64,000 bases of DNA from Dongiaceae bacterium (GTDB lineage Bacteria > Pseudomonadota > Alphaproteobacteria > Dongiales > Dongiaceae): the NCBI GenBank assembly GCA_040878185.1, contig JBBDMS010000021.1:52667-116666 (forward strand), in the 5' to 3' direction. The notes beneath the pieces are model-generated. The model saw only the letters and a program-made list of their open reading frames with translations. It had not been told where the DNA came from and did not search any database. Shown one piece after another: positions 1 through 64,000 of the stretch. The translations under genes and the position numbers were made by a program. The number at the start of each line of letters is the position of its first letter. Positions within the stretch are counted from its first letter, which is position 1.

Positions 1-2865
1 GGACGATGCCGGACGAAACGCGGTAGCCAGCAAATAAGCGCCCGCGCCCCATTCCTCATCGACCTCGATCGTGGTTTCGATGCCCTCGGGCCCAGCATCA
101 ACGATCCATGTGCGGTAGATGCGATCGCTGGCGAGCGCCAACTGCACGGGTCCTTCGAAGGGCGCCGTAATGAACGCACGCACGCTGTCGCCGGGTTCGA
201 ACAGATCGCCTTCGAGACTGATCTGCAGTGTGTCGGGTGAATCGCCCTCGCCCGGTCGTCCGTACCAGCCGGCCTGGAATCGGTAGCTCGCCGCCACGCC
301 CGCTTCCGGATCGTAAACCTCGAGCCGGTAGGAACCCCAGTCGAGCACCATGCTGACCAGACCGTTGCCGTCGGATGTCGTTTCGACGCTGCCGCCCGTT
401 TGTGGCATGTCGCGCACGGTCACGCTGTAGTCCCAGATGCCGCTGTCGTAGTACCACTGATAGTCCCATTCCTCGCGAATGAGATCGTAACGCAGGCCCA
501 CAGCGTCGACTGGTTTGCGTGTCGCGGTGTCGAGCCGGATCACGTCAAACTCGGCCGGCAGCGAATAGGGTGCGGAATCATCGGCGAAACGCGGCTTGAT
601 ACCGATCGCGGTCGCTTCATCGCGCACCGGCAGCAGCAACGTCTCGCTGACCGCCCTTCCGCCGGGTTCGAGCACATCGACATAGAGGGTCGCGCGCAGC
701 GGACTGGCCGTGTCGGGCAGTTGCGCCGCGTCGACACCGAACTGCGAAATGCCGGCGGCATCGGTGACCGGTGCATCGAGCGAGATACGAACCGGCTCGA
801 GCGCTTCGTCGGCGAGACCGAAACGATAGTCCGGATATTCCGGAAACGGATCCGGATCGCGATCGATCACGAGTTCGCCCATCACCACGAGATCGGCACC
901 CGGTGCGCCATAGAGATAAGCGGCATCGGCCGTCACATCGACCGGCGTACCCGGTACGAGCTCGGTCGCGGCGGTTTCGATCTCGACTTCGATACGGGCG
1001 GGAATGACGTCCTCGATCAGGAAGCCGACCGACCCGACCGGATCGCCCTCCGGATCGACAAAAGCCAGAACCTGCCACTGCCCGGTCGGGCTCGAAGTCG
1101 TGAAGTCGAGCGGAATGTGATGGCCACCGAGCGCGGATACCTCGGAATGAATTTCCTGGGCGAGCGTACCGTCGGGCCGCAACACATTGAAGAACAGCGG
1201 CAGATCGGGCAACGCCGCGCCCGCCGCATCGCGCAACAGGGCTACAAGCTCGACCCTTTCACCGGGCCGGTAGACGCCGCGATCGGTGTAGAGCAGCGCA
1301 TCGTAGATGCCGGTGACGTCGCGGCCACCGACGCCGCGATCGCTAAGATCGAAGGCCGGGCCCGAAAGATCGAGAAATGCGAAATCGGTATCGCCGTGAC
1401 TGGCGGTGAGCATCGTCGGCGCCAGACCCTGCGAACCGCGCAGCAGACCCGGTGCGAATGTCGCCTTGCCGTCCTGATCGGTCGTCGCGGTGGCGAGCTC
1501 TTCATTGTTGCGCGCATAGAGCCGCAATGTTGCGCCGGCCATTGGCTCGGCGCTGTCGAGCGAACGCGCGAACACGGTCAGGCCGTCGGTGCCGCTCATT
1601 GTCAGAAGGCCGATGTCGGTGACGATCAGCCATTGCGTTGCCTTCGCTTCCCAGTCAAAGGCTTCGCTCTCGCCTGTATCGGCCATCAGGATGTACGTGC
1701 CGGGTTCGATCTCCTCGATCATTTCCTGAACCGGGATCGATGTGACCACGCGTTCATTGCGCACCGACTCGATTTCAACGCTACCGGTCCAGATTTCCTC
1801 GCCAAGATCTTCGATGATGTAATCCCGGACCCAGGGGTCCAAGAGCTGGAGGACTCGACCATCGCGAATCTGCTGCACGAGATTGCGGTCGTTGATCCGC
1901 AGCAAGCTGAGCTGCGCCTCAGTCACATTGACGGTGGTGAGCGGCACACCGGTACTGCCGATGCGCGGCAGCACATAGGCGGTCGAACGGAACCCGAGCA
2001 CCGGATCGCGATCGGGCACCGCAACGTCGAGCGCCACATCGTCGCCGAGGCGCATGGCCAATTCGTCCGGCAGATCGGCAAGAAACTCGTAGGAATCCGT
2101 GCCGGGCAGGCCGGCGAGCAGCTCGACGGTGTAGCTCTGCCCGTAGGCAAAGCCGCCGATGCAGAGCGAATCGTACGAGACGTAGTATTGGAGTTCGGTC
2201 GTTGGTTCGACGCGAACATAGTCCGCGTAATTAACCTGCTGCGCATCTGGCAGATAGACGTCGAATTGCACGCAAAGTTCGGCTAGGTCGCCTTCGGTCC
2301 GCAACTCGCGGCCGACCATCGAGAATTCGCGCGCCTCGGCGAGGGTCTGTTTGGCGCCGGCACCCTTCTCGGGCGTGTCCCCCTGGCTCTGCTGATAGGC
2401 GGCAGCGGCCGCCGCCGGATCGCCCAGCCGGTCCAGCACGGCGCCGGCAATTCGCCAGGTGGCGGCGACATCGCCGTCATTGCCCGCCAACGCCCTGGCG
2501 GCGGTCGCCGCGGCCAGAGCCTCGTGGTCGCGCCCGCCCAGGCGATAGACCTGCGCGAGGCGCAGCCATGTCCGAAATTCGCCACCGTCGGCCGCGATCG
2601 CCCGCTCGTAATATGGCAGGGTTGCGTCCCAGTCCCGATCGGCCATCAGCGCCTCGGCCTGCTGTCGCAGTGCGGTCGCTTCGTACGTGTCGTCAGGTGC
2701 ATGCCGGTAGGCCGAGGCGATGCGGGCCCGTTCGTTCGCAAGAGCCAAAGCCGGATCGTTTGAGTCATCGATCGGCGTCTGGCCTGTCTGCTGGGCGTAA
2801 GCCAAGTTTGCGACAAAGACGAACAGGAGAAGCAGTTGAACCAGAACGGCGCGCCGCAACAGCAT
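1..2865 (-). CDS. alpha-2-macroglobulin family protein, N-terminal ~955 codons (3' end lies beyond the window start)
   Basis: Absent from the ORF track because it has no stop inside the window. The minus-strand frame is open from ATG (2865-2863) to position 1; I checked it triplet by triplet. N-terminus MLLRRAVLVQLLLLFVFVANLAYAQQ looks like a signal peptide. An Ala-rich TPR-like stretch follows, then beta-rich MG-domain-like segments (YLYGAPGADLVVMGELVIDRD, SYRLEVYDPEAGVAASYRFQAGWYG). G/C dominates third codon positions in this frame. Confidence 0.7.
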   Translation of the reverse strand, partial: MLLRRAVLVQLLLLFVFVANLAYAQQTGQTPIDDSNDPALALANERARIASAYRHAPDDTYEATALRQQAEALMADRDWDATLPYYERAIAADGGEFRTWLRLAQVYRLGGRDHEALAAATAARALAGNDGDVAATWRIAGAVLDRLGDPAAAAAAYQQSQGDTPEKGAGAKQTLAEAREFSMVGRELRTEGDLAELCVQFDVYLPDAQQVNYADYVRVEPTTELQYYVSYDSLCIGGFAYGQSYTVELLAGLPGTDSYEFLADLPDELAMRLGDDVALDVAVPDRDPVLGFRSTAYVLPRIGSTGVPLTTVNVTEAQLSLLRINDRNLVQQIRDGRVLQLLDPWVRDYIIEDLGEEIWTGSVEIESVRNERVVTSIPVQEMIEEIEPGTYILMADTGESEAFDWEAKATQWLIVTDIGLLTMSGTDGLTVFARSLDSAEPMAGATLRLYARNNEELATATTDQDGKATFAPGLLRGSQGLAPTMLTASHGDTDFAFLDLSGPAFDLSDRGVGGRDVTGIYDALLYTDRGVYRPGERVELVALLRDAAGAALPDLPLFFNVLRPDGTLAQEIHSEVSALGGHHIPLDFTTSSPTGQWQVLAFVDPEGDPVGSVGFLIEDVIPARIEVEIETAATELVPGTPVDVTADAAYLYGAPGADLVVMGELVIDRDPDPFPEYPDYRFGLADEALEPVRISLDAPVTDAAGISQFGVDAAQLPDTASPLRATLYVDVLEPGGRAVSETLLLPVRDEATAIGIKPRFADDSAPYSLPAEFDVIRLDTATRKPVDAVGLRYDLIREEWDYQWYYDSGIWDYSVTVRDMPQTGGSVETTSDGNGLVSMVLDWGSYRLEVYDPEAGVAASYRFQAGWYGRPGEGDSPDTLQISLEGDLFEPGDSVRAFITAPFEGPVQLALASDRIYRTWIVDAGPEGIETTIEVDEEWGAGAYLLATAFRPASS

Positions 2866-2908
2866 CGTTACCCCCAGCAGGATCGTCCGGAATCATTGCG
2901 ATTCCGGA

Positions 2909-4078
2909 ATGCGAATATCATCCCTGCAATATGGCCCGATTGGGGCAGGAATGGCTCATACGATGGACTATGATGCACCGGACACAGAGTGGATGACCAT
3001 CGTGACCGAGACGATACAGGAACAGGTCGGAACAGCCCTGCCGCGCGTCTGGCTGCTGCTCGGCAATCGCGCCGGCGACAATGCACAGATCGCAGCGCTG
3101 GGTGAAGCGCTCGGCTGGCCGGTCGAGATCAAGCACCTCACCTTCAACGCCTTGCACCACAACCGTAACCTGTTCCTCGGCGCCTCGCGCCGGACGCTGG
3201 ACCGCGCCAAGTCCGACAAACTGGACGCGCCCTGGCCGGATCTGGTCATCGCCGCGGGACGGCGCAGCGCACCGATCGCGCGATGGGTCCGGCGCCGTTC
3301 CGGCGGCAAGACCCGCCTTGTCCATATCGGGCGGCCCTGGGCGCCGGCGGGCTGGTTCGACCTCATCATCACGACCCCGCAATACGGCATGCGCTGGCGC
3401 CCGAACGTGCTGGTCAACGCAGCACCCCTGCACGCCATGACGCCCGAGCGCATGGAGGTGGCCGCCACGCTCTGGCAGTCGACGCTGGCCCACCTGCCCC
3501 GGCCCTGGACCGCGCTTTTGATCGGTGGCCCGAGCGCCCCCTACCGGTTCGGTCCGGCCGAAGTCCGCGCGCTGATCGACCAGGCGGTCGCCACGACACG
3601 GGCGAGCGGCGGCAGCCTGCTGGTGACCACCAGCGGACGGACCCCCGGCTCGGTCGGCCCGGCGCTCGAAGCCTGGCTCGGCGATGTCGCGCACCATCTC
3701 TTTTTGTGGCGCAAGGGCCAGGGCGACAATCCCTATTACGGTTACCTCGCTTTGGCCGACCGGTTCATCGTCACCGGCGACAGCGTGTCGATGATGACAG
3801 AGGCGACCGCGACCGGACGGCCGGTCGCGATCTATCGGCCGGCCGAGCGGCGGCGTCTGATCGGCAAGCGGGCGACGCGCGTGCCGCCGCTGCGCTGGCT
3901 GGTCGATGTCGGACTGTTGCCCCATCCGCGCGACATCGGCGCGTTCTGCGACCGCCTCGTCGCGTCGGGCCGCGCTTATTATCTCGGCGATCCGCTACCC
4001 GAGCGCAGCAGTCCCGCGCCCGAAGACATGAGCCGCGCCGTCGAGCATGTGCGCGCTTTGTTCAAGACGGAAGGTTGA
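2909..4078 (+). CDS. ELM1/DUF1022-family protein (predicted GT-B-like glycosyltransferase); start uncertain (2909, 2951, 2963 or 2993)
   Basis: LLLGNRAGDNAQIAALGEALGWP near the N-terminus and VTGDSVSMMTEA near the C-terminus are typical of bacterial 'mitochondrial fission ELM1' family proteins. Divergent from the a2M gene. Confidence 0.6.
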   Translation: MRISSLQYGPIGAGMAHTMDYDAPDTEWMTIVTETIQEQVGTALPRVWLLLGNRAGDNAQIAALGEALGWPVEIKHLTFNALHHNRNLFLGASRRTLDRAKSDKLDAPWPDLVIAAGRRSAPIARWVRRRSGGKTRLVHIGRPWAPAGWFDLIITTPQYGMRWRPNVLVNAAPLHAMTPERMEVAATLWQSTLAHLPRPWTALLIGGPSAPYRFGPAEVRALIDQAVATTRASGGSLLVTTSGRTPGSVGPALEAWLGDVAHHLFLWRKGQGDNPYYGYLALADRFIVTGDSVSMMTEATATGRPVAIYRPAERRRLIGKRATRVPPLRWLVDVGLLPHPRDIGAFCDRLVASGRAYYLGDPLPERSSPAPEDMSRAVEHVRALFKTEG

Positions 4079-4109
4079 CTGCGGCAGCGGCGATTCAGGC
4101 GGCGGCAAA

Positions 4110-5000
4110 TCAGGCAGCAGCCAAGGGCGGGGTGCGGCGCAACAGATCGAGGGCGTCGTGGCGCAGATGGTTCTGGGCCATTTCCTTGCGGATCAGATCC
4201 TCGCCGACGATCCCCTTCTCCAGGCACTCGCGCAGCAGGCCAAAGAAGAAGCGCTCCTGATTGGGATCGGGATGCGGACGATAGGACGTGACGGCCGGGA
4301 TCGGCACGATCCGCGTCAGCCAGTCGGCGGGCACGATGCCGAGCAGCCGCGCGCGTAGCGTGAAGTCGACCGGCAGGCCGGTCTTCCAGGGCTGGGTCCG
4401 ACGCTTGGTGTTGTGCAGCAGCCTTGTGTTCGCATCGAGATGATCGAAATCGTTCCACATCGGCTCCAGATCGCCGATCGACACGCGCGGCTCGTACTGA
4501 AGCTGGGTCCATTTCAGATAGTCGCGCTTGAATGCAAACAGCTCGTCGAACTGCTCGGCGCAGCGCCAGTGCCGCAGCTTCGCGCAATCGAGCAGCATCA
4601 CCGACGTCGCCTTATATTGTTCGCTGCCGTTATGGCCGGGCCGCGGCCGGGCCCAGATGGCCTTGTCCTGCATATCGCGATCGAGCAGTTCCCAGATATC
4701 GCCGACCGCGAAGATATCCGGGTCCATGATGACGGCGCGGCCTTCGTATCCCATCAGTTCGGGCGGCAAGAACCGCAGCGGCGTGAAGCTCTGCAGATCG
4801 TCCATCTCCCAGACGCGCTTTTCGTTGCCGCGCAGGAAGCGCTGGCCTTCGCGCGCCTTGAGAAAATCGAAATCCTCGGCATGCAGAATCCGGATCTCGA
4901 ACCGGTCGGCATGGCGTGAATTGCGCTCGAGCGAATAGGCCGAGGCGATGGCCCCGATCCGCTGGCGTCGATTGGTGTGGATGAAGACGCAGGATCGCAA
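4110..5000 (-). CDS. GT8-like nucleotide-diphospho-sugar glycosyltransferase (putative)
   Basis: TTG start. DxD-type motif VIMDPDIFAVGDIWELL and SVMLLDCAKL resemble GT8 (LYLDxDxxV ... GVMLINL). Family assignment made by eye only. Confidence 0.45.
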   Translation of the reverse strand: MRSCVFIHTNRRQRIGAIASAYSLERNSRHADRFEIRILHAEDFDFLKAREGQRFLRGNEKRVWEMDDLQSFTPLRFLPPELMGYEGRAVIMDPDIFAVGDIWELLDRDMQDKAIWARPRPGHNGSEQYKATSVMLLDCAKLRHWRCAEQFDELFAFKRDYLKWTQLQYEPRVSIGDLEPMWNDFDHLDANTRLLHNTKRRTQPWKTGLPVDFTLRARLLGIVPADWLTRIVPIPAVTSYRPHPDPNQERFFFGLLRECLEKGIVGEDLIRKEMAQNHLRHDALDLLRRTPPLAAA

Positions 5001-5111
5001 CCCGACTCTCCTTGGTTCTGGCCGAATGATCTAACCCCGCCGGCGGTTCCGACTCAACCCGGACGGACGCCCGGCCCGCCGGCGGGCCGCCCGCTCCGCG
5101 GGCTTGCGCGC

Positions 5112-6179
5112 CTAGCGGGTTCCCGCCGGCCTGCTGCCCAGCGGCGTCAGGGCAACCTGCTTCAGCGCATCGTACAGCCCTCCGCATTCCGCCTTCAGGC
5201 GCGCCATCTGAGCCGGATCGATATCGGGCTGCCGCGTGAGTACGCCGGAATCGACCTGGCCGATGCTCTTGTCGAAACTGCTGTTCGATTCGATCGGCGC
5301 GCTGTTGAAGGTCGGTATCGTCATCGCCGGATGGAAGTCGATGCCGATCTTCATGCAGAGCGCGCGCATCATGCCGGGCGTGTCGCGGACCAGTTCGTCG
5401 AGACCGATGCAGATCACTTTGTCGCCGTAAGTCCGTTTGTTGCGCAAGGTCGCCTCGGCGGACCGGCGCCACCAGGCGATCGCCGTTTCGAACTGGTCAT
5501 ATTGCCGCTTGCGCGCCTTGCCGCGATTTTTCGACAAAGCCGAGGCGAGCCAGCTCACCGGATCGCGCACAATCGAGACCAGATGCCCATCGGGATAGTC
5601 GCGGAAATATCGCGCGATGGAATCCGGATTCATCGCAAGGCCGGGGCAGAAGGCGCTGATACAGGCCGCCTCGTCATAGGATACGATCCTGTTGCCCCAG
5701 GACTTGAAGAACGCGTGGTAGAAGCAATCGAGCGCGCCGCGCTGCGTTGCCGGCCGCTTCGCCTCGATCAGGTTGCAGAAGATGCGATGGTGAAGCCCGA
5801 CATCGTAGTCGAACGCGTGCATCCGGGTCGGGTTCTTGGCCTTTGAATAACCCGTGCGCGCCCGTTCGATAAAACGCCCGTCGACAAGATAGCGAAACAA
5901 AGCGCGTGCGCCTTTCGTCGGATCGAGATCGGGCCAGTCGGCCTTGCCCCTGGCAATATGCATGTCACCGGGATAGGCGGCGATCTGCGGATGACCGTCG
6001 AGAAGCTGGCTGAGCAGTGTGCCGCCCGAGCGATGGATCTGCGAGATCAGAATGACATTGCGACCAACCGGGCCCAGATCGGAGGCGATATCCGGCACCG
6101 GCGATCGGGGCGATGGAATGAGCCAGCGGTCGCGCAGCCGCTTGAAGCGTCGAAGGCCGGAACTTACCGCGCGAACCAT
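5112..6179 (-). CDS. sulfotransferase family protein (1 of 3)
   Basis: PAPS 5'-phosphosulfate loop HRSGGTLLSQLL and 3'-phosphate motif VSIVRDPVSW. ATG start at 6179. Confidence 0.7.
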   Translation of the reverse strand: MVRAVSSGLRRFKRLRDRWLIPSPRSPVPDIASDLGPVGRNVILISQIHRSGGTLLSQLLDGHPQIAAYPGDMHIARGKADWPDLDPTKGARALFRYLVDGRFIERARTGYSKAKNPTRMHAFDYDVGLHHRIFCNLIEAKRPATQRGALDCFYHAFFKSWGNRIVSYDEAACISAFCPGLAMNPDSIARYFRDYPDGHLVSIVRDPVSWLASALSKNRGKARKRQYDQFETAIAWWRRSAEATLRNKRTYGDKVICIGLDELVRDTPGMMRALCMKIGIDFHPAMTIPTFNSAPIESNSSFDKSIGQVDSGVLTRQPDIDPAQMARLKAECGGLYDALKQVALTPLGSRPAGTR

Positions 6180-6488
6180 GTTCCGATGCCTGCTGCGATC
6201 GTGAAAGGGACCGGCGCCGCGTCCGGAATGCTATGCAACCGGTCCGGCGAGGCCCGGATGGAGTCGCAAGCCAGCCCTCTAAAGTCAACGGATTTGTCGG
6301 TTTTCGGGCCCGCCCGGGGGCCCGAAGCGCGTCCATTTGGCGCAGCTAGGACCGGCCACCCCACCGCATCCTAGGGCTGTAACCCGCCGGCAATTGCCAA
6401 TCCCATGGGCACGCTGGTACCACCAGCCCGCATTTCACGGCCATGCCGCCCGTTGTCACGGTGGGCCCGAACACGCTCCGGAGCATGG

Positions 6489-7595
6489 ATGCCCAGTATC
6501 AAGATCATCGGCGCCGGTTCGATCGGCAACCACCTCGCCCATGCCGCCCGTTCCTTTGGCTGGCAGGTGACGCTGACCGACATCGACCCCGCGGCGCTCG
6601 AACGTTCGCGCGAGAGCATCTATCCGCAGCGTTACGGCGCATGGGACGATGCGATCCGGCTCAAGGATACGCGCGAGGCAATGGGCGACGCGGCCGATGT
6701 GGTCTTCATCGGTACGCCGCCCGACAGCCATATGAAAATCGCATCGGCGGTGCTCGATGCCGCGGCGCCGCGCGCGCTGGTAATCGAGAAGCCGCTCTGC
6801 GGCCCCGATCTTGCCGGCTGCGAGGAACTCTGGCAGCGCACGCGCAAGGCCGGCATCTTCGCCGGCGTCGGATACAATCACACGCTCGGTGCCAATACGG
6901 TGCTTGCCGAGCAGGCGCTGGCGACCGGCACGATCGGCGAGGTCGCGACCTTGTCGGCGCGCACGCGCGAACATTGGGGCGGCATCTTCAAGGCGCACTC
7001 CTGGCTTGCCGGTCCGGCCGACAGCTATCTCGGCTATTGGGCGCGCGGCGGCGGCGCGACCGGCGAGCATTCGCACGGCATCAATATGTGGCAGCATTTC
7101 GCGCATCGCATCGGTGCGGGCAAGGTCGTCGAAGTCAGCGCGACGATGGACATGGTGCGCGACGGCAAGACCGAATATGACCGGCTCGCGCTGATATCGC
7201 TCAAGACCAGCGAAGGGCTGACAGGCGACGTGATCCAGGATGTCGTGACGGCGCCGGCCCAGAAATCGGTGCGCATCCAGGGGCGCGACGGTTTCATCGA
7301 ATGGCGCGTCAATTATGGCCCCAATGTCGATGCGGTGATTACCGGCAGCGGTGACAAGGCGAACGAGCCGACATTGCTGCCGAAGACCCGGGCCGACGAC
7401 TTCAAGGCCGAGATCGCCCATCTTGCCGGCGTTCTCGATGGTGCTTTCGGGGGCAAGGCCGAGGGCTCACCCATTGCGCTCGAACGCGGCCTTGATACGA
7501 TGATGGTCATCGCCGCGGCCTTCAAATCCCATCAGACCGGGCGGCGGGTCGCCATCGACTGGCGCACCGGCTATCGTCCCGACGCCCTGCGCTGA
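6489..7595 (+). CDS. Gfo/Idh/MocA-family NAD(P)-dependent oxidoreductase
   Basis: Rossmann N-terminus MPSIKIIGAGSIGNHLA, then VVFIGTPPDSH and EKPL motifs. I prefer the internal ATG at 6489 to the track start at 6405. Confidence 0.7.
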   Translation: MPSIKIIGAGSIGNHLAHAARSFGWQVTLTDIDPAALERSRESIYPQRYGAWDDAIRLKDTREAMGDAADVVFIGTPPDSHMKIASAVLDAAAPRALVIEKPLCGPDLAGCEELWQRTRKAGIFAGVGYNHTLGANTVLAEQALATGTIGEVATLSARTREHWGGIFKAHSWLAGPADSYLGYWARGGGATGEHSHGINMWQHFAHRIGAGKVVEVSATMDMVRDGKTEYDRLALISLKTSEGLTGDVIQDVVTAPAQKSVRIQGRDGFIEWRVNYGPNVDAVITGSGDKANEPTLLPKTRADDFKAEIAHLAGVLDGAFGGKAEGSPIALERGLDTMMVIAAAFKSHQTGRRVAIDWRTGYRPDALR

Positions 7596-7622
7596 GTCGC
7601 CTGGAGAACCGCCGAGAACCCA

Positions 7623-9155
7623 ATGCAGAAACCGTTCAAGTTCAACGACCTGTTCATCTACGACCTGGCCAATAATCACCAGGGCGATATCGAGCACGCA
7701 TCCAACATCATTCGCGGGATCGGCAAGGCGAACGCCGACGCCGGCGCGCGTGGCGCGTTCAAGTTCCAGTTTCGCCAGCTCGACACGTTCATTCATCCCG
7801 ACTACCAGACCCGGAACGATCTCAAGTTCATTAAACGGTTCAACGAAACCCGGATGTCGATGGACGATTTCCGGAAACTTGCCGACCTGATCCGCGCGCA
7901 GGGCATGCTCACCATGTGCACGCCGTTCGACGAGGAATCGGTCGACGTCATCTGCGACATGGGCCTCGACATCATCAAGGTGGCGAGCTGCTCGGCCGAC
8001 GATCGGCCGCTGCTCGAGAAGGTCGCGCGCGTCAATCGGCCGCTGGTCGTGTCAACGGCGGGCCTGCGGATCGAGGAGATCGACTGGCTGGTTAATTTCC
8101 TCGAAAGCGAGCGTGCGGATTTCGCGCTGATGCATTGCATCGCGGAGTACCCGACCGACGACGACAAGCTGCAGCTCAACCAGATCGAGTTTCTGCGTGA
8201 CCGCTATCGCACCGTTCCGATCGGCTGGTCGACGCATGAGGATCCGGACAACACGGACCCGATCAAGCTCGCCTACGCCAAGGGCGCACGGCTGTTCGAA
8301 CGGCATGTCGGCATCAAGACCGACAAGTATCCGCTGAACGCCTATTCCTCGACGCCCGAGCAGATCGCAAAATGGCTCGCCGCGCATAAATATGCGAAGG
8401 GCATGCTGGGCGCGGCCGAACGCGCGCCCTCCTCGCCGCTCGAACGCAAGACGCTCAAGGAACTGAAGCGCGGCGTCTATGCCAAGCGCACGCTCGCGAA
8501 GGGCAAGCCGATCAAGCGCGAGGATGTGTTCTTTGCGATGCCGGTCGAGGAGGATCAGCTTCTCAGCGGCCAGTGGCGCCCGGGCATGATCGCGCCCGCC
8601 GACATCGCCGCGAAGGCGGCGTTGCCCGAAAGCATGTCCAAGGAAGCGCTGACCGACGAACAACTCGTCTATCAGATCATGCTGCAGGTCCGCGCCATGC
8701 TGAACAAGGCGAACATCCATATCAATGAGGATGCATCGATCGAGATCTCGCATCATTACGGGTTGCGGCGTTTCCGCGAATATGGCGCGGTCATCGTCAC
8801 CTGCATCAACCGCAGTTACGCGAAGAAGCTGGTGATCCAGCTGCCGCGCCAGAAACATCCCTATCACCATCACAAGCAGAAGGAAGAAACCTTCCAGCTT
8901 CTGGATGGCGACATGGAGATCGTGAAGAACGGCGAGCGCATCTCGATGCGGCCGGGCGACACGTTCCTGGTCGAGCCCGACGCCTGGCACAAGTTCCATA
9001 CGTTGGACGGCGCCATCGTCGAGGAAGTCTCGACCACGCATTTCAACAACGATTCCTTCTACGAAGATCCGGAGATCGCCAAGAAGGAACGCCATGAGCG
9101 CAAGACCCAGGTCGACAACTGGCTGGCATATTTCCGGTCCAAGCATGCGCTTTAA
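7623..9155 (+). CDS. neuB: NeuB-family nonulosonate (sialic-acid-type) synthase fused to a C-terminal cupin domain
   Basis: NeuB-like TIM barrel (IIKVASCSADD, MHCIAEYPT, GWSTHE) and a SAF-like segment (GVYAKRTLAKGKPIKREDVFF). An extra ~150 aa forms a cupin: HPYHHHKQKEETF...GDTFLVEPDAWHKFH...EEVSTTHFNNDSFYED. Confidence 0.8.
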   Translation: MQKPFKFNDLFIYDLANNHQGDIEHASNIIRGIGKANADAGARGAFKFQFRQLDTFIHPDYQTRNDLKFIKRFNETRMSMDDFRKLADLIRAQGMLTMCTPFDEESVDVICDMGLDIIKVASCSADDRPLLEKVARVNRPLVVSTAGLRIEEIDWLVNFLESERADFALMHCIAEYPTDDDKLQLNQIEFLRDRYRTVPIGWSTHEDPDNTDPIKLAYAKGARLFERHVGIKTDKYPLNAYSSTPEQIAKWLAAHKYAKGMLGAAERAPSSPLERKTLKELKRGVYAKRTLAKGKPIKREDVFFAMPVEEDQLLSGQWRPGMIAPADIAAKAALPESMSKEALTDEQLVYQIMLQVRAMLNKANIHINEDASIEISHHYGLRRFREYGAVIVTCINRSYAKKLVIQLPRQKHPYHHHKQKEETFQLLDGDMEIVKNGERISMRPGDTFLVEPDAWHKFHTLDGAIVEEVSTTHFNNDSFYEDPEIAKKERHERKTQVDNWLAYFRSKHAL

Positions 9156-9762
9156 GGCGGTCGTCTTCGATTTCGACGGCACGCTTATCGATTCGGCCGA
9201 CGCCAAGCGCGATGCGTTCTTCCGCCTGTTTCCGGCGGCGGAGCCTTATCGCGCCATCGTCAATCGCGTACTGACCGCGGACCCGGACGGATCGCGCCAT
9301 GTCGTCATCCCGCGCATGATCGAAGCGATGACCGCTAAAAAGCTCGCCCTTCCGCACGGCCATAATGCGACCGACCGCATCGGTGCCTATGCGCAGGCAG
9401 TCTATGCGGCGCAGCGCGCGGCCGCGGAATGCCCCGGCGCCGAAACCCTGCTGCGCGCGCTCAAGGGTCACGCAGCCCTCTATATCAGCTCGAACACCCC
9501 CGAACCCGATCTCGGCACGCTGGTTGCCGCGCGAGGCTGGAGCGAACTGGTTGACGGTCTCTTCGGTCATCCGCGCGACAAGAGCGAAACGCTCGCGTTG
9601 CTGGTCGAGCGTCACGATGCGGCGAAGGACGAGATCGCCGTTGTAGGCGATGGCGAGAGCGACGAACGCGCGGCATACGCGATCGGCTGTCCGTTCTTCC
9701 GGGTCTGCGGCCCCAAGGCACTCGCCGATGTCGGGCGCAAGCTCGGGCTCGAACATGTTTGA
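9145..9762 (+). CDS. HAD-superfamily (subfamily IA-like) phosphatase
   Basis: Motif I VVFDFDGTLID, motif II ISSNTP, motif IV VVGDGESD. Its ATG at 9145 overlaps the neuB stop (9153-9155). Confidence 0.75.
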   Translation: MRFKAVVFDFDGTLIDSADAKRDAFFRLFPAAEPYRAIVNRVLTADPDGSRHVVIPRMIEAMTAKKLALPHGHNATDRIGAYAQAVYAAQRAAAECPGAETLLRALKGHAALYISSNTPEPDLGTLVAARGWSELVDGLFGHPRDKSETLALLVERHDAAKDEIAVVGDGESDERAAYAIGCPFFRVCGPKALADVGRKLGLEHV

Positions 9763-10474
9763 GGGCAAGCGCGTCCTGGTCGTCGTGCCGGCGCGCGGCG
9801 GCAGCCAGGGCGTCAAGCTGAAGAACCTGCGCGAGATCGGCGGGGTTCCGTTGGTCGTACAAGCCGGACGGATCGCGATCGCACTCGATTTTGCCGATCG
9901 CTGCATCGTCTCGACCGATCACGCCGAGATCGCCCGCGTCGCGACGGAAGCCGGGCTTGCCGCGCCGTTTGTCCGACCCGAGGCGCTTTCGGGCGCAGTC
10001 ATCAGCGATCTACAGGTTCTGACGCACGCGCTCGAGGAAATGGAGCGCATCGACGGCCGGCGCTACGACATCGTCGTGATGCTTCAGCCGACTTCGCCGA
10101 GCCGCACCGTGCAGCATGTGCGCGACACGGTTACCCTACTGGTTCGCGGCGCCTTCGATGCGGTCTGGACCGTCAGCGAGAGCGACAGCAAGGCCCATCC
10201 GCTGAAGCAACTGACCGTGGGCGAGGGCGGCGGGCTCGACTACTACGATTCCAAGGGTGCTGCGATCGTGGCCCGCCAGCAGCTTCAGCCGGTCTATCAC
10301 CGCAACGGCATTACCTATGCGTTCACGCGTGCCTGCCTGCTCGACCAGAAAACAATCAAAGGCGCGCGTACCGGCGCGCTCGTCGTCGAGGGTCCGGTCG
10401 TCAATATCGACACCGAACTCGACCTCGAATGGGCGAATTTCCTGCATCAGCGCGCCACCACCGCGCGGCCCTAG
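9755..10474 (+). CDS. neuA: acylneuraminate cytidylyltransferase family (CMP-nonulosonate synthetase)
   Basis: VVVPARGGSQGVKLKNL and MLQPTSPSR are canonical CMP-NeuAc/CMP-Kdo synthetase motifs. Its start overlaps the HAD stop (ATGTTTGA). Confidence 0.8.
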   Translation: MFEGKRVLVVVPARGGSQGVKLKNLREIGGVPLVVQAGRIAIALDFADRCIVSTDHAEIARVATEAGLAAPFVRPEALSGAVISDLQVLTHALEEMERIDGRRYDIVVMLQPTSPSRTVQHVRDTVTLLVRGAFDAVWTVSESDSKAHPLKQLTVGEGGGLDYYDSKGAAIVARQQLQPVYHRNGITYAFTRACLLDQKTIKGARTGALVVEGPVVNIDTELDLEWANFLHQRATTARP

Positions 10475-10484
10475 CCGCCGCGCC

Positions 10485-11786
10485 TCAGCCGCGCGCGGGC
10501 GCGTGGGGAAAGGCTTCGGCGAAACGCACCGGCCAGGTTTCGATCGGGAACGACTGGAACGAGCCGTCGTTCACGATGAGATCGTGCCGCGCCAGCCGGT
10601 CCGCATGGCGTTGGCAGAACGTGGCCCAGGAATCGTACCAGTCGTTCAGAAAAACGCCGCTTTCGTACTTCTTCAGAAGATCGCGGTCGCGCTTGCGCTG
10701 GCGGTTGGTGCGATCCGACCGGGCCATCTCGCCGGACTGGATATGAGCGCGGAGCCGTTCGCCCTGCGCCATCAAGGTCAGAACCGTCACGCGATCGGCA
10801 ACTCCCATCAAATGCAGCACCGGATCGCGATCGTAGGACCGGATGCCGGTGCGCGACGGGCGCAGGAAATCGTAATGCAACAGCACGCGCTCGTTGCGAC
10901 CGTTCGGCATCGAATCCGCTTCCGACGCCTGCAGGAGCTGCCAGTCTGAGCCGTCCAGACCGTATTGGGCGCGCAGCGACGCATCCGCCATCAGCCGGTC
11001 GATCAACGTGCTCTTCCCCACGCTCGTCGGCCCGGTGACAATCGCGAGATGCCCGATGCGGCGCTTGCGCGCTTCGACCAGCACACGGCCCTTGAACGGC
11101 GAGCGGCTGATCGTAACAGGCTCGAATGCGTTCGTGTGCACGTTGAGCACGATTTCGAGCGCACCTGGTGTGAAGAGATAGGTGCGCCCCGCCGCATCGC
11201 CGCGCTTCTTCGGGATTCCGAGAAACATCGCCGGCGAACCGATGCCGAAGACGCGAAGCGGGTTGATCCGGTCGCGCACGACATCGCGCCAGGTCGGCAC
11301 GGCGACTTCCAGAACCAGCCGGTCGCGCGTCATCCGCATCATCTTCTGCAACCCGCCAAGCGGATCGAACAGATGATGCAGCACGTTCAGACAGGCCACC
11401 GTATCGAACTGCCGTCCCCGATCGTCCCATTCCTCGAAATTGGCGCGGATATATTCAGGCCGGACCTCAAGTAATTCGGCGAACTCGCGGGCCTGACGCA
11501 GATTGCGCGGGTCGGTCTCGATACCGGTGGCCGTGGCGGCGCCGCGCTGCAGCGCCTCGACGCAGAAATAGCCGAGATAGCTGCCGATATCGAAGAACGT
11601 CTTGCCGTGAAAATCGTCGCCGAAGAGACGTGGCAGCAGATAACTGCGATCATAACCCGGCGTCGTGCCGCCATCGGGCAGGACGAACGCCTGATATTCC
11701 GGCGCCTCGTCGAGCAACCGCTGCAGACGCGCATGCCATTCGGGATCGCGATCCGGCTGCGGCACCGTCACTTTGCGGTCGTTCAT
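10485..11786 (-). CDS. fusion protein: class I SAM-dependent methyltransferase (N-terminal) + P-loop NTPase/kinase-like domain (C-terminal), paralog A
   Basis: MTase motif I FFDIGSYLGYF and CLNVLHHL. Walker A VTGPTSVGKST, Walker-B-like VLLHYD. ATG at 11786 (MNDRKV) avoids overlap with the upstream gene. Colinear with the 16834-18087 product. Confidence 0.65.
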   Translation of the reverse strand: MNDRKVTVPQPDRDPEWHARLQRLLDEAPEYQAFVLPDGGTTPGYDRSYLLPRLFGDDFHGKTFFDIGSYLGYFCVEALQRGAATATGIETDPRNLRQAREFAELLEVRPEYIRANFEEWDDRGRQFDTVACLNVLHHLFDPLGGLQKMMRMTRDRLVLEVAVPTWRDVVRDRINPLRVFGIGSPAMFLGIPKKRGDAAGRTYLFTPGALEIVLNVHTNAFEPVTISRSPFKGRVLVEARKRRIGHLAIVTGPTSVGKSTLIDRLMADASLRAQYGLDGSDWQLLQASEADSMPNGRNERVLLHYDFLRPSRTGIRSYDRDPVLHLMGVADRVTVLTLMAQGERLRAHIQSGEMARSDRTNRQRKRDRDLLKKYESGVFLNDWYDSWATFCQRHADRLARHDLIVNDGSFQSFPIETWPVRFAEAFPHAPARG

Positions 11787-11796
11787 GCGCGGCGGG

Positions 11797-12735
11797 TCAC
11801 AACGAAATTGCGAGGCGCTGGATCTCGTCCAGATCGAGCGCACGAGAGAGCGTGTCGACGGGCCAGTCGGCCGGGCTCAGCTCGGGTGCGTAGATATCGG
11901 TGTACTGGATCAGCAGCATGACCCGCGTTTTACTGTTCTGCCGCGAGCCATAATGCAGACAGCGCGACGTGTCGACCAGCATGCTTTGGCCCGGCTGGCC
12001 GGTCAGCTTCACTTCGCGGCTCGGACCCAGAAACCGGTCGACCTCTTCGATCGTCAGCCGCCCGCGGTCATAATTCAGCCCTTCGACCACGCGCTCGGAT
12101 TCGTCCGCCGGCAGGAAGGTGAACGGCCCGTGCTCGTCGGTCACGTCGTCGACGCACACGAACAACTTGACCTGACGGTCATCGGCGAAATCGAGATGAT
12201 AGAGCTGGCTGCCGATCTCGGAGAGATTCGGCAGGCTGACCATGACCGACACATCGCTCAGGATCGGCACCGCGCCGAGATAGCGGCTCACCGCATCGAG
12301 GACCGGGCGCGCCAACGCGAGGCGCATAATGTCGAGATACTGCGCAGTCGCGCGCTTCTGCGTGGCATAGACCAGGAATTCCTTGCGCGAGGCACCGTGA
12401 TCGTAACGCTGCAGCGCTCCGGTGCGTTCGCTCTCGCGAAAGACTTCCATGCCCTGTTTTACAGCCGGCGCGATCTCGGGCAGGCGGTTCGGTGCGACGG
12501 CGGCACAGGCACGCGCCCGATCGATCGCAACTGCATCGCTGGCAGCGACGCCCATTTGCCGCGCAAGCTCGGGACGATGCAGATAGGGAAACGGATTCAT
12601 CCCGATGCCGACCGCACGGCTGATACGGATCGCCGGCACGCGCGGCACCCCGAGACGCTTCGCCAGGAACAGATTGAGGTTCCGGCTGGTTGCGTAACGG
12701 GCCTTGGCATAAGACTGGCGAAGCGACTGGCTCAT
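11797..12735 (-). CDS. Fe(II)/2-oxoglutarate-dependent oxygenase-like protein (PhyH-like), putative
   Basis: HxD facial-triad candidate LYHLDFAD, distal CLHYGSRQNSKTR (His plus Arg), and GPFTFLP. Confidence 0.5.
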   Translation of the reverse strand: MSQSLRQSYAKARYATSRNLNLFLAKRLGVPRVPAIRISRAVGIGMNPFPYLHRPELARQMGVAASDAVAIDRARACAAVAPNRLPEIAPAVKQGMEVFRESERTGALQRYDHGASRKEFLVYATQKRATAQYLDIMRLALARPVLDAVSRYLGAVPILSDVSVMVSLPNLSEIGSQLYHLDFADDRQVKLFVCVDDVTDEHGPFTFLPADESERVVEGLNYDRGRLTIEEVDRFLGPSREVKLTGQPGQSMLVDTSRCLHYGSRQNSKTRVMLLIQYTDIYAPELSPADWPVDTLSRALDLDEIQRLAISL

Positions 12736-12979
12736 TCGGTCAGAAGACCTTCTGCGTTTGGGAGCCGCTGGCAGGGCGGCCGCATCGCGAAATACGCCAT
12801 CGTCCTGGCGGAGGCGAATCCCTTCATTTCGCGGCGAATTAGCTGGCCAGCCTCCATTCTTGTCAAGGCGACGCCCGACCGCAGCCTGCGATCCGCGGCT
12901 CGACAGTCATGAGGCTGCCGACTAGGCTTCGGCCTCCGCGCAACGCCCAACCTTCCGTTTCGAGACCGATCGCTGCGCC

Positions 12980-13873
12980 ATGCAAGACGCCCCGCCGCCC
13001 TGGACCGAACGCGCCGCTTTGGTCTACGGGCCCCGCAAAGCCGGTACCACCTTGTTGCTGAACCTGCTGGACGGGAGCGACGCGCTATTGGCGTTTCCGA
13101 GCGAAGTGAAGCTGAAAGCGCTGCATCGCATCCCCGCCGGCGCGCATTCGCGTGAGACCTATCTGGCGCGATCGCGCATCGCCGAGGTCGACGCGGCCCG
13201 CCTGTCGCAGGATCGCTACCAGGCGCTTTGGGCAGCGGTCGATCCTAAAGCCGCCGCCGGCAGGCTTTGCACGCTGCTGCGCCTCGACGCATGGCATGTG
13301 CACCAGACCGCGGCGACGGCGCCGCGCGAACCGCAACTCTGGTGCGCCAAAGAGGTCGGCGGCGATACCGATGCGATCCTCGATCTGTGGCGGCGCTGTT
13401 TCCCCGATGCGCCGGTCCTGTTCATTCTGCGCAATCCCCTCATGGTCACGCGGGCCGTGTTGCAGGACCGCCGGCGCAAGGATCGACGATTGAGCATCGC
13501 CGAGATCGTCCGCGAAACCGCCGACCCGATGCGCGTGGTGGCGGCGCAGAGCCGTCATCTCGGCGATCCGCGCCTGCTCGCGATTGCATACGAGGACATG
13601 GTGACCGACACGCCCGCGACGATGCGACGCATCGCAGCGTTCCTCGGCATCCCCTTCGATGCGATCCTGTTGCAACCGACATTGTTCGGCGAACCAATCG
13701 TGGTGCGAACCTCGTCGCGTTCGACCACCGAAGTGTTTCAGGCTTCGGAGGAATGGGAGGATGGGCTGACCCGTCGGGAGCAGTTCTGGGTCAGGCTCAC
13801 GGCCGCTGTGCTCGGCTGTCTGCCCGGCTATCGCGTCGATTATGCATGGCTGCGGCAACGCGTGGCCGATTAG
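12980..13873 (+). CDS. sulfotransferase family protein (2 of 3)
   Basis: GPRKAGTTLLLNLL (5'-PSB loop) and FILRNPLMVTRA (3'-PB). Confidence 0.7.
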   Translation: MQDAPPPWTERAALVYGPRKAGTTLLLNLLDGSDALLAFPSEVKLKALHRIPAGAHSRETYLARSRIAEVDAARLSQDRYQALWAAVDPKAAAGRLCTLLRLDAWHVHQTAATAPREPQLWCAKEVGGDTDAILDLWRRCFPDAPVLFILRNPLMVTRAVLQDRRRKDRRLSIAEIVRETADPMRVVAAQSRHLGDPRLLAIAYEDMVTDTPATMRRIAAFLGIPFDAILLQPTLFGEPIVVRTSSRSTTEVFQASEEWEDGLTRREQFWVRLTAAVLGCLPGYRVDYAWLRQRVAD

Positions 13874-14202
13874 GAAATGGCCTGCAACGAGCGGGTCAGC
13901 CCGATCCACCTCCGCGTTCCGGCGCGGTGTCACGATATTGACCCGCCAATTGCGGCGGGGTTCCCGTATTCCCGCTTTCCCAGACGCGCCATTCACCGTT
14001 AGTCTTTGGAGAGATTGACTGATTCTTCCCGATTTGATCTCGCGCAATCGGGTAACCTTGGGCGATCCGGCCGGCGATGTTCGCGGAGTTCGCCACTTTC
14101 GCCCCAAAAGAGACCGATGAACGCAACCCGGCAGACCGGAATCCTTTCTGAAAGCGCACGTCGAACCGCGCCTTGCCTTTCGGCTTTTGGTAAACCCCGA
14201 TC

Positions 14203-15222
14203 ATGAACCCCGATAGCGGCGTCTATCGCAACCCGCCGTTGGAGGATCCGGTTCGGGTCATCTATGTCTGCTGCCACGGGCGAAGCGGCTCGACATTGCT
14301 CGGTGCCATCGCCGGCTTGCTGCCTCAGCACAGCTTCGTCGGCGAAGTGCGTACGATCTGGGAGGATGGTGTCGACAACAACAGGAATTGCGGCTGCGGC
14401 GAACCGTTCCGGAGCTGCCGCTTCTGGAACGAAGTGTTTAAGCGCGCCTATGGCGGGTTCGACACGCCGGCGGCCATGAAAACGCGCGACCTGCTGACGC
14501 GGCTTATGAAGGTCAACAGCAGGCCCGCTCTGTGGTGGGCGCTGCTGCGCGAAAACCGCCGGCACGAGACAACTCGCGCGTTGGCCGATGCGCTCGCCCC
14601 GCTCTATCGCGCCATCCACGACGTATCCGGTGGGCAGATCATCGTCGACACCTCCAAGCATGCACGGTTTGGTTTCGTCATTGCCAACATTCCCGGTGTC
14701 GATATCCGCTTCGTCAATCTGATCCGCGATGTTCGCGGCGTCATCTTTTCCCGTGCGCGACCGGCGCTGATGCGCGACGGCAGCACGCGACATGCGCAAC
14801 GCTCGAAGCAGCCGCACTACAGAACGGGAACCGTGTTGGGGCGTTGGCTCTTCCGGAATGCCCTCGCGATGCGCCTCGTTCGTCGCCATGGCGGCATTCG
14901 CGTACTTTATGAAGACTTCGTGCATGACCAGAAGCCCGCGCTCGTCGCATTGAGCGACAACGATCGCGCGCGGATCGCGCTGGATCGGCTGGCGTACCCG
15001 GATGCGGCGGAGATCGTCCAGCATCAGTTGGCGGGCAACTGGATCCGCAACCTGAAGATCGACACCTCGGAGCGTTGGCCCGACGAGCTGCCTCGTCCCG
15101 TGCAGCGGATCGCGACATTCTTCTCGTGGCCACTTCGGCGACGCTATCGCTACGAAGTGCAACAGCCGAGCGGCTTCGCCGAGCGTCCCGACACGAGGCA
15201 GAGCGCAAGAGCGGCTCGCTAG
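14203..15222 (+). CDS. sulfotransferase family protein (3 of 3)
   Basis: CCHGRSGSTLLGAI (5'-PSB) and VNLIRDVRGVIFS (3'-PB). Contains a Cys cluster CGCGEPFRSC. Confidence 0.7.
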   Translation: MNPDSGVYRNPPLEDPVRVIYVCCHGRSGSTLLGAIAGLLPQHSFVGEVRTIWEDGVDNNRNCGCGEPFRSCRFWNEVFKRAYGGFDTPAAMKTRDLLTRLMKVNSRPALWWALLRENRRHETTRALADALAPLYRAIHDVSGGQIIVDTSKHARFGFVIANIPGVDIRFVNLIRDVRGVIFSRARPALMRDGSTRHAQRSKQPHYRTGTVLGRWLFRNALAMRLVRRHGGIRVLYEDFVHDQKPALVALSDNDRARIALDRLAYPDAAEIVQHQLAGNWIRNLKIDTSERWPDELPRPVQRIATFFSWPLRRRYRYEVQQPSGFAERPDTRQSARAAR

Positions 15223-15332
15223 GCTCGAAATCGCACAATCGCTGTGTTAGGTTCGCGCGGCCTGCGAACCTGTCCCACCACCGCGCTTCCGGCCGCGCCA
15301 CGCGGCCCGAACCCGATCGAGCCCGCCCATTA

Positions 15333-16700
15333 ATGTCCCGTATACCGCCCGAGACCCTGGTCATTCCGGTCGAGACCCTGAACCGGGAGTTCGACGGCAA
15401 GCTATTGCTCGCGTTGGCCGCTGCCGAACGCGGCTATCGGGCGATCGTCGGTGGACGAACCCGCCTCCATCGGCATCTGACCGACCTGCCGCCCTCGATC
15501 TATCTCAGCAAGGGCATCCGCACCGGCAATCGCGTGATCCTCTCGCTGCTCGAGAAGCTCGGCCATACCGTGGTCGCGCTCGAGGAGGAAGGGCTCGTGC
15601 GCTTTTCCGACGAAGCGTACCTGATGATGCTCGATGTAGAAACGTTCAACCGCGCGCAGATGCTGTTTGCCTGGGGCCATGACAATGCCGAGGTGTGGCG
15701 GCGGTTCGGCGGCTATCGCGGTACGCCCATCATCGAGGCCGGCAACCCGCGCATGGACATGCTGCGACCCGAAGTCCGTAATTTCTACACCGACGATGTG
15801 GCGGCGATCCGGCAACGCTACGGCCGCTTCGCGCTCTTCAACAGCAATTTCAGTTTCGTCAATCATTTCATTCCCGGCCATATCCGCTTCCGCATTCCGG
15901 CCAATGCACGCTCGGAACGCTACGACCAGATGCGCAGCGGCGTGTATCAGCACAAAAAAGCGTTGTTCGACAGTTTCTGCGCGCTGATCCCGTCGCTAAG
16001 CAAAGCCGTGCAGCCGCACAATCTGGTGATTCGCCCGCATCCATCCGAGAACCGGCAGACCTGGAGAGATGTCGCAGCGGGCCTGCCCAACGTGCATGTC
16101 GTGTATGAGGGTACTGTCGTGCCGTGGCTGCTGGCCGCCGACGTGTTGGTGCATAACAGCTGCACGAGCGGCGTGGAGGCAGCCATCCTCGGCACGCCCG
16201 CCTTGTCCTATCGTCCGGTTTGGTCGGCGGAGTTCGATCCGCCCTTGCCGAACGATGTCAGCAGTGAGTTCGACGATGCAGCGGCGCTGGGCGATGCGGC
16301 GCAGGCGATCCTCGCGCGCAATTCGGCGGAGCGCTCGCTCTCGCCGGCGAACTATGAGCGGTTGTCCCATCACGTCGCGGCGCTCGACGGTAAACTGAGT
16401 TGCGACCGGATTCTCGATGCGCTGGTCGAACAGCAGGACCGGTTTGCGTCGATGCCGGCCCCAGGCTTGCTCGACCGGGCCATCGGTCATGCCGGCGTCG
16501 CCGCCCGCAATGCGCGACGGGCGATCACGACCCGGATGATGGGCCGCAGCAGTGCGACCTATACCGCCTACAAATTTCCGGGACTGGACGAGGCCTATGT
16601 CGCCACCCGGATCGAACGGTTTTGCACCCTCCTCGGGCGGTTCGACGGCATCGGCGTCCGACGCCTTCGGGACGATATCTTTCTGCTGGAACGGCGCTGA
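15333..16700 (+). CDS. surface-carbohydrate biosynthesis protein, GT-B-like (candidate nonulosonate/glycosyl or phospho-glycosyl transferase)
   Basis: ATG at 15333 (MSRIPPETL). C-terminal Rossmann-like IRPHPSE ... VLVHNSCTSGVEAAILGTPAL is typical of GT-B enzymes. From memory it resembles the family annotated 'surface carbohydrate biosynthesis protein' that accompanies nonulosonate loci. Confidence 0.5.
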   Translation: MSRIPPETLVIPVETLNREFDGKLLLALAAAERGYRAIVGGRTRLHRHLTDLPPSIYLSKGIRTGNRVILSLLEKLGHTVVALEEEGLVRFSDEAYLMMLDVETFNRAQMLFAWGHDNAEVWRRFGGYRGTPIIEAGNPRMDMLRPEVRNFYTDDVAAIRQRYGRFALFNSNFSFVNHFIPGHIRFRIPANARSERYDQMRSGVYQHKKALFDSFCALIPSLSKAVQPHNLVIRPHPSENRQTWRDVAAGLPNVHVVYEGTVVPWLLAADVLVHNSCTSGVEAAILGTPALSYRPVWSAEFDPPLPNDVSSEFDDAAALGDAAQAILARNSAERSLSPANYERLSHHVAALDGKLSCDRILDALVEQQDRFASMPAPGLLDRAIGHAGVAARNARRAITTRMMGRSSATYTAYKFPGLDEAYVATRIERFCTLLGRFDGIGVRRLRDDIFLLERR

Positions 16701-16833
16701 ACCGCGCGCATCGAGACAATCGCCCGGCGTCGCCCGGATGGGGGCCGATTGTTGCGATCCGGCCCCGGCTGGCGTATCTCCTGCCGACGTTCCCGCCGCC
16801 CGTCCGACGCGGCCCTGACCGGAGGCTGACCCC

Positions 16834-18087
16834 TTGAACGAAACCGGCTGGACCGAAGCGCGCATCCGCGACCTGCTCGCCACGAACGCCTTTACCTATC
16901 AGAATGTGAAGCTGCCGCACGGGCTGTCGACCGGCGGGAAAGACCGCTCCAAGACGGCGCGCGCCATTTTTCCAGCCGCAATACCCGGACGCTCGGTTTT
17001 CGATATCGGTTGCATGTACGGTTTCTTCTGTTTCGAAGCCGAGGATCGCGGCGCGACGCAAGCTGTCGGCGCAGACATCGATCCGGAGAACGTGCGCAAA
17101 TGCCGCCTGCTGGCGGAAGTCCGCGGCTCGAATGCGCAGTTCGTCTATTTCGATATCGAAGGCGACGAGATTCCACAGCAGTACGACTATGTGCTGTGCC
17201 TGAACGTGTTGCACCATCTGCGCAATCCGATCGGCGCGCTGGAGAAGATGATCCGCGCCACGCGCGAGCGTCTTGTTCTCGAAATCGCCTCGTTTGGGCC
17301 CAACGACCGCCGGAAGAACGGCGTGTCGAGACTCGCCGCCGCCTTCCTGCGCCGCTTGCCTGTCATGTACGTGCCCGGCTCGTCTTCCTGGGGGCGCAGC
17401 ACGAGCCAGACGTTTTTCATCACGGAAAAGGCGATCGAAACGCTGCTGCTGGCGCATCGCGCGTCGTTCGCAAAGATCGACTTCATCGATACCGGGCATA
17501 AGGGTCGTTACATCGCGGTCGCGCACAAGCGCCGCATCGGACATCTCGTCGTCGTGGCGGGGCTGCAGGCATCCGGCAAATCGACGCTGATCGAAGAGAT
17601 TCTTTCGAAATCGGGATCGCTGATCGCGAAGTATATCGACCTTGATCCGTCGAAAGCCTGGTCGGTGCAGCGCTTCGGCAGTCTGGTCGAGAACCGGCAG
17701 GCCGAGCACCCGAACCTGATCCTGCATTACAACATCTCGAAGCATCTCATCGACGGCGATCTGTTCCATCACAGCCGGGCGCTGGCCGACGTGATGGCGA
17801 CGGCCGAGAAGGTCACCATTGTGACCGTCTGGTGCCCGCGCGAACGGCTACTGCAGCAGTTCCGCGAAGGCCGCACCGGCAAACATCGGAAGACGATGCT
17901 CTCCCGCCAGCATCGCAAGAAAATCAAGCAGCTCTCGGCGCTGTACGAAAGCGAGACCGCCCTGCAGACGATGTTCGACGAATGGTTCGCTTTCGTGAAA
18001 CGCCGGTCGGACCCCGGATTCGTGGTCGAATACGACAAGGACTACCGGGTTTCGACGCTGGCTGCGTGGAATCCGACCCCGCTTTGA
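16834..18087 (+). CDS. fusion protein: class I SAM-dependent methyltransferase + P-loop NTPase/kinase-like domain, paralog B
   Basis: TTG start 9 nt after GGAGG. VFDIGCMYGFF, CLNVLHHL; Walker A VAGLQASGKST; LILHYN. Colinear with the 10485-11786 product, including a shared KRRIGHL linker. Confidence 0.65.
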   Translation: MNETGWTEARIRDLLATNAFTYQNVKLPHGLSTGGKDRSKTARAIFPAAIPGRSVFDIGCMYGFFCFEAEDRGATQAVGADIDPENVRKCRLLAEVRGSNAQFVYFDIEGDEIPQQYDYVLCLNVLHHLRNPIGALEKMIRATRERLVLEIASFGPNDRRKNGVSRLAAAFLRRLPVMYVPGSSSWGRSTSQTFFITEKAIETLLLAHRASFAKIDFIDTGHKGRYIAVAHKRRIGHLVVVAGLQASGKSTLIEEILSKSGSLIAKYIDLDPSKAWSVQRFGSLVENRQAEHPNLILHYNISKHLIDGDLFHHSRALADVMATAEKVTIVTVWCPRERLLQQFREGRTGKHRKTMLSRQHRKKIKQLSALYESETALQTMFDEWFAFVKRRSDPGFVVEYDKDYRVSTLAAWNPTPL

Positions 18088-18154
18088 CCGCCGCCCGCCG
18101 CGGGCCGGCCCGCCATATTGCCGGGCCCGGCCGATTGGTCTATTCAGCGACCGG

Positions 18155-19933
18155 ATGACCGATCGAGACAAAATGAGCAATTCCGCGGAGAATCTCGAAT
18201 ACGGACCGAAATATTTCGGTGCCTTGCGCATCTTCGCGACGACTCCGCCACTCCGTCAGGTCACGGTGCTGGTCTGCCTTATCGCCGCGACCTTCGCGGA
18301 AGGATTTGGCATGGCCGCCATTCTGCCGCTGCTGTCGATCGCACAGGGCAACGCGGGCGGCGATTCGGCGCTGAACCAGTTGATCACCGGCCTGATCCAT
18401 TTCATGGGACTGCCGCTCGACCTCGGTGTGGTCGCCTGTCTCATGGTCGCCGGATTCGTGGTCAAGGCCGCGCTGACGATGTTCGCGATGGGTCATGTCG
18501 GATACACGGTGACCAAGGTGACGACGGGGCTGCGGCTCAAGCTGATCGGGCGTCTGCTCGAAGCGAAATGGAGCTATTTCGCGCATCAGCCGGTCGGCCG
18601 GTTCGGCAATGCGATCAGCGGCGAAGCGGCGCGCGCGGGCGACGCGTATCTCGCGGTCGCAACGCTGATCGCCCTCACCTTCCAGACCATCATGTATCTG
18701 ATCCTTGCCTATCTGATGTCGTGGAAGCTCGCGCTTGCCGCAATCGCCCTTGGCGCGGTCATCGTCGTATCGCTCAACTGGCTGATCCGGGTGACAAAGC
18801 GCGCCGGCCGGACCCAGACCGCGCGCACCCGAAGCCTGACCGCGGGCCTGACCGACGCGCTGATCGGATTGAAACCGCTCAAGGCGATGGCACGCAACCT
18901 GCGATTCACCACGTTGTTCGACCGCGACGTGAAGGAGCTGAAGCGAGCTCTGCGCCGTCAGGTGCTGGCACGGAACGCAACCCGCTCCATGCAGGAAGTG
19001 ATGATCGTCGTGGCGATCGCGGTCGGATTTTATGGCGCCGTCGAAGTCGCGCATTACCCGGTCGATCAGGTCATCGTCATCGCGCTGCTTCTCATCAAGA
19101 CCGTGCTCACCTTGGCGCAGTCCCAGCGCACCCTGCAATCGGTCAATCAATGCGAGAGCGCCTACTGGTCGCTGCACGAGACGATCAAGGAAGCGGAAGC
19201 CGCCAAGGAGATATTCGTCGGCACCCGTGAACCGACTCTCGAACGCAACATCGAGTTTCACAATGTTGCGTTCTCGTTCGGGACCAAGGATGTGTTGCGC
19301 GGCGTGTCGCTCGAGATTCCCGCAGGCCAGGTGACGACGGTGACCGGCGGTTCCGGTGCCGGCAAAACAACGACCGCCGATCTCGTGCTCGGCCTCTATA
19401 TGCCCAAATCCGGCGATATTACCGTCGACGGCGTGTCGCTCCGCAACATCGATCTCCATAAATGGCGGGCGATGACCGGCTATGTGCCGCAGGAAGTGAT
19501 CCTCTTTCACGACACGATTTACGCCAACATCGCGCTCGGCGATCCGGCCTTCGACCCCGAGACGGTGCGCAATGCACTGGAAGCGGCCGGCGCATGGGAG
19601 TTCGTCACGGAATTGCCCGATCGGATGGACAGCGTCGTCGGCGAGCGCGGTACGCTCCTCTCGGGCGGCCAGCGCCAGCGCATTGCGGTCGCCCGTGCGA
19701 TCGTGCATCGACCCAAGCTGGTCATCCTCGACGAGGCGACGAGTGCACTCGATCCCGAAACCGAGTTCGCGATCTGCAGCAATCTGAAGTCGCTATCGCG
19801 CCGCACGGGCCTCACCATTCTGGCGATCACGCATCAGCCGGCCTGGGTCGAGGCGGCGGACCGGCTCTATCGCATCGCCGACGGACGGGTCATCGAGCCC
19901 ACGCCGCAGAGCGCGGCGATGGCGGCTTCCTGA
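18155..19933 (+). CDS. ABC exporter, fused TMD-NBD (MsbA/lipid-flippase-like half transporter)
   Basis: Six-helix N-terminal domain. Walker A GGSGAGKTT, signature LSGGQRQRIAVARA, Walker B LVILDEATSALD. Confidence 0.85.
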   Translation: MTDRDKMSNSAENLEYGPKYFGALRIFATTPPLRQVTVLVCLIAATFAEGFGMAAILPLLSIAQGNAGGDSALNQLITGLIHFMGLPLDLGVVACLMVAGFVVKAALTMFAMGHVGYTVTKVTTGLRLKLIGRLLEAKWSYFAHQPVGRFGNAISGEAARAGDAYLAVATLIALTFQTIMYLILAYLMSWKLALAAIALGAVIVVSLNWLIRVTKRAGRTQTARTRSLTAGLTDALIGLKPLKAMARNLRFTTLFDRDVKELKRALRRQVLARNATRSMQEVMIVVAIAVGFYGAVEVAHYPVDQVIVIALLLIKTVLTLAQSQRTLQSVNQCESAYWSLHETIKEAEAAKEIFVGTREPTLERNIEFHNVAFSFGTKDVLRGVSLEIPAGQVTTVTGGSGAGKTTTADLVLGLYMPKSGDITVDGVSLRNIDLHKWRAMTGYVPQEVILFHDTIYANIALGDPAFDPETVRNALEAAGAWEFVTELPDRMDSVVGERGTLLSGGQRQRIAVARAIVHRPKLVILDEATSALDPETEFAICSNLKSLSRRTGLTILAITHQPAWVEAADRLYRIADGRVIEPTPQSAAMAAS

Positions 19934-20009
19934 GCCTCGCCTTGTCCCTCGGGAACTCATTTGCTATGAGGCGGCCCGCCTTCTTCCCCCTCATGGACCC
20001 CTGCCTGGC

Positions 20010-21779
20010 ATGACGGAACCGAAACCGACTCCGACAACCCGCGCCCGTTTGCCATACCGGTGTGCCAATTTCGCGACGCTCGCCGAGGGGCTCGACTACG
20101 CCGCGCAGGGCCAATGCGGATTCAATTTCTATTCGGCACGCGGGCAATTGCTGAGCGCGCTGCCTTATGCCGAGCTGCGCGACCGTGCGATAGCGCTCGC
20201 GCGCGGGCTGATCGCGGCGGGGCTCAATCGCGGCGACCGTGTGCTGATGATCGCCGACACCGACCCCGATTTTATGATCGCGTTCTTCGCCTGCCAGTAT
20301 GCGGGCCTGTTGCCGGCATCGGCCGCGATCCCGACCAGCCTCGGCGGTCGCGAGGCCTATATCGCCTCGCTGCGCCGGCTGCTGCAATCGACCGGCTCGC
20401 GGGCCGCGATGGCGCCCGACAGTCTGATCGAATATCTGCGCGAGGCCGCCGACGGTCTCGATCTGCCGCTGGTCGGCGGGCCGCAGGATTTCTACAACCT
20501 CGCCCCGCGCGACGCGGCGTTGCGAACCTGGCAGAAGGACGAGCGCTGCTATCTGCAGTTCTCGTCGGGCAGTACGCGCTTTCCCCTCGGGATCGACATT
20601 TCCCAGCGCGTGCTGATGGCGAATGCCTATGCGATCGCGACCTACGGGCTCGAGATCGGCGCCGAGGATCGCTGTACGAGCTGGCTGCCGCTGTATCACG
20701 ATATGGGACTGGTCGGTTTTGCGCTGGTGCCCATGCTGACACAGATGTCGGTCGACTACCTCGCTACGCGCGATTTCGCACGCCGGCCGCTGATGTGGCC
20801 GACGCTCATCACGATGAACGGCGGGACGCTCTCTTACAGCCCGAGCTTCGGCTACGACCTCGCCGCGCGGCGCCTCCATGACGGCAATCTGCGGGTCGAG
20901 GGTATCGATCTCAGCCGCTGGCGCGGTGCCGGGATCGGCGGCGACATGATCCAGCCGAAAGTGCTCGAACGCTTTGCCGATATTTTTGGTCCCTACGGCT
21001 TCCGCCGCGAGGCCTTCGTGCCGAGCTACGGCATGGCGGAAACCGCGCTTGCGATTTCGTTCGCGCCGCTCGACACCGGCGTCGAGATCGATCGCGTCGA
21101 CCGGCAGCGTCTTGCCGAGCGCGGCGAGGCGGTTACGGCACCGGCCGATGCCTCGAACGCGCGGGATTTCGTACTCTGCGGCAAGCCGCTCGGCGGCCAC
21201 AGGATCGAAGTGCGCGACGAGACCGGACGCGCCTTGCCTGAACGCAAGCTCGGCCGCGTGTTCGTCAGCGGCCCCAGCATCATGGTCGGTTATTTCGAGG
21301 AGCCCGAGGCGACGGCCGCGGTGCTGCAGCCCGATGGCTGGCTCGATACCGGCGATCTCGGATACCTGACCGGCGGCCAGATCGTGATCACCGGCCGCAG
21401 CAAGGATCTCATCATCATCAACGGTCGCAATATCTGGCCGCAGGATCTCGAATGGTCGGTCGAGGACGGGCTGGGCCTGCGCCGCGGCGATACGGCAGCG
21501 TTTGCGTTCGAGGGCGATGACGGCAGCGAGCGCGTGATGATGCTGGTGCAATGCCGCGTGCCCGACGACGAGCGCCGTCAGCAGCTTGCGCGCGACGTCG
21601 CCGCCATCCTGCAACGCAGCCACGCGGTCGAGGCGGGCGTTTCGCTGGTGCCGCCGCACGGACTGCCGCAGACCTCGTCGGGCAAACTGAGCCGCACCCG
21701 GGCCAAGGCGAACTGGCTGTCCGGCCTCTACCAGGCGGGCCCCGACGGGATGCGAAAGACCGCCTCCGGGGCAAGCTGA
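20010..21779 (+). CDS. fatty acyl-AMP ligase / acyl-ACP synthetase (sphingolipid-associated)
   Basis: Adenylate-forming motifs YLQFSSGSTRFP, GYGMAET-like SYGMAETAL, and TGDLGY...GRSKDLIIINGRN. Directly upstream of the SDR-ACP-Spt genes. Confidence 0.8.
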   Translation: MTEPKPTPTTRARLPYRCANFATLAEGLDYAAQGQCGFNFYSARGQLLSALPYAELRDRAIALARGLIAAGLNRGDRVLMIADTDPDFMIAFFACQYAGLLPASAAIPTSLGGREAYIASLRRLLQSTGSRAAMAPDSLIEYLREAADGLDLPLVGGPQDFYNLAPRDAALRTWQKDERCYLQFSSGSTRFPLGIDISQRVLMANAYAIATYGLEIGAEDRCTSWLPLYHDMGLVGFALVPMLTQMSVDYLATRDFARRPLMWPTLITMNGGTLSYSPSFGYDLAARRLHDGNLRVEGIDLSRWRGAGIGGDMIQPKVLERFADIFGPYGFRREAFVPSYGMAETALAISFAPLDTGVEIDRVDRQRLAERGEAVTAPADASNARDFVLCGKPLGGHRIEVRDETGRALPERKLGRVFVSGPSIMVGYFEEPEATAAVLQPDGWLDTGDLGYLTGGQIVITGRSKDLIIINGRNIWPQDLEWSVEDGLGLRRGDTAAFAFEGDDGSERVMMLVQCRVPDDERRQQLARDVAAILQRSHAVEAGVSLVPPHGLPQTSSGKLSRTRAKANWLSGLYQAGPDGMRKTASGAS

Positions 21780-21782
21780 TCC

Positions 21783-22733
21783 ATGGCCCGACTGGTCGCC
21801 GTAACGGGTGCGACCGGGTTTGTCGGCGGCCATGTCGCTCGTGCCTTCACCGATGCCGGCTGGCGTGTGCGTATTCTCGCGCGGCGCATTCCGCTCAGCC
21901 CGCAGCTCGCCGATCTGACCCCCGACCTCGTCCCCGGCTCGCTCGAAGACGAAGATGCGCTGCGGGCTCTGGTGCGCGGTGCCGATGCGATCGTCCACGC
22001 GGCGGGCTCGGTCAAGGCCCTCGATGCCGCCTCGTTCCATCGCGACAACGCGGACGGCACCGCGCGGATGGTTGCGGCGGCGCACGCTGCTGCGCCGGAA
22101 GCAAGATTCCTGCTGATCTCGTCGCTATCGGCGCGCGAACCGGCCTTGTCGCCCTATGCGGCGAGCAAGCGCGCGGGTGAACGGGCGCTCGAAACCGGCG
22201 GCGCCAGTCTCGACTGGACGATCCTGCGACCGCCCGTGGTGTACGGGCCGGGCGACCGGGAAATGCTGCCGTTCTTCCGCATGGCGGCCAACGGCATGTT
22301 GGCGGCACCGGACAATGGCGCCGCCCGTCTTTCGCTCATCCATGCCGCCGATCTGGCACGAGCCTGCGTCGCGATCGTCGAGCGCCGCGAGTGGCGGCAC
22401 GCAACGATCGAGATCGACGATGGCCATCCCCGCGGCTATGGCTGGCCGGACATTGCGGACGCTCTCGCCGCCGCTGTCGGCCGGCCGGTTCGGCTGCGGC
22501 GGTTACCGCGCTGGCTGTTCGACGCGGTCGCCACCGTGAGCGCCGGCTGGGCCGAAATGACAAAATTGCCGGCCATGGTGACGCCCGGCAAGGTTCGCGA
22601 GCTGTTTCATCCGGACTGGATTTCCCGCGTGCCCGAATTTCCGCAAAATCTGGGCTGGTTGCCGCAATTCACTGTTAACAAAGGTTTTTCTGTGACGGCG
22701 GCGGCGTATCGCGGGCTCGGTCTGCTGCGATGA
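21783..22733 (+). CDS. NAD-dependent epimerase/dehydratase-family SDR (ceramide reductase CerR candidate)
   Basis: VTGATGFVGGHV Rossmann motif. Its position between the acyl-ACP ligase and ACP/Spt matches the Caulobacter ceramide locus (from memory). Confidence 0.7.
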   Translation: MARLVAVTGATGFVGGHVARAFTDAGWRVRILARRIPLSPQLADLTPDLVPGSLEDEDALRALVRGADAIVHAAGSVKALDAASFHRDNADGTARMVAAAHAAAPEARFLLISSLSAREPALSPYAASKRAGERALETGGASLDWTILRPPVVYGPGDREMLPFFRMAANGMLAAPDNGAARLSLIHAADLARACVAIVERREWRHATIEIDDGHPRGYGWPDIADALAAAVGRPVRLRRLPRWLFDAVATVSAGWAEMTKLPAMVTPGKVRELFHPDWISRVPEFPQNLGWLPQFTVNKGFSVTAAAYRGLGLLR

Positions 22734-22739
22734 ATCGAG

Positions 22740-22769
22740 TTGTAACAAAGGGTTACAATTCTTTATTTC
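22740..22769 (+). promoter_or_regulatory. perfect 7-bp inverted repeat TTGTAAC-N5-GTTACAA followed by a T-rich run, in an AT-rich island upstream of the ACP gene
   Basis: Read directly: ttgtaacaaagggttacaa ttctttatttc. Lies 7 nt after the SDR stop (22733). Either an operator or a weak intrinsic attenuator. Confidence 0.4.
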
Positions 22770-22869
22770 ACTAAACCCCTGACCTAATTGGAATCTACGG
22801 CTGTCCAGGCCACGACGCGCGTCGCGGTATTTGGATTCGTGGAGCGATCGAGTCGAGGCAGCGTTGAGA

Positions 22870-23121
22870 ATGGAAGTGGCCGAGTCTGGAACGTTCGAGC
22901 GGGTCGTGGAAGTTTTGCGACCGTTCCGGAAGAACGAGACCCCGATCGGACGGGGCAGCGATCTGGCCGACGATCTTCGCCTCGACTCGCTGGCGGTGAT
23001 GGACCTGATGATGGAACTCGAGGAACGGTTCGACATCACCATCCCATTGAATGCCGTTCCGGAAATCCGGACGGTCGGCGATCTGGCCGATTTCGTCGCA
23101 AAGCAGAAGGCAGAGGGATAA
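22870..23121 (+). CDS. acyl carrier protein (dedicated, sphingolipid-associated)
   Basis: Phosphopantetheine site DDLRLDSLAVMDLMMELEE. ATG at 22870 gives an 83-aa protein; the track's TTG at 22831 is probably too long. Confidence 0.85.
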   Translation: MEVAESGTFERVVEVLRPFRKNETPIGRGSDLADDLRLDSLAVMDLMMELEERFDITIPLNAVPEIRTVGDLADFVAKQKAEG

Positions 23122-23125
23122 GACG

Positions 23126-24343
23126 ATGGGTTTGTTCGACCGGTTCAAGGGCCTGAAGGCCGCCCATAGCGCCGCAAAGTCCTGCGGCGACGATCCATTT
23201 GCCATTCGCATGGACGAAGTGCTCTCGCCGACCGAAGCGATGATCGAAGGCCGGCACACCATCCTCGCCGGCACCAACAATTACCTCGGCCTCACCTTCG
23301 AGCCGTCCTGCGTCGCCGCCTCGGCCGAGGCGGTGCGCACGCACGGCACCGGCACCACCGGTTCGCGCGTCGCCAACGGCTCCTATGCCGGGCACAAGGC
23401 GCTTGAGGATTCGATTGCCGATTTCTTCGGTCGCAAGCACGCCATGGTTTTCACCACGGGCTACCAGGCCAATCTCGGCATCATCGCCACATTGGCCGGC
23501 CCACAGGACTATCTGATCATCGATTCCGACTCGCATGCGAGCATCTACGATGCGACGCGGCTGAGCAGCGCCACCGTTCTGCGCTTCAAGCATAACGATC
23601 CGGACGATCTCGACCGCCGCCTCTCGAAGCTCGGCAACGAGGCGGTCAACAAAGTGATCGTCGTCGAGGGTATCTACAGCATGCGCGGCGATATCGCGCC
23701 GCTGGCCGAGTTCGCGGCGGTGAAGCGCAAGCATGGCGCCTATCTCGTCGTCGACGAGGCGCATTCGATGGGCGTCATGGGCGATACCGGTCGCGGTGCG
23801 GCAGAGTTCTACGGCGTCGAGGCCGATGTCGATTTCATCGTCGGCACGTTCTCTAAGAGCCTGGGCGCGATCGGCGGCTATTGCGTCTCCGATCATCCGG
23901 AGTTCGATATCCTGCGCGTCGCCTGCCGGCCCTACATGTTCACGGCCTCGCTGCCGCCGTCGATCGTGGCCTCGGTCGCGGCCTCGCTCGAAGTGATGAA
24001 GGAGCGGCCGACATTGCGCGACAATCTCTGGGCCAATGTGAACCAGCTTTACGGCACGCTGCAGCGGCGTGGGTTCGTGCTCGGGCCGCACAAGAGCCCC
24101 GTCGTGGCGGTGCATCTGCCCGATCCGGCCAGTGCGATCCAGGTCTGGCACGAGCTGCTGCTGGCCGGCGTCTATGTGAACCTGACATTGCCGCCGGCGA
24201 CGCCGAACAATATAGCGCTGCTTCGCTGTAGCGTCTGTGCGGCGCATACGAGCGAGCAGCTTGCCGTCGTTGCGGACCGTCTGACCGAGATCGCCGAACG
24301 GCATGGCGTGATCGGCAGCATGCGCATGGCCGCCGCCGGCTGA
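23126..24343 (+). CDS. spt: serine palmitoyltransferase (alpha-oxoamine synthase family, PLP-dependent)
   Basis: AOS-family motifs: GTGTTGSRVANG, DSDSHASI, VDEAHSMG, PLP-lysine GTFSKSLG. ATG at 23126 lies 4 nt after the ACP stop, preceded by GAGGGA. Confidence 0.85.
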   Translation: MGLFDRFKGLKAAHSAAKSCGDDPFAIRMDEVLSPTEAMIEGRHTILAGTNNYLGLTFEPSCVAASAEAVRTHGTGTTGSRVANGSYAGHKALEDSIADFFGRKHAMVFTTGYQANLGIIATLAGPQDYLIIDSDSHASIYDATRLSSATVLRFKHNDPDDLDRRLSKLGNEAVNKVIVVEGIYSMRGDIAPLAEFAAVKRKHGAYLVVDEAHSMGVMGDTGRGAAEFYGVEADVDFIVGTFSKSLGAIGGYCVSDHPEFDILRVACRPYMFTASLPPSIVASVAASLEVMKERPTLRDNLWANVNQLYGTLQRRGFVLGPHKSPVVAVHLPDPASAIQVWHELLLAGVYVNLTLPPATPNNIALLRCSVCAAHTSEQLAVVADRLTEIAERHGVIGSMRMAAAG

Positions 24344-24372
24344 CGGCACGCTCACCACTGTTCGATAAGCAG

Positions 24373-24420
24373 ACGGCCGCCTCCGGGCGGCCGTTTCGCG
24401 TTCCGCCCGCGTCGGAACGC
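24373..24420. terminator. two tandem GC-rich hairpins between convergent genes (spt and the Tam41-like gene)
   Basis: ACGGCCGCC-tccg-GGCGGCCGT followed by TTT (24373-24396), and GCGTTCCG-N7-CGGAACGC (24398-24420). Confidence 0.55.
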
Positions 24421-24425
24421 CGTGG

Positions 24426-25382
24426 TCAGCGGAAGGCGCCGGCGCGGTAGAAGCGCCACAGCAATATCGGCGCCGCGAGGATCGGGTGGCGTCGCTCCCA
24501 GGGGCTCACCGGCGGCCGCACGGCGGCATGGCGCTCGACCTTCCAGAGCGCGTAATCGACCGCGCCGTCGACCGTAAAGACCGCCTTGATGAGACGCAGC
24601 AGGTTCAGGCTCTTGCCCGCGACACGCCGGCGGATCCACGCGCGACGGCCGGCTTTGCGCGCCGATGCATCGAGCGGATTGCGATAGAATCCGACATCGT
24701 GGGCAAAGGCGGCGTCGCCTAACGTTGCCGCCGTCAGCGCCTCATAGCGGTCGCGATCCGCCGCGACGATCAGGATGGCACGATCGCGGCCCCGTTCGCT
24801 GCGCAACTCGGCGCCATAGGTCGCGCGAAATCCCGTCTCCCACAGCCGTTCAGCGGTGAAGCGGTCGCCGACCAGTGGAAGGCTCGCCGCCACAAACGTT
24901 TCCACCGCATCGGCACAGGCGGCTTCGAACGCCCTTCCCACGGCCTCGTCCCGTGTGACAACAAGCCGTGCCGGCTGTGCGAACCGGGCCCAGAGCGCGC
25001 TGGTCTTGCTTCGCGGCCCGCATCCGCGCGCGAACTGCGCCAGCGAGATCACGGCATATTTGGCGCGCAGAGGCACGCCATTGATGATCGTTTCGACAAA
25101 GAACACGTTCGGCGGCAGAAGGCGATTGAAACGCGCGATCCAGGGTCGGTCGGGATAGGCGCTGCGGTAATCGTCCACCAGCAGATAGAAGTCGAGCAGG
25201 CTGTCGGGACTCGAGAGTGCTGCTTCGCCGCTGCGCAGGCAGGAGCCGTAGAACAGAACGGCCGCACTGCCGCTTCCATGTCGCTGCATCACCTGCGTCG
25301 CGAGGTCGCGCACCAATGCCGGAACCGGAAGCGCCAGTTCGTCGCGTACGATGGCCGAAACCTGCTGCATCGCCTGCTGCAT
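24426..25382 (-). CDS. Tam41/Mmp37-like nucleotidyltransferase-fold protein (putative lipid-phosphate cytidylyltransferase)
   Basis: NTase-like VLFYGSCLRSGE...DFYLLVDDY. RAKYAVISLAQF and LWARFAQPARLV resemble the Tam41 KYGV..(L) and LY.AGR..KPV segments. By-eye call that needs HMM confirmation. Confidence 0.45.
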   Translation of the reverse strand: MQQAMQQVSAIVRDELALPVPALVRDLATQVMQRHGSGSAAVLFYGSCLRSGEAALSSPDSLLDFYLLVDDYRSAYPDRPWIARFNRLLPPNVFFVETIINGVPLRAKYAVISLAQFARGCGPRSKTSALWARFAQPARLVVTRDEAVGRAFEAACADAVETFVAASLPLVGDRFTAERLWETGFRATYGAELRSERGRDRAILIVAADRDRYEALTAATLGDAAFAHDVGFYRNPLDASARKAGRRAWIRRRVAGKSLNLLRLIKAVFTVDGAVDYALWKVERHAAVRPPVSPWERRHPILAAPILLWRFYRAGAFR

Positions 25383-25405
25383 CGAAGGTCTTTCCGACGG
25401 GTCGG

Positions 25406-26365
25406 TCAGAGCCGCGCGAAGGTCAACGCATGCCCGCTTTCAACGATGATCGGCTCGCCCGGCACCGGATCGATCCGCTCACCGTCGAACAACAAAGGCG
25501 CGTCGGCCTCGATGGCGAGGCGAACGACGCGGCCGCTACGATAGCCTGCATCCTTCATCCAGTCGCGCGGCGTCCCGCGGATCAGCGGCAAAAGGGCCGA
25601 AAGGAAGCGGCGCGGCGGGCTCTGAACCCATGTCCATCGAATCGGCGCCTCGCCGGCGCCCCAGAACGGATCGGCCCCGAGAATGAGGCCCGGCAAGGTT
25701 GTCGCGAGAAAGAGATAGCACTCACCGCTGGCTATCTCCGCATTGTCACCGACCAACCGAATGCGTGTTCCCTGTTTTCGCCCGGCAAAAACGGTGTGCA
25801 CGATCAGCATGAACGCCGCCGCTGCAGCCGCGGTCGACTGGGCAAAACCGACCGGGTGAACGCGCCGGCGCGCCAGCTGCGTCGTATTGTAAAACGCAGC
25901 GCCGCCGAGCAGCAGACCGTACTGGATATCGGCATTCGCCCCGGCCCGAACCGACAGGACCGGATGCGTCAGCAGATCGAGCGGACGCCCTGCATCGCGC
26001 CGCTGCAACAGCGCCGTGAGCCCGAAATCGGGCTTGCCTGGAATACCGAGCCGATGACCGGTGACGTTCGTCATGCCGCCGGCCAGCACGGCGAGAGGCG
26101 GCGTGATGGCAAAGGGATTACGGCCGATCAGTGCCGTCATCGTTGCCTGCACGGTGCCATCGCCACCGGAAACCGCCAGCAAGGTCGCGCCAGCCGCGGC
26201 GAATTCGTCCAGCACCGCCGGAATGTCTCCAATATGCTCGATCTCGCGCGTCAGCACGCGCTGCGCCGGGCGATAGACCGCGCGCACGCGCTCGAGCCGC
26301 TCGCGGTTGCGCCGGCTGCGCGGGTTGACGATCAGCCCGATCGGACCGCTGAAGACGCCGTTCAT
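25406..26365 (-). CDS. diacylglycerol/sphingosine-kinase-family lipid kinase (ceramide kinase candidate)
   Basis: DAGK catalytic motif LLAVSGGDGTV and LAVLAGGMTN. ATG at 26365 forms an ATGA overlap with the upstream gene's stop. The 533-aa track ORF is an upstream over-extension. Confidence 0.75.
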   Translation of the reverse strand: MNGVFSGPIGLIVNPRSRRNRERLERVRAVYRPAQRVLTREIEHIGDIPAVLDEFAAAGATLLAVSGGDGTVQATMTALIGRNPFAITPPLAVLAGGMTNVTGHRLGIPGKPDFGLTALLQRRDAGRPLDLLTHPVLSVRAGANADIQYGLLLGGAAFYNTTQLARRRVHPVGFAQSTAAAAAAFMLIVHTVFAGRKQGTRIRLVGDNAEIASGECYLFLATTLPGLILGADPFWGAGEAPIRWTWVQSPPRRFLSALLPLIRGTPRDWMKDAGYRSGRVVRLAIEADAPLLFDGERIDPVPGEPIIVESGHALTFARL

Positions 26366-27522
26366 GCCGTCTCCGTCAGCCAGGATCGCAACGCGCCGTT
26401 GCGCCGCTTCGCGAGCACCGCCTGCCCGATCCGCACCAGATGGAACAGCAGCGAAAGGATCGTCCAAATCGCAACGGCGATGAATCCTTCCGCCGGCCGG
26501 TCGAACAGGATCGCGAGCGTCAGGATGGCGAGGTTGGGATTGCGCCGCGCGGTGATCGTGCGGAACCAGTAATCGACCGGCCGCCAGATATGAATTTCGA
26601 TACCGAAGCGCGCCATGAAGAATCCTTCTTCGGCGCGTCCGAGCACATAGCCGGCGACGATTACCCAGAGCGCGGGCAATAGCCATTCGCCCAGTTCGGG
26701 CGATACCGGCACAGTCGCCAGCCCGACATACCAGGCCCAGTACCAGAAAGGTGGATGGATAAGATCGATGCCATGATCGAACACCTCGCCCATTTTGGTC
26801 GAGGTGAGCGTAACGCGGGCGAGCTTGCCATCGACCGTGTCGAGGAACGTCATTCCCCAGGCGGCGACCAGACCGAGCGCGAACTGCCCGGTCCAGAACA
26901 GCCAGAATGCGGCGATCACCAGCAACAGGCTGACGAACGTCACCGCGTTGGGCGAAATGCCGAGCGCGCTGCACCAGCGCGTCACCTGGCGCGCCGGCCA
27001 AGGCCATAGATATTTGGTTACGAAATCGGTCGCGCCTTTGTACGCGCCCGAGAAACTCGCGCGTTCGAGAACGTCGCGCGGCGTGCCGTCGAGCGGCAGC
27101 AGATATGGCGTCGCGCGCTTGCGCAGGGTCGCATCGTAGGAGCCGGCCAGTTCCACCGGTCCAAGCCGTTCGAGCCCGGCCCCGCGCACGACCCCGTCCA
27201 GGTCGATCTCGCCGGAAGCACCAGCGGCGGCGGCTCCGGCCCTCACATGCGCGGCAACGAGTTTTGAACGGTCCGCCGGATCGACCAGCGCCCGGCCCGG
27301 TTGCCCGATCAGCGCCCGGATGATGGATTCGTCATAGAGATAGTCCGTGCGAAGCAGGAGCAGGCCGCCCGCCGACGCCGCGCCAACGGTCGAATCGATC
27401 CCCGCGCGCAGCAAGGCGCGGCGCAGCCGCTCGGCCCCGGTTAACCCCCAGAGCCGTCGTCCGGCGGAACCGAGCAACCGAACTGCGGGTTTATCCGCGT
27501 TGCGGGGGTGTGAATCTGTCAT
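26362..27522 (-). CDS. CDP-alcohol phosphatidyltransferase-family membrane protein with an N-terminal ~170-aa soluble extension
   Basis: Signature DTVDGKLARVTLTSTKMGEVFDHGIDLI (D-x2-DG-x2-AR-x8-G-x3-D-x3-D) and multiple TM helices. ATG at 27522, or TTG at 27540. Confidence 0.8.
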   Translation of the reverse strand: MTDSHPRNADKPAVRLLGSAGRRLWGLTGAERLRRALLRAGIDSTVGAASAGGLLLLRTDYLYDESIIRALIGQPGRALVDPADRSKLVAAHVRAGAAAAGASGEIDLDGVVRGAGLERLGPVELAGSYDATLRKRATPYLLPLDGTPRDVLERASFSGAYKGATDFVTKYLWPWPARQVTRWCSALGISPNAVTFVSLLLVIAAFWLFWTGQFALGLVAAWGMTFLDTVDGKLARVTLTSTKMGEVFDHGIDLIHPPFWYWAWYVGLATVPVSPELGEWLLPALWVIVAGYVLGRAEEGFFMARFGIEIHIWRPVDYWFRTITARRNPNLAILTLAILFDRPAEGFIAVAIWTILSLLFHLVRIGQAVLAKRRNGALRSWLTETA

Positions 27523-27595
27523 GAGAGAATCTGGCCGCAATCCGGGGATGAGTTTGAAGGCCGCATGGGCCGCCGCTTGACCGAACCGGCCGGCC

Positions 27596-28579
27596 TTGGG
27601 ACAAGACCAGCCGACCCGCTCTTATAACCGCCCACTGGACTCCCGCCAATTGTTCACCCTGGCCCATCTTTCCGATCCGCATTTGGCCGGCTGGCCCCTG
27701 CCCGGCCTGCGCGCGATCGCCAACAAGCGGGCCTTCGGCCTTCTGTCCTGGCAATTGCGCCGGCGGCGCATCCATCTGTCGAGCGTGCTCGCCGCTCTTT
27801 GCGCGGATCTTCGGAAGGCGGCCCCCGATCACACGGTCATTACCGGCGATATCGTCAATATCTCGCTGCCCGAAGAGTTCGCGCGCGCGACCCAATGGCT
27901 GGGCGCGTTCGGGACACCCGAGGCGTTGACGGTGATCCCGGGCAATCACGATGCGTATATCGACCTGCCCTGGGACGAGACGATCGGCCACTGGCGATGT
28001 TACATGCGCGACGAACCGGCAGCGAGCGCGATCGGGAAGCCGTTCGAGGGGCCCGACGACTTCCCGTTCGTGCGGCGTCGCGGCCGGATCGCTCTCGTGG
28101 GCACGTCGAGCGCCTGCGCGATGCCGATCGGCAGCGCGGCCGGCCGCCTCGGTGCCCCGCAGATCGAACGACTGCGCCATCGGCTCGACGAACTCGGCAA
28201 GGAAAATCTGTTCCGGGTCGTGCTGATCCATCATCCGCCGTTCGAGGATCGCCATCATCGCCGCAAGGAACTCGAAGATATCGTCGAGCTGCGCGCCGCG
28301 ATTGCCGCGAGCGGCGCCGAACTGGTCCTGCATGGGCACACACACCGTTCGAGCCTGAACCGCATCGCCGTGCCGGATGGCACGGCGCCCGTCATCGGCG
28401 TCGCTTCAGCATCGGCTCGTGCCTGGGCCAACAAGGATCCGGCGCGCTATCATCTTTACCGCATCGAACCCGCCGGCGATGGCTGGCGGGTGGAAGTTGA
28501 GGTCCGCACCGTCACCGTCACGCTCGATCGATTCGAACGGACCGGTGGTTTCCGACTGGATGTCCCGCTGGCCGCATAA
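27596..28579 (+). CDS. calcineurin-like metallophosphoesterase
   Basis: LSDPHL, ITGDIVN, GNHD, IHHPP, LHGHTHR motifs. TTG start (uncertain). Confidence 0.75.
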   Translation: MGQDQPTRSYNRPLDSRQLFTLAHLSDPHLAGWPLPGLRAIANKRAFGLLSWQLRRRRIHLSSVLAALCADLRKAAPDHTVITGDIVNISLPEEFARATQWLGAFGTPEALTVIPGNHDAYIDLPWDETIGHWRCYMRDEPAASAIGKPFEGPDDFPFVRRRGRIALVGTSSACAMPIGSAAGRLGAPQIERLRHRLDELGKENLFRVVLIHHPPFEDRHHRRKELEDIVELRAAIAASGAELVLHGHTHRSSLNRIAVPDGTAPVIGVASASARAWANKDPARYHLYRIEPAGDGWRVEVEVRTVTVTLDRFERTGGFRLDVPLAA

Positions 28580-28649
28580 AATCGGCAGGCCGGGCGGAAC
28601 GCGTCAACCTTCCGGCCCGTGCTAGGTTGCGGTCGAACCAAGGAATGAG

Positions 28650-29099
28650 ATGGCCGACGCCGGCATCAACGCGACCATGAAGACATTCGGCCATCCGGAT
28701 ACGGTTCTGGCCGAATATCCCCATTGGGTGGTCCTGCTTCGCCCGCAGCAGGCGACGCTTGGTGCACTGGTGCTCGCCGCGCGCGGCCCGGCGACGCGCT
28801 TTTCCGATCTCGACGCGGCCGCCATGGCGGGATTACACAATGCAATCGCCGACATCGAGCGGACGCTCATGTCCTTGTTCACCTACGACAAGATCAACTA
28901 TCTGATGCTGATGATGGTCGATCCGCATGTGCATATGCATGTGATTCCCCGCTATGCCGCGAAACGCGCGTTCGAAAGCGTCGAGTTTCTGGATCCGGGC
29001 TGGCCGCGCACGCCCGATCTCGCGCATGCGACCACTGTCGACGATGCGTTGCGGCAACGCCTGGCGACCATGCTGCGCGATGCATGGCCGCGGCGCTGA
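28650..29099 (+). CDS. HIT-family (histidine triad) nucleotide hydrolase/transferase
   Basis: Histidine triad DPHVHMHVIPR. AAGGAA RBS upstream of the ATG. Confidence 0.7.
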   Translation: MADAGINATMKTFGHPDTVLAEYPHWVVLLRPQQATLGALVLAARGPATRFSDLDAAAMAGLHNAIADIERTLMSLFTYDKINYLMLMMVDPHVHMHVIPRYAAKRAFESVEFLDPGWPRTPDLAHATTVDDALRQRLATMLRDAWPRR

Positions 29100-29105
29100 T
29101 CGACG

Positions 29106-30296
29106 ATGACCCTGCTCGATCGCTATATCCTCAGCCGCATCATGTGGCCGCTGTTCGGCACGGTGGCGATCGCGCTGATGGCGCTGCTGCTGGAGCGGAT
29201 GGTGCGGCTGCTCGACTTCGTCGTCGCAAAGGGCGGCCCGATCATCTTCGTGCTGCGGATGCTGGCCAATCTCATCCCGCATTATCTCGGCCTCGCACTG
29301 CCGCTCGCCTTCTTCATCGGCATCATTCTGGCGATCAGCCGCCTCAGCGCCGACAGCGAGATCGACGCGATGAACGCGACCGGCGTCTCGTTGCATCGGC
29401 TGGTGGCGCCGATCATGCTGGTCGCGATCATGCTGGTCGCCTGCGGCAGCATCATCTTCGGGTTCCTTCAACCCTATACCCGCTACGCCTATCGCGCGCT
29501 GGTCTATGTGGTGACCGAAACCGCGTGGGAATCGGCCCTCGAACGCGGCTCATTCTTCACCGGGTTCGGCAATTTCACGATCATGGCCAACGACATCGCG
29601 GATGGCGGCCGAGTGCTGAGTGGGATTTTCGTGCATGAGGAACGCCCGTCTGGCGGTTCGATCACGACGACCGCGGAGACGGGTCGCGTGTTTCGCTCGA
29701 CCGACGATCTTGCGTTGGTGCTCCGCCTCGAGAACGGGATTCGTGTCGATGCCGGTCTGATCGGCAGTGAGGCGACGGTTCTGTCCTTTGACTCACTCAC
29801 GCTGCCGCTTGACGATTCGCTCGGGCCGAGTCCGTTCCGCATGCGCGGCGATTCCGATCGCGAGATGACTATTCCCGAATTGTGGAACGCGATCGAGAAC
29901 CCGCCACCCGATATCGACAAAGTGCGCTTCGAGACGGAACTGCATGCCCGCGTCGTGCGAACCCTGTCGTTTATTTTCCTGCCGCTGCTGGCAGCCCCGC
30001 TGGCGATGACGACGCGGCGCAGCCGGCGCGGCGTCAGCCTCGGCAGCGGCATCGTCATATTGCTGATCTACCACTACCTGCTGCAGCTCGGCGAAGGGCT
30101 GAGCGATCAGGGCCGCCTCTCGCCCTGGATCGCGCTCTGGACGCCGTTCTTCGTTTTCCTGACTCTCAGCACTTGGTGTTTCTGGGTAACCAGCGTGCGG
30201 CCAGGTTCGAACCCGCTCAATTGGCTGCTCAGCGGCCTCGACGATGTTTACGGAAGCATCATCTCGTTCGGCCAACGCCGGCGGGAGGCGACATGA
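29106..30296 (+). CDS. lptF: LPS export ABC transporter permease LptF
   Basis: YjgP/YjgQ family: MTLLDRYILSRI..., six TM segments and a periplasmic beta-jellyroll region. Confidence 0.8.
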   Translation: MTLLDRYILSRIMWPLFGTVAIALMALLLERMVRLLDFVVAKGGPIIFVLRMLANLIPHYLGLALPLAFFIGIILAISRLSADSEIDAMNATGVSLHRLVAPIMLVAIMLVACGSIIFGFLQPYTRYAYRALVYVVTETAWESALERGSFFTGFGNFTIMANDIADGGRVLSGIFVHEERPSGGSITTTAETGRVFRSTDDLALVLRLENGIRVDAGLIGSEATVLSFDSLTLPLDDSLGPSPFRMRGDSDREMTIPELWNAIENPPPDIDKVRFETELHARVVRTLSFIFLPLLAAPLAMTTRRSRRGVSLGSGIVILLIYHYLLQLGEGLSDQGRLSPWIALWTPFFVFLTLSTWCFWVTSVRPGSNPLNWLLSGLDDVYGSIISFGQRRREAT

Positions 30297-31387
30297 CCTG
30301 GACGCTGACGCGCTACATATCGCGCCTCTTTCTCGGGAACCTGACCGCCATCGTGATCGGCTTTGCCGGGTTGCTGCAGCTGCTCGATCTGCTGAACAAC
30401 GCCGACCGGCTGTTCGCCCGGCACGGCGACAGCCTCTGGGTGCTCGCACGCTATGCGATGCTGCGCATGCCGGAAGTGTTCGGTTTCATACTGCCCTTCG
30501 CGACCCTGATCGCAACATTGCTGACGCTGGCACGCCTCGCGCAGAACAGCGAGATCCTCGCCGCCAAGGCGGCGGGACTTTCCTTTTACCGGATCCTGCT
30601 CTGCTTCCTGCCGGCGGCCGCTCTGGTGGCGGTGGTGAATTTCTACGTCGTCGATCGGGCGACGCCGCTCACCCAGCGCACGCTGATCGACTGGGATGCG
30701 GAAGCAGATTCTCTGTCCGACCAGCCGGCCGCGGACACCAGCGAAGGCGTATGGATCCGCGACGGGCTGTCGCTGGTTCGGGTTTCCCTGGTTCTCAATC
30801 AGGGCCGCGAGCTGCATGACGTCACGTTTTTCGTCCGCGACGAAGACGGCAATCTCGCCAAGCGCATCACCGCCGACGTCGCACTCTATCTCGAGAACGG
30901 CCGCTGGCAGCTCTACGACGTGGAAACACTGGTTATGGAGCGGCATGCCGGCGGCGAGTTCACGCGTCAGGCGACCGATGTGTGGGAGGGCACGCTGGTG
31001 CCCGGTCACTACGCCGATATCGTCGCCCCACCCACGAGCCTGACGCTGGATCAGCTTGAAGCCTTCACGCAAGCCGAAGGCGAAATCGGCAACCGGCCGG
31101 ACTATTACTATGAGACCTGGCTGCACAAGCGATACGCCGTGCCGGTCGCGGTGTTCATCATGGTGATCCTCGCAGCCCCCATGGCCCAGACGCTGCGGCG
31201 GAACCAGCGCATGGCGATGGGCCTCGCCGCCGGTGTCGGCATGGGGTTCCTCTATTTCGTCACCGACGGGGTGTGTCAGGCGCTTGGCGAGACGGGGGCC
31301 ATTCCGGCAGCCGTAGCGGCCTGGAGCCCGGGGCTCCTGTTTCTCAGCTTCGGGCTGGCGGGGTTGATCCGGATCGAAGGCTACTAG
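30293..31387 (+). CDS. lptG: LPS export ABC transporter permease LptG
   Basis: MTWTLTRYISRLFLGN.... ATGA overlap with the lptF stop. The track ORF from 29882 is over-extended. Confidence 0.8.
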   Translation: MTWTLTRYISRLFLGNLTAIVIGFAGLLQLLDLLNNADRLFARHGDSLWVLARYAMLRMPEVFGFILPFATLIATLLTLARLAQNSEILAAKAAGLSFYRILLCFLPAAALVAVVNFYVVDRATPLTQRTLIDWDAEADSLSDQPAADTSEGVWIRDGLSLVRVSLVLNQGRELHDVTFFVRDEDGNLAKRITADVALYLENGRWQLYDVETLVMERHAGGEFTRQATDVWEGTLVPGHYADIVAPPTSLTLDQLEAFTQAEGEIGNRPDYYYETWLHKRYAVPVAVFIMVILAAPMAQTLRRNQRMAMGLAAGVGMGFLYFVTDGVCQALGETGAIPAAVAAWSPGLLFLSFGLAGLIRIEGY

Positions 31388-31479
31388 CGGGCCGGTCGAA
31401 GGGCGAAAACCGCGACATTACAACGCGTTGTCGGTAGGGTGCCTTGCCGGAACCCCGGTCGAGAGCTAGATTGGGCGGC

Positions 31480-32259
31480 ATGAGCTTCTGGACTCGCACC
31501 CACAATCTTTCGCGCATGTCGCTCGGCGATCTGCTGCGCGTCTTCTTCACCTATCCGGCGGTCATCGCCTACCTGCTGTTCGGCATCGCCGCAGCAGCGG
31601 CCGCTGCCTATTTCTATCGGGCCGGCGACTGGCTCGGCGTCCTGGTCGCAATCGGCCTTGCGGTCGTCATCTATCCGCTGGTCTGGTACGTCCTGCATCG
31701 CTGGGTGCTGCACAGCCGCTATCTCTATCGTAGCCCGCTGACGGCCAAGACCTGGAAGCGTATCCATTTCGACCATCATCAGGATCCGTACGATCTACGC
31801 GTGCTGTTTGGCGCGCTGCATACAACGCTGCCGACGATCGCAATCGCAACGGCGCCGATCGGCTGGCTTGTCGGTGGCTGGAGCGGCGCCGCGGCCGCGC
31901 TGTCGACCGGATTGCTGACCACCTGCTTCTACGAGTTCTGCCATTGCGTGCAGCACCTCAATACGAAGCCCCGCACGACCTTCCTGCAGCACATCAAGCG
32001 CCTGCATCTCGCGCATCACTTCCACAACGAGCAGGGCAATTTCGGTATCACCAATTTCCTCTGGGACCGCTGGCTCGGCACTTTCTATGAATCGCCGCGC
32101 CAGGTGACGAAGAGCCCGACCGTGTTCAATCTCGGTTACACCGAGGAACAGGCCGCCATTTATCCGTGGGTGGCCGCACTCTCCGGCGGCACGCGCGGCG
32201 ACCAGAACCCGCGCCGCTTCCGTGTCGATCCCGACGTTCGGGGCGACCGTGCCGCCTGA
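31480..32259 (+). CDS. fatty acid hydroxylase superfamily (sterol desaturase-like) membrane di-iron enzyme; candidate sphingolipid/acyl hydroxylase
   Basis: His boxes HRWVLH, HFDHH, HLAHHFH. ATG at 31480. Confidence 0.7.
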   Translation: MSFWTRTHNLSRMSLGDLLRVFFTYPAVIAYLLFGIAAAAAAAYFYRAGDWLGVLVAIGLAVVIYPLVWYVLHRWVLHSRYLYRSPLTAKTWKRIHFDHHQDPYDLRVLFGALHTTLPTIAIATAPIGWLVGGWSGAAAALSTGLLTTCFYEFCHCVQHLNTKPRTTFLQHIKRLHLAHHFHNEQGNFGITNFLWDRWLGTFYESPRQVTKSPTVFNLGYTEEQAAIYPWVAALSGGTRGDQNPRRFRVDPDVRGDRAA

Positions 32260-32271
32260 GCGACACGCCGC

Positions 32272-33429
32272 TTGCCCACGTCTGCCGACATCCGCATCGT
32301 TCCGGCACAATCGAATCCGGCCCGTCGCGATTTCCTGAAACTGCCGCTGACGCTCTATGCCTGTGCTCCGGGCTATGCGCCCGGCCTGCTGATGGAGCGC
32401 AGGGCTGCGATCGACCCCGCCCGCAATCCCTTTTTCGAGCATGCCGAGGCGGCATTCTGGGTCGCCTATCGCGGCGACAAACCGGTCGGCCGCATCAGCG
32501 CGCAGGTCGATCGTCTCGCGCGCGAGCGATACGGCGCCGATCTCGGCCATTTCGGCTATCTCGATGCGATCGACGATCCGGCGGTGTTCGCGGCCTTGTT
32601 CGCAACGGCCGAGGATTGGCTGCGCGCGCGCGGCACGAAGCGCGTCCAGGGTCCGTTCAGCCTTTCTATCAATGAGGAAACCGGCCTGCTGGTCGACGGC
32701 TTCGATACCCGGCCGATGCTGATGATGAGCTATCACCCGTCGTTCGCGCGCGCCCATGTCGAAGCGAGGGGCTATGCCAAGGCGAAGGACGTCATCGCCT
32801 ATGACTATGACGTGACGCAGACGCTGCCGATCGACAGTATGCGTTTGATCGAGCGCGCGAAGGCCGATCTCGACATCCGGCTGCGGCCGCTCGACATGCG
32901 CCGCTATAACGAGGATCTGAGGATCATCCTCGACATCTTCAACGACGCGTGGGCGGACAATTGGGGCTTCATCCCGATGACCGAGGCGGAGGTCGCCCAC
33001 ACCGCGCACGAGATGCGGCAGATCATCGTGCCGGATCTGGTCTGGATCGCCGAAATCGACGGCGAACCGGTCAGCATGATCGTCTGCCTGCCCAACCTGC
33101 TCGAGGCGACGGCAGATCTCCGCGGCAGCCTGCTACCGTTCGGCTGGGCGAAACTGCTCTGGCGGCTCAAGGTCCGGGGGCTGCATACCGGGCGCGTGCC
33201 GCTGTTCGGCCTGCGCCGGCGCTATCACCGCTCGCCCTATGGCGCGGCCGTGATCTTCATGCTGCTCGATGCACTGCGACGAAGCGGCGTCGCACGCGGC
33301 ATCCGCAGCGCGGAGCTGTCCTGGATTCTCGAAGATAATTGGGCGATCCGATCGATCATCGAGCGTCTTGGCGGCCGACCGTACAAGACCTACCGCGTCT
33401 TTGAAAATACGCTCGCACCGCCATCATGA
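32272..33429 (+). CDS. large GNAT-fold N-acyltransferase (bacterial ceramide synthase bCerS candidate)
   Basis: TTG start. ~385 aa with tandem acyl-CoA N-acyltransferase-like halves (FWVAYRGDKPVGRISA..., LVWIAEIDGEPVSMIVCLPN...). Size and genomic context match the GNAT-type ceramide synthase of Caulobacter (from memory). Confidence 0.5.
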   Translation: MPTSADIRIVPAQSNPARRDFLKLPLTLYACAPGYAPGLLMERRAAIDPARNPFFEHAEAAFWVAYRGDKPVGRISAQVDRLARERYGADLGHFGYLDAIDDPAVFAALFATAEDWLRARGTKRVQGPFSLSINEETGLLVDGFDTRPMLMMSYHPSFARAHVEARGYAKAKDVIAYDYDVTQTLPIDSMRLIERAKADLDIRLRPLDMRRYNEDLRIILDIFNDAWADNWGFIPMTEAEVAHTAHEMRQIIVPDLVWIAEIDGEPVSMIVCLPNLLEATADLRGSLLPFGWAKLLWRLKVRGLHTGRVPLFGLRRRYHRSPYGAAVIFMLLDALRRSGVARGIRSAELSWILEDNWAIRSIIERLGGRPYKTYRVFENTLAPPS

Positions 33430-34223
33430 ACGAGCGGCTCACGGTGCTGCTGCTGGCGGGGTCGCGCGGGCCCGCCGATCCCGTTGCGCAAGCGGCCGAG
33501 GTGCCGGTCAAGGCTCTCGCCCCGGTGCGCGGGCGCGCCATGATCGAGCGCGTGGTCGATACGCTGCAGCGTTATGAGCGGATCGGCCGCATCGTCATCG
33601 CAACAGACGACCGGCCGGAAGCCGCGGCGCAGTTCGAGCGGCTGGCCCGCCGCGCCGGCGTCGAGCTGATGGCGCAGGCGCAGTCGCCGGCCGCAACCGT
33701 AAGCGCCGCCCTTGCGCATATCGGGGATGCTGGCTTTCCGATTCTGGTTACCACGGCGGATCATCCGCTGCTGACCGCCGACATGATCGAAACGCTGCTG
33801 AACGCCAGCCTGGCCGATGCCGACATCGCCGTTGCGCTCGCCGATGCGGACAATGTCGCCGCCGCATATCCCAACTCGATCCGCACGGTGCTGAAACTCG
33901 GATCGGGGCGATATTGCGGCTGCAATCTCTTCCTGCTGCAGCATCCGCGCGCCGGCGGCGCGATCGCGTTCTGGCGCAGGATGGAACGCAACCGGAAAAA
34001 GCCCTGGCGGCTCGCTGCGGCGATCGGCCCGAAGACGCTGATGCTCTATTTGCTGGGGCGTCTCGATCTAACGGCGGCCTTCGCGCGGCTCTCGGCGCTC
34101 AGCGCCAGCAATATCCAGCCGGTGATCCTGCCGCAGCCGGAAGCGGCGATCGATGTCGACAAACCGGCCGACCTCGCTTTGGCCGAGCGCATTCTCGCCG
34201 CACGCGAGCGACCCGAAAGCTAG
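33426..34223 (+). CDS. MobA-like NTP-transferase-fold nucleotidyltransferase
   Basis: LLLAGSRG...KAL, VTTADHPLL. ATGA overlap with the upstream GNAT stop. Confidence 0.55.
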   Translation: MNERLTVLLLAGSRGPADPVAQAAEVPVKALAPVRGRAMIERVVDTLQRYERIGRIVIATDDRPEAAAQFERLARRAGVELMAQAQSPAATVSAALAHIGDAGFPILVTTADHPLLTADMIETLLNASLADADIAVALADADNVAAAYPNSIRTVLKLGSGRYCGCNLFLLQHPRAGGAIAFWRRMERNRKKPWRLAAAIGPKTLMLYLLGRLDLTAAFARLSALSASNIQPVILPQPEAAIDVDKPADLALAERILAARERPES

Positions 34224-34244
34224 GTCGTCGCGAACGAGTCTCGG

Positions 34245-34970
34245 CTACCAGCCGCGCACCATCCGTTCGGCCTGTTGCAGATCTTCGTGGAAGTCAATCT
34301 CGCCCCATTGCAGGCCTTCGATCGAGGCGGTCTCGACCGTGCCCTCGCGCGCAAGGATGTCGATGACCTTGAGATACCACCATTTGAGGCCGTCGGGCGT
34401 GTGCATGGTGCGATCGATCGCCTCGGCGAAAAGACGTGGCCCTGCGCCGCGAAAGAGGAGCATGCCGATCGATTCCCCGTTGACCCGATCGAGCAGCAGC
34501 GTCTTGCCGATCTCACGCAACCGCGTGCCCTCGGTGCGGACCTTCATATCGTCGGCATCGTACTCGGCCTTGCGATCGATCGTGACGGTGATCGGTGCCG
34601 CCGGGCTTGCGAGCAGGCGCGCCAGCACCGCCGGCTCGAACAATGTGTCGCCGTTCAGGATGATGAAATCGCGATCCATCTCACCGCGCGCGAGCCAGCA
34701 GCTTCCGAGATTGTCGGCGACGTTGAAGAACGGATTGAAAATCGTCCGGATCCGGAGCGACGGGCCGGCGAGCGTCGCGAGATGCGCCTCGACCAGAGCC
34801 GCCTGGAAACCGAGCACGACCGCGATCTCGTCGACGCCGCCGGCGGCGAGCTGCTTCACCTGCCACTCGATGACCGTGCGCGGGCCGACCGGCAGCATGC
34901 ATTTCGGTCGGTCCTTGGTCAGCGGCAGCAGGCGCGAGCCCTGGCCGGCACTGAGGATGAGGGCGCGCAT
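34245..34970 (-). CDS. LicC/sugar-phosphate-type nucleotidyl(cytidylyl)transferase
   Basis: MRALILSAGQGSRLLPLTKDRPKCML (G-x-G-x-R-L signature) and ILNGDTLF. Confidence 0.7.
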   Translation of the reverse strand: MRALILSAGQGSRLLPLTKDRPKCMLPVGPRTVIEWQVKQLAAGGVDEIAVVLGFQAALVEAHLATLAGPSLRIRTIFNPFFNVADNLGSCWLARGEMDRDFIILNGDTLFEPAVLARLLASPAAPITVTIDRKAEYDADDMKVRTEGTRLREIGKTLLLDRVNGESIGMLLFRGAGPRLFAEAIDRTMHTPDGLKWWYLKVIDILAREGTVETASIEGLQWGEIDFHEDLQQAERMVRGW

Positions 34971-35220
34971 GAGCGGGAGCGTGGAGCCTTTCGCTATCGT
35001 CGCCGGGCAGGGATTTCCGGGACCGGATCGGCCGAAGGCCGGGTGGCGGCGGCGAAGATGGCCAATGGGCCAGGACCCGTCAACCCGAGGCGCCGCACAA
35101 GCCTCACGCGAGACCGCAGACCGCCCGGAACGGCCGCTGGAAGCGCCACGGTTGGCAGCCTTGGCAGGCCCAAACCGGGTTGCTATAACGCGCCGCGCCT
35201 CCTGATATGGAAGCTACTGT

Positions 35221-35295
35221 TCCCCGGTAGCTCAGCGGTAGAGCAACCGGCTGTTAACCGGTTGGTCGCTGGTTCGAATCCGGCCCGGGGAGCCA
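35221..35295 (+). tRNA. tRNA-Asn: tRNA-Asn (anticodon GTT), CCA encoded
   Basis: Cloverleaf folded by hand: acceptor TCCCCGG/CCGGGGA, D stem GCTC/GAGC, anticodon stem ACCGG/CCGGT with loop CTGTTAA, T arm GCTGG-TTCGAAT-CCGGC, discriminator G, then CCA. Confidence 0.9.
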
Positions 35296-35304
35296 ATATC
35301 CATC

Positions 35305-35341
35305 AAAGGGCTTAGGTCGAAGCGACCTAAGCCCTTTTGCT
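35305..35341. terminator. bidirectional intrinsic terminator hairpin
   Basis: AAAGGGCTTAGGTC-gaagc-GACCTAAGCCCTTT followed by TGCTTT. Sits between the tRNA-Asn and the convergent minus-strand gene ending at 35379. Confidence 0.7.
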
Positions 35342-35378
35342 TTGGCGGTACGCGAATCGCGCAGGCGCTCGTCCATCG

Positions 35379-36245
35379 TCACGGTTTCCTGTGCTGCTGT
35401 AGATGGAGCAACCAGCCGAGCAGCGCGAGAATGAGGCCAGCGATCGCCGCGATGACGCCGGTGATGGCCATCAGCAACGGCAGCATGCCGGCTTCGACGT
35501 CGAGCGCTTCGAGGCCGAATCCGATCGCCGCGACGACGGCGGAAACAAGGAAGGCGATCAGACCCCAGCGGATTCTCTTGCGCCAGATATCAGGCTGCAC
35601 GACGATCTCGCGCCGCTCCACTTTCTGGAAATGCGCGAGAACCTTCTCCGCGTCGGCCGTCGCCGTTGGTGCGATCGGGACGCGAATAACGCCGGCATGC
35701 TGATGCACCATGATGACGGTCACGTTCGACATGGTGGTCATGCGTGTACCGAATTCGATGCTCGCAGGACTGCCGGGTATTATCTGGACGCCCGCGAAGC
35801 GGTACATGCCGGTGGTCACGATCGGGAAGTAACTGCCGTCGATCAGGACACCGTCGGTCGTGAAAATGACCTCGACCCCGTCTGGCCGCGATTTCCGCGA
35901 CGGTTTGTAGTCATTCCCATAGCCGGCACCGAGCGCGTTTCGTTCCTTGTTGTACGCGCGAAACGCATCGAAACGATCCGCCGGCACGATCCAGCGCGCG
36001 AGGCGATTGTCTCCGCGGCGCACCGACTGGGCCATCTTCATCCCCTTGAGGGAGAGGACGAACATGGCGAGGGAAATGATCCCGACGACAAGGCCGGCGC
36101 CGATCGCGGCGCCGGTGGCGCCGGTCTCATGCCCGAGCGCGTTCATCTCGGCAATGCCCCAGAGAACGCTAACGGTCGAGGCAACAACCAAAATGACGCA
36201 GATGATGGCATTCCGCCCGGGATTGCTCAGACCGCTGTTTTTCAT
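35379..36245 (-). CDS. hypothetical membrane protein (2 N-terminal + 2 C-terminal TM helices around a soluble beta-rich domain)
   Basis: Hydrophobic segments IICVILVVASTVSVLWGI, AIGAGLVVGIISLAMFVL, WGLIAFLVSAVVAAIGF, LLMAITGVIAAIAGLILALLGWL. No recognisable catalytic motif. Confidence 0.5.
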   Translation of the reverse strand: MKNSGLSNPGRNAIICVILVVASTVSVLWGIAEMNALGHETGATGAAIGAGLVVGIISLAMFVLSLKGMKMAQSVRRGDNRLARWIVPADRFDAFRAYNKERNALGAGYGNDYKPSRKSRPDGVEVIFTTDGVLIDGSYFPIVTTGMYRFAGVQIIPGSPASIEFGTRMTTMSNVTVIMVHQHAGVIRVPIAPTATADAEKVLAHFQKVERREIVVQPDIWRKRIRWGLIAFLVSAVVAAIGFGLEALDVEAGMLPLLMAITGVIAAIAGLILALLGWLLHLQQHRKP

Positions 36246-36267
36246 GCCGTCCTCTCAAGATCTGTGT

Positions 36268-38055
36268 CTAATGATCGAAGCGCATATGCAACGCCTGTTT
36301 GCCGTCCGGCGTCGCCCGCGCGGTCACCTTGCGGGCCCACCGCCGGATCAGCACCGCGCGCAGGCGCGATTCGACCTGATCCATGTCGATATCCGCCAGT
36401 TCTTCTTCGCGAATCGGCGCCGCATTGTCGAGCCGGATCGGCAGGCCGGCATAGGTCAGGCGCAGATCGACGTGATACTCGTCGAACGCCAGATCGATCC
36501 GCACCGGCACACCGGTTTCCATCAATGACCGGCGCGCATCGGCGAACTCCAGCAATGCGCGCGTGACGTCGCGCATCACGTCCACGCGTGCCCCCCAATG
36601 GCTCCCCTGCTCGCGCACCCAGGTTTCGAGCGCGTCATACTGAAGCTCGCTCGCGGGCAGGGTCAACGTCGCGCTTCGCGACACCCCGATTCGGAACAGC
36701 AGGTTCAATAGCAGGGCGCTTATGATGACAACGGTAAGGTCGGATCCGGAAATCGCCAGCAGCTCCGGCGGCAGCTTGTCGTAGATGTGCGGCACGATAT
36801 TGCGGCTGAGGCCAAGGATCAGCGGAATACCGAGCATCAGGATGTGGCGTGAGTCCAGAAGCCGGCTCATGATCACCTGGACTCCGTTGAAGATGATGAA
36901 GGCCGCGGCAAAGATCAGAACGCCGCCCAGAATGGGTCGCGGCAATGCCAGGAAGAACGACGATACGCCCGGCAACAGCGCGATCAGGAACAGCCATCCC
37001 GCGATCGCATAGCCGATCCGGCGCGCCGTCAACCCCGTCGCGGCCGCAATACCGATACTGCCGGAGAAGGTATTCATGCCGATCGGACCGCCGATGACGC
37101 CGGCAAGCGCAGTTCCCATTCCGTCGGCAAAGATGCCGCCGCGAATGCTGCGCATCTCCGGCCGTACCCAGTCGCTGTCTTCGACCTTCTGCAGGGTGAT
37201 GATATCGCCCATCGCGCGCAGACTGCAGGTGAGCGCACTGATCGCAAATTCGACCGCCAGCAGCGGCTCGAAACTCGGCGTCAGCAAAGGCGGGATCGGG
37301 ATGGCCACGCCCTGCTCGATGACGGTATCGAAGAGGGTCGACAGATCCATCATGCCGCTCGTCATCGCAATCAGGCAGCCGGCCGTGATACCGAGCAGCG
37401 TGCCGTAGATCCGGAGGTTCCCTTTCGCCCACACGTTGAGCGCGACGACGGTCGCCAGCGTAATGACGCCGAGCCACGGCAAACGGCTGTCGCCGTCGAA
37501 ACTCAGTCCCCCGACACCCCCATCGGCGATGAGGCGGACGCCGAGTATGCCGAGAATGATGCCGATCATCAGGACGGCAAGACCGCCGATCTCCGGCGGT
37601 AAATAGGGCCGCAGCCACCGCAGCGCCGGCGCGAGCGCCATCTGGAAGAGGCCGGCAAAAATCAGCATACCCATGACCAGCGAGGGTCCGCCCTGCTCCA
37701 TCGCGATGAGACAGGGCGGCAGATAGGCCGCCGTGAACGTCGTCGGCGCGAGATAGCCCGAGCCCACGAATCTGCCCCGCTGGATCTGGAAAATCGTGCC
37801 GAGACCGAGGCCGATCAGCGCAAGGCTGAGCAGACGCTGGGTCATCTCGGTGTCGAGATTGCCCTTGCTGAGAACGAGGAGCGGCATGGCGATGCCGACG
37901 CCCAGGATGACCGCGCTGTGCTGCAGACCGGCCAGCAACAGGGTGCGGGTCGGAACCGGATCGTCGCGCGACGGTGCGCGGGTCGAGGGCGGCGTCATCG
38001 GCAACCGGTGGTCATGGGATGAACTTTCGTCGAAATCGCCGCGCCATGTGCTCAC
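36268..38055 (-). CDS. NCS2/SLC23-type (xanthine/uracil-permease-family) transporter with a ~140-aa C-terminal cytoplasmic domain
   Basis: More than 10 TM helices; LPRPILGGVLIFAAAFIIFNGVQ resembles the NCS2 signature. GTG at 38055, or ATG at 37998. Confidence 0.6.
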   Translation of the reverse strand: MSTWRGDFDESSSHDHRLPMTPPSTRAPSRDDPVPTRTLLLAGLQHSAVILGVGIAMPLLVLSKGNLDTEMTQRLLSLALIGLGLGTIFQIQRGRFVGSGYLAPTTFTAAYLPPCLIAMEQGGPSLVMGMLIFAGLFQMALAPALRWLRPYLPPEIGGLAVLMIGIILGILGVRLIADGGVGGLSFDGDSRLPWLGVITLATVVALNVWAKGNLRIYGTLLGITAGCLIAMTSGMMDLSTLFDTVIEQGVAIPIPPLLTPSFEPLLAVEFAISALTCSLRAMGDIITLQKVEDSDWVRPEMRSIRGGIFADGMGTALAGVIGGPIGMNTFSGSIGIAAATGLTARRIGYAIAGWLFLIALLPGVSSFFLALPRPILGGVLIFAAAFIIFNGVQVIMSRLLDSRHILMLGIPLILGLSRNIVPHIYDKLPPELLAISGSDLTVVIISALLLNLLFRIGVSRSATLTLPASELQYDALETWVREQGSHWGARVDVMRDVTRALLEFADARRSLMETGVPVRIDLAFDEYHVDLRLTYAGLPIRLDNAAPIREEELADIDMDQVESRLRAVLIRRWARKVTARATPDGKQALHMRFDH

Positions 38056-38081
38056 AACGCTGGCACAGGCCCTTCAAACAC

Positions 38082-38930
38082 TCATGCCTTGCGCCAATGC
38101 CAGCCGCTCCCCGTCAGGAGCGGTCGCAGTGCGCCGGCCGCAGCGATTGTCAGACATATGGCGAGAACAAACCAGACCGGCCGGATGGTCGGATCGAACA
38201 TGAGATTGGCCTGCAGCACGCGTAGCGGCGAAACGCCCACCTTGATCCAGTAATAGATCGATTCGCCGATCGCGGTTGCGGCGGCGGCGAAGAGCGCGAG
38301 AAGCGTCGGCCACCAGGCAGCGAGCCTTCCGTCGATCCCACCGCTCCACGACACCAGCCGGTAACCCATCAGCCAGACGAAGAGACCGGCCATGACAAAG
38401 GGCTCGTCCACTTTGAGTTTCGATTGCATGAAAAAATGTACGACCGCGAGCAGTCCTGCAAGATAAACCAGCCGATGCAGCCGGCGCCAACGCTTGCCCC
38501 CGAGGCGCCGGATCATGCCGTTCGTCGACGTCGATGCCATGATCGTCAGGATCAGCAGCGCTGCAAATCCGATTGTCAGATAGATCCGGATCAGGATTTC
38601 GGTCGCGACCTTGCGAAGATCGAAAGCCTCATCGGTGATGTAGAGGGAGAGATGCATGGCGGCATAGGCGAAGGCTGCGACGCCGATCATGCGACGCACC
38701 TGCATCAGCCGCGGCCATTGCAGAACTCGCCGGGCGGGGGTGATGAAAAGCGAAATCAGGATGAGCCGCAGAGCCCAGGTGCCGATCTGGTGGAGTGCCT
38801 CGTTGAGCGGCCGCGGACCCAGCAGCCCGTTGTCGTAGCGGAACGCGATCACGATGGCCGGAACGAAGAGCAGGATGAAAACGGCCAGCTTGAAGGCCGA
38901 GAACCGCCCCGCGGGGTCACGCCATGGCAT
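38082..38930 (-). CDS. MsrQ/YedZ-like ferric-reductase-type heme-b membrane protein (orphan, with a C-terminal extension)
   Basis: GTWALRLILISLFITPARR, His-containing helices (AMHLSLY, LAVVHFF). No msrP gene is adjacent. Confidence 0.6.
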   Translation of the reverse strand: MPWRDPAGRFSAFKLAVFILLFVPAIVIAFRYDNGLLGPRPLNEALHQIGTWALRLILISLFITPARRVLQWPRLMQVRRMIGVAAFAYAAMHLSLYITDEAFDLRKVATEILIRIYLTIGFAALLILTIMASTSTNGMIRRLGGKRWRRLHRLVYLAGLLAVVHFFMQSKLKVDEPFVMAGLFVWLMGYRLVSWSGGIDGRLAAWWPTLLALFAAAATAIGESIYYWIKVGVSPLRVLQANLMFDPTIRPVWFVLAICLTIAAAGALRPLLTGSGWHWRKA

Positions 38931-38981
38931 TCGATCGTGCGCCTGTGCCGGAGTTTCGCTGGCTGCCGTCCCGATAGTGTG

Positions 38982-39965
38982 TCATCGGCCGATATCCCCG
39001 GCAAGCAAGGGAAGCGTTGGTGATATCGGCATGAGGTTCTTCCAGTCCCGCCACTCCGCCGGTTCACTCATCACCCGAACGGCAAGACGGTCGGCGAAGC
39101 TCTGCGCGATGACGGCAACACGTTCACGCAGCGTTCCCGCGGAGGGTGCAGCAATTTCGCTTTCGACGATCACGCGAATGTCGGGGCCGGCTCCGCGTAC
39201 CGTGAAGACCGGCAGCAATGTGGCGCCGTTGAAAAGCGCAAGCCCTGCCGCCCCGGCTGCGAGTTTCAGCCCGCCCCCGAGCAGATCGACATCGACCGGT
39301 TTGCGCCCTTCCCAGGCACCGGCCGTTATCGAAACAATTCCATTCCCGGCCAGTATCTGCCGCGCCTGCAGCATCGCGCTGCCCGGTCTCGTGCGGTCGA
39401 TCTCGATGCGCCCGGCGAGGAACGGGGTCTCCGCACCGATGCGGATCGGGTTGAAGCAGGCCATGCCGAACCGTGACTTCGAGAAGCCGTGTTCCGGCCG
39501 GCTGACGTGCCAGAGCGCATAGCCGGCACGATGCAAGGTCATCTTGGTTGCGAGCGAATTGAAGCAAAAATGTCCGATCCAGAGCACACAACCCCGTCCC
39601 CCGCCCAGCGCCCGATCGATGTGTTCGTATCCCTCCAGTATCAGCGCCGGTTTCCATCCACCGGGCCGACAGCAGCGGAGCACTTGCAAATGGCACTCGC
39701 TGCGCCCGGCTGCGGATTCGATCGCGAACTTGCGCGACGGCGACGTATTGAACACGCGGGCCGCGGCAACGGCCACCGGTTGGGGATCGAACAACCCGAT
39801 CCTCGCCTTGATAGCTTCGAAAATTCGGCACGCCGCGAACCAACCGCGTTGCGGCAAAAGCCAGGAAAGCGCCAGCAGAAGCGGCAACTCGAACAGAATC
39901 CGAACATCGGATGCATGAATCCATGCTCGGGCGAAAGAGCCGGATGCGCGCGGCGGCTCCCTCAT
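38982..39965 (-). CDS. LpxL/HtrB-like acyltransferase-family protein with an atypical active-site motif
   Basis: N-terminal TM helix. VLWIGHFCFNS occupies the place of the H-x4-D/E motif (HxGNWE). LLGGGLKLAAGAAGLALFNGATLLPVF resembles the acceptor-binding segment. ATGA overlap with the upstream GT gene. Confidence 0.45.
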   Translation of the reverse strand: MREPPRASGSFARAWIHASDVRILFELPLLLALSWLLPQRGWFAACRIFEAIKARIGLFDPQPVAVAAARVFNTSPSRKFAIESAAGRSECHLQVLRCCRPGGWKPALILEGYEHIDRALGGGRGCVLWIGHFCFNSLATKMTLHRAGYALWHVSRPEHGFSKSRFGMACFNPIRIGAETPFLAGRIEIDRTRPGSAMLQARQILAGNGIVSITAGAWEGRKPVDVDLLGGGLKLAAGAAGLALFNGATLLPVFTVRGAGPDIRVIVESEIAAPSAGTLRERVAVIAQSFADRLAVRVMSEPAEWRDWKNLMPISPTLPLLAGDIGR

Positions 39966-41005
39966 CCTGCCGAATCCGCCGCCGGTTTCTGCCCCCGATC
40001 GACGGATATACCGGAAAGCTGTGCGATGTGACGATCGAGCGGAAGAAACTCGGCGATCGACCCCAGGAACGGAGCGAAATCGGGAATCAGGTCGTCCCGG
40101 TCCAGCACCCGTTTCGTCAGCTTCCTCGCATTCATCAGAAAATTATGACGATCAAAAGCCAGCAGGTTTCCGACATGGCCGCGAATGCGGCGACGATCGA
40201 TGCGCTGCCCTGCCAGATCCCTTACGGCGGCTGCAATCGCATCGGGGTCGTCACGAACAATCCGGCAATACGCATTCTCTAGATAGCGATCGCGCCCGCC
40301 GATGCTCCGGGTCGAAACGACCGGCAATCCGCAAAGGAGATACTCCATCGAGACGCGCATGCACCCTTCGGCAGCGCTCAGACAAAGGCCGGTCGCGGCA
40401 TGGGCAAACAGGCGTATGACGTCCACGGGATCGAGCAGTTTGTAGGAACCATCACCGAACGAATGATTGGCATAGTACGCCTTCGGCAGGATCGATAATG
40501 CACGGCGATAGGCGGCGTCATTTTCGATCTCGATGGTATGGGGATACACCAGAATCAGCCGCGGCACGCCGGTAGCAAGATTGTGCCGCTTGCTGATGGC
40601 AAGCCGCGCGGAGTAGACCGCATCGAACAACCCGATCCTGGGAAAGCTCGCTTCGACAATCCGCCAAACCCGCTCGTCGGTAAAGATCAGCCCACTGCCC
40701 AGCAGGCTGGGGCGGCCCTTCTCGGCAAGCAGATACATCTCCATTTCGCTGGCCGCGAGCGGCACGAAGGCATGCCCCGGCATCCCACATTCCGCCACAT
40801 CAAAGGCGGCGGCGATCCTATCGATGTAAGGTTCCATCGTGTGCGTCATGTGCACGAAATGAAGGCCGCGCGGCCGACCGAAGATATCGGGCAACGCCGC
40901 CGCGAGACGGAGCAGCGGAACCGCATCAAGGCCGCTGCTGCTGAAGGTCAGCAGCGGATCCCAGCTGAGAATCCGGACGGCGAACCAGGGCGTGTCGTTG
41001 CTCAT
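39962..41005 (-). CDS. GT-B glycosyltransferase (family 1/4-like)
   Basis: SAAEGCMRVSMEYLLCGLPVVSTRSIGG matches the E-x7-E region of GT4. ATG at 41005 (MSNDTPW); the track ORF is over-extended. Confidence 0.6.
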   Translation of the reverse strand: MSNDTPWFAVRILSWDPLLTFSSSGLDAVPLLRLAAALPDIFGRPRGLHFVHMTHTMEPYIDRIAAAFDVAECGMPGHAFVPLAASEMEMYLLAEKGRPSLLGSGLIFTDERVWRIVEASFPRIGLFDAVYSARLAISKRHNLATGVPRLILVYPHTIEIENDAAYRRALSILPKAYYANHSFGDGSYKLLDPVDVIRLFAHAATGLCLSAAEGCMRVSMEYLLCGLPVVSTRSIGGRDRYLENAYCRIVRDDPDAIAAAVRDLAGQRIDRRRIRGHVGNLLAFDRHNFLMNARKLTKRVLDRDDLIPDFAPFLGSIAEFLPLDRHIAQLSGISVDRGQKPAADSAG

Positions 41006-41225
41006 TCTCGCGTCCCCATATCCTGCACCGGCTCGGCCAGGAACAGGCGGGTGCCGCCGTTCGACCGGCCGGCGTCGGGCCGCCACCCGGCAAGCAAGCC
41101 GGTTCGGCCCCACCCGGCTTGCCGTTCTGGCCGGTCTAATAGGCCCGGCTCGGCCCCTTTCGCAACCGGTCCGGACGCGGCACAATACGGTTCAGAACAA
41201 GTCAGGTCCCGAGGAGGCCCGTTCG

Positions 41226-42008
41226 ATGGCGCAGTCCGGCTTTTCACCGCGAATCGTCAAGTCAGGGTACAGCTACAGCGAAGCCGACGAACGACGGCTG
41301 CGCGAGGAGCTGGCCGCCTGTTATCGGCTGATCGCCCATTTCCGGATGACCGACCTTATCTACACCCACATCTCCGCCCGCCTGCCCGGTCCGGAGAACC
41401 ACTATCTGTTTAATCCCTACGGGCTCATGTACGACGAGATCAGCGCCTCGAACCTGATCAAGCTAGATCTCGAGGGCAATCTCGTCGAACCCAGCGAATG
41501 GGGCTTCAACGACGCCGGCTACACCATTCATTCGGCGATACTCGCGGGGCGACCGGATGTCGTTTGCGCGCTGCATACCCACACCAAGGCTGGCTTTGCC
41601 GTTTCCTGCCAGAAGGTTGGATTGCTGCCGCTCAATCAGATCGCCCTGCAATTCTACGGGCAGGTCGCCTATCACAGTTACGAGGGCATCGCCCTCGATC
41701 ACGATGAATGCCCGCGCCTCGTCGCCGATCTCGGCAACAAGCCGACGATGATCCTGCGCAATCACGGGCTCTTGACCGTCGGGCGCACCGTGCCCGAAGC
41801 CTTCATGCTGATGTACTACCTCGAAAAATCCTGTGAAATTCAGATCTCGGCACAGATGACCGGTGCCGAGCTGATCATTCCTTCGCCGGAAGTATGCGCA
41901 CATACGCAGTCGCAATACGGCATGAACGAAGGATCGGAATGGGCCAACCAGCCTTGGGACGCGCTGATCCGGATGATCGACCGGATCGATCCGAGCTATC
42001 GAAACTGA
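41226..42008 (+). CDS. class II aldolase/adducin-family protein
   Basis: HSAILAGRPDVVCALHTHT and ILRNHGLLTVG motifs. ATG at 41226 preceded by GAGGAGG. Confidence 0.75.
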   Translation: MAQSGFSPRIVKSGYSYSEADERRLREELAACYRLIAHFRMTDLIYTHISARLPGPENHYLFNPYGLMYDEISASNLIKLDLEGNLVEPSEWGFNDAGYTIHSAILAGRPDVVCALHTHTKAGFAVSCQKVGLLPLNQIALQFYGQVAYHSYEGIALDHDECPRLVADLGNKPTMILRNHGLLTVGRTVPEAFMLMYYLEKSCEIQISAQMTGAELIIPSPEVCAHTQSQYGMNEGSEWANQPWDALIRMIDRIDPSYRN

Positions 42009-42014
42009 TGCTGC

Positions 42015-43526
42015 TCAGCCGGCCGACGGCAGGGTGAAGCGGACGGTCAGTCCGCGATCGCTGTTGTTGTCGGCATAAACCCACCCGCCCATCGCCGAGA
42101 TATTCCGGCGCACAACCCAGAGCCCGATGCCGGCATGCCAGCTCGTGCCGCTTTCAGGCGTCGAATCGTCCGGCTGCGCGCGCTGCTGACGGGTGGAGAA
42201 ATTTCGGTCGAAGATGCGATCGAGAAACTCCGGAGGGACGCCCGGTCCTTCGTCGGAGAGCAGGAACTCGACCGTGTCGTCGGCCGGTTTGGTCAGCACA
42301 ACGGTAATGCGCCCGCCGCGTGGCGACACGCTGATGGCATTGTCGACGATGTTCTCCAGAACGTTCTCGACCAGCTCCTCACCGCCGCGAATCTGAATGC
42401 CCGGTGCCACGAACGCTTCGAGTTCGAGATTCTGCCGCTCCAGCAAGGGGCTGTAACCTTCCAGCGTACGCTCGACCAGGGCCGACAGATCGATGCGCCG
42501 CCGCGGCGGATCGAGCAGCTCGGCCGTCGTTTCATCGACCCGGCGCGCCGTCGCAACCAGATGGTCGAGCCGTTCGACCGCGCCTTCCATCACCGACAGG
42601 GCGCGCTGCCCGCGCGGCTCGCCTTCGGAAAGGATCCGTCGCAGCGGCTCGAGCGATTGTCGGATGATGGCAAGCGGCGTTTTGAACGCATGCGCGTTAT
42701 CCTGCGCCGCCGCCCGAATGCTGTCCGAGGCGCGCTGGAGCGAACCGACCAGACGGTCGAGCTCGCCGGCAACGCCGGAGAGTTCCGACAGACGATTGGT
42801 TTCGGTGAAGCTGGCGGTCGCCGCCTCGCCGCGATTCTTCGCTTGCGCGAGGCGATGGACGCGCAGTAGCGCGGAGCGCACCGTACCGAAGACCACGAAG
42901 ACCAACCCGGCGAGCGCCAGATAGATCGCCGCCGCCACCTGCATCTCGGGCCGCGCCCAGTACGGCTTTCCCAAGATCGCGCCGATCTCCCCGGCGAGCG
43001 GGTGAGAAACGACCAAAGCCCAGCAACCCCAGCTCGACTGCACCGGCGTGATCGAGGTCCAGATTTCTTCCTTCCCCTCGGGATCGCTGTAGCGCTCGGC
43101 CAGCGGAAGGTCGCCGCTGCAACTGGTGGCGAGCTGGTCGAGCACGCCGAGCTTCCGCAGCGCCTCGCGCTCGTCCGACAGGGTCTCGTCGGTTGCCGGC
43201 GGCGCGGCGGCGACAAAGTAGAAATCCTGCTCGCCGGCCGAATCGGCCGGACGGAACAGCATTTTCAGCTTGGTTTCGCGGGTGGCGAAGGGCTCGAGCG
43301 AGACCTGAAGATCGGTCAGCGGCGAGACTTCCGTGCGACTGAGCAATGGCGACAGCGCGACCGCCGCCAGATGCCCCTGGTCGCGCACGCTCTCCAGCAG
43401 AAGGGTCTGCCGCTCGCTATCGGCCTGGGCGAGCGTCAGATAGATGGCAACCGGCACGGCAATGAACCATACCGCCAGCAGGAAGAGCCATGCCGTCAGT
43501 GACCGTTTGCGTTCCTCGTTCGCCAT
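42015..43526 (-). CDS. sensor histidine kinase (2 TM, HisKA + HATPase_c)
   Basis: H-box NAHAFKTPLAIIRQS, N-box ENIVDNAISV, G-boxes SDEGPGV and GIGLWVV. Confidence 0.85.
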   Translation of the reverse strand: MANEERKRSLTAWLFLLAVWFIAVPVAIYLTLAQADSERQTLLLESVRDQGHLAAVALSPLLSRTEVSPLTDLQVSLEPFATRETKLKMLFRPADSAGEQDFYFVAAAPPATDETLSDEREALRKLGVLDQLATSCSGDLPLAERYSDPEGKEEIWTSITPVQSSWGCWALVVSHPLAGEIGAILGKPYWARPEMQVAAAIYLALAGLVFVVFGTVRSALLRVHRLAQAKNRGEAATASFTETNRLSELSGVAGELDRLVGSLQRASDSIRAAAQDNAHAFKTPLAIIRQSLEPLRRILSEGEPRGQRALSVMEGAVERLDHLVATARRVDETTAELLDPPRRRIDLSALVERTLEGYSPLLERQNLELEAFVAPGIQIRGGEELVENVLENIVDNAISVSPRGGRITVVLTKPADDTVEFLLSDEGPGVPPEFLDRIFDRNFSTRQQRAQPDDSTPESGTSWHAGIGLWVVRRNISAMGGWVYADNNSDRGLTVRFTLPSAG

Positions 43527-43541
43527 GGCGATCGACGACGA

Positions 43542-44138
43542 TCAGTTCTCGACCAGCGCGCTGCGCAGCGTATCGCGATAGGCCGCAACGTCGCGAACAT
43601 AGGAGACGGTATGCATGCCATGCATCAGGCGCATTGCCTCTTCGACGCCGCCGCGCCAGCGATTGGCGTCGAGCCCGTGCGCCGCCGCCCATTGGCGCGC
43701 CTGCTCGATGTTCATCGGACCCGCCTGATAGGCGGCGATGGCGAACAGCACGCGCTCGGCCGGATCGATCGCCGGATCGGCGAAGCTGATGTCAATCATG
43801 GCCCGGAGATAGCGTACGCCGGCATGTATATTGCCGTCGGCATCGTAGATCGCGGTCAGGGATACGACCGCGCTGGCGGCCGTCGCCGGCGCGATCTGCA
43901 TGATGCCGATATGGCCGCCCGGTCCGCGCGCGCCCTGATCGAACCCGGATTCCTGAAACGCGATTCCGGCAATCCAGGTCCAGTCCAGATCGTAGAGCGC
44001 GGCATAACGCTCCATGATGTCCCGCAACGTTTCGAGACGAGCCTGGGGCCCTGCGGCCAACGGGTCGCGCGCATTGTCGGCAAATGCCGGACCGGCGGCG
44101 ACAAGCAACATCGCCGCAGCCACCAGAAGCCGGCGCAC
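43542..44138 (-). CDS. secreted lytic transglycosylase (SLT domain)
   Basis: GTG start. Signal peptide MRRLLVAAAMLLVAAGPAFA. Catalytic IAFQESGF, GIMQI, AAYQAGP. Confidence 0.75.
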   Translation of the reverse strand: MRRLLVAAAMLLVAAGPAFADNARDPLAAGPQARLETLRDIMERYAALYDLDWTWIAGIAFQESGFDQGARGPGGHIGIMQIAPATAASAVVSLTAIYDADGNIHAGVRYLRAMIDISFADPAIDPAERVLFAIAAYQAGPMNIEQARQWAAAHGLDANRWRGGVEEAMRLMHGMHTVSYVRDVAAYRDTLRSALVEN

Positions 44139-44896
44139 TAGGCACTATCCTTCCAGCGATAGCCGTAGCCCGGATAATTGACGATCGAATCGAACTCGGG
44201 ATCGACGGCCCGGAATTTCTGGCGAATCCGTTTGATGAACGATCGTACGTTGACCTTGTATCCTTCGTCGCCATAGCCGGCGACGAAATCGGTACCGCGC
44301 GCAAGGTCGTAGATCTGGCGATAGGTCACGTCGCGATCGGTGACGGCCGCGAGTGCCGACACGATATTGAATTCGGTCAATGTCAGATCGACCAGTTTGC
44401 TCTTCCATGTCGCGCGGCTGGTATCGGTCAGGAGTTCGAGATCGCCGCGCCGAACCTGGTCCGGTTGCGCGGGCCCGCCGCTTGCGGGTCCCGCCCGCCG
44501 CTCTTCCGCCAGCATTTCGAGCCGCAACCGAAGGCGCTGCATGATGATCGAGAAGCTGCGCGACTTCTCGATGAAGTCGACCGCGCCATAGCGCAGGCCC
44601 GCTTCTTCATAGATCTCATCAGACAGTGAGGTAAGAAAGAGAACCGGCGTCCGGACGCCCGCCTCGCGCAGCGCTTTCAGCACCGCCAGTCCGTCCATTC
44701 GCGGCATTCGCCAATCGAGCAGAATGGCATCGGCCGTGCCCTTCTCCTCGAGAAGATATTTCAGAAAGCTCGGGCCGTCGCTGAACTCGACGATGCGGAA
44801 GCCGCTATCCTCAAGATTGAGCGAGATCGATTCCCGGAACATATCGTCGTCGTCGACGATGGCGATGCAGGGGGCATTTTCAGCTGGCATGGGCAC
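44138..44896 (-). CDS. OmpR/PhoB-family response regulator
   Basis: Receiver IAIVDDDD ... LLDWRMPRMDG and winged helix ...GYGYRW. Its stop shares one nucleotide with the SLT start. Confidence 0.85.
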   Translation of the reverse strand: MPMPAENAPCIAIVDDDDMFRESISLNLEDSGFRIVEFSDGPSFLKYLLEEKGTADAILLDWRMPRMDGLAVLKALREAGVRTPVLFLTSLSDEIYEEAGLRYGAVDFIEKSRSFSIIMQRLRLRLEMLAEERRAGPASGGPAQPDQVRRGDLELLTDTSRATWKSKLVDLTLTEFNIVSALAAVTDRDVTYRQIYDLARGTDFVAGYGDEGYKVNVRSFIKRIRQKFRAVDPEFDSIVNYPGYGYRWKDSA

Positions 44897-45350
44897 GTCT
44901 CACTGCGGTGACGCAGGCATGTTCGCCGGCGCTGTCGGTTGCCGGCTCGATCGCATAGGTCAATGCCAGGAAGCGCGTTCCATCGAGTTCCGGATAGAAG
45001 AACAGTCGGAGCGTACAAAGATTCGGCACTTCGTAAACCCAGATCAGTGCCGGTGCCTGATCTTCGGTACGATCGGGGGCACCGAGAATGCTGGCAGTCT
45101 CCGCGGTGTCGAGCTTGAGCAGATCGTCGGGATCGCCCTCGGGCAACGCCGCCATGGATTCGGGCATCGCATCCGGCTTGGGCGGGGGCGCATCGGCCGG
45201 CGGCAGCGCCTCGGGTTCAGCGGCCGGCTCGGGGTCGGCCGCGACCGCTTCCTGGGGCCCTCGTTCCGCGGACCCGGTCTGCTGGGCGGTACTGCAGCCC
45301 GCCAGAAGCGCGCACAAACTCAACCCAACGATATAGCGCAAGTCGACCAT
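44880..45350 (-). CDS. lipoprotein, Pro/Ala/Glu-rich linker, unknown function
   Basis: Lipobox LLAGC after a hydrophobic leader. The 3' end overlaps the response-regulator start by 17 nt. Confidence 0.6.
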   Translation of the reverse strand: MVDLRYIVGLSLCALLAGCSTAQQTGSAERGPQEAVAADPEPAAEPEALPPADAPPPKPDAMPESMAALPEGDPDDLLKLDTAETASILGAPDRTEDQAPALIWVYEVPNLCTLRLFFYPELDGTRFLALTYAIEPATDSAGEHACVTAVRRAHAS

Positions 45351-45439
45351 GCCACCCTGTCCTGCGAATTTCCCGGCGATCTTATCAGCCCCGACCCGGC
45401 ACCCTCAATCAGTCGCCGGCCAATCAGGCGCCGGCCGCG

Positions 45440-46279
45440 CTATTTCTTTTTCGGCCGAAGCGACTCCCAGTCGTCCTCGGTCATGGCGCGAAGAAAATTG
45501 AACTGCCCCGCCCCTTCGAGCCATTCACCGCCATCGATCGTCACGACCTCGCCGTTAATGAAGCCGGCTCCGTCCGACATGAGGTAGCTGGCCAGGTTGG
45601 CCAATTCCTCATGACGACCCGGCCGCCCCATCGGGTTACGTGTCTCGAATTCACGCGCCAGTTCGGGGCGCGGCACGAGCCGTTCCCAAGCGCCCGGCGT
45701 CGGAAACGGCCCCGGCGCGATCGCATTGGTTCTGATGCCACGGCCCCCCCATTCCACCGCCAGGCTCCGGGTCAGCGCGAGCACACCGCCTTTGGCCATT
45801 GCCGACGGAACGACATAGGCCGACCCGGTCCACGCGTAGGTGGTTACGATATTCAGGATCGAGCCACGTTGATTTGCCGCAAGCCAGCGCCGGCCGCATC
45901 CGATCGAACAATAGGCGGCGCCGTGCAGCACGATATTCAGGACCGCATCCACGGCACGCGGCGACAAGGTCTCGGTCTTGGCGATGAAATTGCCGGCCGC
46001 ATTGTTGACGAGCCCGTCGAGCGGCTCCTCCTGCCAGATCGCCTCCAGCATCGCCTCGACCGCGTCGGCATCGCGAATGTCGCAGCGATACCCGTGTACC
46101 TTGCCGCCGGTCTCTCTCGCAAGCGATGCAACGGCCTCGTCGATAACTTCCTGACGACGGCCGCAGATGACCAACGATGCCCCGAGCTCGAGGAAACGCC
46201 GGCCCATACTGAGGCCGAGCCCGGTCCCGCCGCCGGTCACGAGCACGCGCTTGCCGGAAAGGAGAGTCTTCTCGAACAT
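45440..46279 (-). CDS. SDR-family oxidoreductase (2,4-dienoyl-CoA-reductase-like)
   Basis: VTGGGTGLG, NNAAGNF, and the YVVPSAMAK catalytic Y-x3-K region. Confidence 0.75.
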   Translation of the reverse strand: MFEKTLLSGKRVLVTGGGTGLGLSMGRRFLELGASLVICGRRQEVIDEAVASLARETGGKVHGYRCDIRDADAVEAMLEAIWQEEPLDGLVNNAAGNFIAKTETLSPRAVDAVLNIVLHGAAYCSIGCGRRWLAANQRGSILNIVTTYAWTGSAYVVPSAMAKGGVLALTRSLAVEWGGRGIRTNAIAPGPFPTPGAWERLVPRPELAREFETRNPMGRPGRHEELANLASYLMSDGAGFINGEVVTIDGGEWLEGAGQFNFLRAMTEDDWESLRPKKK

Positions 46280-46316
46280 CGTTCCTGCCTCGTGACGTCG
46301 CGTCTATTTCGGCGGA

Positions 46317-47108
46317 CTATTCGCCGCGAAAGACGGGCGCGCGGCGTTCGACGGACGCAGCCATCGCTTCCTCGAAGTCTTTGCTTTCGGCGCAGCGCTG
46401 GCCCGCGGCCCGCTCGAGATGGAGCTGCGCGTCGAGCGATCGCGACTGCGCGCCGTCGATCAGCCGCTTCGCTTCGATCTGCGCCAGGGTTGGGCCCTGC
46501 GCGAGCATCCCGGCAAAGGCGAGCGCCTTCGGCAGCAACTCGTCCGCCGGATATATTTCCGATACGAGGCCGCGCGCCTTCGCCTCCGGCGCCAGCCATG
46601 TCTCGCCGGTAAAAACAAAACGCTTCGCTGCCTCGATGCCGACAGCCCGCGGCAACAACCAGCTGCCGCCGGCATCAGGTGGATACGCCATCTTCGTGTA
46701 GGCGCAGATAAACTTCGCGCTGTCGGCCGCGAAGCGAAAATCGCAGGCCAGTGCCAGATCGAGCCCGGACCCCACGGCTGCACCGTTCAGGACGGCGATC
46801 GACGGCTTCTGATAGGCGGCAACATCGCGAATCAGTCCGTGCATCTCGTCCATCCAGGGCGATTCTTCGGCCTTGCCCGATGCTTCCGCCTCGGCCCATT
46901 CCGCGACATCGGCCCCGGCGCAGAAGCCTTTGCCGGCTCCGGTCAGAACGAGACAGCGAACGGACGCCGCACTAGCGTCCGCTACCGCGGCGCGCAGCCT
47001 GCGCAATAACGGGGTGCTGAGCGCGTTGCGAACGTCGGACCGGTTCATCGTAAGCAGGCGAACCGGGCCTTGATCCTCGATCTGCAGAATGTCGTCCGCA
47101 TGGCCCAT
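46317..47108 (-). CDS. enoyl-CoA hydratase/isomerase (crotonase) family
   Basis: LTGAGKGFCAGADV oxyanion-hole motif and VLNGAAVGSGLDLALACD. Confidence 0.8.
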   Translation of the reverse strand: MGHADDILQIEDQGPVRLLTMNRSDVRNALSTPLLRRLRAAVADASAASVRCLVLTGAGKGFCAGADVAEWAEAEASGKAEESPWMDEMHGLIRDVAAYQKPSIAVLNGAAVGSGLDLALACDFRFAADSAKFICAYTKMAYPPDAGGSWLLPRAVGIEAAKRFVFTGETWLAPEAKARGLVSEIYPADELLPKALAFAGMLAQGPTLAQIEAKRLIDGAQSRSLDAQLHLERAAGQRCAESKDFEEAMAASVERRAPVFRGE

Positions 47109-47576
47109 GATGATCTCCGGCCGGTTGCTGACCGCCAGCGATGGCGAGGGATGCTTGCGTTGATGCCATGGAACACCGGTCGCTGCCTAGCGATTACCCG
47201 GATGGGCTTCAACGGGTGCGGGCGGTCGGTTTCGCGGTGCCGTGTCGTTCCACGCCCCGGGAACGCGGGGGATTCCCTGCAAACCGGCCCTCGGTGGTGG
47301 CCGATTCCGGATGATCCGGCTCCCTGTCCAAAGTTCGGCAGAAGCAATTTTTTGACCACAAATCATGGTGTTAGATGGGTTTGTAACGCACAACCGCTGC
47401 GATCGGGGTGTCAGGGGTAGTCCGCCTCATTTCAGCCCCCTTATACTGTTGCTATCCGTCAAACCCGCACCGGTCCGGCCCTGGGCTTGGACGCCGGACC
47501 GGCAAGGCGGGGGCAATGCACTCGCAATTGCGATGCATCAGCGAAAAAAGATGAGGCATCCAAGGAGACGTATCGC

Positions 47577-48704
47577 ATGACAAAGATCAATCCCGATCGC
47601 CTGCTCAAGGATCTGCGCAGCAACAAGTTCGACCGGCGGACGTTCATGCAGGGCGTGGCGGCCGCGGGTCTCAGCACCGTGCTGATTCCGACCGCCCCAA
47701 ATCTCGTTCGCGCCGACACGACCATCACCTATTTCACCTGGTCGGGCTACGATTTGCCGGAGATGTTCCCGGAATATATCTCGAAATATGGAACGCCGCC
47801 GACCTTCGCCATTTTCGGCGAAGAGGAAGAGGCACTGCAGAAATTGCGCGGCGGATTCACGGCCGACATTTCGCATCCCTGCACCTCAAATGTTCGCCGC
47901 TGGCGTGACGCCGAAGTTATTACGGCGATCGACGTGTCGCGGATCGAGCGCTGGGACGAGATCATGCCGGCGCTGAAGAAGCCCAAGGGCGTCGAGATCG
48001 ACGGACAGAACTACTTCATGCCGTGGGACTGGGGTAATACGTCGCTGCTCTATCGCGCAGACCTCGTGGATATGACGCCCGAGGATGAAACCTATGCGAT
48101 CCTTCTCGACGAGCGCTATGCCGGAAAGATGTCTGTTTTCGACTCTGCGGAAACGGTTGCGGCCATCGCCGGCCTGCTGACCGGTGCAAAGGATCCCTTC
48201 GACCAGACACCCGAAGAAATCACGGCAACGTTCGAACTCTGGAAGCAGATTCACGCGAACCTGCGTTTCTACTGGACCGATACGACACAATTTGAGCAGG
48301 CCCTTGCGACCGGCGAGATTGTCGTGGCATCGGCGTGGAACGAATCCGTCGGCAAGCTGCAGGCCGAAGGTGTCGATGTGCGCTACATGGTCCCGAAGGA
48401 AGGAATTCTTACCTGGGTCTGCGGACTTGCCGCCAATCTAAATGCCGACGGCGACGACCAGGAAGTGTACGACATGATGAATGCCATGCTCGACCCCGAG
48501 GTCGGGAAATGGCTGATCGAGTACTATAATTACGGTCATTCGAACGCGAAGTCGTATGACATCGCGGATCCGGAAATTCTCGCAAGCATGGGCCTGACGG
48601 ACCCGGTCGCGATGATCGAGAACACAGTCTTCTTCGATGAAATGCCGACGGAGATGCGCGAAACCATCAACGCCGAGCTCGAGCGGGTGAAGGCCGGGCT
48701 GTAA
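47577..48704 (+). CDS. PotD/PotF-like periplasmic solute-binding protein with Tat-type signal (orphan; no cognate permease or ATPase adjacent)
   Basis: ATG at 47577 after AAGGAGA. Twin-arginine DRRTFMQGVAAAGL. Fold call made by eye. Confidence 0.65.
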   Translation: MTKINPDRLLKDLRSNKFDRRTFMQGVAAAGLSTVLIPTAPNLVRADTTITYFTWSGYDLPEMFPEYISKYGTPPTFAIFGEEEEALQKLRGGFTADISHPCTSNVRRWRDAEVITAIDVSRIERWDEIMPALKKPKGVEIDGQNYFMPWDWGNTSLLYRADLVDMTPEDETYAILLDERYAGKMSVFDSAETVAAIAGLLTGAKDPFDQTPEEITATFELWKQIHANLRFYWTDTTQFEQALATGEIVVASAWNESVGKLQAEGVDVRYMVPKEGILTWVCGLAANLNADGDDQEVYDMMNAMLDPEVGKWLIEYYNYGHSNAKSYDIADPEILASMGLTDPVAMIENTVFFDEMPTEMRETINAELERVKAGL

Positions 48705-48732
48705 CCGCCCGACTTTGTCTTCCCTCGGTTCA

Positions 48733-48769
48733 AAGCCCCCGCCCCTCCTGGGCGGGGGCTTTTCTGTTT
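48733..48769 (+). terminator. rho-independent terminator
   Basis: 12-bp stem AAGCCCCCGCCC-ctcct-GGGCGGGGGCTT followed by TTCTGTTT, 29 nt after the SBP stop. Confidence 0.8.
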
Positions 48770-48869
48770 CCGGATTGTCTCGCCATCGGCCTTATCGCCA
48801 GGCCTGCGGCGTCGCGCCGCGAGACCCCGAATTCGCCCGGGATTTCAAGAGGATATTGGCTGTATAGCC

Positions 48870-48894
48870 ATTCAATAAGTTTAGATTATTGAAT
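48870..48894. promoter_or_regulatory. perfect 9-bp inverted repeat ATTCAATAA-N7-TTATTGAAT (candidate TetR/BetI-type operator)
   Basis: Read directly in the AT-rich island 48840-48940, just upstream of the -35 element of the TetR gene. Confidence 0.5.
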
Positions 48895-48902
48895 ATATAC
48901 CA

Positions 48903-48931
48903 TTGACTTAAAGGAATTTCTAACATATAAA
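48903..48931 (+). promoter_or_regulatory. sigma-70-like promoter TTGACT-N17-TATAAA
   Basis: The -10 ends 7 nt before the ATG at 48939 and no RBS is visible. This predicts a leaderless or near-leaderless TetR mRNA. Confidence 0.5.
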
Positions 48932-48938
48932 TTTTCTC

Positions 48939-49580
48939 ATGGGACGGCGTGAAATCAAGGAGTTCCGGCGGATCCAGCTCATCGAGGCGACCATCGATAC
49001 GGTCGCCCGCAAGGGCTTCACCGACCTCACTTTGGCCGATGTGGCGGACGCAGCGCGGCTGTCCCGCGGCATCGTGAATTTCTATTTCCACAGCAAGGAA
49101 GAGTTGCTGGCGGAGACGCTGCGTTACATGACGCAGGAATATGAAGAGGCCTGGCGCGAAGCCACCTCTCGTGCCGGCTCCGATCCCGTCACACGGCTCC
49201 GTGCGATGGTCGACGGCGATTTCGGACCGCGGACCAGCAGCCGCAAGCGGGTTGCCGTCTGGTACGCGTTCTGGGGCGAGGCGCGTTGGCGGCCGGAATA
49301 TTTGCGCATCTGCCAGGAAGTCTCGGCACAGTACTTCGCAGAGACTCGGCTTCTGGTCGAGGCGATCGCAACCGCCGGCGGTTACACCGGTCTCGACGCC
49401 GGCCTCGTTGCGCGCGGCCTCAATGCGATGATCGACGGCCTGTGGCTCGACCTGCTGATCGAACCGAAGGATGTCGACCGCAACAGCGGGAAACGCTGCT
49501 GCTATCAGTTTCTTGCCGCCCATTTCCCGCGCGAGTTCGCCGGGCTCGTACCGTTGCCCGGCGCCATCGCTGCGGCCTGA
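48939..49580 (+). CDS. TetR/AcrR-family transcriptional regulator (BetI-like)
   Basis: HTH RRIQLIEATIDTVARKGFTDLTLADVADAARLSRGIVNFYFHSKEELL. Confidence 0.85.
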   Translation: MGRREIKEFRRIQLIEATIDTVARKGFTDLTLADVADAARLSRGIVNFYFHSKEELLAETLRYMTQEYEEAWREATSRAGSDPVTRLRAMVDGDFGPRTSSRKRVAVWYAFWGEARWRPEYLRICQEVSAQYFAETRLLVEAIATAGGYTGLDAGLVARGLNAMIDGLWLDLLIEPKDVDRNSGKRCCYQFLAAHFPREFAGLVPLPGAIAAA

Positions 49581-49632
49581 CCAATAACATCACGACCGAA
49601 CGATCGGATCGAACGCCAAGGAGACCGGATCC

Positions 49633-50829
49633 ATGAACATGCCACTCACGACCGCCGACCTCGCCTGGACGCCGAAGCAGACATTGCCCGGCTGGTCCTA
49701 TTCGAACGCCGAGTTTTTCGCGCTCGAGAAGGAACATCTCTTTCTCTCGACCTGGCAGATCGTCTGCCATGTCGGCGAGCTGCCGAATCCCGGCGCCTAT
49801 GTGACCCTCAACCTGCTTGGCGAGCGGGCAGTCGTGGTGCGCGGCGAGGATGGCCAGATCCGCGCCTTCTACAATGTGTGCCGGCACCGCGCGTCGGCGG
49901 TCGTAAAAGGCCGCAGCGGGAGTTGCCGCCATGCGTTGCGCTGCCCCTATCATGGCTGGACTTATGGTCTCGACGGCGCACTCAAGGCCGTGCCGGGCGA
50001 GAAAACCTTCCCGGGTCTCGACAAACCGGAATTCGGCCTGACCCCGATCGAAGCCGAAGTCTGGATGGGTTTCGTGTTCGTGCGGTTCCGCGAAGGCGGG
50101 CCGAGCGTTGCCGAACGGATGGCGCCCTATGCGGCCGAACTCGCGCCGTACCGCTTCGCGGACATGGTCCCCGCCGGCGACATCTGGAAGGGCGAGCCGG
50201 GCGTCGACTGGAAGAACGTGATGGACAATTACCTTGAGGGCTATCATGTGCCGGTCGGTCATCCCGGTCTCTATCGCCTGTTCGGCGTCGACTACGAAAC
50301 CGACGTAAAGCCCAGCCATGTTTCGCGTGCCATGCACTGGCTGCGCGACACGCCCTCGAACAACTGGAGCGAGCGGCGCTACCAGACGCTGCTGCCGGAG
50401 ATCGATCATCTGCCGACCGAACGCCGCCGCGCCTGGGCTTATTATACGCTGCTGCCGAACATCGCGTTCGATGTGTATCCCGACCAGATCGATTTTTTCC
50501 ATGTCGTACCGACGGCACCGGGCAAATGCCGCATTCGCAGCCGCGCCTACCGGCTGCCAAACCCCTCGCCCGCGCTCAAGGCGGTGCAATATTTGAACTG
50601 GCGGATCAACGCGCAGGTGCAGAGCGAGGACGAAGAGCTGATCCGCTCGGTGCAGGAAGGTCTCGGTTCCGAGAGTTATGGCAGCGGCATTCTTTCCGAA
50701 AAGGAAATGTGCCTCGCACAGATGCACGATCATGTGCGTTCGGTGCTGCCGGTCGCCAACTTGCCCGAGCCGCCCGCGCCCGGCACCATGGCCGCCACCA
50801 ATGCGGCCATGACCGGCGCCGTATCCTGA
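49633..50829 (+). CDS. Rieske [2Fe-2S] non-heme-iron oxygenase, alpha-subunit type (GbcA/CntA-like)
   Basis: Rieske CRHR...CPYHGW. Mononuclear iron site NYLEGYHVPVGH. Confidence 0.8.
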   Translation: MNMPLTTADLAWTPKQTLPGWSYSNAEFFALEKEHLFLSTWQIVCHVGELPNPGAYVTLNLLGERAVVVRGEDGQIRAFYNVCRHRASAVVKGRSGSCRHALRCPYHGWTYGLDGALKAVPGEKTFPGLDKPEFGLTPIEAEVWMGFVFVRFREGGPSVAERMAPYAAELAPYRFADMVPAGDIWKGEPGVDWKNVMDNYLEGYHVPVGHPGLYRLFGVDYETDVKPSHVSRAMHWLRDTPSNNWSERRYQTLLPEIDHLPTERRRAWAYYTLLPNIAFDVYPDQIDFFHVVPTAPGKCRIRSRAYRLPNPSPALKAVQYLNWRINAQVQSEDEELIRSVQEGLGSESYGSGILSEKEMCLAQMHDHVRSVLPVANLPEPPAPGTMAATNAAMTGAVS

Positions 50830-50863
50830 TCGACCGTTCAACCTCTAACCGACGGGTTTTCCC

Positions 50864-52039
50864 ATGACCTATCCCCTGCCCGCGCATCTGCGCGCGTTGA
50901 AGCAGAAGCTGCGCACGTTCCTCGCCGAGGATGTCATTCCGTGGGAAACCCATGCCGAGATGAATGGCGGCGAGATTCCCGAGGACGTGCGTGCCGAGCA
51001 TTATCGTCGCGCAAAGGAACTCGGGCTGCACGGCATCTCGGTGCCGAAGGAGTATGGCGGTGTCGGGATGAGCGCGCTCGAGCAGGCCGCCGTGCAGGAA
51101 GAGATCGGCCGCGTCACCAACGGGCTCGGCTGGTGCTTCCACTCGACGCCACCCTGGATGATCGGCCCCTGCTCCGATTATCAGATGGAAACCTGGGTGA
51201 AGCCGAACATTCGCGGCGAGCGCAACGAGTGCTACGCGATTACCGAGGAACATGCCGGGTCGGATGTCGAGGCGATACGCTCAACCGCCCGGCGCGAAGG
51301 CGACGAGTACGTGCTCAACGGCGAAAAGTGGCACGTCACCAGCGCTAACAAGGCCGACCATTTCATTTTCCAGGCGAAGCTCGAGGGCGGGCCCAATGCG
51401 GGCAAACACGCCCTTTTCTTCGTCGACATCGATACGCCGGGCGTCGTGCTGGTGCGCACGCCCGCTTACATGCACACCTACTCTTCGCACCATCCGATCT
51501 TTCGCTTCGAGAACGTGCGCGTTCCGGCGCGCAATCTGATCGGCAAGGAAGGCGAAGGGATGGAGTTCACCTATGACTGGTTCCGCTACGAGCGTCTTGG
51601 CATCGCGGCGCGCTGCTGCGGCGCTGCGGGCCGGCTCATCGACGAGGCGACCGCCTTCGCCAAACAGCGCATCGCCTTCGGCGAGCCGATCGCCAATTAT
51701 CAGTCGATCCAGTTCATGCTGGCCGACAGCGCGACCGAGCTCTGGGCCGCGCGCCTCATCACCTACCGGACTGCGGAAGAGATCGATGCCGGCGCCGATC
51801 GCAAGGTGAGCCATGCGCAATGTTCGATGGCCAAACTCTATGCCTCGGAGATGGCAAACCGTGTCGCCGACCGCGCGGTGCAGATCTTCGGCGGACGCGG
51901 CTACATGCGCGAGAACGTGGCGGAACGGTTCTTTCGCGAGCTGCGGGTCGACCGCATCTGGGAAGGCACCAGCGAGATCCAGCGGCTGATCGTCGCCAAC
52001 GGTCTCTACAAGCGCGGGCTCGATACGCTGATCGACTAG
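50864..52039 (+). CDS. acyl-CoA dehydrogenase family protein
   Basis: AITEEHAGSD, QIFGGRGYMRE, IWEGTSEIQR. Confidence 0.85.
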   Translation: MTYPLPAHLRALKQKLRTFLAEDVIPWETHAEMNGGEIPEDVRAEHYRRAKELGLHGISVPKEYGGVGMSALEQAAVQEEIGRVTNGLGWCFHSTPPWMIGPCSDYQMETWVKPNIRGERNECYAITEEHAGSDVEAIRSTARREGDEYVLNGEKWHVTSANKADHFIFQAKLEGGPNAGKHALFFVDIDTPGVVLVRTPAYMHTYSSHHPIFRFENVRVPARNLIGKEGEGMEFTYDWFRYERLGIAARCCGAAGRLIDEATAFAKQRIAFGEPIANYQSIQFMLADSATELWAARLITYRTAEEIDAGADRKVSHAQCSMAKLYASEMANRVADRAVQIFGGRGYMRENVAERFFRELRVDRIWEGTSEIQRLIVANGLYKRGLDTLID

Positions 52040-52100
52040 GGGCTCTTGCCAGCCCGGCCAGCGGCAGCGGATGCTGGCGGGCGGAGAAGGGGGTGGGGCC

Positions 52101-53378
52101 ATGCGCAAGACCGTTCCGGCCGTCATCCAGGTATTGCTGGCGGTTATCCTGCTGGATGCCGCCCTCGCCATCCTGTCACCCCTGATCGGCCTCCAGCTCG
52201 CCCGCCGCGGCGTCGCGCCGGAAGTCATCGGCCTCATCAGTTCGGCTTATTACGGCGGGTTCCTGGTCGGCACCCTCACCTGCCACAAGATCATCGATCG
52301 GGTCGGCCATATCCGGGCCTTCGGCGTGTTCGCCGTGGTCGCCGCCAACTCGACCCTGCTGCACATCCTGTTCACGGATGCCTATTTCTGGATCGGCCTG
52401 CGCATCGTCGTCGGCTATGGCGTCGCCGGCCTCGTTGTCATCGTCGAAAGCTGGTTGAACGACAAGGCGACCACCGAAAATCGCGGTCGCGTTTTCGCGC
52501 TCTACATGGCGGTCACCTGGGCGGCCAGCGGGCTCGGTCCGCTCGCACTCAACATCGATGATCCGACGGGTCAGATCCTGTTCGTGATGATCACGATGCT
52601 GATCGCCTTCTCGCTGGTACCGATGTCGCTGACGAAAATCCGCAACCCCGAAATTTCGCAGCGCCAGCATTTCGGTATCAGCCGGCTCTACTCGATTTCA
52701 CCGACCGGCACGATCGTTTCGTTCGCTTCGGGGCTGGTGCCGACATCGATTTATGCGCTGCTCCCGTTCTATACGGAGGAAAAAGGCTATTCGACGGCGC
52801 AGCTCTCGATCGTATTCAGCCTCGCCGTCATCGCCGGGCTCGTCATCCAGTTTCCGATCGGCCATCTCGCCGACCGGCTCGGCCGTCGGCCGCTGATGCT
52901 GGCAAGCGCGCTGGGCGCCGCTGTCACCAGCGTTGCGTTAGTTTTTCTCGGCGACCGATCGTTCTGGTGGCTGCTCGCGCTCTACTTCCTGCTCGAAGGA
53001 TTGCTCGCACCGCTCTACGCGCTCGCGGTCGGACAGGCGAGCGACTATGTCGAGAAGAAGGATTTCGTCGCGACCAGCGCCGGGCTGCTGTTCGCCTGGG
53101 GCGTCGGCGCCAGCCTCGGGCCGACCGTGGGCGGCATTCTGATCCGGCCGCTCGGCGCCGAGGGGCTGTTCATGTTCACCGCCGCCAGCCTTTTATTGAT
53201 CGCCATCTTCGTTGCGTATCGAATGATGCGCCGACAGGCGAAGTCGGTCCTCGAGCAAAGCAACTATGTCGCGGTGCCGCAGACCGCCGCTACCTGGGGC
53301 GCGCCGGAACTCGATCCGCGCGGCGAGCCCGAAAGCGAAGAACGCCCGAAGGTTCCCAAGACCGAAGATATCGCCTGA
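52101..53378 (+). CDS. MFS transporter (12 TM)
   Basis: Loop GHLADRLGRRPLM (MFS motif A). ATG at 52101 after GGAG; alternative ATG at 52071. Confidence 0.75.
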   Translation: MRKTVPAVIQVLLAVILLDAALAILSPLIGLQLARRGVAPEVIGLISSAYYGGFLVGTLTCHKIIDRVGHIRAFGVFAVVAANSTLLHILFTDAYFWIGLRIVVGYGVAGLVVIVESWLNDKATTENRGRVFALYMAVTWAASGLGPLALNIDDPTGQILFVMITMLIAFSLVPMSLTKIRNPEISQRQHFGISRLYSISPTGTIVSFASGLVPTSIYALLPFYTEEKGYSTAQLSIVFSLAVIAGLVIQFPIGHLADRLGRRPLMLASALGAAVTSVALVFLGDRSFWWLLALYFLLEGLLAPLYALAVGQASDYVEKKDFVATSAGLLFAWGVGASLGPTVGGILIRPLGAEGLFMFTAASLLLIAIFVAYRMMRRQAKSVLEQSNYVAVPQTAATWGAPELDPRGEPESEERPKVPKTEDIA

Positions 53379-53400
53379 TCGCCGGAGCAACCAACGCATC

Positions 53401-54405
53401 ATGAACGAGACCCATCGCAGGATCCTGCTGCGCCGACGCCCGGCCGGCTGGGTCACCGAAGACTGTTTCGAGCTCGTCGAAAGCCCGCTGCCGAAGCCGG
53501 GACCCGGCGAAGCGCTGGTGCGCATGCATTATCTTTCGGTCGATCCCTATATGCGCGGCCAGATGGACGATGCGCGCTCCTATGTCGAACCGACCGCGCT
53601 GAACGATGTGATGCCCGGCGACACGGTCGGCGAGATCGTTCATTCCAACGATCCGAAGCTCCGGCCGGGACAGTTCGTGCATGGCTATCTCGGCTGGCAG
53701 ACCCATGCGGTTGCGCCCGTGCGCGAACTGGCGCCGATCGACCCTGCAGCGGGATCGATCACGCTCGCAATCGGGCCGCTCGGGATGATCGGTGCGACGG
53801 CGTGGATCGGGCTCATGCATATCGGTCAGCCGAAGCCCGGCGAGACGGTTGTCGTATCGGCCGCCGCCGGCGCCGTCGGCTCGCTGGTCGGGCAGCTCGC
53901 GCGCGAGGCGGGCTGCAGGACGATCGGCATCGCAGGCGGGCCCGAAAAATACCGGTTCGTGACCGACGCGCTCGGCTTCGACCAATGCGTCGACTACAAG
54001 TCTGCGGGCTTTACCGACGCGCTGGCCGCCGCGACGCCGGATGGCATCGACATCTATTTCGAGAATGTCGGTGGCGCCATCTTCGATGCCGTGCTGCCGC
54101 GGCTGCGGCGGTTCGCCCGGGTGCCGGTCTGCGGACTGATCTCGCGCTACAATTCGCCCCACCCGCATCCGATCCGCGATGCGCGTCCATTCCTCGTGAA
54201 CCGCATTCGGTATGAGGGGTTCATCTGCACCGACCGGATGGACCTCTGGCCGAAGGCCCATGCGGACTTCGCCCGGCTCTTGAAGGAAGGCCGGCTGGTC
54301 TGGCGCGAATCCGTCGCGCAGGGTATCGAGAACGCCCCCGCCGCCTTCATTTCGATGCTCAAGGGCGGCAATATCGGCAAGCAACTCGTGAAGCTCATCC
54401 CATGA
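53401..54405 (+). CDS. NADP-dependent medium-chain reductase (YncB/PTGR-type alkenal/one oxidoreductase)
   Basis: YLSVDPYMRG and VVSAAAGAVGSLVGQLA. ATG at 53401. Confidence 0.75.
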   Translation: MNETHRRILLRRRPAGWVTEDCFELVESPLPKPGPGEALVRMHYLSVDPYMRGQMDDARSYVEPTALNDVMPGDTVGEIVHSNDPKLRPGQFVHGYLGWQTHAVAPVRELAPIDPAAGSITLAIGPLGMIGATAWIGLMHIGQPKPGETVVVSAAAGAVGSLVGQLAREAGCRTIGIAGGPEKYRFVTDALGFDQCVDYKSAGFTDALAAATPDGIDIYFENVGGAIFDAVLPRLRRFARVPVCGLISRYNSPHPHPIRDARPFLVNRIRYEGFICTDRMDLWPKAHADFARLLKEGRLVWRESVAQGIENAPAAFISMLKGGNIGKQLVKLIP

Positions 54406-55697
54406 CCGTCGACCATATCGACAGCTATTACGCCCGTACCCGTACACTTGGGGCCGACCGCCCGCCGCTCGAGGGCGACCGTGAAACCGATATCGCTATC
54501 ATTGGCGGGGGACTGGCGGGCCTGTCGGCGGCGCTGAGCCTCATCGAGCGCGGCCACAAGAACGTGACGGTGATCGAGGCGCGCAAGGTCGGCTGGGGCG
54601 CTTCGGGCCGCAACGGCGGGTTCGTCTCGCCCGGCTTTGCCAAGGGCATGAATGCCCTGATCAGAAGCGTGGGCCGCGACAAGGCGCTCGCCCTTTATGG
54701 GCTCACCCGCGATGCGATCGCCCTCGTGCGCCGCCGCGTCGACCGCTATGCCATCCCCTGCGAGCCGGTCGATACCGGCATGATCCAGGGCTGGTGGACC
54801 GACGATGCCGAAGGCGCAAAGCACGACCGCGAAGAACTGAATCGCGTGCTCGGTGAAACCTGGGAGTTCTGGCCGCGCGAGCGGATGCGCGAAGCCCTCG
54901 TCACGCACCGTTACTATGACGGACTCTTTCGCAAGGAAGGCTTTCACTTCCACTGTCTCAACTATGCGCGCGGCGTTGCACAGGCGATCGAGGCCGGCGG
55001 CGGCCGCATCTTCGAGCAAACGCCGGCGCGCCGCATCGAGCGGGACAACAAAGGCTGGTCGATCCAGACCGAAGACGGCCGGCTGCGGGCGCGTCAGGCC
55101 ATCGTCGCTTGCGGCGGTTACATTCGGGATCTGCATCCGGCGATGTCGGCGGCGATCCAGCCGGTCGCAACTTATGTGATCGCGACCGAACCGCTCGGCG
55201 AGCGGCTCAAAACGGCGATCCGCGGCAACTGGATGATCGCGGATTCGCGCTTCGATTTCGACTATTACCGCGCGCTACCCGATACGCGCATCCTGTTCGG
55301 CGGTGGTATCGCGATCTGGGGCGAGAATCCGCCCGGCATGCGCGCGCGCATGCGGCGGCGGTTGCTCGCGGTCTATCCGCAACTGGCCGACGTCAAAATC
55401 GAAACCGCCTGGGGCGGCACGATGGGCTATCCGATCCACAAGATGCCGATGGTCGGCGAGGCGGAGCCCGGTCTCTGGTACACGCTCGGCTATGGCGGGC
55501 ACGGCATGGGCACGACCGCCATGACCGGCGAACTGGTCGCCGGCGCGATCGCCGAGCGCGACGACCGTTACAGGATGCTCGCCTCGTTCTCGCTGCGCGG
55601 CGCCGGCGGTAAGCTCGGCCTGCTCGGCGCGCAGGCGCTCTACTGGTACTATCAGGGCCGCGACCGCCTCAGCGATCGAGGACCAGCTCGCGCCTGA
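54402..55697 (+). CDS. FAD-dependent oxidoreductase (DAO family, PuuB/gamma-glutamylputrescine-oxidase-like)
   Basis: IAIIGGGLAGLSAAL, GASGRNGG. 4-nt overlap with the upstream gene. Confidence 0.75.
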   Translation: MTVDHIDSYYARTRTLGADRPPLEGDRETDIAIIGGGLAGLSAALSLIERGHKNVTVIEARKVGWGASGRNGGFVSPGFAKGMNALIRSVGRDKALALYGLTRDAIALVRRRVDRYAIPCEPVDTGMIQGWWTDDAEGAKHDREELNRVLGETWEFWPRERMREALVTHRYYDGLFRKEGFHFHCLNYARGVAQAIEAGGGRIFEQTPARRIERDNKGWSIQTEDGRLRARQAIVACGGYIRDLHPAMSAAIQPVATYVIATEPLGERLKTAIRGNWMIADSRFDFDYYRALPDTRILFGGGIAIWGENPPGMRARMRRRLLAVYPQLADVKIETAWGGTMGYPIHKMPMVGEAEPGLWYTLGYGGHGMGTTAMTGELVAGAIAERDDRYRMLASFSLRGAGGKLGLLGAQALYWYYQGRDRLSDRGPARA

Positions 55698-57729
55698 ACG
55701 CCACCTCGCCGTCGCGCGGCGCATCGAGCTCGCGCGCATAGCGGTGTCCGGCGTAGACGGCGGCGGCAATCGTCGCCGGCGCAAGACAGTCGCCGATCGC
55801 CGTCACCGATTTGATCCCCGCCCGCCCGAGCGCCGCCTGATCGGCATTCAACGCAAGCGCCAGCAATTCATCCGGCAGCCGCATGGTGACGCTGACAAGC
55901 GACGCGCAGGCGCGCTCGGTTCGTTTTCCCGTATAGATACATTGCAGCACGGCCTGGCCGCCCGCAAATCCGACGAGATTGTGTTTGCATACCAGCTCGA
56001 CGCCGATTTTCATCAGGCGCTTCTGGATATGCTCCATCTCGAGCGTGTTTCGCGTCCAGCTCGAGGCGACGTCGGCCGGCGTCACCAGCGTGACCTCGCG
56101 GCCGGCCGCGCGAATTTTTTCGGCCAGAACACCGCCCATGTAATAATGGTCGTCGTCGAACACGATGACCGGCCCTTCCGGAAGCATGCCCGCCATGATG
56201 TCGTCGGGCGTATGGACATTCGCCTCGTCCAGTCCCGCGATCGGAAAGCGGTTGGCACGACCGATCCCGTCGCGGCGCCAGTGTGACCCGGTCGCGACGA
56301 CGACGCGGTCGGCGCCGAATTCGAGTACGTTCTCCGGCGTCAGACGGCTGTCGAGATAGATGTCGACCTGCGGATACTTATGAAGCTGCTGGATCCGCCA
56401 GTCGCGCACCCGCGCCCATTCCGACAGACCGGGAAGCCGGGACTCGCGCGAGACGCGGCCGCCGAGCTCTTTCCCCGCTTCGGCGAGGATGACCTTGTAG
56501 CCGCGCTGGCCCAGCGCCCGCGCCGCTTCGAGCCCGGACGGTCCGCCGCCGACCACCAGAACGCTGTCGCCCGATTGCTTCGCCGGAATGATCTCCGGGT
56601 GCCAGCCCTTGCGCCATTCCTCGCCCATCGTCGGGTTCTGCGTGCACCGCATATGGGTGATGGTAAAATCGCCCGAGACACACATGTTGCAGCCGATGCA
56701 CTCGCGGATATCCTCGAGACGACCCTCCTCGATCTTCACCGGCAGGAACGGATCGGCAATCGACGGGCGCGCCGCGCCGATCATGTCCATCACGCCCTTG
56801 CGGATCAGCGACACCATCGTATCCGGCGAGGTGAACCGCCCGACACCGACCACCGGCTTGGTCGTGAGTTTCTTGACGAACTCGATATAGGGAAGCTGGC
56901 AACCTTCCTTCTCGAACCGGGAGGTCGTGGAATCGTTGTACCAGGCGCTGACATTCACATCCCAGAGATCAGGCAGTTCCGCCAGCATCTCGACCACCTC
57001 GCGGCCTTCGACCGCGCTGGTGATGCCATGTTCGCCCAGCAGTTCCTCGACTGCAAAGCGCACGACGACGCCACATGTATCGCCGACGGCGTCCTTTGTG
57101 TCCTCGATCACCTCGCGGAACAGCCGCACCCGGTTCTCGAGACTGCCGCCATATTCGTCGGTACGGAAGTTTCGCCAGCGCTGAATGAAATGCATCGGCA
57201 GCGACAGGTCGTGCCCGGCATAGACATAGATGAGATCAAAGCCGGCGCGCTTCGCCCGTAGCGCCGCCTCGCGATGCCAGCGGCGATAGTCGCGGATATC
57301 CTGCCGGTCCATCGCGCGTGCCTGATAGGGCCAGTAACCGGCAAGCGGCTGATGCGAAGGCGCGATCGCGACCTCGCGGCTGTAGCTGTTGCTGGAGGTC
57401 GGGCCGTTATGGACGAGCTCGATGCCGGCGAGCGAGCCGTGCCGGTGCACCTGATCGGCCATCATGGCGAGCGCCGGGATATCGTCGTCGTCCCAGAGCC
57501 GGGCTTCGCGATAGGGCGACACATCGCCGCTCGGATGGATTTCGCATTCCTCGGTGCAGACCACGGCCCAGCCGCCCTCGGCCTTGATGCCGCGCATCGC
57601 CGACATCGCGCGCGGCTGGTCGGTGCCCATGCCGTTGCAATGCGGAACCTGATAGAAGCGGTTCCGAGCCGTTACCGGTCCGATCCGGACCGGTTCGAAA
57701 AGAATGTCGTAGCGCGGATCGCGTGCCAT
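55669..57729 (-). CDS. trimethylamine/dimethylamine/histamine-dehydrogenase-family FMN + [4Fe-4S] + ADP-binding flavoprotein
   Basis: ARDPRYDILFEPVRIGPVTARNRFYQVPHCNG (the Cys aligns with the 6-S-cysteinyl-FMN site of TMADH). Cluster motif CIGCNMC-x11-C. VLVVGGGPSGLEAA. Confidence 0.8.
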   Translation of the reverse strand: MARDPRYDILFEPVRIGPVTARNRFYQVPHCNGMGTDQPRAMSAMRGIKAEGGWAVVCTEECEIHPSGDVSPYREARLWDDDDIPALAMMADQVHRHGSLAGIELVHNGPTSSNSYSREVAIAPSHQPLAGYWPYQARAMDRQDIRDYRRWHREAALRAKRAGFDLIYVYAGHDLSLPMHFIQRWRNFRTDEYGGSLENRVRLFREVIEDTKDAVGDTCGVVVRFAVEELLGEHGITSAVEGREVVEMLAELPDLWDVNVSAWYNDSTTSRFEKEGCQLPYIEFVKKLTTKPVVGVGRFTSPDTMVSLIRKGVMDMIGAARPSIADPFLPVKIEEGRLEDIRECIGCNMCVSGDFTITHMRCTQNPTMGEEWRKGWHPEIIPAKQSGDSVLVVGGGPSGLEAARALGQRGYKVILAEAGKELGGRVSRESRLPGLSEWARVRDWRIQQLHKYPQVDIYLDSRLTPENVLEFGADRVVVATGSHWRRDGIGRANRFPIAGLDEANVHTPDDIMAGMLPEGPVIVFDDDHYYMGGVLAEKIRAAGREVTLVTPADVASSWTRNTLEMEHIQKRLMKIGVELVCKHNLVGFAGGQAVLQCIYTGKRTERACASLVSVTMRLPDELLALALNADQAALGRAGIKSVTAIGDCLAPATIAAAVYAGHRYARELDAPRDGEVAFRRELVLDR

Positions 57730-57767
57730 CGATCTCCCCCTGACGCTAATGCCGCGCTACTGTAGGG

Positions 57768-58445
57768 ATGACCATGCGCACTCACAAGACGATGCGGCTT
57801 TTCGGAATCGGGGCGCTCGCTGTTGCGATTTTGCTGGCGATGGAGAACGCCCGGGCAGCCGATGACGACGCGGCACTGGCCGCTGCGCGCGCGGCATCCG
57901 ATGCTGTGATCGTCGTGAAGGAACAATACGAGGCAACCAGCGCGTTCAGCGGCACCGAGCGGCAACAGGACTTGCCCTATATCGCACAGCCTTTCGCCGA
58001 CCTCGCCGCCCGCCTGTTGGGACTTGCCGGTATTGCTGTCACTTCGAGCGCCGACGGTGGCATGACGATGACGATCGATGCGACGGGGCGCACGGAGGCG
58101 GTGCTGTACGACACGTCGATCGATGGAACCCGGATCCGCGATACGACCTATCGGTCCGCCATCGTGAGCGGGACGATCCGGATCGAAACGACCGGCGGCA
58201 CGATCGAGCGATCCTTCACCGGCACGATCCCCGCCCCCTTCGATTTCATGGTGACGTTCGGCTACGACCCTTATCGCGATCCGAACAACGCACCGTTCCG
58301 CGAGGCGTTCGAGGCGGATGACGGCTATGCCGAGGCGATCGCGCGACTGCTCGGCGAGATCTATGGGCCGGAACTGCTGGACCGGGCCGCCGGCGACCGC
58401 GATCCGCTGATCCGGCGTGCCGCGGAACTGGCGCTCAGCGACTGA
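57768..58445 (+). CDS. secreted hypothetical protein with a C-terminal HEAT-like repeat
   Basis: Signal peptide LFGIGALAVAILLAMENARA. C-terminal DRDPLIRRAAELAL. Confidence 0.5.
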   Translation: MTMRTHKTMRLFGIGALAVAILLAMENARAADDDAALAAARAASDAVIVVKEQYEATSAFSGTERQQDLPYIAQPFADLAARLLGLAGIAVTSSADGGMTMTIDATGRTEAVLYDTSIDGTRIRDTTYRSAIVSGTIRIETTGGTIERSFTGTIPAPFDFMVTFGYDPYRDPNNAPFREAFEADDGYAEAIARLLGEIYGPELLDRAAGDRDPLIRRAAELALSD

Positions 58446-58474
58446 GCGCCCCGCAACGGCGGTCGTTGCCCGGG

Positions 58475-60538
58475 TTACTCGGCGGCGCTCGGCCGCTGGA
58501 ACACCGGCTCGACCAGCGCAAGCTCTTCGAGCGGGATATGGCAGAGAATGCGATGACCCTTGGCGTCCCGGCGTTCGGGCGGCGGCACGTTGTCGCAAAT
58601 TTCGCCGAGATGGCGCGGACAGCGGGTCGAGAACGGACAACCGAGCGGCACGTTCGTCGGGCTCGGAATGGAGCCCTCGAGCACGATGCGCTTCTGCTGC
58701 AGATCGGGATCGGCGACGGGCACCGCCGAGAGCAGCGCCTCGGTATAGGGATGATAGGGCGGCGAAAATACTTCCTCGACCGTTCCGAATTCGACAATGC
58801 GGCCGAGATACATGACCGCCACGCGGTCGGCGAGATAACGCACCACCGACAAATCGTGCGAAATGAAAACCAGCGTCGCCTGGCGTCCCGCCTGAATTTC
58901 GAGCAGCAGGTTGATGATCGCGGCTTGAACCGACACGTCGAGCGCCGAGACCGGTTCGTCGGCGACGATCAGATCGGGATCGCCGGCCAGTGCGCGCGCA
59001 ATGGCAACGCGCTGCTTCTGACCGCCGGAAAGCTGGCGCGGCTTGCGGCCGACGAAGTCGGGCGGAAGCTGCACGGTCGCCATCAGATCGCGGGTCTGCT
59101 GCCGCAGTTTCGAGCCGCCGATCCGCTTCAACCGTCGGATCGTGCGACCGACCGTATAGCCCACCGAATGGGACGGATTGAGCGTACTGTCGGGATTCTG
59201 AAATACCATCTGCAGCTTGCGCTTGATCTCGCGCGGCCGCCGCTCGACCGCGGTCATCCCGATATCGACGCTATCGAGCTTGACGGTCCCGTCGGTGGCC
59301 AGCTCGAGACCCGTCAGCACCTTGGCGAATGTCGACTTGCCGCAACCGGATTCCCCAACGATCGCCAACGTCATGCCGCGGGTCGCGTCCATCGTGATGT
59401 CGTTGCAGGCCTTCACGTCGTAGCCACGCGCGCCGAACATGCCCGATGTCTGGTGATAGAACTTCTTCATACTCTCGACTTCGAGCACCGGCTCGTTCGA
59501 CATGACCGCATCGGCAGCCGCGACCGACCCGGTCGGGCGCCGATGCCGCGGCAGCTCTTCGCTGCGTACGCACTGGACCCGATGCGGCGTTGCGTCCGGC
59601 ACCTCGAAAGTCGGAATGCGATCCGTCGTGCAGCGCCCGATCTCCACGTACTCGCAGCGCGGCGCGAAGATACAACCCCGCGGCCGGTTCAATGCCGGCG
59701 GCACCTGACCCGGAATCGGAACCAGCGGCGCCGAATGCTTATCGCTGCCGAGCACCGGAATGCAGTTGAGCAGCCCGCGCGTATAGGGATGGCGCGGGTT
59801 GCGGAACACCGTGCCGATTTCGCCTTCCTCGATCAGTTCGCCCGAATACATGACACCGATCCGGTCGCAGATCCGAACCACGGTACCGAGATTGTGGCTA
59901 ATGAACACGATCGCCGAATTATGCTTGCGCCGCAGATTGCGAACGAGATCGAGCACCGCCGCTTCGACTGTCACATCGAGACCGGTCGTCGGCTCGTCCA
60001 TGATCAGCAGCGACGGCTCCGCCATCAGGGCCATCGCGATTACGACACGCTGCTGCTGGCCGCCTGAAATCTGATGGGGGTAGCGGTCGAACACCGCCTC
60101 CGGATCGGGCAGGTTCACTTCGCCAAGCATCTGCAGCGCCCGTTCGCGCGCTTCCTTTTCGCCGGCGCCGCGATGGATGATCGGCACTTCCATGAGCTGC
60201 TTGCCGATCGTCAGCACCGGATTGAGGCTGGACATCGGGTCCTGATAGACCATGGCCATCTTGCCGCCGCGGATCTTGCGCAGCTCCTGCGGGCTCATTG
60301 TGGCCATGTCCCGGCCTTCGAACAGGATTCGGCCGCCGGTAATCCGTCCCGCGCCACCCAGATAGCTCATGATCGAAAATGCCACAGTCGACTTGCCGCA
60401 ACCGGATTCGCCGACCAGCCCGATCGCCTCGCCCTGCTCCAGCGCAAAGCTGATCCCGGGGACGACGTTGATCTCGCCCGCGCGGGTAAAATAGGAAATG
60501 CGAACGTTATCGAGCTCCAGAACCGGTGTCGCCATCAT
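58475..60538 (-). CDS. peptide/nickel-type ABC transporter ATP-binding protein, duplicated NBD (DppD-DppF fusion)
   Basis: Two Walker A motifs GESGCGKST. Signatures ISGGQQQRV and LSGGQKQRV. C-terminal oligopeptide-type extensions. Confidence 0.9.
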   Translation of the reverse strand: MMATPVLELDNVRISYFTRAGEINVVPGISFALEQGEAIGLVGESGCGKSTVAFSIMSYLGGAGRITGGRILFEGRDMATMSPQELRKIRGGKMAMVYQDPMSSLNPVLTIGKQLMEVPIIHRGAGEKEARERALQMLGEVNLPDPEAVFDRYPHQISGGQQQRVVIAMALMAEPSLLIMDEPTTGLDVTVEAAVLDLVRNLRRKHNSAIVFISHNLGTVVRICDRIGVMYSGELIEEGEIGTVFRNPRHPYTRGLLNCIPVLGSDKHSAPLVPIPGQVPPALNRPRGCIFAPRCEYVEIGRCTTDRIPTFEVPDATPHRVQCVRSEELPRHRRPTGSVAAADAVMSNEPVLEVESMKKFYHQTSGMFGARGYDVKACNDITMDATRGMTLAIVGESGCGKSTFAKVLTGLELATDGTVKLDSVDIGMTAVERRPREIKRKLQMVFQNPDSTLNPSHSVGYTVGRTIRRLKRIGGSKLRQQTRDLMATVQLPPDFVGRKPRQLSGGQKQRVAIARALAGDPDLIVADEPVSALDVSVQAAIINLLLEIQAGRQATLVFISHDLSVVRYLADRVAVMYLGRIVEFGTVEEVFSPPYHPYTEALLSAVPVADPDLQQKRIVLEGSIPSPTNVPLGCPFSTRCPRHLGEICDNVPPPERRDAKGHRILCHIPLEELALVEPVFQRPSAAE

Positions 60539-60547
60539 GTCTCCCTT

Positions 60548-60595
60548 CTACTTGAACAACCCGATCCCGCGCATACCATCCGCGAAAAAACCGAT
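60548..60595 (-). repeat. 48-bp in-frame tandem copy of the permease 3' end, including its own stop codon (vestigial terminus)
   Basis: Immediately after the permease TAG (60596-60598), the same frame reads IGFFADGMRGIGLFK-TAG. The live terminus reads FNFLADGMREIGLRD-TAG. The best-aligned 32-nt core is 28/32 identical. The vestigial stop is followed by AAGGGAG and the ATPase ATG. Confidence 0.7.
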
Positions 60596-61465
60596 CTAGT
60601 CGCGCAAGCCGATCTCGCGCATGCCATCCGCGAGAAAGTTGAACCCGATAACCAATGAGGATATCGCAATGCAAGGAAATATCGCCATGTGCGGGTACGA
60701 GGAAAGCAGGGCATAGCCCTGATTGACCATGCCGCCCCAGTCCGGGGTGGGTGGCGGCAGCCCCAGCCCGAGAAAGCCCAGGACGCCGATCTGGATGATC
60801 GTATAGCCGGTTCTCAGGCACAAATCGACAATAAGGGGACCCCGGGCGTTCGGTAGAATCTCCACAACCATGATGTAAAGGGCGCCCTCGCCGCGCATCT
60901 TCGCGGCCGCGACGAAATCCCGCTCGCGGAGTTCGAGCGTGATGCCACGGACCAGCCGCGCGACCTGAGGCGCCGCAATCAGGGTGACCGCGATGATCAC
61001 GTTGGTGACCGACGGGCCGAACAATGTGATGATGATGATGAACAGCACGATCGGCGGGATCGAGAGGATGATGTTCGTGATCCGGCTCATCATTACGTCG
61101 ACCCAGCCGATATAGTAGCCGGCCAGAAGGCCGAGCGTGCAGCCGACGAAATAGGCGACGGCGACCGCGAGCGGCGCGACGATGAGAACCGTGCGAGAGC
61201 CCCAGATGATGCGCGAAAGCACGTCGCGGCCGCTGCTGTCGAGTCCCAGCCAGTGTTGGGCCGACGGATCGAGGAACGCCAACATCTCGTAATGGGTTTC
61301 GTTCGGGTCGTAGGGCGAAAGAATCGGCGCGAAGATCGCGACCACAATCCAGAACAGGATGATGAACGCGCCGATCATGCCCACCGGCGATTCGCGCAGC
61401 AGCGAAATCCGATGAACCCAGGCGGAGAACGCCGATCCGGCGGCCCTCGATGTGGTTGCCGTCAT
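60596..61465 (-). CDS. ABC transporter permease (DppC/OppC-like)
   Basis: Binding-protein-dependent transport signature AAKMRGEGALYIMVVEILPNARGPL. Confidence 0.85.
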   Translation of the reverse strand: MTATTSRAAGSAFSAWVHRISLLRESPVGMIGAFIILFWIVVAIFAPILSPYDPNETHYEMLAFLDPSAQHWLGLDSSGRDVLSRIIWGSRTVLIVAPLAVAVAYFVGCTLGLLAGYYIGWVDVMMSRITNIILSIPPIVLFIIIITLFGPSVTNVIIAVTLIAAPQVARLVRGITLELRERDFVAAAKMRGEGALYIMVVEILPNARGPLIVDLCLRTGYTIIQIGVLGFLGLGLPPPTPDWGGMVNQGYALLSSYPHMAIFPCIAISSLVIGFNFLADGMREIGLRD

Positions 61466-61472
61466 CGATGCC

Positions 61473-62414
61473 TCATTTGAAACGGATCCGCGGATTGAGA
61501 ATCATGTAGCCGAGATCGCCAACCACCTGCGTTGCGACCGCCACGAACACCGCGATCAGCGCGCCGGCCTCGATGACCGCATAATCTTTCGTCAGCGCCG
61601 CCTCGAGGATCATCCGGCCGAACCCCGGATAGGCGAACACGATCTCGACGACGACGAGGCTTGTGATCAGAAAATTGATCTGAAGCAGGAAGACGGTCAC
61701 CGGCGTGATCATCGCGTTGCGGAACGCGTGTTTCCAGATGACAGACCGGAAATCCAGGCCCTTCAGGATCGCGGTCCGGATATAGGGTCTGGTCATCACT
61801 TCGACCATCGACGCGCGCACCATACGCACCAGGTAGCCGACGTAGTAGAGCAGCACCACCGAGACCGGCAGCACATACTGGGTCCAGATCGGCCAGCCGC
61901 CTGCGGTCGACAGGGTCGAGGTGCCGGGCAGCCAGCCGAGCAGGATCACGAAGATTGTGGCGAGGAACACACCCGAGGCGAATTCCGGGATCGAGGTGGT
62001 GGCGATCGAGACAACCGAAATCGTCCGATCGAGCTTGCCGCCCTCGCGCATGCCGGCGAGTACGCCAAGCAGGGTTGAGAGCGGGACCATGATGACGAAG
62101 GCAATCGCGGCGAGCCGCAACGTGCTGCCCAGCCGGTCCCAGATGATATCGGAAACCGGCACCTTGAACGTCGTGGAGAAACCAAGATCGCCGGTCAGGA
62201 GCTGGCCGACCCACTCGAAATAGCGAATCCAGACTGGTCGGTTGAGGCCGAGCTCTTCGGTCAGCAGAGCAACCTGCTCGACGGTGGCAAAGGGTCCCAG
62301 GATCTTCCGCGCGACGTCGCCCGGCGTGAACTCAAGCAGAAGGAAGATGATGACCGAGACGGCCACCATCGTTATCAGCAGATCAAGCAATCGCTTCGCA
62401 AAGAACCGCAGCAT
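61473..62414 (-). CDS. ABC transporter permease (DppB/OppB-like)
   Basis: MLRFFAKRLLDLLITMVAVSVIIF N-terminus and RTAILKGLDFRSVIWKHAFRNA EAA loop. Confidence 0.85.
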   Translation of the reverse strand: MLRFFAKRLLDLLITMVAVSVIIFLLLEFTPGDVARKILGPFATVEQVALLTEELGLNRPVWIRYFEWVGQLLTGDLGFSTTFKVPVSDIIWDRLGSTLRLAAIAFVIMVPLSTLLGVLAGMREGGKLDRTISVVSIATTSIPEFASGVFLATIFVILLGWLPGTSTLSTAGGWPIWTQYVLPVSVVLLYYVGYLVRMVRASMVEVMTRPYIRTAILKGLDFRSVIWKHAFRNAMITPVTVFLLQINFLITSLVVVEIVFAYPGFGRMILEAALTKDYAVIEAGALIAVFVAVATQVVGDLGYMILNPRIRFK

Positions 62415-62535
62415 GGCCGCCGCTCGTCCCCCAGACGTTATCGTTCTTACGGAGAAGCGGCAGAGGGCGGGCGCCGCTCCCCGGAAGCACCCGCCCTCGG
62501 CATAGAGATATGGTCCTTATACGGACCTTGTAACC

Positions 62536-64000
62536 TTACGCAGTAACGTCCCACTCCTCGGCGAACATGTAGTAAGTGGGATGGATTTCAAAGCCCGTGA
62601 CGCGCTTCGCCATGACGGTGAACACGGCGCGCCACAAAGGCTGGCAAGCCGGACCCACTTCCTGCATCAGGGTCTCGATATCGACCATGATCGCCCGGCG
62701 CGCTTCCACATCGAGGGTACCCTCCGCCTTCGCGAGCAGCGCATCGAACTCCGCATTCGACCAATGTGCCTCGTTCCAGGGAACGTTGGACCGGTAGGCG
62801 AGGCCGAGCACCATCACGCCGAGCGGACGATGCGTCCACGAGGTGAAGGCGAACGGCGCCGTCGGCGCGTTCCAGATGTCCCAATACTGGGACGACGGCA
62901 GAACGTTGATCTTGATGTTGGCACCGGCCTGTTTCCACATCTCGGCCATCGCCTGCACCGTGATCGGTTCCCAGTCCGGATCGCTCTTGCAGAAGATCTC
63001 GGCATTGAAGCCGTTGGGATAGCCGGCTTCCGCCAACAGTGCCTTGGCTCCCTCGATGTCCTGCTTCATGAAGTCGAGCTTCGCGTACTCGGGATGGATC
63101 GGGCAGACATGGTGATGTTCGCCCGGCAGACCGAGGCCGAGATGGCCGACCTGAAGCAGCTTTTCCGTATCGAGCGCGAGGCGCATTGCCTTGCATACCC
63201 GCGGATCGGCGAAAGCTGCCGCCTGGTTTGCCGGATCGGTCATGTCCACGTGGATCGGCTGCATGCGCGCGATGGCCGTCTGGCCGGTCGCGACCTGGTG
63301 AACCTGCACATGCTCGATCTTTTGCAGCGCCGCGTACTGGGTCGTCTGCGCCTCGTACATACCGTCGACCTGCTGCGATGCGATGGCCTGCACCGCGGCC
63401 GCCGCATCGTCGCCATGATCGATGAACTCGACCGCATCGAGCTTGACCGGATTGCCCCAGTAACCATCGCGACGGCGCAGGACTGCCTTCTTCCCGACTT
63501 CGAGTTCGGTCAGCGAGAACGCGCCGGTACCGATCGAGTCGACGCCGAATACACCGTTTTCGCTCGGATGCAGGATTAGGGCCGGATAGTGGAAGAGATG
63601 TTCCGGCACCGCGAGCTGCGGTTCCTGACAATTGAGGCGGACCGTGTAGTCATCGACCTTCTCGATCGCGTTGTCCGCCCACAGACGGGTGGCCATCTTC
63701 TGGCTGCCGTCTTCGTTGGTCTCGCCGGTGTCGAATTCGACGAGCATGTAGCCCTTCATGAGACCGAGCACCGAAGATCCGACGCTTTCGTCGAGCCACC
63801 GGGTCAGGTTCCAGATCACATGATCGGCATTGAACTCGTCGCCGTTCGACCATTTGATCCCCTGCTTCAGATGAAGCGTCCAGGTCTTGAGGTCGTCGCT
63901 CGCTTCCCAGCTCTCGAGCAGCCACGGCCGCGTGACATTGTCGGTACCGGTACGCGTCAGATAATCGCAAACTTGGCGCGTGATGTTCGAATCATAGACC
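62536..64000 (-). CDS. family-5 (peptide/opine/nickel) ABC substrate-binding protein, 5' end beyond the window end
   Basis: The frame stays open upstream of the track's GTG (63819) to 64000: VYDSNITRQVCDYLTRTGTDNVTRPWLLESWEASDDLKTWTLHLKQGIKWSNGDEFNADHV.... This is a typical SBP_bac_5 core. Confidence 0.8.
   Translation of the reverse strand, partial: VYDSNITRQVCDYLTRTGTDNVTRPWLLESWEASDDLKTWTLHLKQGIKWSNGDEFNADHVIWNLTRWLDESVGSSVLGLMKGYMLVEFDTGETNEDGSQKMATRLWADNAIEKVDDYTVRLNCQEPQLAVPEHLFHYPALILHPSENGVFGVDSIGTGAFSLTELEVGKKAVLRRRDGYWGNPVKLDAVEFIDHGDDAAAAVQAIASQQVDGMYEAQTTQYAALQKIEHVQVHQVATGQTAIARMQPIHVDMTDPANQAAAFADPRVCKAMRLALDTEKLLQVGHLGLGLPGEHHHVCPIHPEYAKLDFMKQDIEGAKALLAEAGYPNGFNAEIFCKSDPDWEPITVQAMAEMWKQAGANIKINVLPSSQYWDIWNAPTAPFAFTSWTHRPLGVMVLGLAYRSNVPWNEAHWSNAEFDALLAKAEGTLDVEARRAIMVDIETLMQEVGPACQPLWRAVFTVMAKRVTGFEIHPTYYMFAEEWDVTA

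Follow-up and report, generated by a model that had tools for sequence, protein, structure and literature searches.

Anionic ceramide phosphoglycerates support the survival of Caulobacter without lipopolysaccharide and are the target of polymyxins in this bacterium. In Caulobacter crescentus they are assembled by the products of cpgABC (CCNA_01217-01219, or CC_1159-1161, in the order CC_1159-1160-1161-1162) and cpgD (CCNA_01210). The ceramide kinase step catalysed by CpgB has been shown biochemically, as has the formation of CDP-glycerate by CpgD. Genetics requires only cpgB and cpgC for ceramide phosphoglycerate (CPG): a cpgC deletion keeps ceramide phosphate and has no CPG, while a cpgA deletion still makes CPG and loses CPG2 alone, the form with a diphosphoglycerate. 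Removal of cpgD or of CC_1153 gives the same phenotype as removal of cpgA. The conversion of ceramide-1-phosphate to CPG is the sole reaction of the pathway without assigned chemistry.

A Tam41/IPR015222 domain in CC_1161 was noted by Olea-Ozuna et al. 2024 (PMC11324152), who proposed an NDP-activated ceramide; the idea of CDP-ceramide is not new, having been published there as an untested hypothesis. A preprint of May 2026 still calls the mechanism of CpgC unidentified, the term CDP-ceramide does not occur in the literature searched, and the liponucleotide has never been observed, in agreement with the initial annotation of the locus described here, which called it undemonstrated. The question was opened by Caulobacter and not by the Dongiaceae DNA; here, the published hypothesis is sharpened to a defined reaction, ceramide-1-phosphate + CTP -> PPi + CDP-ceramide.

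The cpg locus and its neighbourhood

The window is a stretch of 64,000 nucleotides from a Dongiaceae (Rhodospirillales) MAG (GCA_040878185.1 JBBDMS010000021.1:52667-116666). Its relevant features are as follows.

20010-21779, plus strand: aasR (Pfam AMP-binding; order as CC_1165-CC_1163)
21783-22733, plus strand: cerR (Pfam Epimerase; order as CC_1165-CC_1163)
22831-23121, plus strand: acpR, acyl carrier protein with a DSL motif (order as CC_1165-CC_1163)
23126-24343, plus strand: spt, serine palmitoyltransferase (NCBIfam equivalog NF047599, 653 bits; PDB 2x8u)
24344-24425, no strand: spacer between the spt and cpgC stops, with a 9-bp GC hairpin
24426-25382, minus strand: cpgC orthologue, Tam41-fold nucleotidyltransferase with strongly basic C-terminal 80 residues (AF2, Foldseek, orthologue Pfam, profile)
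25406-26365, minus strand: cpgB orthologue, DAGK_cat-type lipid kinase (PF00781; SGGDGT; ATGA overlap; adjoins cpgC)
26362-27540, minus strand: cpgA orthologue, CDP-alcohol phosphotransferase (PF01066, signature, AF2 model, Foldseek)
27596-28579, plus strand: metallophosphoesterase, positional equivalent of CC_1158, divergent from cpgA (PF00149, E 2e-11)
28650-29099, plus strand: HIT protein (Pfam)
29106-30296, plus strand: LptF-like permease (Pfam)
ending at 31387, plus strand: LptG-like permease (Pfam)
32272-33429, plus strand: bCerS-like N-acyltransferase, positional equivalent of CC_1154 (weak GNAT match)
33426-34223, plus strand: MobA/CofC-like nucleotidyltransferase, positional equivalent of CC_1153 (PF12804, E 2e-15)
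34245-34970, minus strand: cpgD orthologue by position, NTP_transferase-family cytidylyltransferase (PF00483, E 1e-12)

Over 17 kb (18155-34970), the gene families are colinear with the CC_1165-CC_1152 sphingolipid cluster of Caulobacter: AasR, CerR, AcpR and Spt are followed by CpgC, CpgB and CpgA, encoded on the other strand, and then by the metallophosphoesterase, HIT, LptF2, LptG2, bCerS, the CC_1153-like NTase and CpgD. Because of this colinearity, the three minus-strand genes can be identified with high confidence as the cpgABC system, their orthology resting on synteny and domain content. The initial annotation had correctly pointed to the cpgABC operon, whose middle gene encodes a ceramide kinase.

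The three open reading frames (26362-27540, 25406-26365 and 24426-25382) are tightly linked, just as first described: the stop of cpgA and the start of cpgB overlap in an ATGA (26362-26365), exactly 23 nt (25383-25405) separate cpgB from cpgC, and cpgC converges on spt with 82 nt from stop to stop. The cpgA frame opens with a TTG or with an ATG at 27522, the latter being the likely start. As RNA, the spacer between cpgC and spt is predicted to fold with -43.3 kcal/mol (z -2.3), and it is possibly a bidirectional terminator; a simple terminator scan made no call at 24344-24425, and scanning for consensus promoters and terminators was not informative.

The flanking genes can be assigned with varying precision. 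The ceramide-synthesis genes aasR, cerR and acpR lie upstream of spt, whose product matches the Sphingomonas wittichii serine palmitoyltransferase (2x8u) with an E of 2e-140. The HIT, LptF-like and LptG-like genes (28650-31387) are positional equivalents of CC_1157-CC_1155. The metallophosphoesterase, with GpdQ as its best PDB match, is found at all 44 related loci that have cpgA, and the bCerS-like protein is kept in 47 related loci at 43-58% identity. The PDB matches of the 34245-34970 product include the CTP:phosphocholine cytidylyltransferase 1jyk, which represents the fold class reported for CpgD; this product is likely the source of CDP-glycerate.

The linkage of the cpg genes recurs well beyond this genome. 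Among the best 80 related loci of a genome scan, all of them closer than Caulobacterales and none from that order, Alpha-, Gamma- and Deltaproteobacteria and Nitrospirales are represented. In this set, 73 loci extend far enough upstream of cpgC, and in 67 of them the gene immediately upstream is cpgB; the order cpgA-cpgB-cpgC is kept in 50/71, and a convergent spt is found within 3 kb in 47/72. Since adjacency and order recur in this way, the linkage of cpgABC is not due to chance. Co-occurrence of cpgA and cpgD in the same neighbourhoods was not significant (p ~0.3 among the best 80 related loci) and is not used as evidence.

Relationship of CpgC to Tam41

The product of 24426-25382 had been called Tam41-like from its motifs, all of which are present, as FYGSCLR...DSLLDFYLLVDD, KYAVIS and LWARFAQPARLV. 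The direct search is silent: the window protein gives nothing against Pfam PF09139 even at E 10 (gathering score 24 bits), the Pfam and NCBIfam scans are empty, and so is phmmer against the PDB. PF09139 matches 7 of 10 divergent CpgC orthologues, three of them above the gathering threshold (39.0, 27.3 and 26.7 bits). As the window protein misses PF09139 while only 3/10 orthologues pass it, the CpgC family is, at the sequence level, a remote branch and not a Pfam-recognised member of Tam41/Mmp37.

Structure prediction supports the relationship. The AF2 model (pLDDT 91.9) shows the Tam41 topology, an NTase domain followed by a second helical/winged-helix domain. Its top five Foldseek matches in the PDB are all Tam41 (E 1e-8 to 4e-7, TM 0.48-0.59, 280-306 columns), led by 6ig2, 6ig4 and 7ecd at E 1e-8, with the next family about four orders of magnitude behind. 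A CpgC family profile also finds Schizosaccharomyces pombe Tam41 (6ig2) as its best PDB match, at E 0.0037 and with the initially noted motifs aligned, the N-terminal part of this alignment being below significance taken alone. With close homologues alone, the profile failed to pick up Tam41 in the PDB; it succeeded only once orthologues of 39-47% identity were added. By these three routes, though not by a direct PF09139 match, the initial call is upheld.

In the profile alignment, GS..R..D of CpgC pairs with GS..R..D of S. pombe Tam41, KYA with KYG, WARFAQP with LAGRFQKP, and SYxxELR..xE with SYLGDIR..AE. These positions coincide with invariant columns of the CpgC family (G46, S47, R50, D64, K108, R133, Q136, P137, Y189, E192, R194 and E196). 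The active-site pattern of Tam41 is present in the alignment with 6ig2, including the single canonical carboxylate on strand 2, which is described in the literature as a Tam41 feature. The two families share the motifs GS...D, KY(G/A), (G/A)RF(Q/A)(K/Q)P and SY..(D/E).R..AE with the structures 6ig2, 6ig4 and 7ecd, but identity is only about 15%, below Pfam detection for the window protein. The last 80 residues of CpgC, with a net charge of +14 and a putative amphipathic helix (252-269, hydrophobic moment 0.53), resemble the basic amphipathic membrane anchor of Tam41 and may play a similar part.

With this fold and these motifs, CpgC might be thought an ordinary bacterial CDP-diacylglycerol synthase serving glycerophospholipids, its proximity to spt being incidental. 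A Firmicutes Tam41 indeed makes CDP-DAG, and a Dongia soli homologue is named "phosphatidate cytidylyltransferase" in UniRef. However, the gene next to cpgC is a ceramide kinase gene in the great majority of loci counted above, within sphingolipid clusters across phyla, and in Caulobacter the loss of cpgC affects sphingolipids specifically and leaves ceramide phosphate in place. Moreover, a highly conserved W/R/H-rich C-terminal module, invariant among members, is peculiar to the family and does not align to Tam41. A housekeeping role of this kind is very improbable and was rejected on gene context and the Caulobacter phenotype; the lipid substrate of CpgC would be ceramide-1-phosphate and not phosphatidate.

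CpgB, CpgA and the proposed order of reactions

The DAGK-family kinase read from the SGGDGT nucleotide-binding loop (GGDG) of the 25406-26365 product is confirmed by PF00781 (E 5e-14, 52.3 bits, cut-off 23.6). Similarity to the DgkB/YegS/BmrU structures is remote (E ~2e-4), and the protein scores far under the cut-offs of all NCBIfam lipid-kinase equivalogs, which fits the description of the CpgB class in the literature as "evolutionarily distinct". By its position, it is a putative ceramide kinase.

CpgA matches PF01066 with an E of 4e-10 (40.6 bits, cut-off 22). As initially reported, it carries the full CDP-alcohol phosphotransferase signature (D228-x2-D231-G232-x2-A235-R236-x8-G245-x3-D249-x3-D253, invariant in 37 homologues) behind a soluble N-terminal domain. 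The latter (~aa 13-160) is AF2299-like and precedes a helical membrane domain (~aa 174-375), with helices over 174-375 in the AF2 model (pLDDT 89). The best Foldseek matches are Archaeoglobus AF2299 (4q7c/4o6n, TM 0.66-0.77 over ~370 columns), followed by IPCT-DIPPS (4mnd).

The initial annotation had arranged the three proteins in a linear, self-contained operon pathway, with CpgB making ceramide-1-phosphate, CpgC converting it to CDP-ceramide and CpgA exchanging CMP for an alcohol. Tight translational coupling, the colinear order in 50 of the 71 loci, the inclusion of phosphatidylinositol-phosphate synthases, users of a lipid CDP donor, among the fold relatives of CpgA, and the lack of another candidate transferase conserved nearby all speak for it. 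Yet it fits poorly with the persistence of CPG in the Caulobacter cpgA deletion, with 12 loci among the best 80 that have cpgBC without cpgA within 10 kb, and with Zymomonas, which has no cpgA (CC_1159) orthologue. The shared phenotype of the cpgD and CC_1153 deletions places CpgA in a soluble CDP-glycerate branch, and AF2299/DIPPS, which it matches best in structure, falls in the branch whose CDP-alcohol donors are soluble. The linear scheme is consequently unlikely. The alternative offered beside it, in which the transferase draws on a soluble CDP-alcohol supplied by the cytidylyltransferases encoded at 33426-34970, comes closer to the current model of CpgA, given that CpgD makes CDP-glycerate, but named ceramide as the acceptor, where CPG is now proposed.

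The best overall explanation, which we consider probable, is that the Dongiaceae genes are cpgABC orthologues within a complete cluster for making and exporting sphingolipids and act as follows. CpgB would make ceramide-1-phosphate, as its Caulobacter counterpart does. CpgC, as a peripheral-membrane Tam41-fold enzyme, would then move CMP from CTP to the phosphate of ceramide-1-phosphate, giving CDP-ceramide, from which a glycerate hydroxyl would displace CMP to yield CPG. The sequence of CpgC does not single out CTP over another NTP as the donor. Finally, the AF2299/DIPPS-like CpgA would act with soluble CDP-glycerate from CpgD, the proposed acceptor being CPG. Following Caulobacter genetics, CpgA is likely not needed for the first phosphoglycerate and its donor is likely soluble CDP-glycerate. 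For the CDP-ceramide step, the chances are about even; that CpgC is a CTP:ceramide-1-phosphate cytidylyltransferase and that bacterial phosphosphingolipid head groups are built via CDP-ceramide is a tentative proposal, falling slightly short of that.

The scheme has a missing enzyme because no conserved neighbour could be the CMP-displacing transferase of the first head-group step. A conserved extra transferase, a "missing CPG synthase", was sought by clustering unassigned ORFs in the best 80 neighbourhoods and was not found: the conserved ones were Dongia-specific genes, AcpR, a DinB-like gene and a desaturase. At the gammaproteobacterial loci inspected, which have no adjacent kinase, the genes 3' of cpgC are limited to those for a fatty-acid desaturase, a cupin, a HAD hydrolase and an M19 dipeptidase. 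The displacement could be carried out by a housekeeping transferase or by CpgC itself, which may catalyse both half-reactions since no separate transferase is conserved near cpgBC.

In a stronger form of the last option, CpgC is bifunctional or resembles the phosphotransferases LicD, FKTN and FKRP, NTase-fold enzymes with CDP-alcohols as phospho-alcohol donors, so that one site activates ceramide-1-phosphate and transfers it to glycerate, with no build-up of free CDP-ceramide and no separate CPG synthase. The empty search of the 80 neighbourhoods, the occurrence of cpgBC pairs without cpgA and the genetic requirement for cpgB and cpgC only are in line with this. The Tam41 family, however, offers no precedent, as Tam41 releases CDP-DAG, and no sequence feature of CpgC marks a glycerate site; we regard this form as improbable too.

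The proposed pathway takes phosphoglycerate as the head group. The identity of the latter is not readable from these sequences, the NCBIfam near-misses of CpgA are inositol-phosphate enzymes, and phosphoglycerol or phosphoethanolamine occurs on other bacterial sphingolipids according to the literature, so that a different ceramide-phospho-X, such as phosphoglycerol or phosphoinositol, may be considered for this organism. Against it stand the positional equivalents of all genes genetically tied to CPG2 in Caulobacter (CC_1152, 1153, 1158, 1159, 1160 and 1161), which make another head group improbable.

Comparison with known systems

In gene order, convergence on spt, domain content and the accompanying transport and ceramide-synthesis genes, the locus agrees with cpgABC and cpgD of C. 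crescentus, and its PF01066 domain with an N-terminal cytoplasmic domain, LCB5/DAGK-type kinase and Tam41/IPR015222-like protein correspond to the published description of CC_1159-1161. It differs in having an MsbA-like ABC exporter upstream of aasR instead of the Wzx-like CC_1166 and a fatty-acid hydroxylase gene inserted before bCerS; no equivalents of CC_1167/CC_1168 were identified in the stretch examined. The cpgABC system is thereby extended to Dongiaceae and many uncultured lineages, and the cluster supplies well-predicted orthologues usable for biochemistry. Across phyla, CpgC keeps the Tam41 fold and motifs with a ceramide kinase almost always as its partner, often without cpgA.

CpgA has the same two domains as AF2299 and IPCT-DIPPS (4q7c, 4o6n, 4mnd), a cytidylyltransferase-like soluble N-terminal domain and a CDP-OH_P_transf membrane domain with the full signature, with TM-scores up to 0.77 but an identity of only ~16%. 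Its N-terminal domain is probably non-catalytic, since the usual NTP transferase signature G-x-G-x-R-L...K is missing (read by eye off the alignment consensus). For CpgA as a whole, CDP-glycerate and a ceramide lipid are the suggested substrates.

The proposed route follows the logic of glycerophospholipid synthesis by CdsA and CDP-alcohol phosphotransferases, in which a phosphorylated lipid is activated with CMP and an alcohol then displaces the CMP. Unlike in that route, the operon transferase seems to serve the second head-group step and to draw on a soluble donor, and lipid activation would fall to a protein of the Tam41 fold; if the proposal is true, CDP-ceramide would correspond, among sphingolipids, to CDP-diacylglycerol, and would come from a Tam41-fold enzyme and not from one of the CdsA type.

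The cpg locus and its Caulobacter counterpart

The minus-strand genes cpgA, cpgB and cpgC are convergent on spt, and the genes around them discussed here are as follows.

Genes of the sphingolipid neighbourhood (coordinates, strand, description)
18155-19933 (+), MsbA-like ABC exporter
23126-24343 (+), spt
24426-25382 (-), cpgC, Tam41-like protein
25406-26365 (-), cpgB, lipid kinase of the DAGK type
26362-27540 (-), cpgA, CDP-alcohol transferase; TTG start at 27540, ATG at 27522 being the likelier start
27596-28579 (+), metallophosphoesterase
31444-32259 (+), fatty-acid hydroxylase (PF04116)
33426-34223 (+), MobA/CofC-like NTase
34245-34970 (-), cpgD, cytidylyltransferase, assigned by its Pfam NTP_transferase match and position

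Inspection of the sequence shows that the TGA stop of cpgA and the ATG of cpgB share ATGA at 26362-26365, that a 23-nt spacer bearing a GGAAAG ribosome-binding-like element precedes cpgC, and that the stop codons of cpgC and spt lie 82 nt apart, with a 9-bp GC hairpin in the predicted RNA fold of this spacer. The linkage, gap, overlap and convergence described in the initial annotation are thus all seen in the sequence, as are its quoted motifs. The CDP-alcohol signature of CpgA, D228-x2-DG-x2-AR-x8-G-x3-D-x3-D253, is invariant in 37 homologues, and the protein matches PF01066 (E 4e-10); CpgB contains SGGDGT and matches PF00781 (E 5e-14); CpgC carries GS...D.YLLVDD, KYAVIS and LWARFAQPARLV.

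According to Pfam scans, the plus strand encodes, in order, the MsbA-like exporter, AasR, CerR, AcpR and Spt; next come the minus-strand Tam41-like gene (itself lacking a Pfam match), kinase and CDP-alcohol transferase, followed by the metallophosphoesterase, a HIT protein, LptF-like and LptG-like proteins, the fatty-acid hydroxylase, a bCerS-like acyltransferase, the MobA/CofC-like NTase and, again on the minus strand, cpgD. This neighbourhood is colinear with the Caulobacter CC_1165 to CC_1152 cluster described by Olea-Ozuna et al. 2024, and the window genes are therefore assigned as cpgA (CC_1159), cpgB (CC_1160) and cpgC (CC_1161). The orthology to Caulobacter cpgABC and cpgD rests on synteny and domain content, not on direct alignment.

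The identity of spt is given by an NCBIfam SPT equivalog (653 bits) and by S. wittichii SPT (2x8u, E 2e-140). The model passed is the betaproteobacterial one (653 vs 500 bits), whereas the score is below the cut-off of the alphaproteobacterial model (497 vs 670), though the MAG of origin belongs to the Dongiaceae, an alphaproteobacterial family. Immediately upstream of aasR, in the place taken in Caulobacter by the Wzx-like flippase CC_1166, is the MsbA-like exporter, a candidate flippase for sphingolipids; the exporter gene and aasR are likewise adjacent in related loci L001, L009, L019 and L078. The fatty-acid hydroxylase, which follows the LptG-like gene and precedes bCerS, recurs in 31 of 80 related loci but does not figure in the Caulobacter CC_1152-1168 cluster as described; it probably acts on the sphingolipid acyl chain or the long-chain base. 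Dongia genomes also bear two conserved genes of unknown function (~665 aa and ~226 aa, in 15-17 loci), absent from the window, which lie at about 16-19 kb in L004, L006, L010, L022, L027, L036 and others, between aasR and the ABC transporter wherever both flanks fall within the fetched stretch.

CpgC as a relative of Tam41

The window CpgC shares its full sequence with a hypothetical protein from a Dongiaceae MAG; its homologues number over 5,000. It has no Pfam match, and the Tam41 family model PF09139 is silent for it and for most close homologues. The Tam41-like assignment, the boldest of the initial annotation and made from motifs, is nevertheless borne out by fold search, by Pfam matches of orthologues and by profile alignment. 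With 36 homologues as input, AlphaFold2 gave a confident model (pLDDT 91.9, pTM 0.89). The top five PDB matches of this model in Foldseek are all Tam41, including the S. pombe protein (6ig2/6ig4) and a Firmicutes enzyme (7ecd), with E values of 1e-8 to 4e-7 over 280-306 columns; the ANT(4') nucleotidyltransferases, which rank next as a family, score some four orders of magnitude worse. PF09139 matches seven of 10 divergent orthologues that come from loci with cpgB-cpgC synteny (39-47% identity to the window protein), and three of these seven score above the gathering threshold (39.0, 27.3 and 26.7 bits). When such divergent orthologues are included in a CpgC profile, its best match in the whole PDB is S. 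pombe Tam41 (E 0.0037). The segments named in the initial annotation are exactly those paired in this alignment, and the paired residues are invariant columns of the CpgC family.

Segments paired in the profile alignment (CpgC family; S. pombe Tam41)
FYGSC.R...D.Y..VDD; GYGSGVFR...IDFIFQVED (N-terminal stretch, alone below significance)
KYAV; KYGV
LWARFAQP; YLAGRFQKP
SYRAELR..E; SYLGDIR..AE

Of the three canonical NTase carboxylates, Tam41 has been reported to retain just one; in CpgC, too, strand 2 bears a single invariant Asp (D64). The last 80 residues of CpgC carry a net charge of +14 and a strongly amphipathic helix, which, judged from sequence, recalls the basic C-terminal membrane anchor of Tam41. 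We conclude that the window CpgC is a remote member of the Tam41-fold nucleotidyltransferases and that its active site looks intact.

Distribution of the cpgB-cpgC pair

A genome scan with the CpgC profile yielded 583 loci, of which the best 80 were analysed, arrangements being counted among those with enough flanking sequence. They span Dongiaceae and other Rhodospirillales, Gammaproteobacteria, Desulfobacterales, Syntrophobacterales, Nitrospirales and others, so the family extends far beyond Caulobacterales and Sphingomonadales, unlike the literature picture. cpgB stands directly upstream of cpgC in 67/73 loci, the cpgA-cpgB-cpgC order is kept in 50/71, and spt is convergent within 3 kb in 47/72; 12 of the best 80 loci have cpgBC without cpgA within 10 kb. 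The cpgB-cpgC pairing is therefore strong and independent of cpgA.

Five gammaproteobacterial loci (L038, L041, L054, L048, L051) bear bCerS-cpgC followed by a fatty-acid desaturase, without cpgB or cpgA within 10 kb; in the first three, this array lies near position 10000. The kinase of these five must be encoded at another place in the genome or belong to a different type.

Proposed head-group assembly and relation to the known system

In Caulobacter, CpgB is a demonstrated ceramide kinase; deletion of cpgC retains ceramide phosphate and abolishes both ceramide phosphoglycerate (CPG) and its diphosphoglycerate form (CPG2), and deletion of cpgA keeps CPG and abolishes only CPG2. The latter phenotype contradicts the linear scheme of the initial annotation, in which the kinase, the Tam41-like protein and the CDP-alcohol transferase act in turn. 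CpgD is a demonstrated CTP:phosphoglycerate cytidylyltransferase; the CDP-glycerate that it makes has been proposed as donor for CpgA, with CPG as the proposed acceptor. Since CPG persists without cpgA and the proposed donor is CDP-glycerate, CpgA is not the partner that resolves CpgC-made CDP-ceramide. The other route initially considered, transfer from a soluble CDP-alcohol onto ceramide, is nearer the current view in that CpgD makes CDP-glycerate, but departs from it in the acceptor, for which CPG rather than ceramide is proposed.

In Foldseek, the CpgA model (pLDDT 89) best matches AF2299 and IPCT-DIPPS (TM up to 0.77), from end to end and with the soluble N-terminal domain included, and both belong to the branch using soluble CDP-alcohols; this match and the 12 cpgA-less loci agree with CpgA not resolving CDP-ceramide. 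The N-terminal domain itself (residues ~13-160, 27040-27522 (-)) resembles the AF2299/IPCT cytidylyltransferase-like domain, seems to be without the G-x-G-x-R-L...K signature usual in NTP transferases, has its own invariants (W25, R32, R35, R39) and may be docking or regulatory. A metallophosphoesterase is found in 44/44 cpgA-bearing loci and 4/12 cpgA-less ones, counts that are not phylogenetically independent; the co-occurrence fits the contribution of CC_1158 to the CPG-to-CPG2 step in Caulobacter. In the window, this gene is divergent from cpgA over a 73-bp gap, and among PDB sequences its product is closest to the glycerophosphodiesterase GpdQ (2zo9). The gene for the MobA/CofC-like NTase, equivalent to CC_1153, shares 4 nt with the end of bCerS. 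CofC relatives use GTP to activate 2-phospholactate, PEP or 3-phosphoglycerate, and by analogy this enzyme might make a second activated glycerate.

A four-step route may be proposed. [quoted passage not shown] CpgC would then move CMP from CTP onto ceramide-1-phosphate, giving CDP-ceramide and PPi, a step suggested by the fold, the conserved motifs, the nearly obligate pairing with the kinase and the phenotype of the deletion. Glycerate would next displace CMP; since no conserved extra transferase was found among the clustered unassigned ORFs of the 80 neighbourhoods, this would fall to CpgC itself, to a housekeeping transferase or to an activity redundant with CpgA. Finally, CpgA would add the second phosphoglycerate from CDP-glycerate, as published genetics and CpgD biochemistry suggest. 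We rate at slightly below even the chance that CDP-ceramide truly occurs as a liponucleotide intermediate, with a single Tam41-fold enzyme possibly both making and resolving it; a demonstration of this would be notable.

The term CDP-ceramide did not occur in the papers searched, and a May 2026 preprint still labels the CpgC mechanism unidentified. Both the presence of the Tam41/IPR015222 domain in CC_1161 and the notion that it forms an "NDP-activated ceramide" have appeared in the literature; thus, the locus joins a known system and re-derives a hypothesis published before. To this system are added structural and profile evidence for the CpgC-Tam41 relationship with the invariant residues aligned, a wider phylogenetic span of the CpgC family, and a cpgB-cpgC pairing that is strong and does not depend on cpgA.

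Follow-up and report, generated by a model that had tools for sequence, protein, structure and literature searches.

The four genes at positions 31480-34970 very probably form the ceramide-synthase end of a ~17-kb anionic sphingolipid locus of the Caulobacter type, joined by a fatty-acid hydroxylase. The gene cluster itself is not new and is ordinary; what makes it interesting is the genome in which it lies. All four genes are open reading frames placed exactly as a sequence-only reading of the window (the whole 64,000-nucleotide stretch that was analysed) had placed them. That reading noted neither the gene-for-gene likeness to the published locus nor the sphingolipid-type status of the adjacent lptFG pair.

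The C. crescentus locus (CC_1152-CC_1168; CCNA_01210-01226) comprises cpgD, CC_1153, bcerS, lptG2, lptF2, CC_1157, CC_1158, cpgABC, spt, acp, cerR and an acyl-ACP synthetase gene, and its map is published for CC_1164-CC_1152 (PMC11324152; bioRxiv 10.64898/2026.04.12.717747). Set against the published maps, the genes at 18155-34970 match CC_1166-CC_1152; family, order and orientation agree from the acyl-ACP synthetase gene through to cpgD, which is convergent. Our protein comparisons used Caulobacter-genus orthologues at the same position, which stand in for the C. crescentus NA1000 proteins. The 11 consecutive genes from the CerR-like gene to CpgD share order and orientation with Caulobacter sp. 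Root343, at 30-60% identity; the highest value is that of Spt (60%), and identities to Caulobacter-genus genes are 53-54% for CpgD, 48-50% for bCerS and ~40% for CC_1153 (40% to the syntenic Root343 gene). On the contig that carries bCerS, the Spt, ACP, CerR-like and acyl-ACP synthetase-like genes precede it by 8-12 kb and are arranged as in Caulobacter. Every family in the locus is backed by Pfam except the cpgC-like gene (24426-25382, the "Tam41-like" gene of the sequence-only reading), for which profile runs gave no Pfam match. The cpgA-like and cpgB-like genes overlap by ATGA at 26362-26365, and the HIT gene co-occurs with CpgA-like and CpgD-like genes. Two differences from Caulobacter stand out: an MsbA-like ABC exporter occupies the place of CC_1166, and a PF04116 hydroxylase, extra to the Caulobacter locus, sits between lptG2 and bcerS. 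Further upstream, the window also holds sulfotransferases, methyltransferases and a nonulosonate module; the NeuA gene that had been noticed elsewhere in the window is a CTP_transf_3 gene at 9650-10474.

Table 1. Genes of the Dongiaceae sphingolipid locus in window coordinates
Feature	Positions	Strand	Basis and remarks
ABC exporter, acyl-ACP synthetase-like (AMP-binding), CerR-like reductase, ACP (22831-23121), Spt	18155-24343	+	Pfam, ORFs; ceramide-synthesis core
cpgC-like (318 aa), cpgB-like ceramide kinase (DAGK_cat, 25406-26365), cpgA-like CDP-alcohol phosphotransferase (26362-27540)	24426-27540	-	Pfam for the latter two; Root343 gene order
Metallophosphoesterase (CC_1158-like), HIT protein (CC_1157-like)	27596-29099	+	Pfam, Root343 gene order; first genes of the plus-strand array
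lptF2-lptG2, sphingolipid-type Lpt permease pair	29106-31387	+	PF03739 twice
Scs7/FA2H-type di-iron membrane hydroxylase, 259 aa	31480-32259	+	PF04116 FA_hydroxylase, E 2.3e-19
bCerS orthologue (CC_1154/CCNA_01212 family), tandem-GNAT N-acyltransferase, 385 aa	32272-33429	+	Synteny, identity, AlphaFold2 model
CC_1153/CCNA_01211-type nucleotidyltransferase (NTase 1), 265 aa	33426-34223	+	NTP_transf_3, E 2.1e-15
CpgD orthologue (CC_1152/CCNA_01210; NTase 2), predicted CTP:phosphoglycerate cytidylyltransferase, 241 aa	34245-34970	-	NTP_transferase, E 1.4e-12

The ceramide synthase and its coupled nucleotidyltransferase

On sequence and synteny, the 385-aa tandem-GNAT protein is a bCerS orthologue, which bears out its earlier nomination as the candidate bacterial ceramide synthase. 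It aligns with the Root343 protein over residues 3-381 (48% identity, E 1e-115, tblastn) and is 50% identical to that of Caulobacter sp. 32-67-35. In the literature, bCerS homologues are recognised by a BLAST E value of <= 1e-30 and coverage of >= 50% (PMC11334938); gauged against these Caulobacter-genus orthologues instead of NA1000 bCerS, the protein falls inside both limits. More than 7,900 homologues were found, some of them named "dATP pyrophosphohydrolase" or GNAT. Pfam recognises the fold weakly (Acetyltransf_1, E 3.5e-4). The AlphaFold2 model (pLDDT 88.6) is all-globular alpha/beta, as would suit a GNAT fold without transmembrane segments, and its top Foldseek matches are tandem-GNAT structures (2wpw, 7q3a, 5kf1 and MshD, E 1e-11 to 1e-14), so the label "double GNAT" was correct.

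The ATGA coupling of this gene to the next one also holds, the ATG of NTase 1 (33426) and the bcerS stop (33429) overlapping by 4 nt. NTase 1-type genes adjoin bCerS in 41 of the 44 loci with good flanks. A profile search of the PDB with NTase 1 returned TTHA0179 (2dpw) at 1e-34, followed by IspD, KdsB and GlmU, and its AlphaFold2 model has a pLDDT of 93.5. In Caulobacter, CC_1153/CCNA_01211 is known from genetics to be required for CPG2 (PMC11324152). Since genes of this type travel with bCerS even where CpgA and CpgD are absent, their role probably extends beyond the second phosphoglycerate.

We considered whether the GNAT might be an unrelated acetyltransferase of the aminoglycoside or peptide type and its MobA-like neighbour a molybdenum-cofactor gene, their proximity to sphingolipid genes being a coincidence. 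The structural neighbours of the GNAT do include MshD, Eis and glucosamine N-acetyltransferases, but their sequences are just 7-15% identical to it. Likewise, MobA and MocA are among the weak NCBIfam matches of NTase 1, and some sources name its homologues MocA or CobY, but both assignments were rejected on score (MobA NF001457, 40.8 bits against a cut-off of 164; MocA TIGR03310, 33.2 against 186). Coincidence is also hard to reconcile with the retention of both genes in the neighbourhood of lptF2G2 and spt in dozens of genera, or with the published sphingolipid phenotypes of their Caulobacter orthologues. We regard this explanation as very improbable and retain bCerS and a CC_1153-type nucleotidyltransferase as the assignments.

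The convergent cytidylyltransferase and the head group

NTase 2 faces the operon, with 21 nt between its stop codon and that of NTase 1, and carries SAGQGSRL at its N-terminus, in agreement with the convergent, LicC-type G-x-G-x-R-L nucleotidyltransferase described from the letters alone. It shares the G-x-G-x-R-L loop, the Lys and the N-G-D motif with IMPCT and LicC-type enzymes; there is a full-length NCBIfam match to the inositol-1-phosphate cytidylyltransferase (IMPCT) domain (E 1e-15) and a PDB match to LicC (1jyk, E 1.6e-10), but NTase 2 scores far below the cut-offs of both families. The IMPCT fold family had itself served to identify CpgD. The Caulobacter enzyme has been characterised as a CTP:phosphoglycerate cytidylyltransferase producing CDP-glycerate, and the residues contacting CTP, Mg and glycerate are G12, R16, K26, T88 (through its backbone), N90, T93, N110, G111, D112, S170 and W201 (PMC12275187, PMC13228409). 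In our alignment, NTase 2 keeps G12, R16, K26, N90, N110, G111, D112, S170 and W201; T93 is replaced by Ser, which retains the hydroxyl, and T88 by Ala at a position where only the backbone makes contact. The 53-54% identical Caulobacter-genus genes occupy the same convergent position after CC_1153. CpgD-like and CpgA-like genes occur together in 26 loci, CpgA-like genes alone in four, CpgD-like genes alone in none, and neither in 14.

By orthology, we predict that the substrate of NTase 2 is phosphoglycerate, and not inositol phosphate or phosphocholine. Phosphoglycerate was among the substrates proposed for screening in the sequence-only reading, which had left the two nucleotidyltransferases as open-ended makers of CDP-alcohols or NDP-sugars; that broader proposal gives way to their orthology with the CPG2-linked CpgD and CC_1153/CCNA_01211. 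It is unlikely that the two enzymes activate a different head group (phosphoglycerol, phosphoinositol or a phosphosugar acid) and that the final lipid is not CPG2. NTase 2 is no more than 54% identical to Caulobacter-genus CpgD, Thr93 is Ser, and CC_1153 acts on a substrate that the literature leaves undefined; the upstream sulfotransferases, methyltransferases and nonulosonate module hint at further decoration. Against this, the glycerate-contacting Asn90, Asn110 and Ser170 are conserved along with other active-site residues, and the CPG2 set (kinase, CpgC-like protein, CpgA-like protein, phosphoesterase and CpgD) is complete and ordered as in Caulobacter. We favour phosphoglycerate as the predicted head group.

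The hydroxylase and the proposed pathway

The ATG of the hydroxylase (31480) shares its frame with a longer TTG ORF beginning at 31444, and its TGA (32257-32259) precedes the TTG start of bcerS (32272) by the 12 nt reported earlier. His boxes were rightly recognised in this protein, although they number four rather than three: HRWVLH at 73, HFDHH at 96, HCVQH at 155 and HLAHHFH at 176-182. The best and only PDB relative by sequence is yeast Scs7 (4zr0/4zr1; E 3e-10, phmmer), a ceramide fatty-acid 2-hydroxylase. The alignment pairs HRWVLH with HRFLFH, HFDHH with HGCHH, CHCVQH with CHFFLHH and HLAHH with HLEHH, with a Leu replacing the second His of the Scs7 "LHH" pair. PF04116 and four transmembrane-type hydrophobic stretches are common to the Dongiaceae hydroxylase, Scs7, human FA2H and the myxobacterial FA2H-like enzymes. 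The N-terminal cytochrome b5 domain of Scs7 and FA2H was not found: the protein begins with the membrane domain, and PF04116 is its sole Pfam match. We therefore do not class it as a canonical FA2H, of which it resembles the catalytic half only. No electron donor gene was found near it.

In 26 of 80 related loci, the gene immediately before bCerS encodes a homologue of this hydroxylase, and the adjacency recurs in 19 of the 24 genomes of the family. It is also seen in Rhizorhapis (Sphingomonadaceae), where the R. suberifaciens locus has the same lptF-lptG-hydroxylase-385-aa GNAT arrangement and a hydroxylase that is 60% identical. A Corallococcus homologue is 63% identical, but its gene stands alone and not, like the Dongiaceae gene, within a sphingolipid operon. 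The earlier suggestion that this enzyme hydroxylates ceramide is plausible, and its similarity to Scs7 and to sphingomonad and myxobacterial relatives makes 2-hydroxylation of the N-acyl chain its most likely reaction.

PF04116 spans sphingoid-base C4-hydroxylases, desaturases and acyl 2-hydroxylases. Sequence does not fix the regiospecificity of the Dongiaceae enzyme, and source annotations read "sterol desaturase/sphingolipid hydroxylase". Instead of the N-acyl chain, its target could in principle be the sphingoid base, with phytoceramide as the product of a Sur2-like C4-hydroxylation, or it could be a desaturase. We think this improbable, as the only solved relative is an acyl 2-hydroxylase with which all the His motifs align, and as the sphingomonad orthologue holds the same position between lptG and bcerS. 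The glycosphingolipids of sphingomonads reportedly bear 2-hydroxymyristate on bases that are not 4-hydroxylated, as Kawahara is said to have found in 1991. Caulobacter CPG, too, is hydroxylated on the acyl residue, for which the unlinked DesA-family CC_0202 is reported to be responsible. Myxobacterial FA2H-like fatty-acid 2-hydroxylases are functional according to PMC10002949, which cites Ring et al. 2009, and the 63% identity of the Corallococcus protein points the same way. The same article also describes the Sphingomonas P450 CYP152B1 as cloned as a fatty-acid 2-hydroxylase, so a His-box enzyme is not the sole candidate for this reaction. We continue to favour the acyl chain as the site of hydroxylation.

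From orthology, Spt, ACP and the acyl-ACP synthetase would yield 3-ketosphinganine, which the bCerS orthologue would N-acylate in the cytoplasm before CerR reduces the product, a chemistry established in Caulobacter alone. The Scs7/FA2H-type enzyme would then hydroxylate the ceramide, with C-2 of its amide-linked acyl chain as the most likely site, and so fill the role reported for the unrelated CC_0202. The kinase and the CpgC-like protein would add the first phosphoglycerate. CpgD would convert CTP and 2-phosphoglycerate to CDP-glycerate, as its Caulobacter orthologue does, and from this the CpgA-like CDP-alcohol phosphotransferase would supply the second phosphoglycerate; the CC_1153 orthologue would act as a nucleotidyltransferase in a role probably not confined to that step. 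The predicted product is a hydroxy-acyl ceramide (di)phosphoglycerate, by analogy with Caulobacter, the one organism with head-group analyses. LptF2G2 of the cluster, together with the LptD that the genome has kept, would export it.

Lpt machinery and lipid A genes

The only two LptF/G family matches in the genome are the lptF2 and lptG2 of the cluster. Maximum-likelihood analysis of 44 sequences groups the LptF of the window with Caulobacter LptF2 (support 100/98) and its LptG with Caulobacter LptG2 (95/94); on this phylogeny, they are sphingolipid-type paralogues (CCNA_01214/01213) and not the LPS type. LptD is present. In this 97.6%-complete metagenome-type assembly, we found none of LpxC, LpxB, LpxK, the LpxA C-terminal domain and WaaA, whereas both the LPS-type LptFG and the lipid A genes of Caulobacter were detected in controls. 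The combination of one LptFG pair with neither LpxC nor LpxK was also seen in 14 of the 24 sampled family relatives and in cultured Vineibacter terrae.

Sphingomonadaceae (S. wittichii) also lack LpxC, LpxB and WaaA while keeping LptD; they have one LptFG pair, in line with what is described for Sphingomonas. They differ from Dongiaceae in family and in having sphingolipid genes scattered over several regions, and they are known for glycosphingolipids, whereas in the Dongiaceae cluster the CPG2-type head-group genes are complete, with cpgA, cpgD and the phosphoesterase gene among them.

What is new here is the genomic setting of a Caulobacter-type sphingolipid cluster. As no lipid A genes were found, and LptD and only the sphingolipid-type LptF2G2 are kept, we suggest that the cluster probably makes the main outer-leaflet lipid of this bacterium, and that this lipid probably replaces LPS there.

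The locus and its counterpart in Caulobacter

The identity of the four genes is settled by the genes that surround them. The sequence-only reading had placed a hydroxylase, a GNAT-type acyltransferase and two nucleotidyltransferases (NTase 1, MobA-like, and NTase 2, LicC-like) at 31480-34970, and ORF and Pfam evidence finds them there as described (see table); the gene map was drawn from an ORF listing and codon-position GC in a window of about 64% G+C. Upstream of the hydroxylase and on its strand (+) are genes for a metallophosphoesterase, a HIT protein, LptF and LptG. Before these, the opposite strand encodes a DAGK-type kinase between a CDP-alcohol phosphotransferase and a 318-aa protein that has no match in Pfam. 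Farther upstream still come genes for Spt and ACP, for enzymes of the NAD-dependent reductase and AMP-binding families, and for an ABC exporter. This order is that of the published C. crescentus sphingolipid locus: CC_1152 (CpgD), CC_1153, CC_1154 (bCerS, the bacterial ceramide synthase), CC_1155/1156 (LptG2/F2), CC_1157, CC_1158, CC_1159-1161 (CpgA/CpgB/CpgC) and CC_1162 (Spt), then ACP, CerR and acyl-ACP synthetase (PMC11324152; bioRxiv 10.64898/2026.04.12.717747; PMC9393093).

We gathered 80 genomic loci encoding relatives of the GNAT and searched them with all cluster proteins of the window; the Caulobacter comparison was made via the loci of Caulobacter sp. Root343 (L067) and Caulobacter sp. 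32-67-35. An unbroken run of 11 genes in L067, which starts at the CerR-like gene and ends with the convergent NTase 2, keeps the order and orientation seen in the window; the loci of Caulobacter sp. 32-67-35, Brevundimonas and Phenylobacterium agree with this. Judged by synteny and alignment, we assign the four genes as orthologues of bCerS, CC_1153 and CpgD, together with a widely co-located Scs7-type hydroxylase. Work on Caulobacter since 2019 has elucidated this system, of which the cluster is one more copy, and its annotation is routine.

A promoter and terminator scan of 31300-35500 gave no useful signal. Read as its longest ORF, Spt would overlap the ACP gene; its more likely start is the ATG at 23126 (MGLFDRF...), directly after the ACP stop. 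We note that upstream of the sphingolipid core the window encodes a NeuB-cupin fusion, a NeuA-like cytidylyltransferase, methyltransferases and two sulfotransferases; they may decorate the lipid of the cluster or a glycan.

Coordinates of the features discussed (in the window unless a locus or genome is named), with identity to the Caulobacter sp. Root343 locus (L067)
Feature	Coordinates	Strand	Remarks	Identity to L067
NeuB-cupin, NeuA-like, sulfotransferase and methyltransferase genes	7623-10474 and 12980-18087
ACP	22831-23121
Spt, longest ORF	23051-24343			60%
CpgA-like, kinase and CpgC-like genes	24426-27540	-		48% (CDP-alcohol transferase)
HIT protein	28650-29099	+	CC_1157 homologue
lptF2-lptG2	29106-31387	+
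PF04116 hydroxylase	31480-32259	+	259 aa
Tandem-GNAT protein	32272-33429	+	385 aa; 12-nt gap after hydroxylase	48%
NTase 1 (NTP_transf_3)	33426-34223	+	265 aa; 4-nt overlap with GNAT gene	40%
NTase 2 (NTP_transferase)	34245-34970	-	241 aa; 21 nt from NTase 1	53%
Accessory gene, lptG2-bcerS slot	L003:8700-9860
Accessory gene, lptG2-bcerS slot	L023:8760-9980
Accessory gene, lptG2-bcerS slot	L028:8258-9466
Accessory gene, lptG2-bcerS slot	L048:7516-8829
Accessory gene, lptG2-bcerS slot	L029:8384-9964
Three tandem LptF/LptG genes, genome G042	C12:123937-127395

Ceramide synthase and hydroxylase

The Pfam match of the GNAT is barely detectable, a sequence search against the PDB gave no match, and NCBIfam has no bCerS model. 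Its AlphaFold2 model (pLDDT 88.6) has a tandem GNAT fold, with the tandem-GNAT structures 2wpw and 7q3a, a glucosamine N-acetyltransferase and MshD as the best structural neighbours in a fold comparison. The proposal that this double-GNAT protein is a candidate bCerS is borne out by Caulobacter synteny and 48% identity to the L067 protein, and we assign it as the bCerS orthologue.

The hydroxylase has the His motifs claimed for it, although they number four and not three, and they line up with those of its sole solved relative by sequence, yeast Scs7 (E 3e-10), a ceramide very-long-chain fatty-acid 2-hydroxylase. Unlike Scs7 and FA2H, the protein has no cytochrome b5 domain. Close homologues occur in the myxobacterium Corallococcus (63% identity), where the gene stands alone, and in the sphingomonad Rhizorhapis (60%), where it sits in a matching lptF-lptG-hydroxylase-385-aa arrangement. 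Functional FA2H-like 2-hydroxylases linked to sphingolipid formation are reported in myxobacteria (PMC10002949).

In 26 of the 80 loci, by tblastn run without composition-based statistics, bCerS is immediately preceded by a homologue on its own strand; with them the count is 9 of 80, an undercount because these statistics penalise a membrane protein. Pfam checks support five of the loci added at the higher count, and weak matches (25-35%) elsewhere in 17 of the 80 loci, from the run without these statistics, were taken as noise. Cultured carriers among the 26 include Niveispirillum irakense, Nitrospirillum amazonense, Tateyamaria pelophila, Vineibacter terrae and Marinimicrococcus flavescens, and within the window's own family the gene is present in 19 of 24 sampled genomes, each time beside bCerS. 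Other loci place a second CDP-alcohol phosphotransferase or a Wzx/MatE-like flippase between lptG2 and bcerS; the transferase either adjoins bCerS or, in L048, precedes a hydroxylase. This slot seems to be one where accessory sphingolipid genes accumulate. The Caulobacter locus differs in having no hydroxylase, acyl hydroxylation of ceramide phosphoglycerate (CPG) being attributed there to the unlinked DesA-family CC_0202.

From homology and gene arrangement, we think it reasonably probable that the enzyme is an acyl hydroxylase acting at C-2 of the amide-linked chain; C4-hydroxylation of the base, or desaturation, is a possible alternative activity. Part of the value of the cluster is that the conserved lptG2-hydroxylase-bcerS arrangement, found in one-third of the related loci, names a concrete candidate ceramide acyl hydroxylase, with carriers that include cultured Niveispirillum, Nitrospirillum, Tateyamaria and Vineibacter as well as sphingomonads, and acyl hydroxylation decides polymyxin sensitivity in Caulobacter.

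Nucleotidyltransferases and the head-group modules

NTase 2 aligns at 54% identity with Caulobacter-genus CpgD-type proteins and retains the CpgD residues for catalysis, CTP and glycerate (Gly12, Arg16, Lys26, Asn90, Asn110, Gly111, Asp112, Ser170 and Trp201), the substitutions being Thr93 to Ser and Thr88 to Ala, the latter at a backbone contact only. We assign it as the orthologue of CpgD, which converts CTP and phosphoglycerate to CDP-glycerate (PMC12275187), and it is a predicted enzyme of that type.

We likewise assign NTase 1 as the orthologue of CC_1153/CCNA_01211, which in Caulobacter is required for ceramide diphosphoglycerate (CPG2) and dispensable for CPG (PMC11324152). We reject a role in molybdenum-cofactor synthesis, on MobA/MocA scores far under their cut-offs and on the co-occurrence of the gene across the loci. 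Against PDB sequences, the family profile best matches the uncharacterised Thermus thermophilus TTHA0179 (2dpw; E 1e-34), followed by IspD, KdsB, GlmU and, weakly, a CofC-type 3-phosphoglycerate guanylyltransferase; TTHA0179 is far closer to the family than any of these. Thermus and Deinococcus phosphoglycolipids contain a glyceroyl-alkylamine, and this may be a lead for the CC_1153-like family.

Modules were counted in the 44 loci whose flanks were long enough; since these loci are related, the counts are descriptive only. Both a CpgA-like and a CpgD-like gene are present in 26, the CpgA-like gene alone in 4, the CpgD-like gene alone in none and neither in 14, which agrees with CpgD supplying CpgA. 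The HIT gene shows identical counts against the CpgA-like gene (both 26, CpgA-like alone 4, HIT alone 0, neither 14), a hint that the HIT protein, whose homologue CC_1157 is regarded in the literature as unrelated to sphingolipid synthesis, is part of the CpgA/CpgD step. Zymomonas is reported to have neither CC_1159 nor CC_1157, and this joint absence agrees with the pattern. The NTase 1 gene occurs in 41 of these 44 loci, including 12 that have no CpgA-like, CpgD-like or HIT gene (L013, L015, L021, L026, L038, L041, L044, L058, L065, L066, L076 and L078). As these reduced loci keep the CC_1153-like gene beside bCerS, along with the kinase, CpgC-like gene and phosphoesterase, the role of CC_1153 is probably not confined to the second phosphoglycerate, and the pattern suggests one nearer ceramide synthesis or the first head-group step.

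Lipid A genes and the Lpt permease

The genes themselves belong to a known system, and the most interesting aspect of the cluster is its genomic context, in which lipid A is apparently absent; this is what we add to a bCerS/CC_1153/CpgD cluster type already known. In the genome (3.68 Mb, 97.6% complete) we found no LpxC, LpxB, LpxK, LpxA C-terminal domain or WaaA, while control genomes matched as expected, and tblastn with LpxC and LpxK queries taken from another genome of the family gave no match. LptD is present, and the LptF and LptG of the window are the sole PF03739 genes. The state mirrors that described in the literature for Sphingomonas.

Both LpxC and LpxK are missing from 14 of the 24 sampled family genomes, many of them 99-100% complete, and the LptF/G matches number exactly two in each of the 14, apart from a broken assembly in which they appear as three fragments. 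Four to six matches are found in family genomes that carry both LpxC and bCerS, and two in the only genome where LpxC occurs without bCerS. The state of the window's genome (LpxC and LpxK missing, a single LptFG pair) recurs in the cultured Vineibacter terrae CC-CFT640, and the LPS-positive controls, Caulobacter sp. Root343 and Niveispirillum, behave accordingly. Niveispirillum irakense DSM 11586 carries LpxC as well as the hydroxylase. In a maximum-likelihood tree, 44 LptF/G sequences form four well-supported clades, and the window proteins, like every sole copy of the LpxC-less genomes, group with Caulobacter LptF2/LptG2 and the cluster-linked copies, not with the LPS-type permeases. On this tree we reject the idea that the window pair are housekeeping LPS genes placed here by chance.

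We note that genome G042, a 'Dongia sp.' MAG which holds locus L052, has three tandem LptF/LptG genes, a divergent LpxC-like match (E 1e-67) and no LpxK; it may represent an intermediate or unusual state.

The bacterium of the window apparently lacks lipid A, and its outer-leaflet lipid is probably a product of the cluster, which brings its own Lpt permease pair. In that role the hydroxylase, bCerS, CC_1153-like and CpgD-like genes would together make a hydroxylated, anionic ceramide phosphoglycerate, essential to the cell, as a stand-in for LPS on the outer leaflet. On balance we lean slightly towards placing the genome in a group of lineages, none of them in Sphingomonadaceae, from which lipid A has been lost naturally and in which only LptF2G2 and LptD are kept, the hydroxylated ceramide phosphoglycerate of the cluster taking the place of LPS; the loss may have occurred more than once in the family, an RpoB tree not resolving the number. 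This reading covers about half of the sampled genera in the family (Dongiaceae by source names) and cultured Vineibacter terrae. A literature search found nothing relevant on the lipids of Dongiaceae or Vineibacter, nor on natural loss of lipid A beyond the cases already known.

If the reading is true, these lineages would parallel in nature the Caulobacter that was engineered to live without lipid A. Should the absence of lipid A hold, these bacteria would be natural experiments in swapping LPS for an anionic sphingolipid, in which sphingolipid transport by LptF2G2/LptB/LptD, the roles of CC_1153 and the HIT protein, and the sufficiency of CPG2-type lipids for an outer membrane could all be tested in wild-type cells, with Vineibacter terrae as the cultured entry point.
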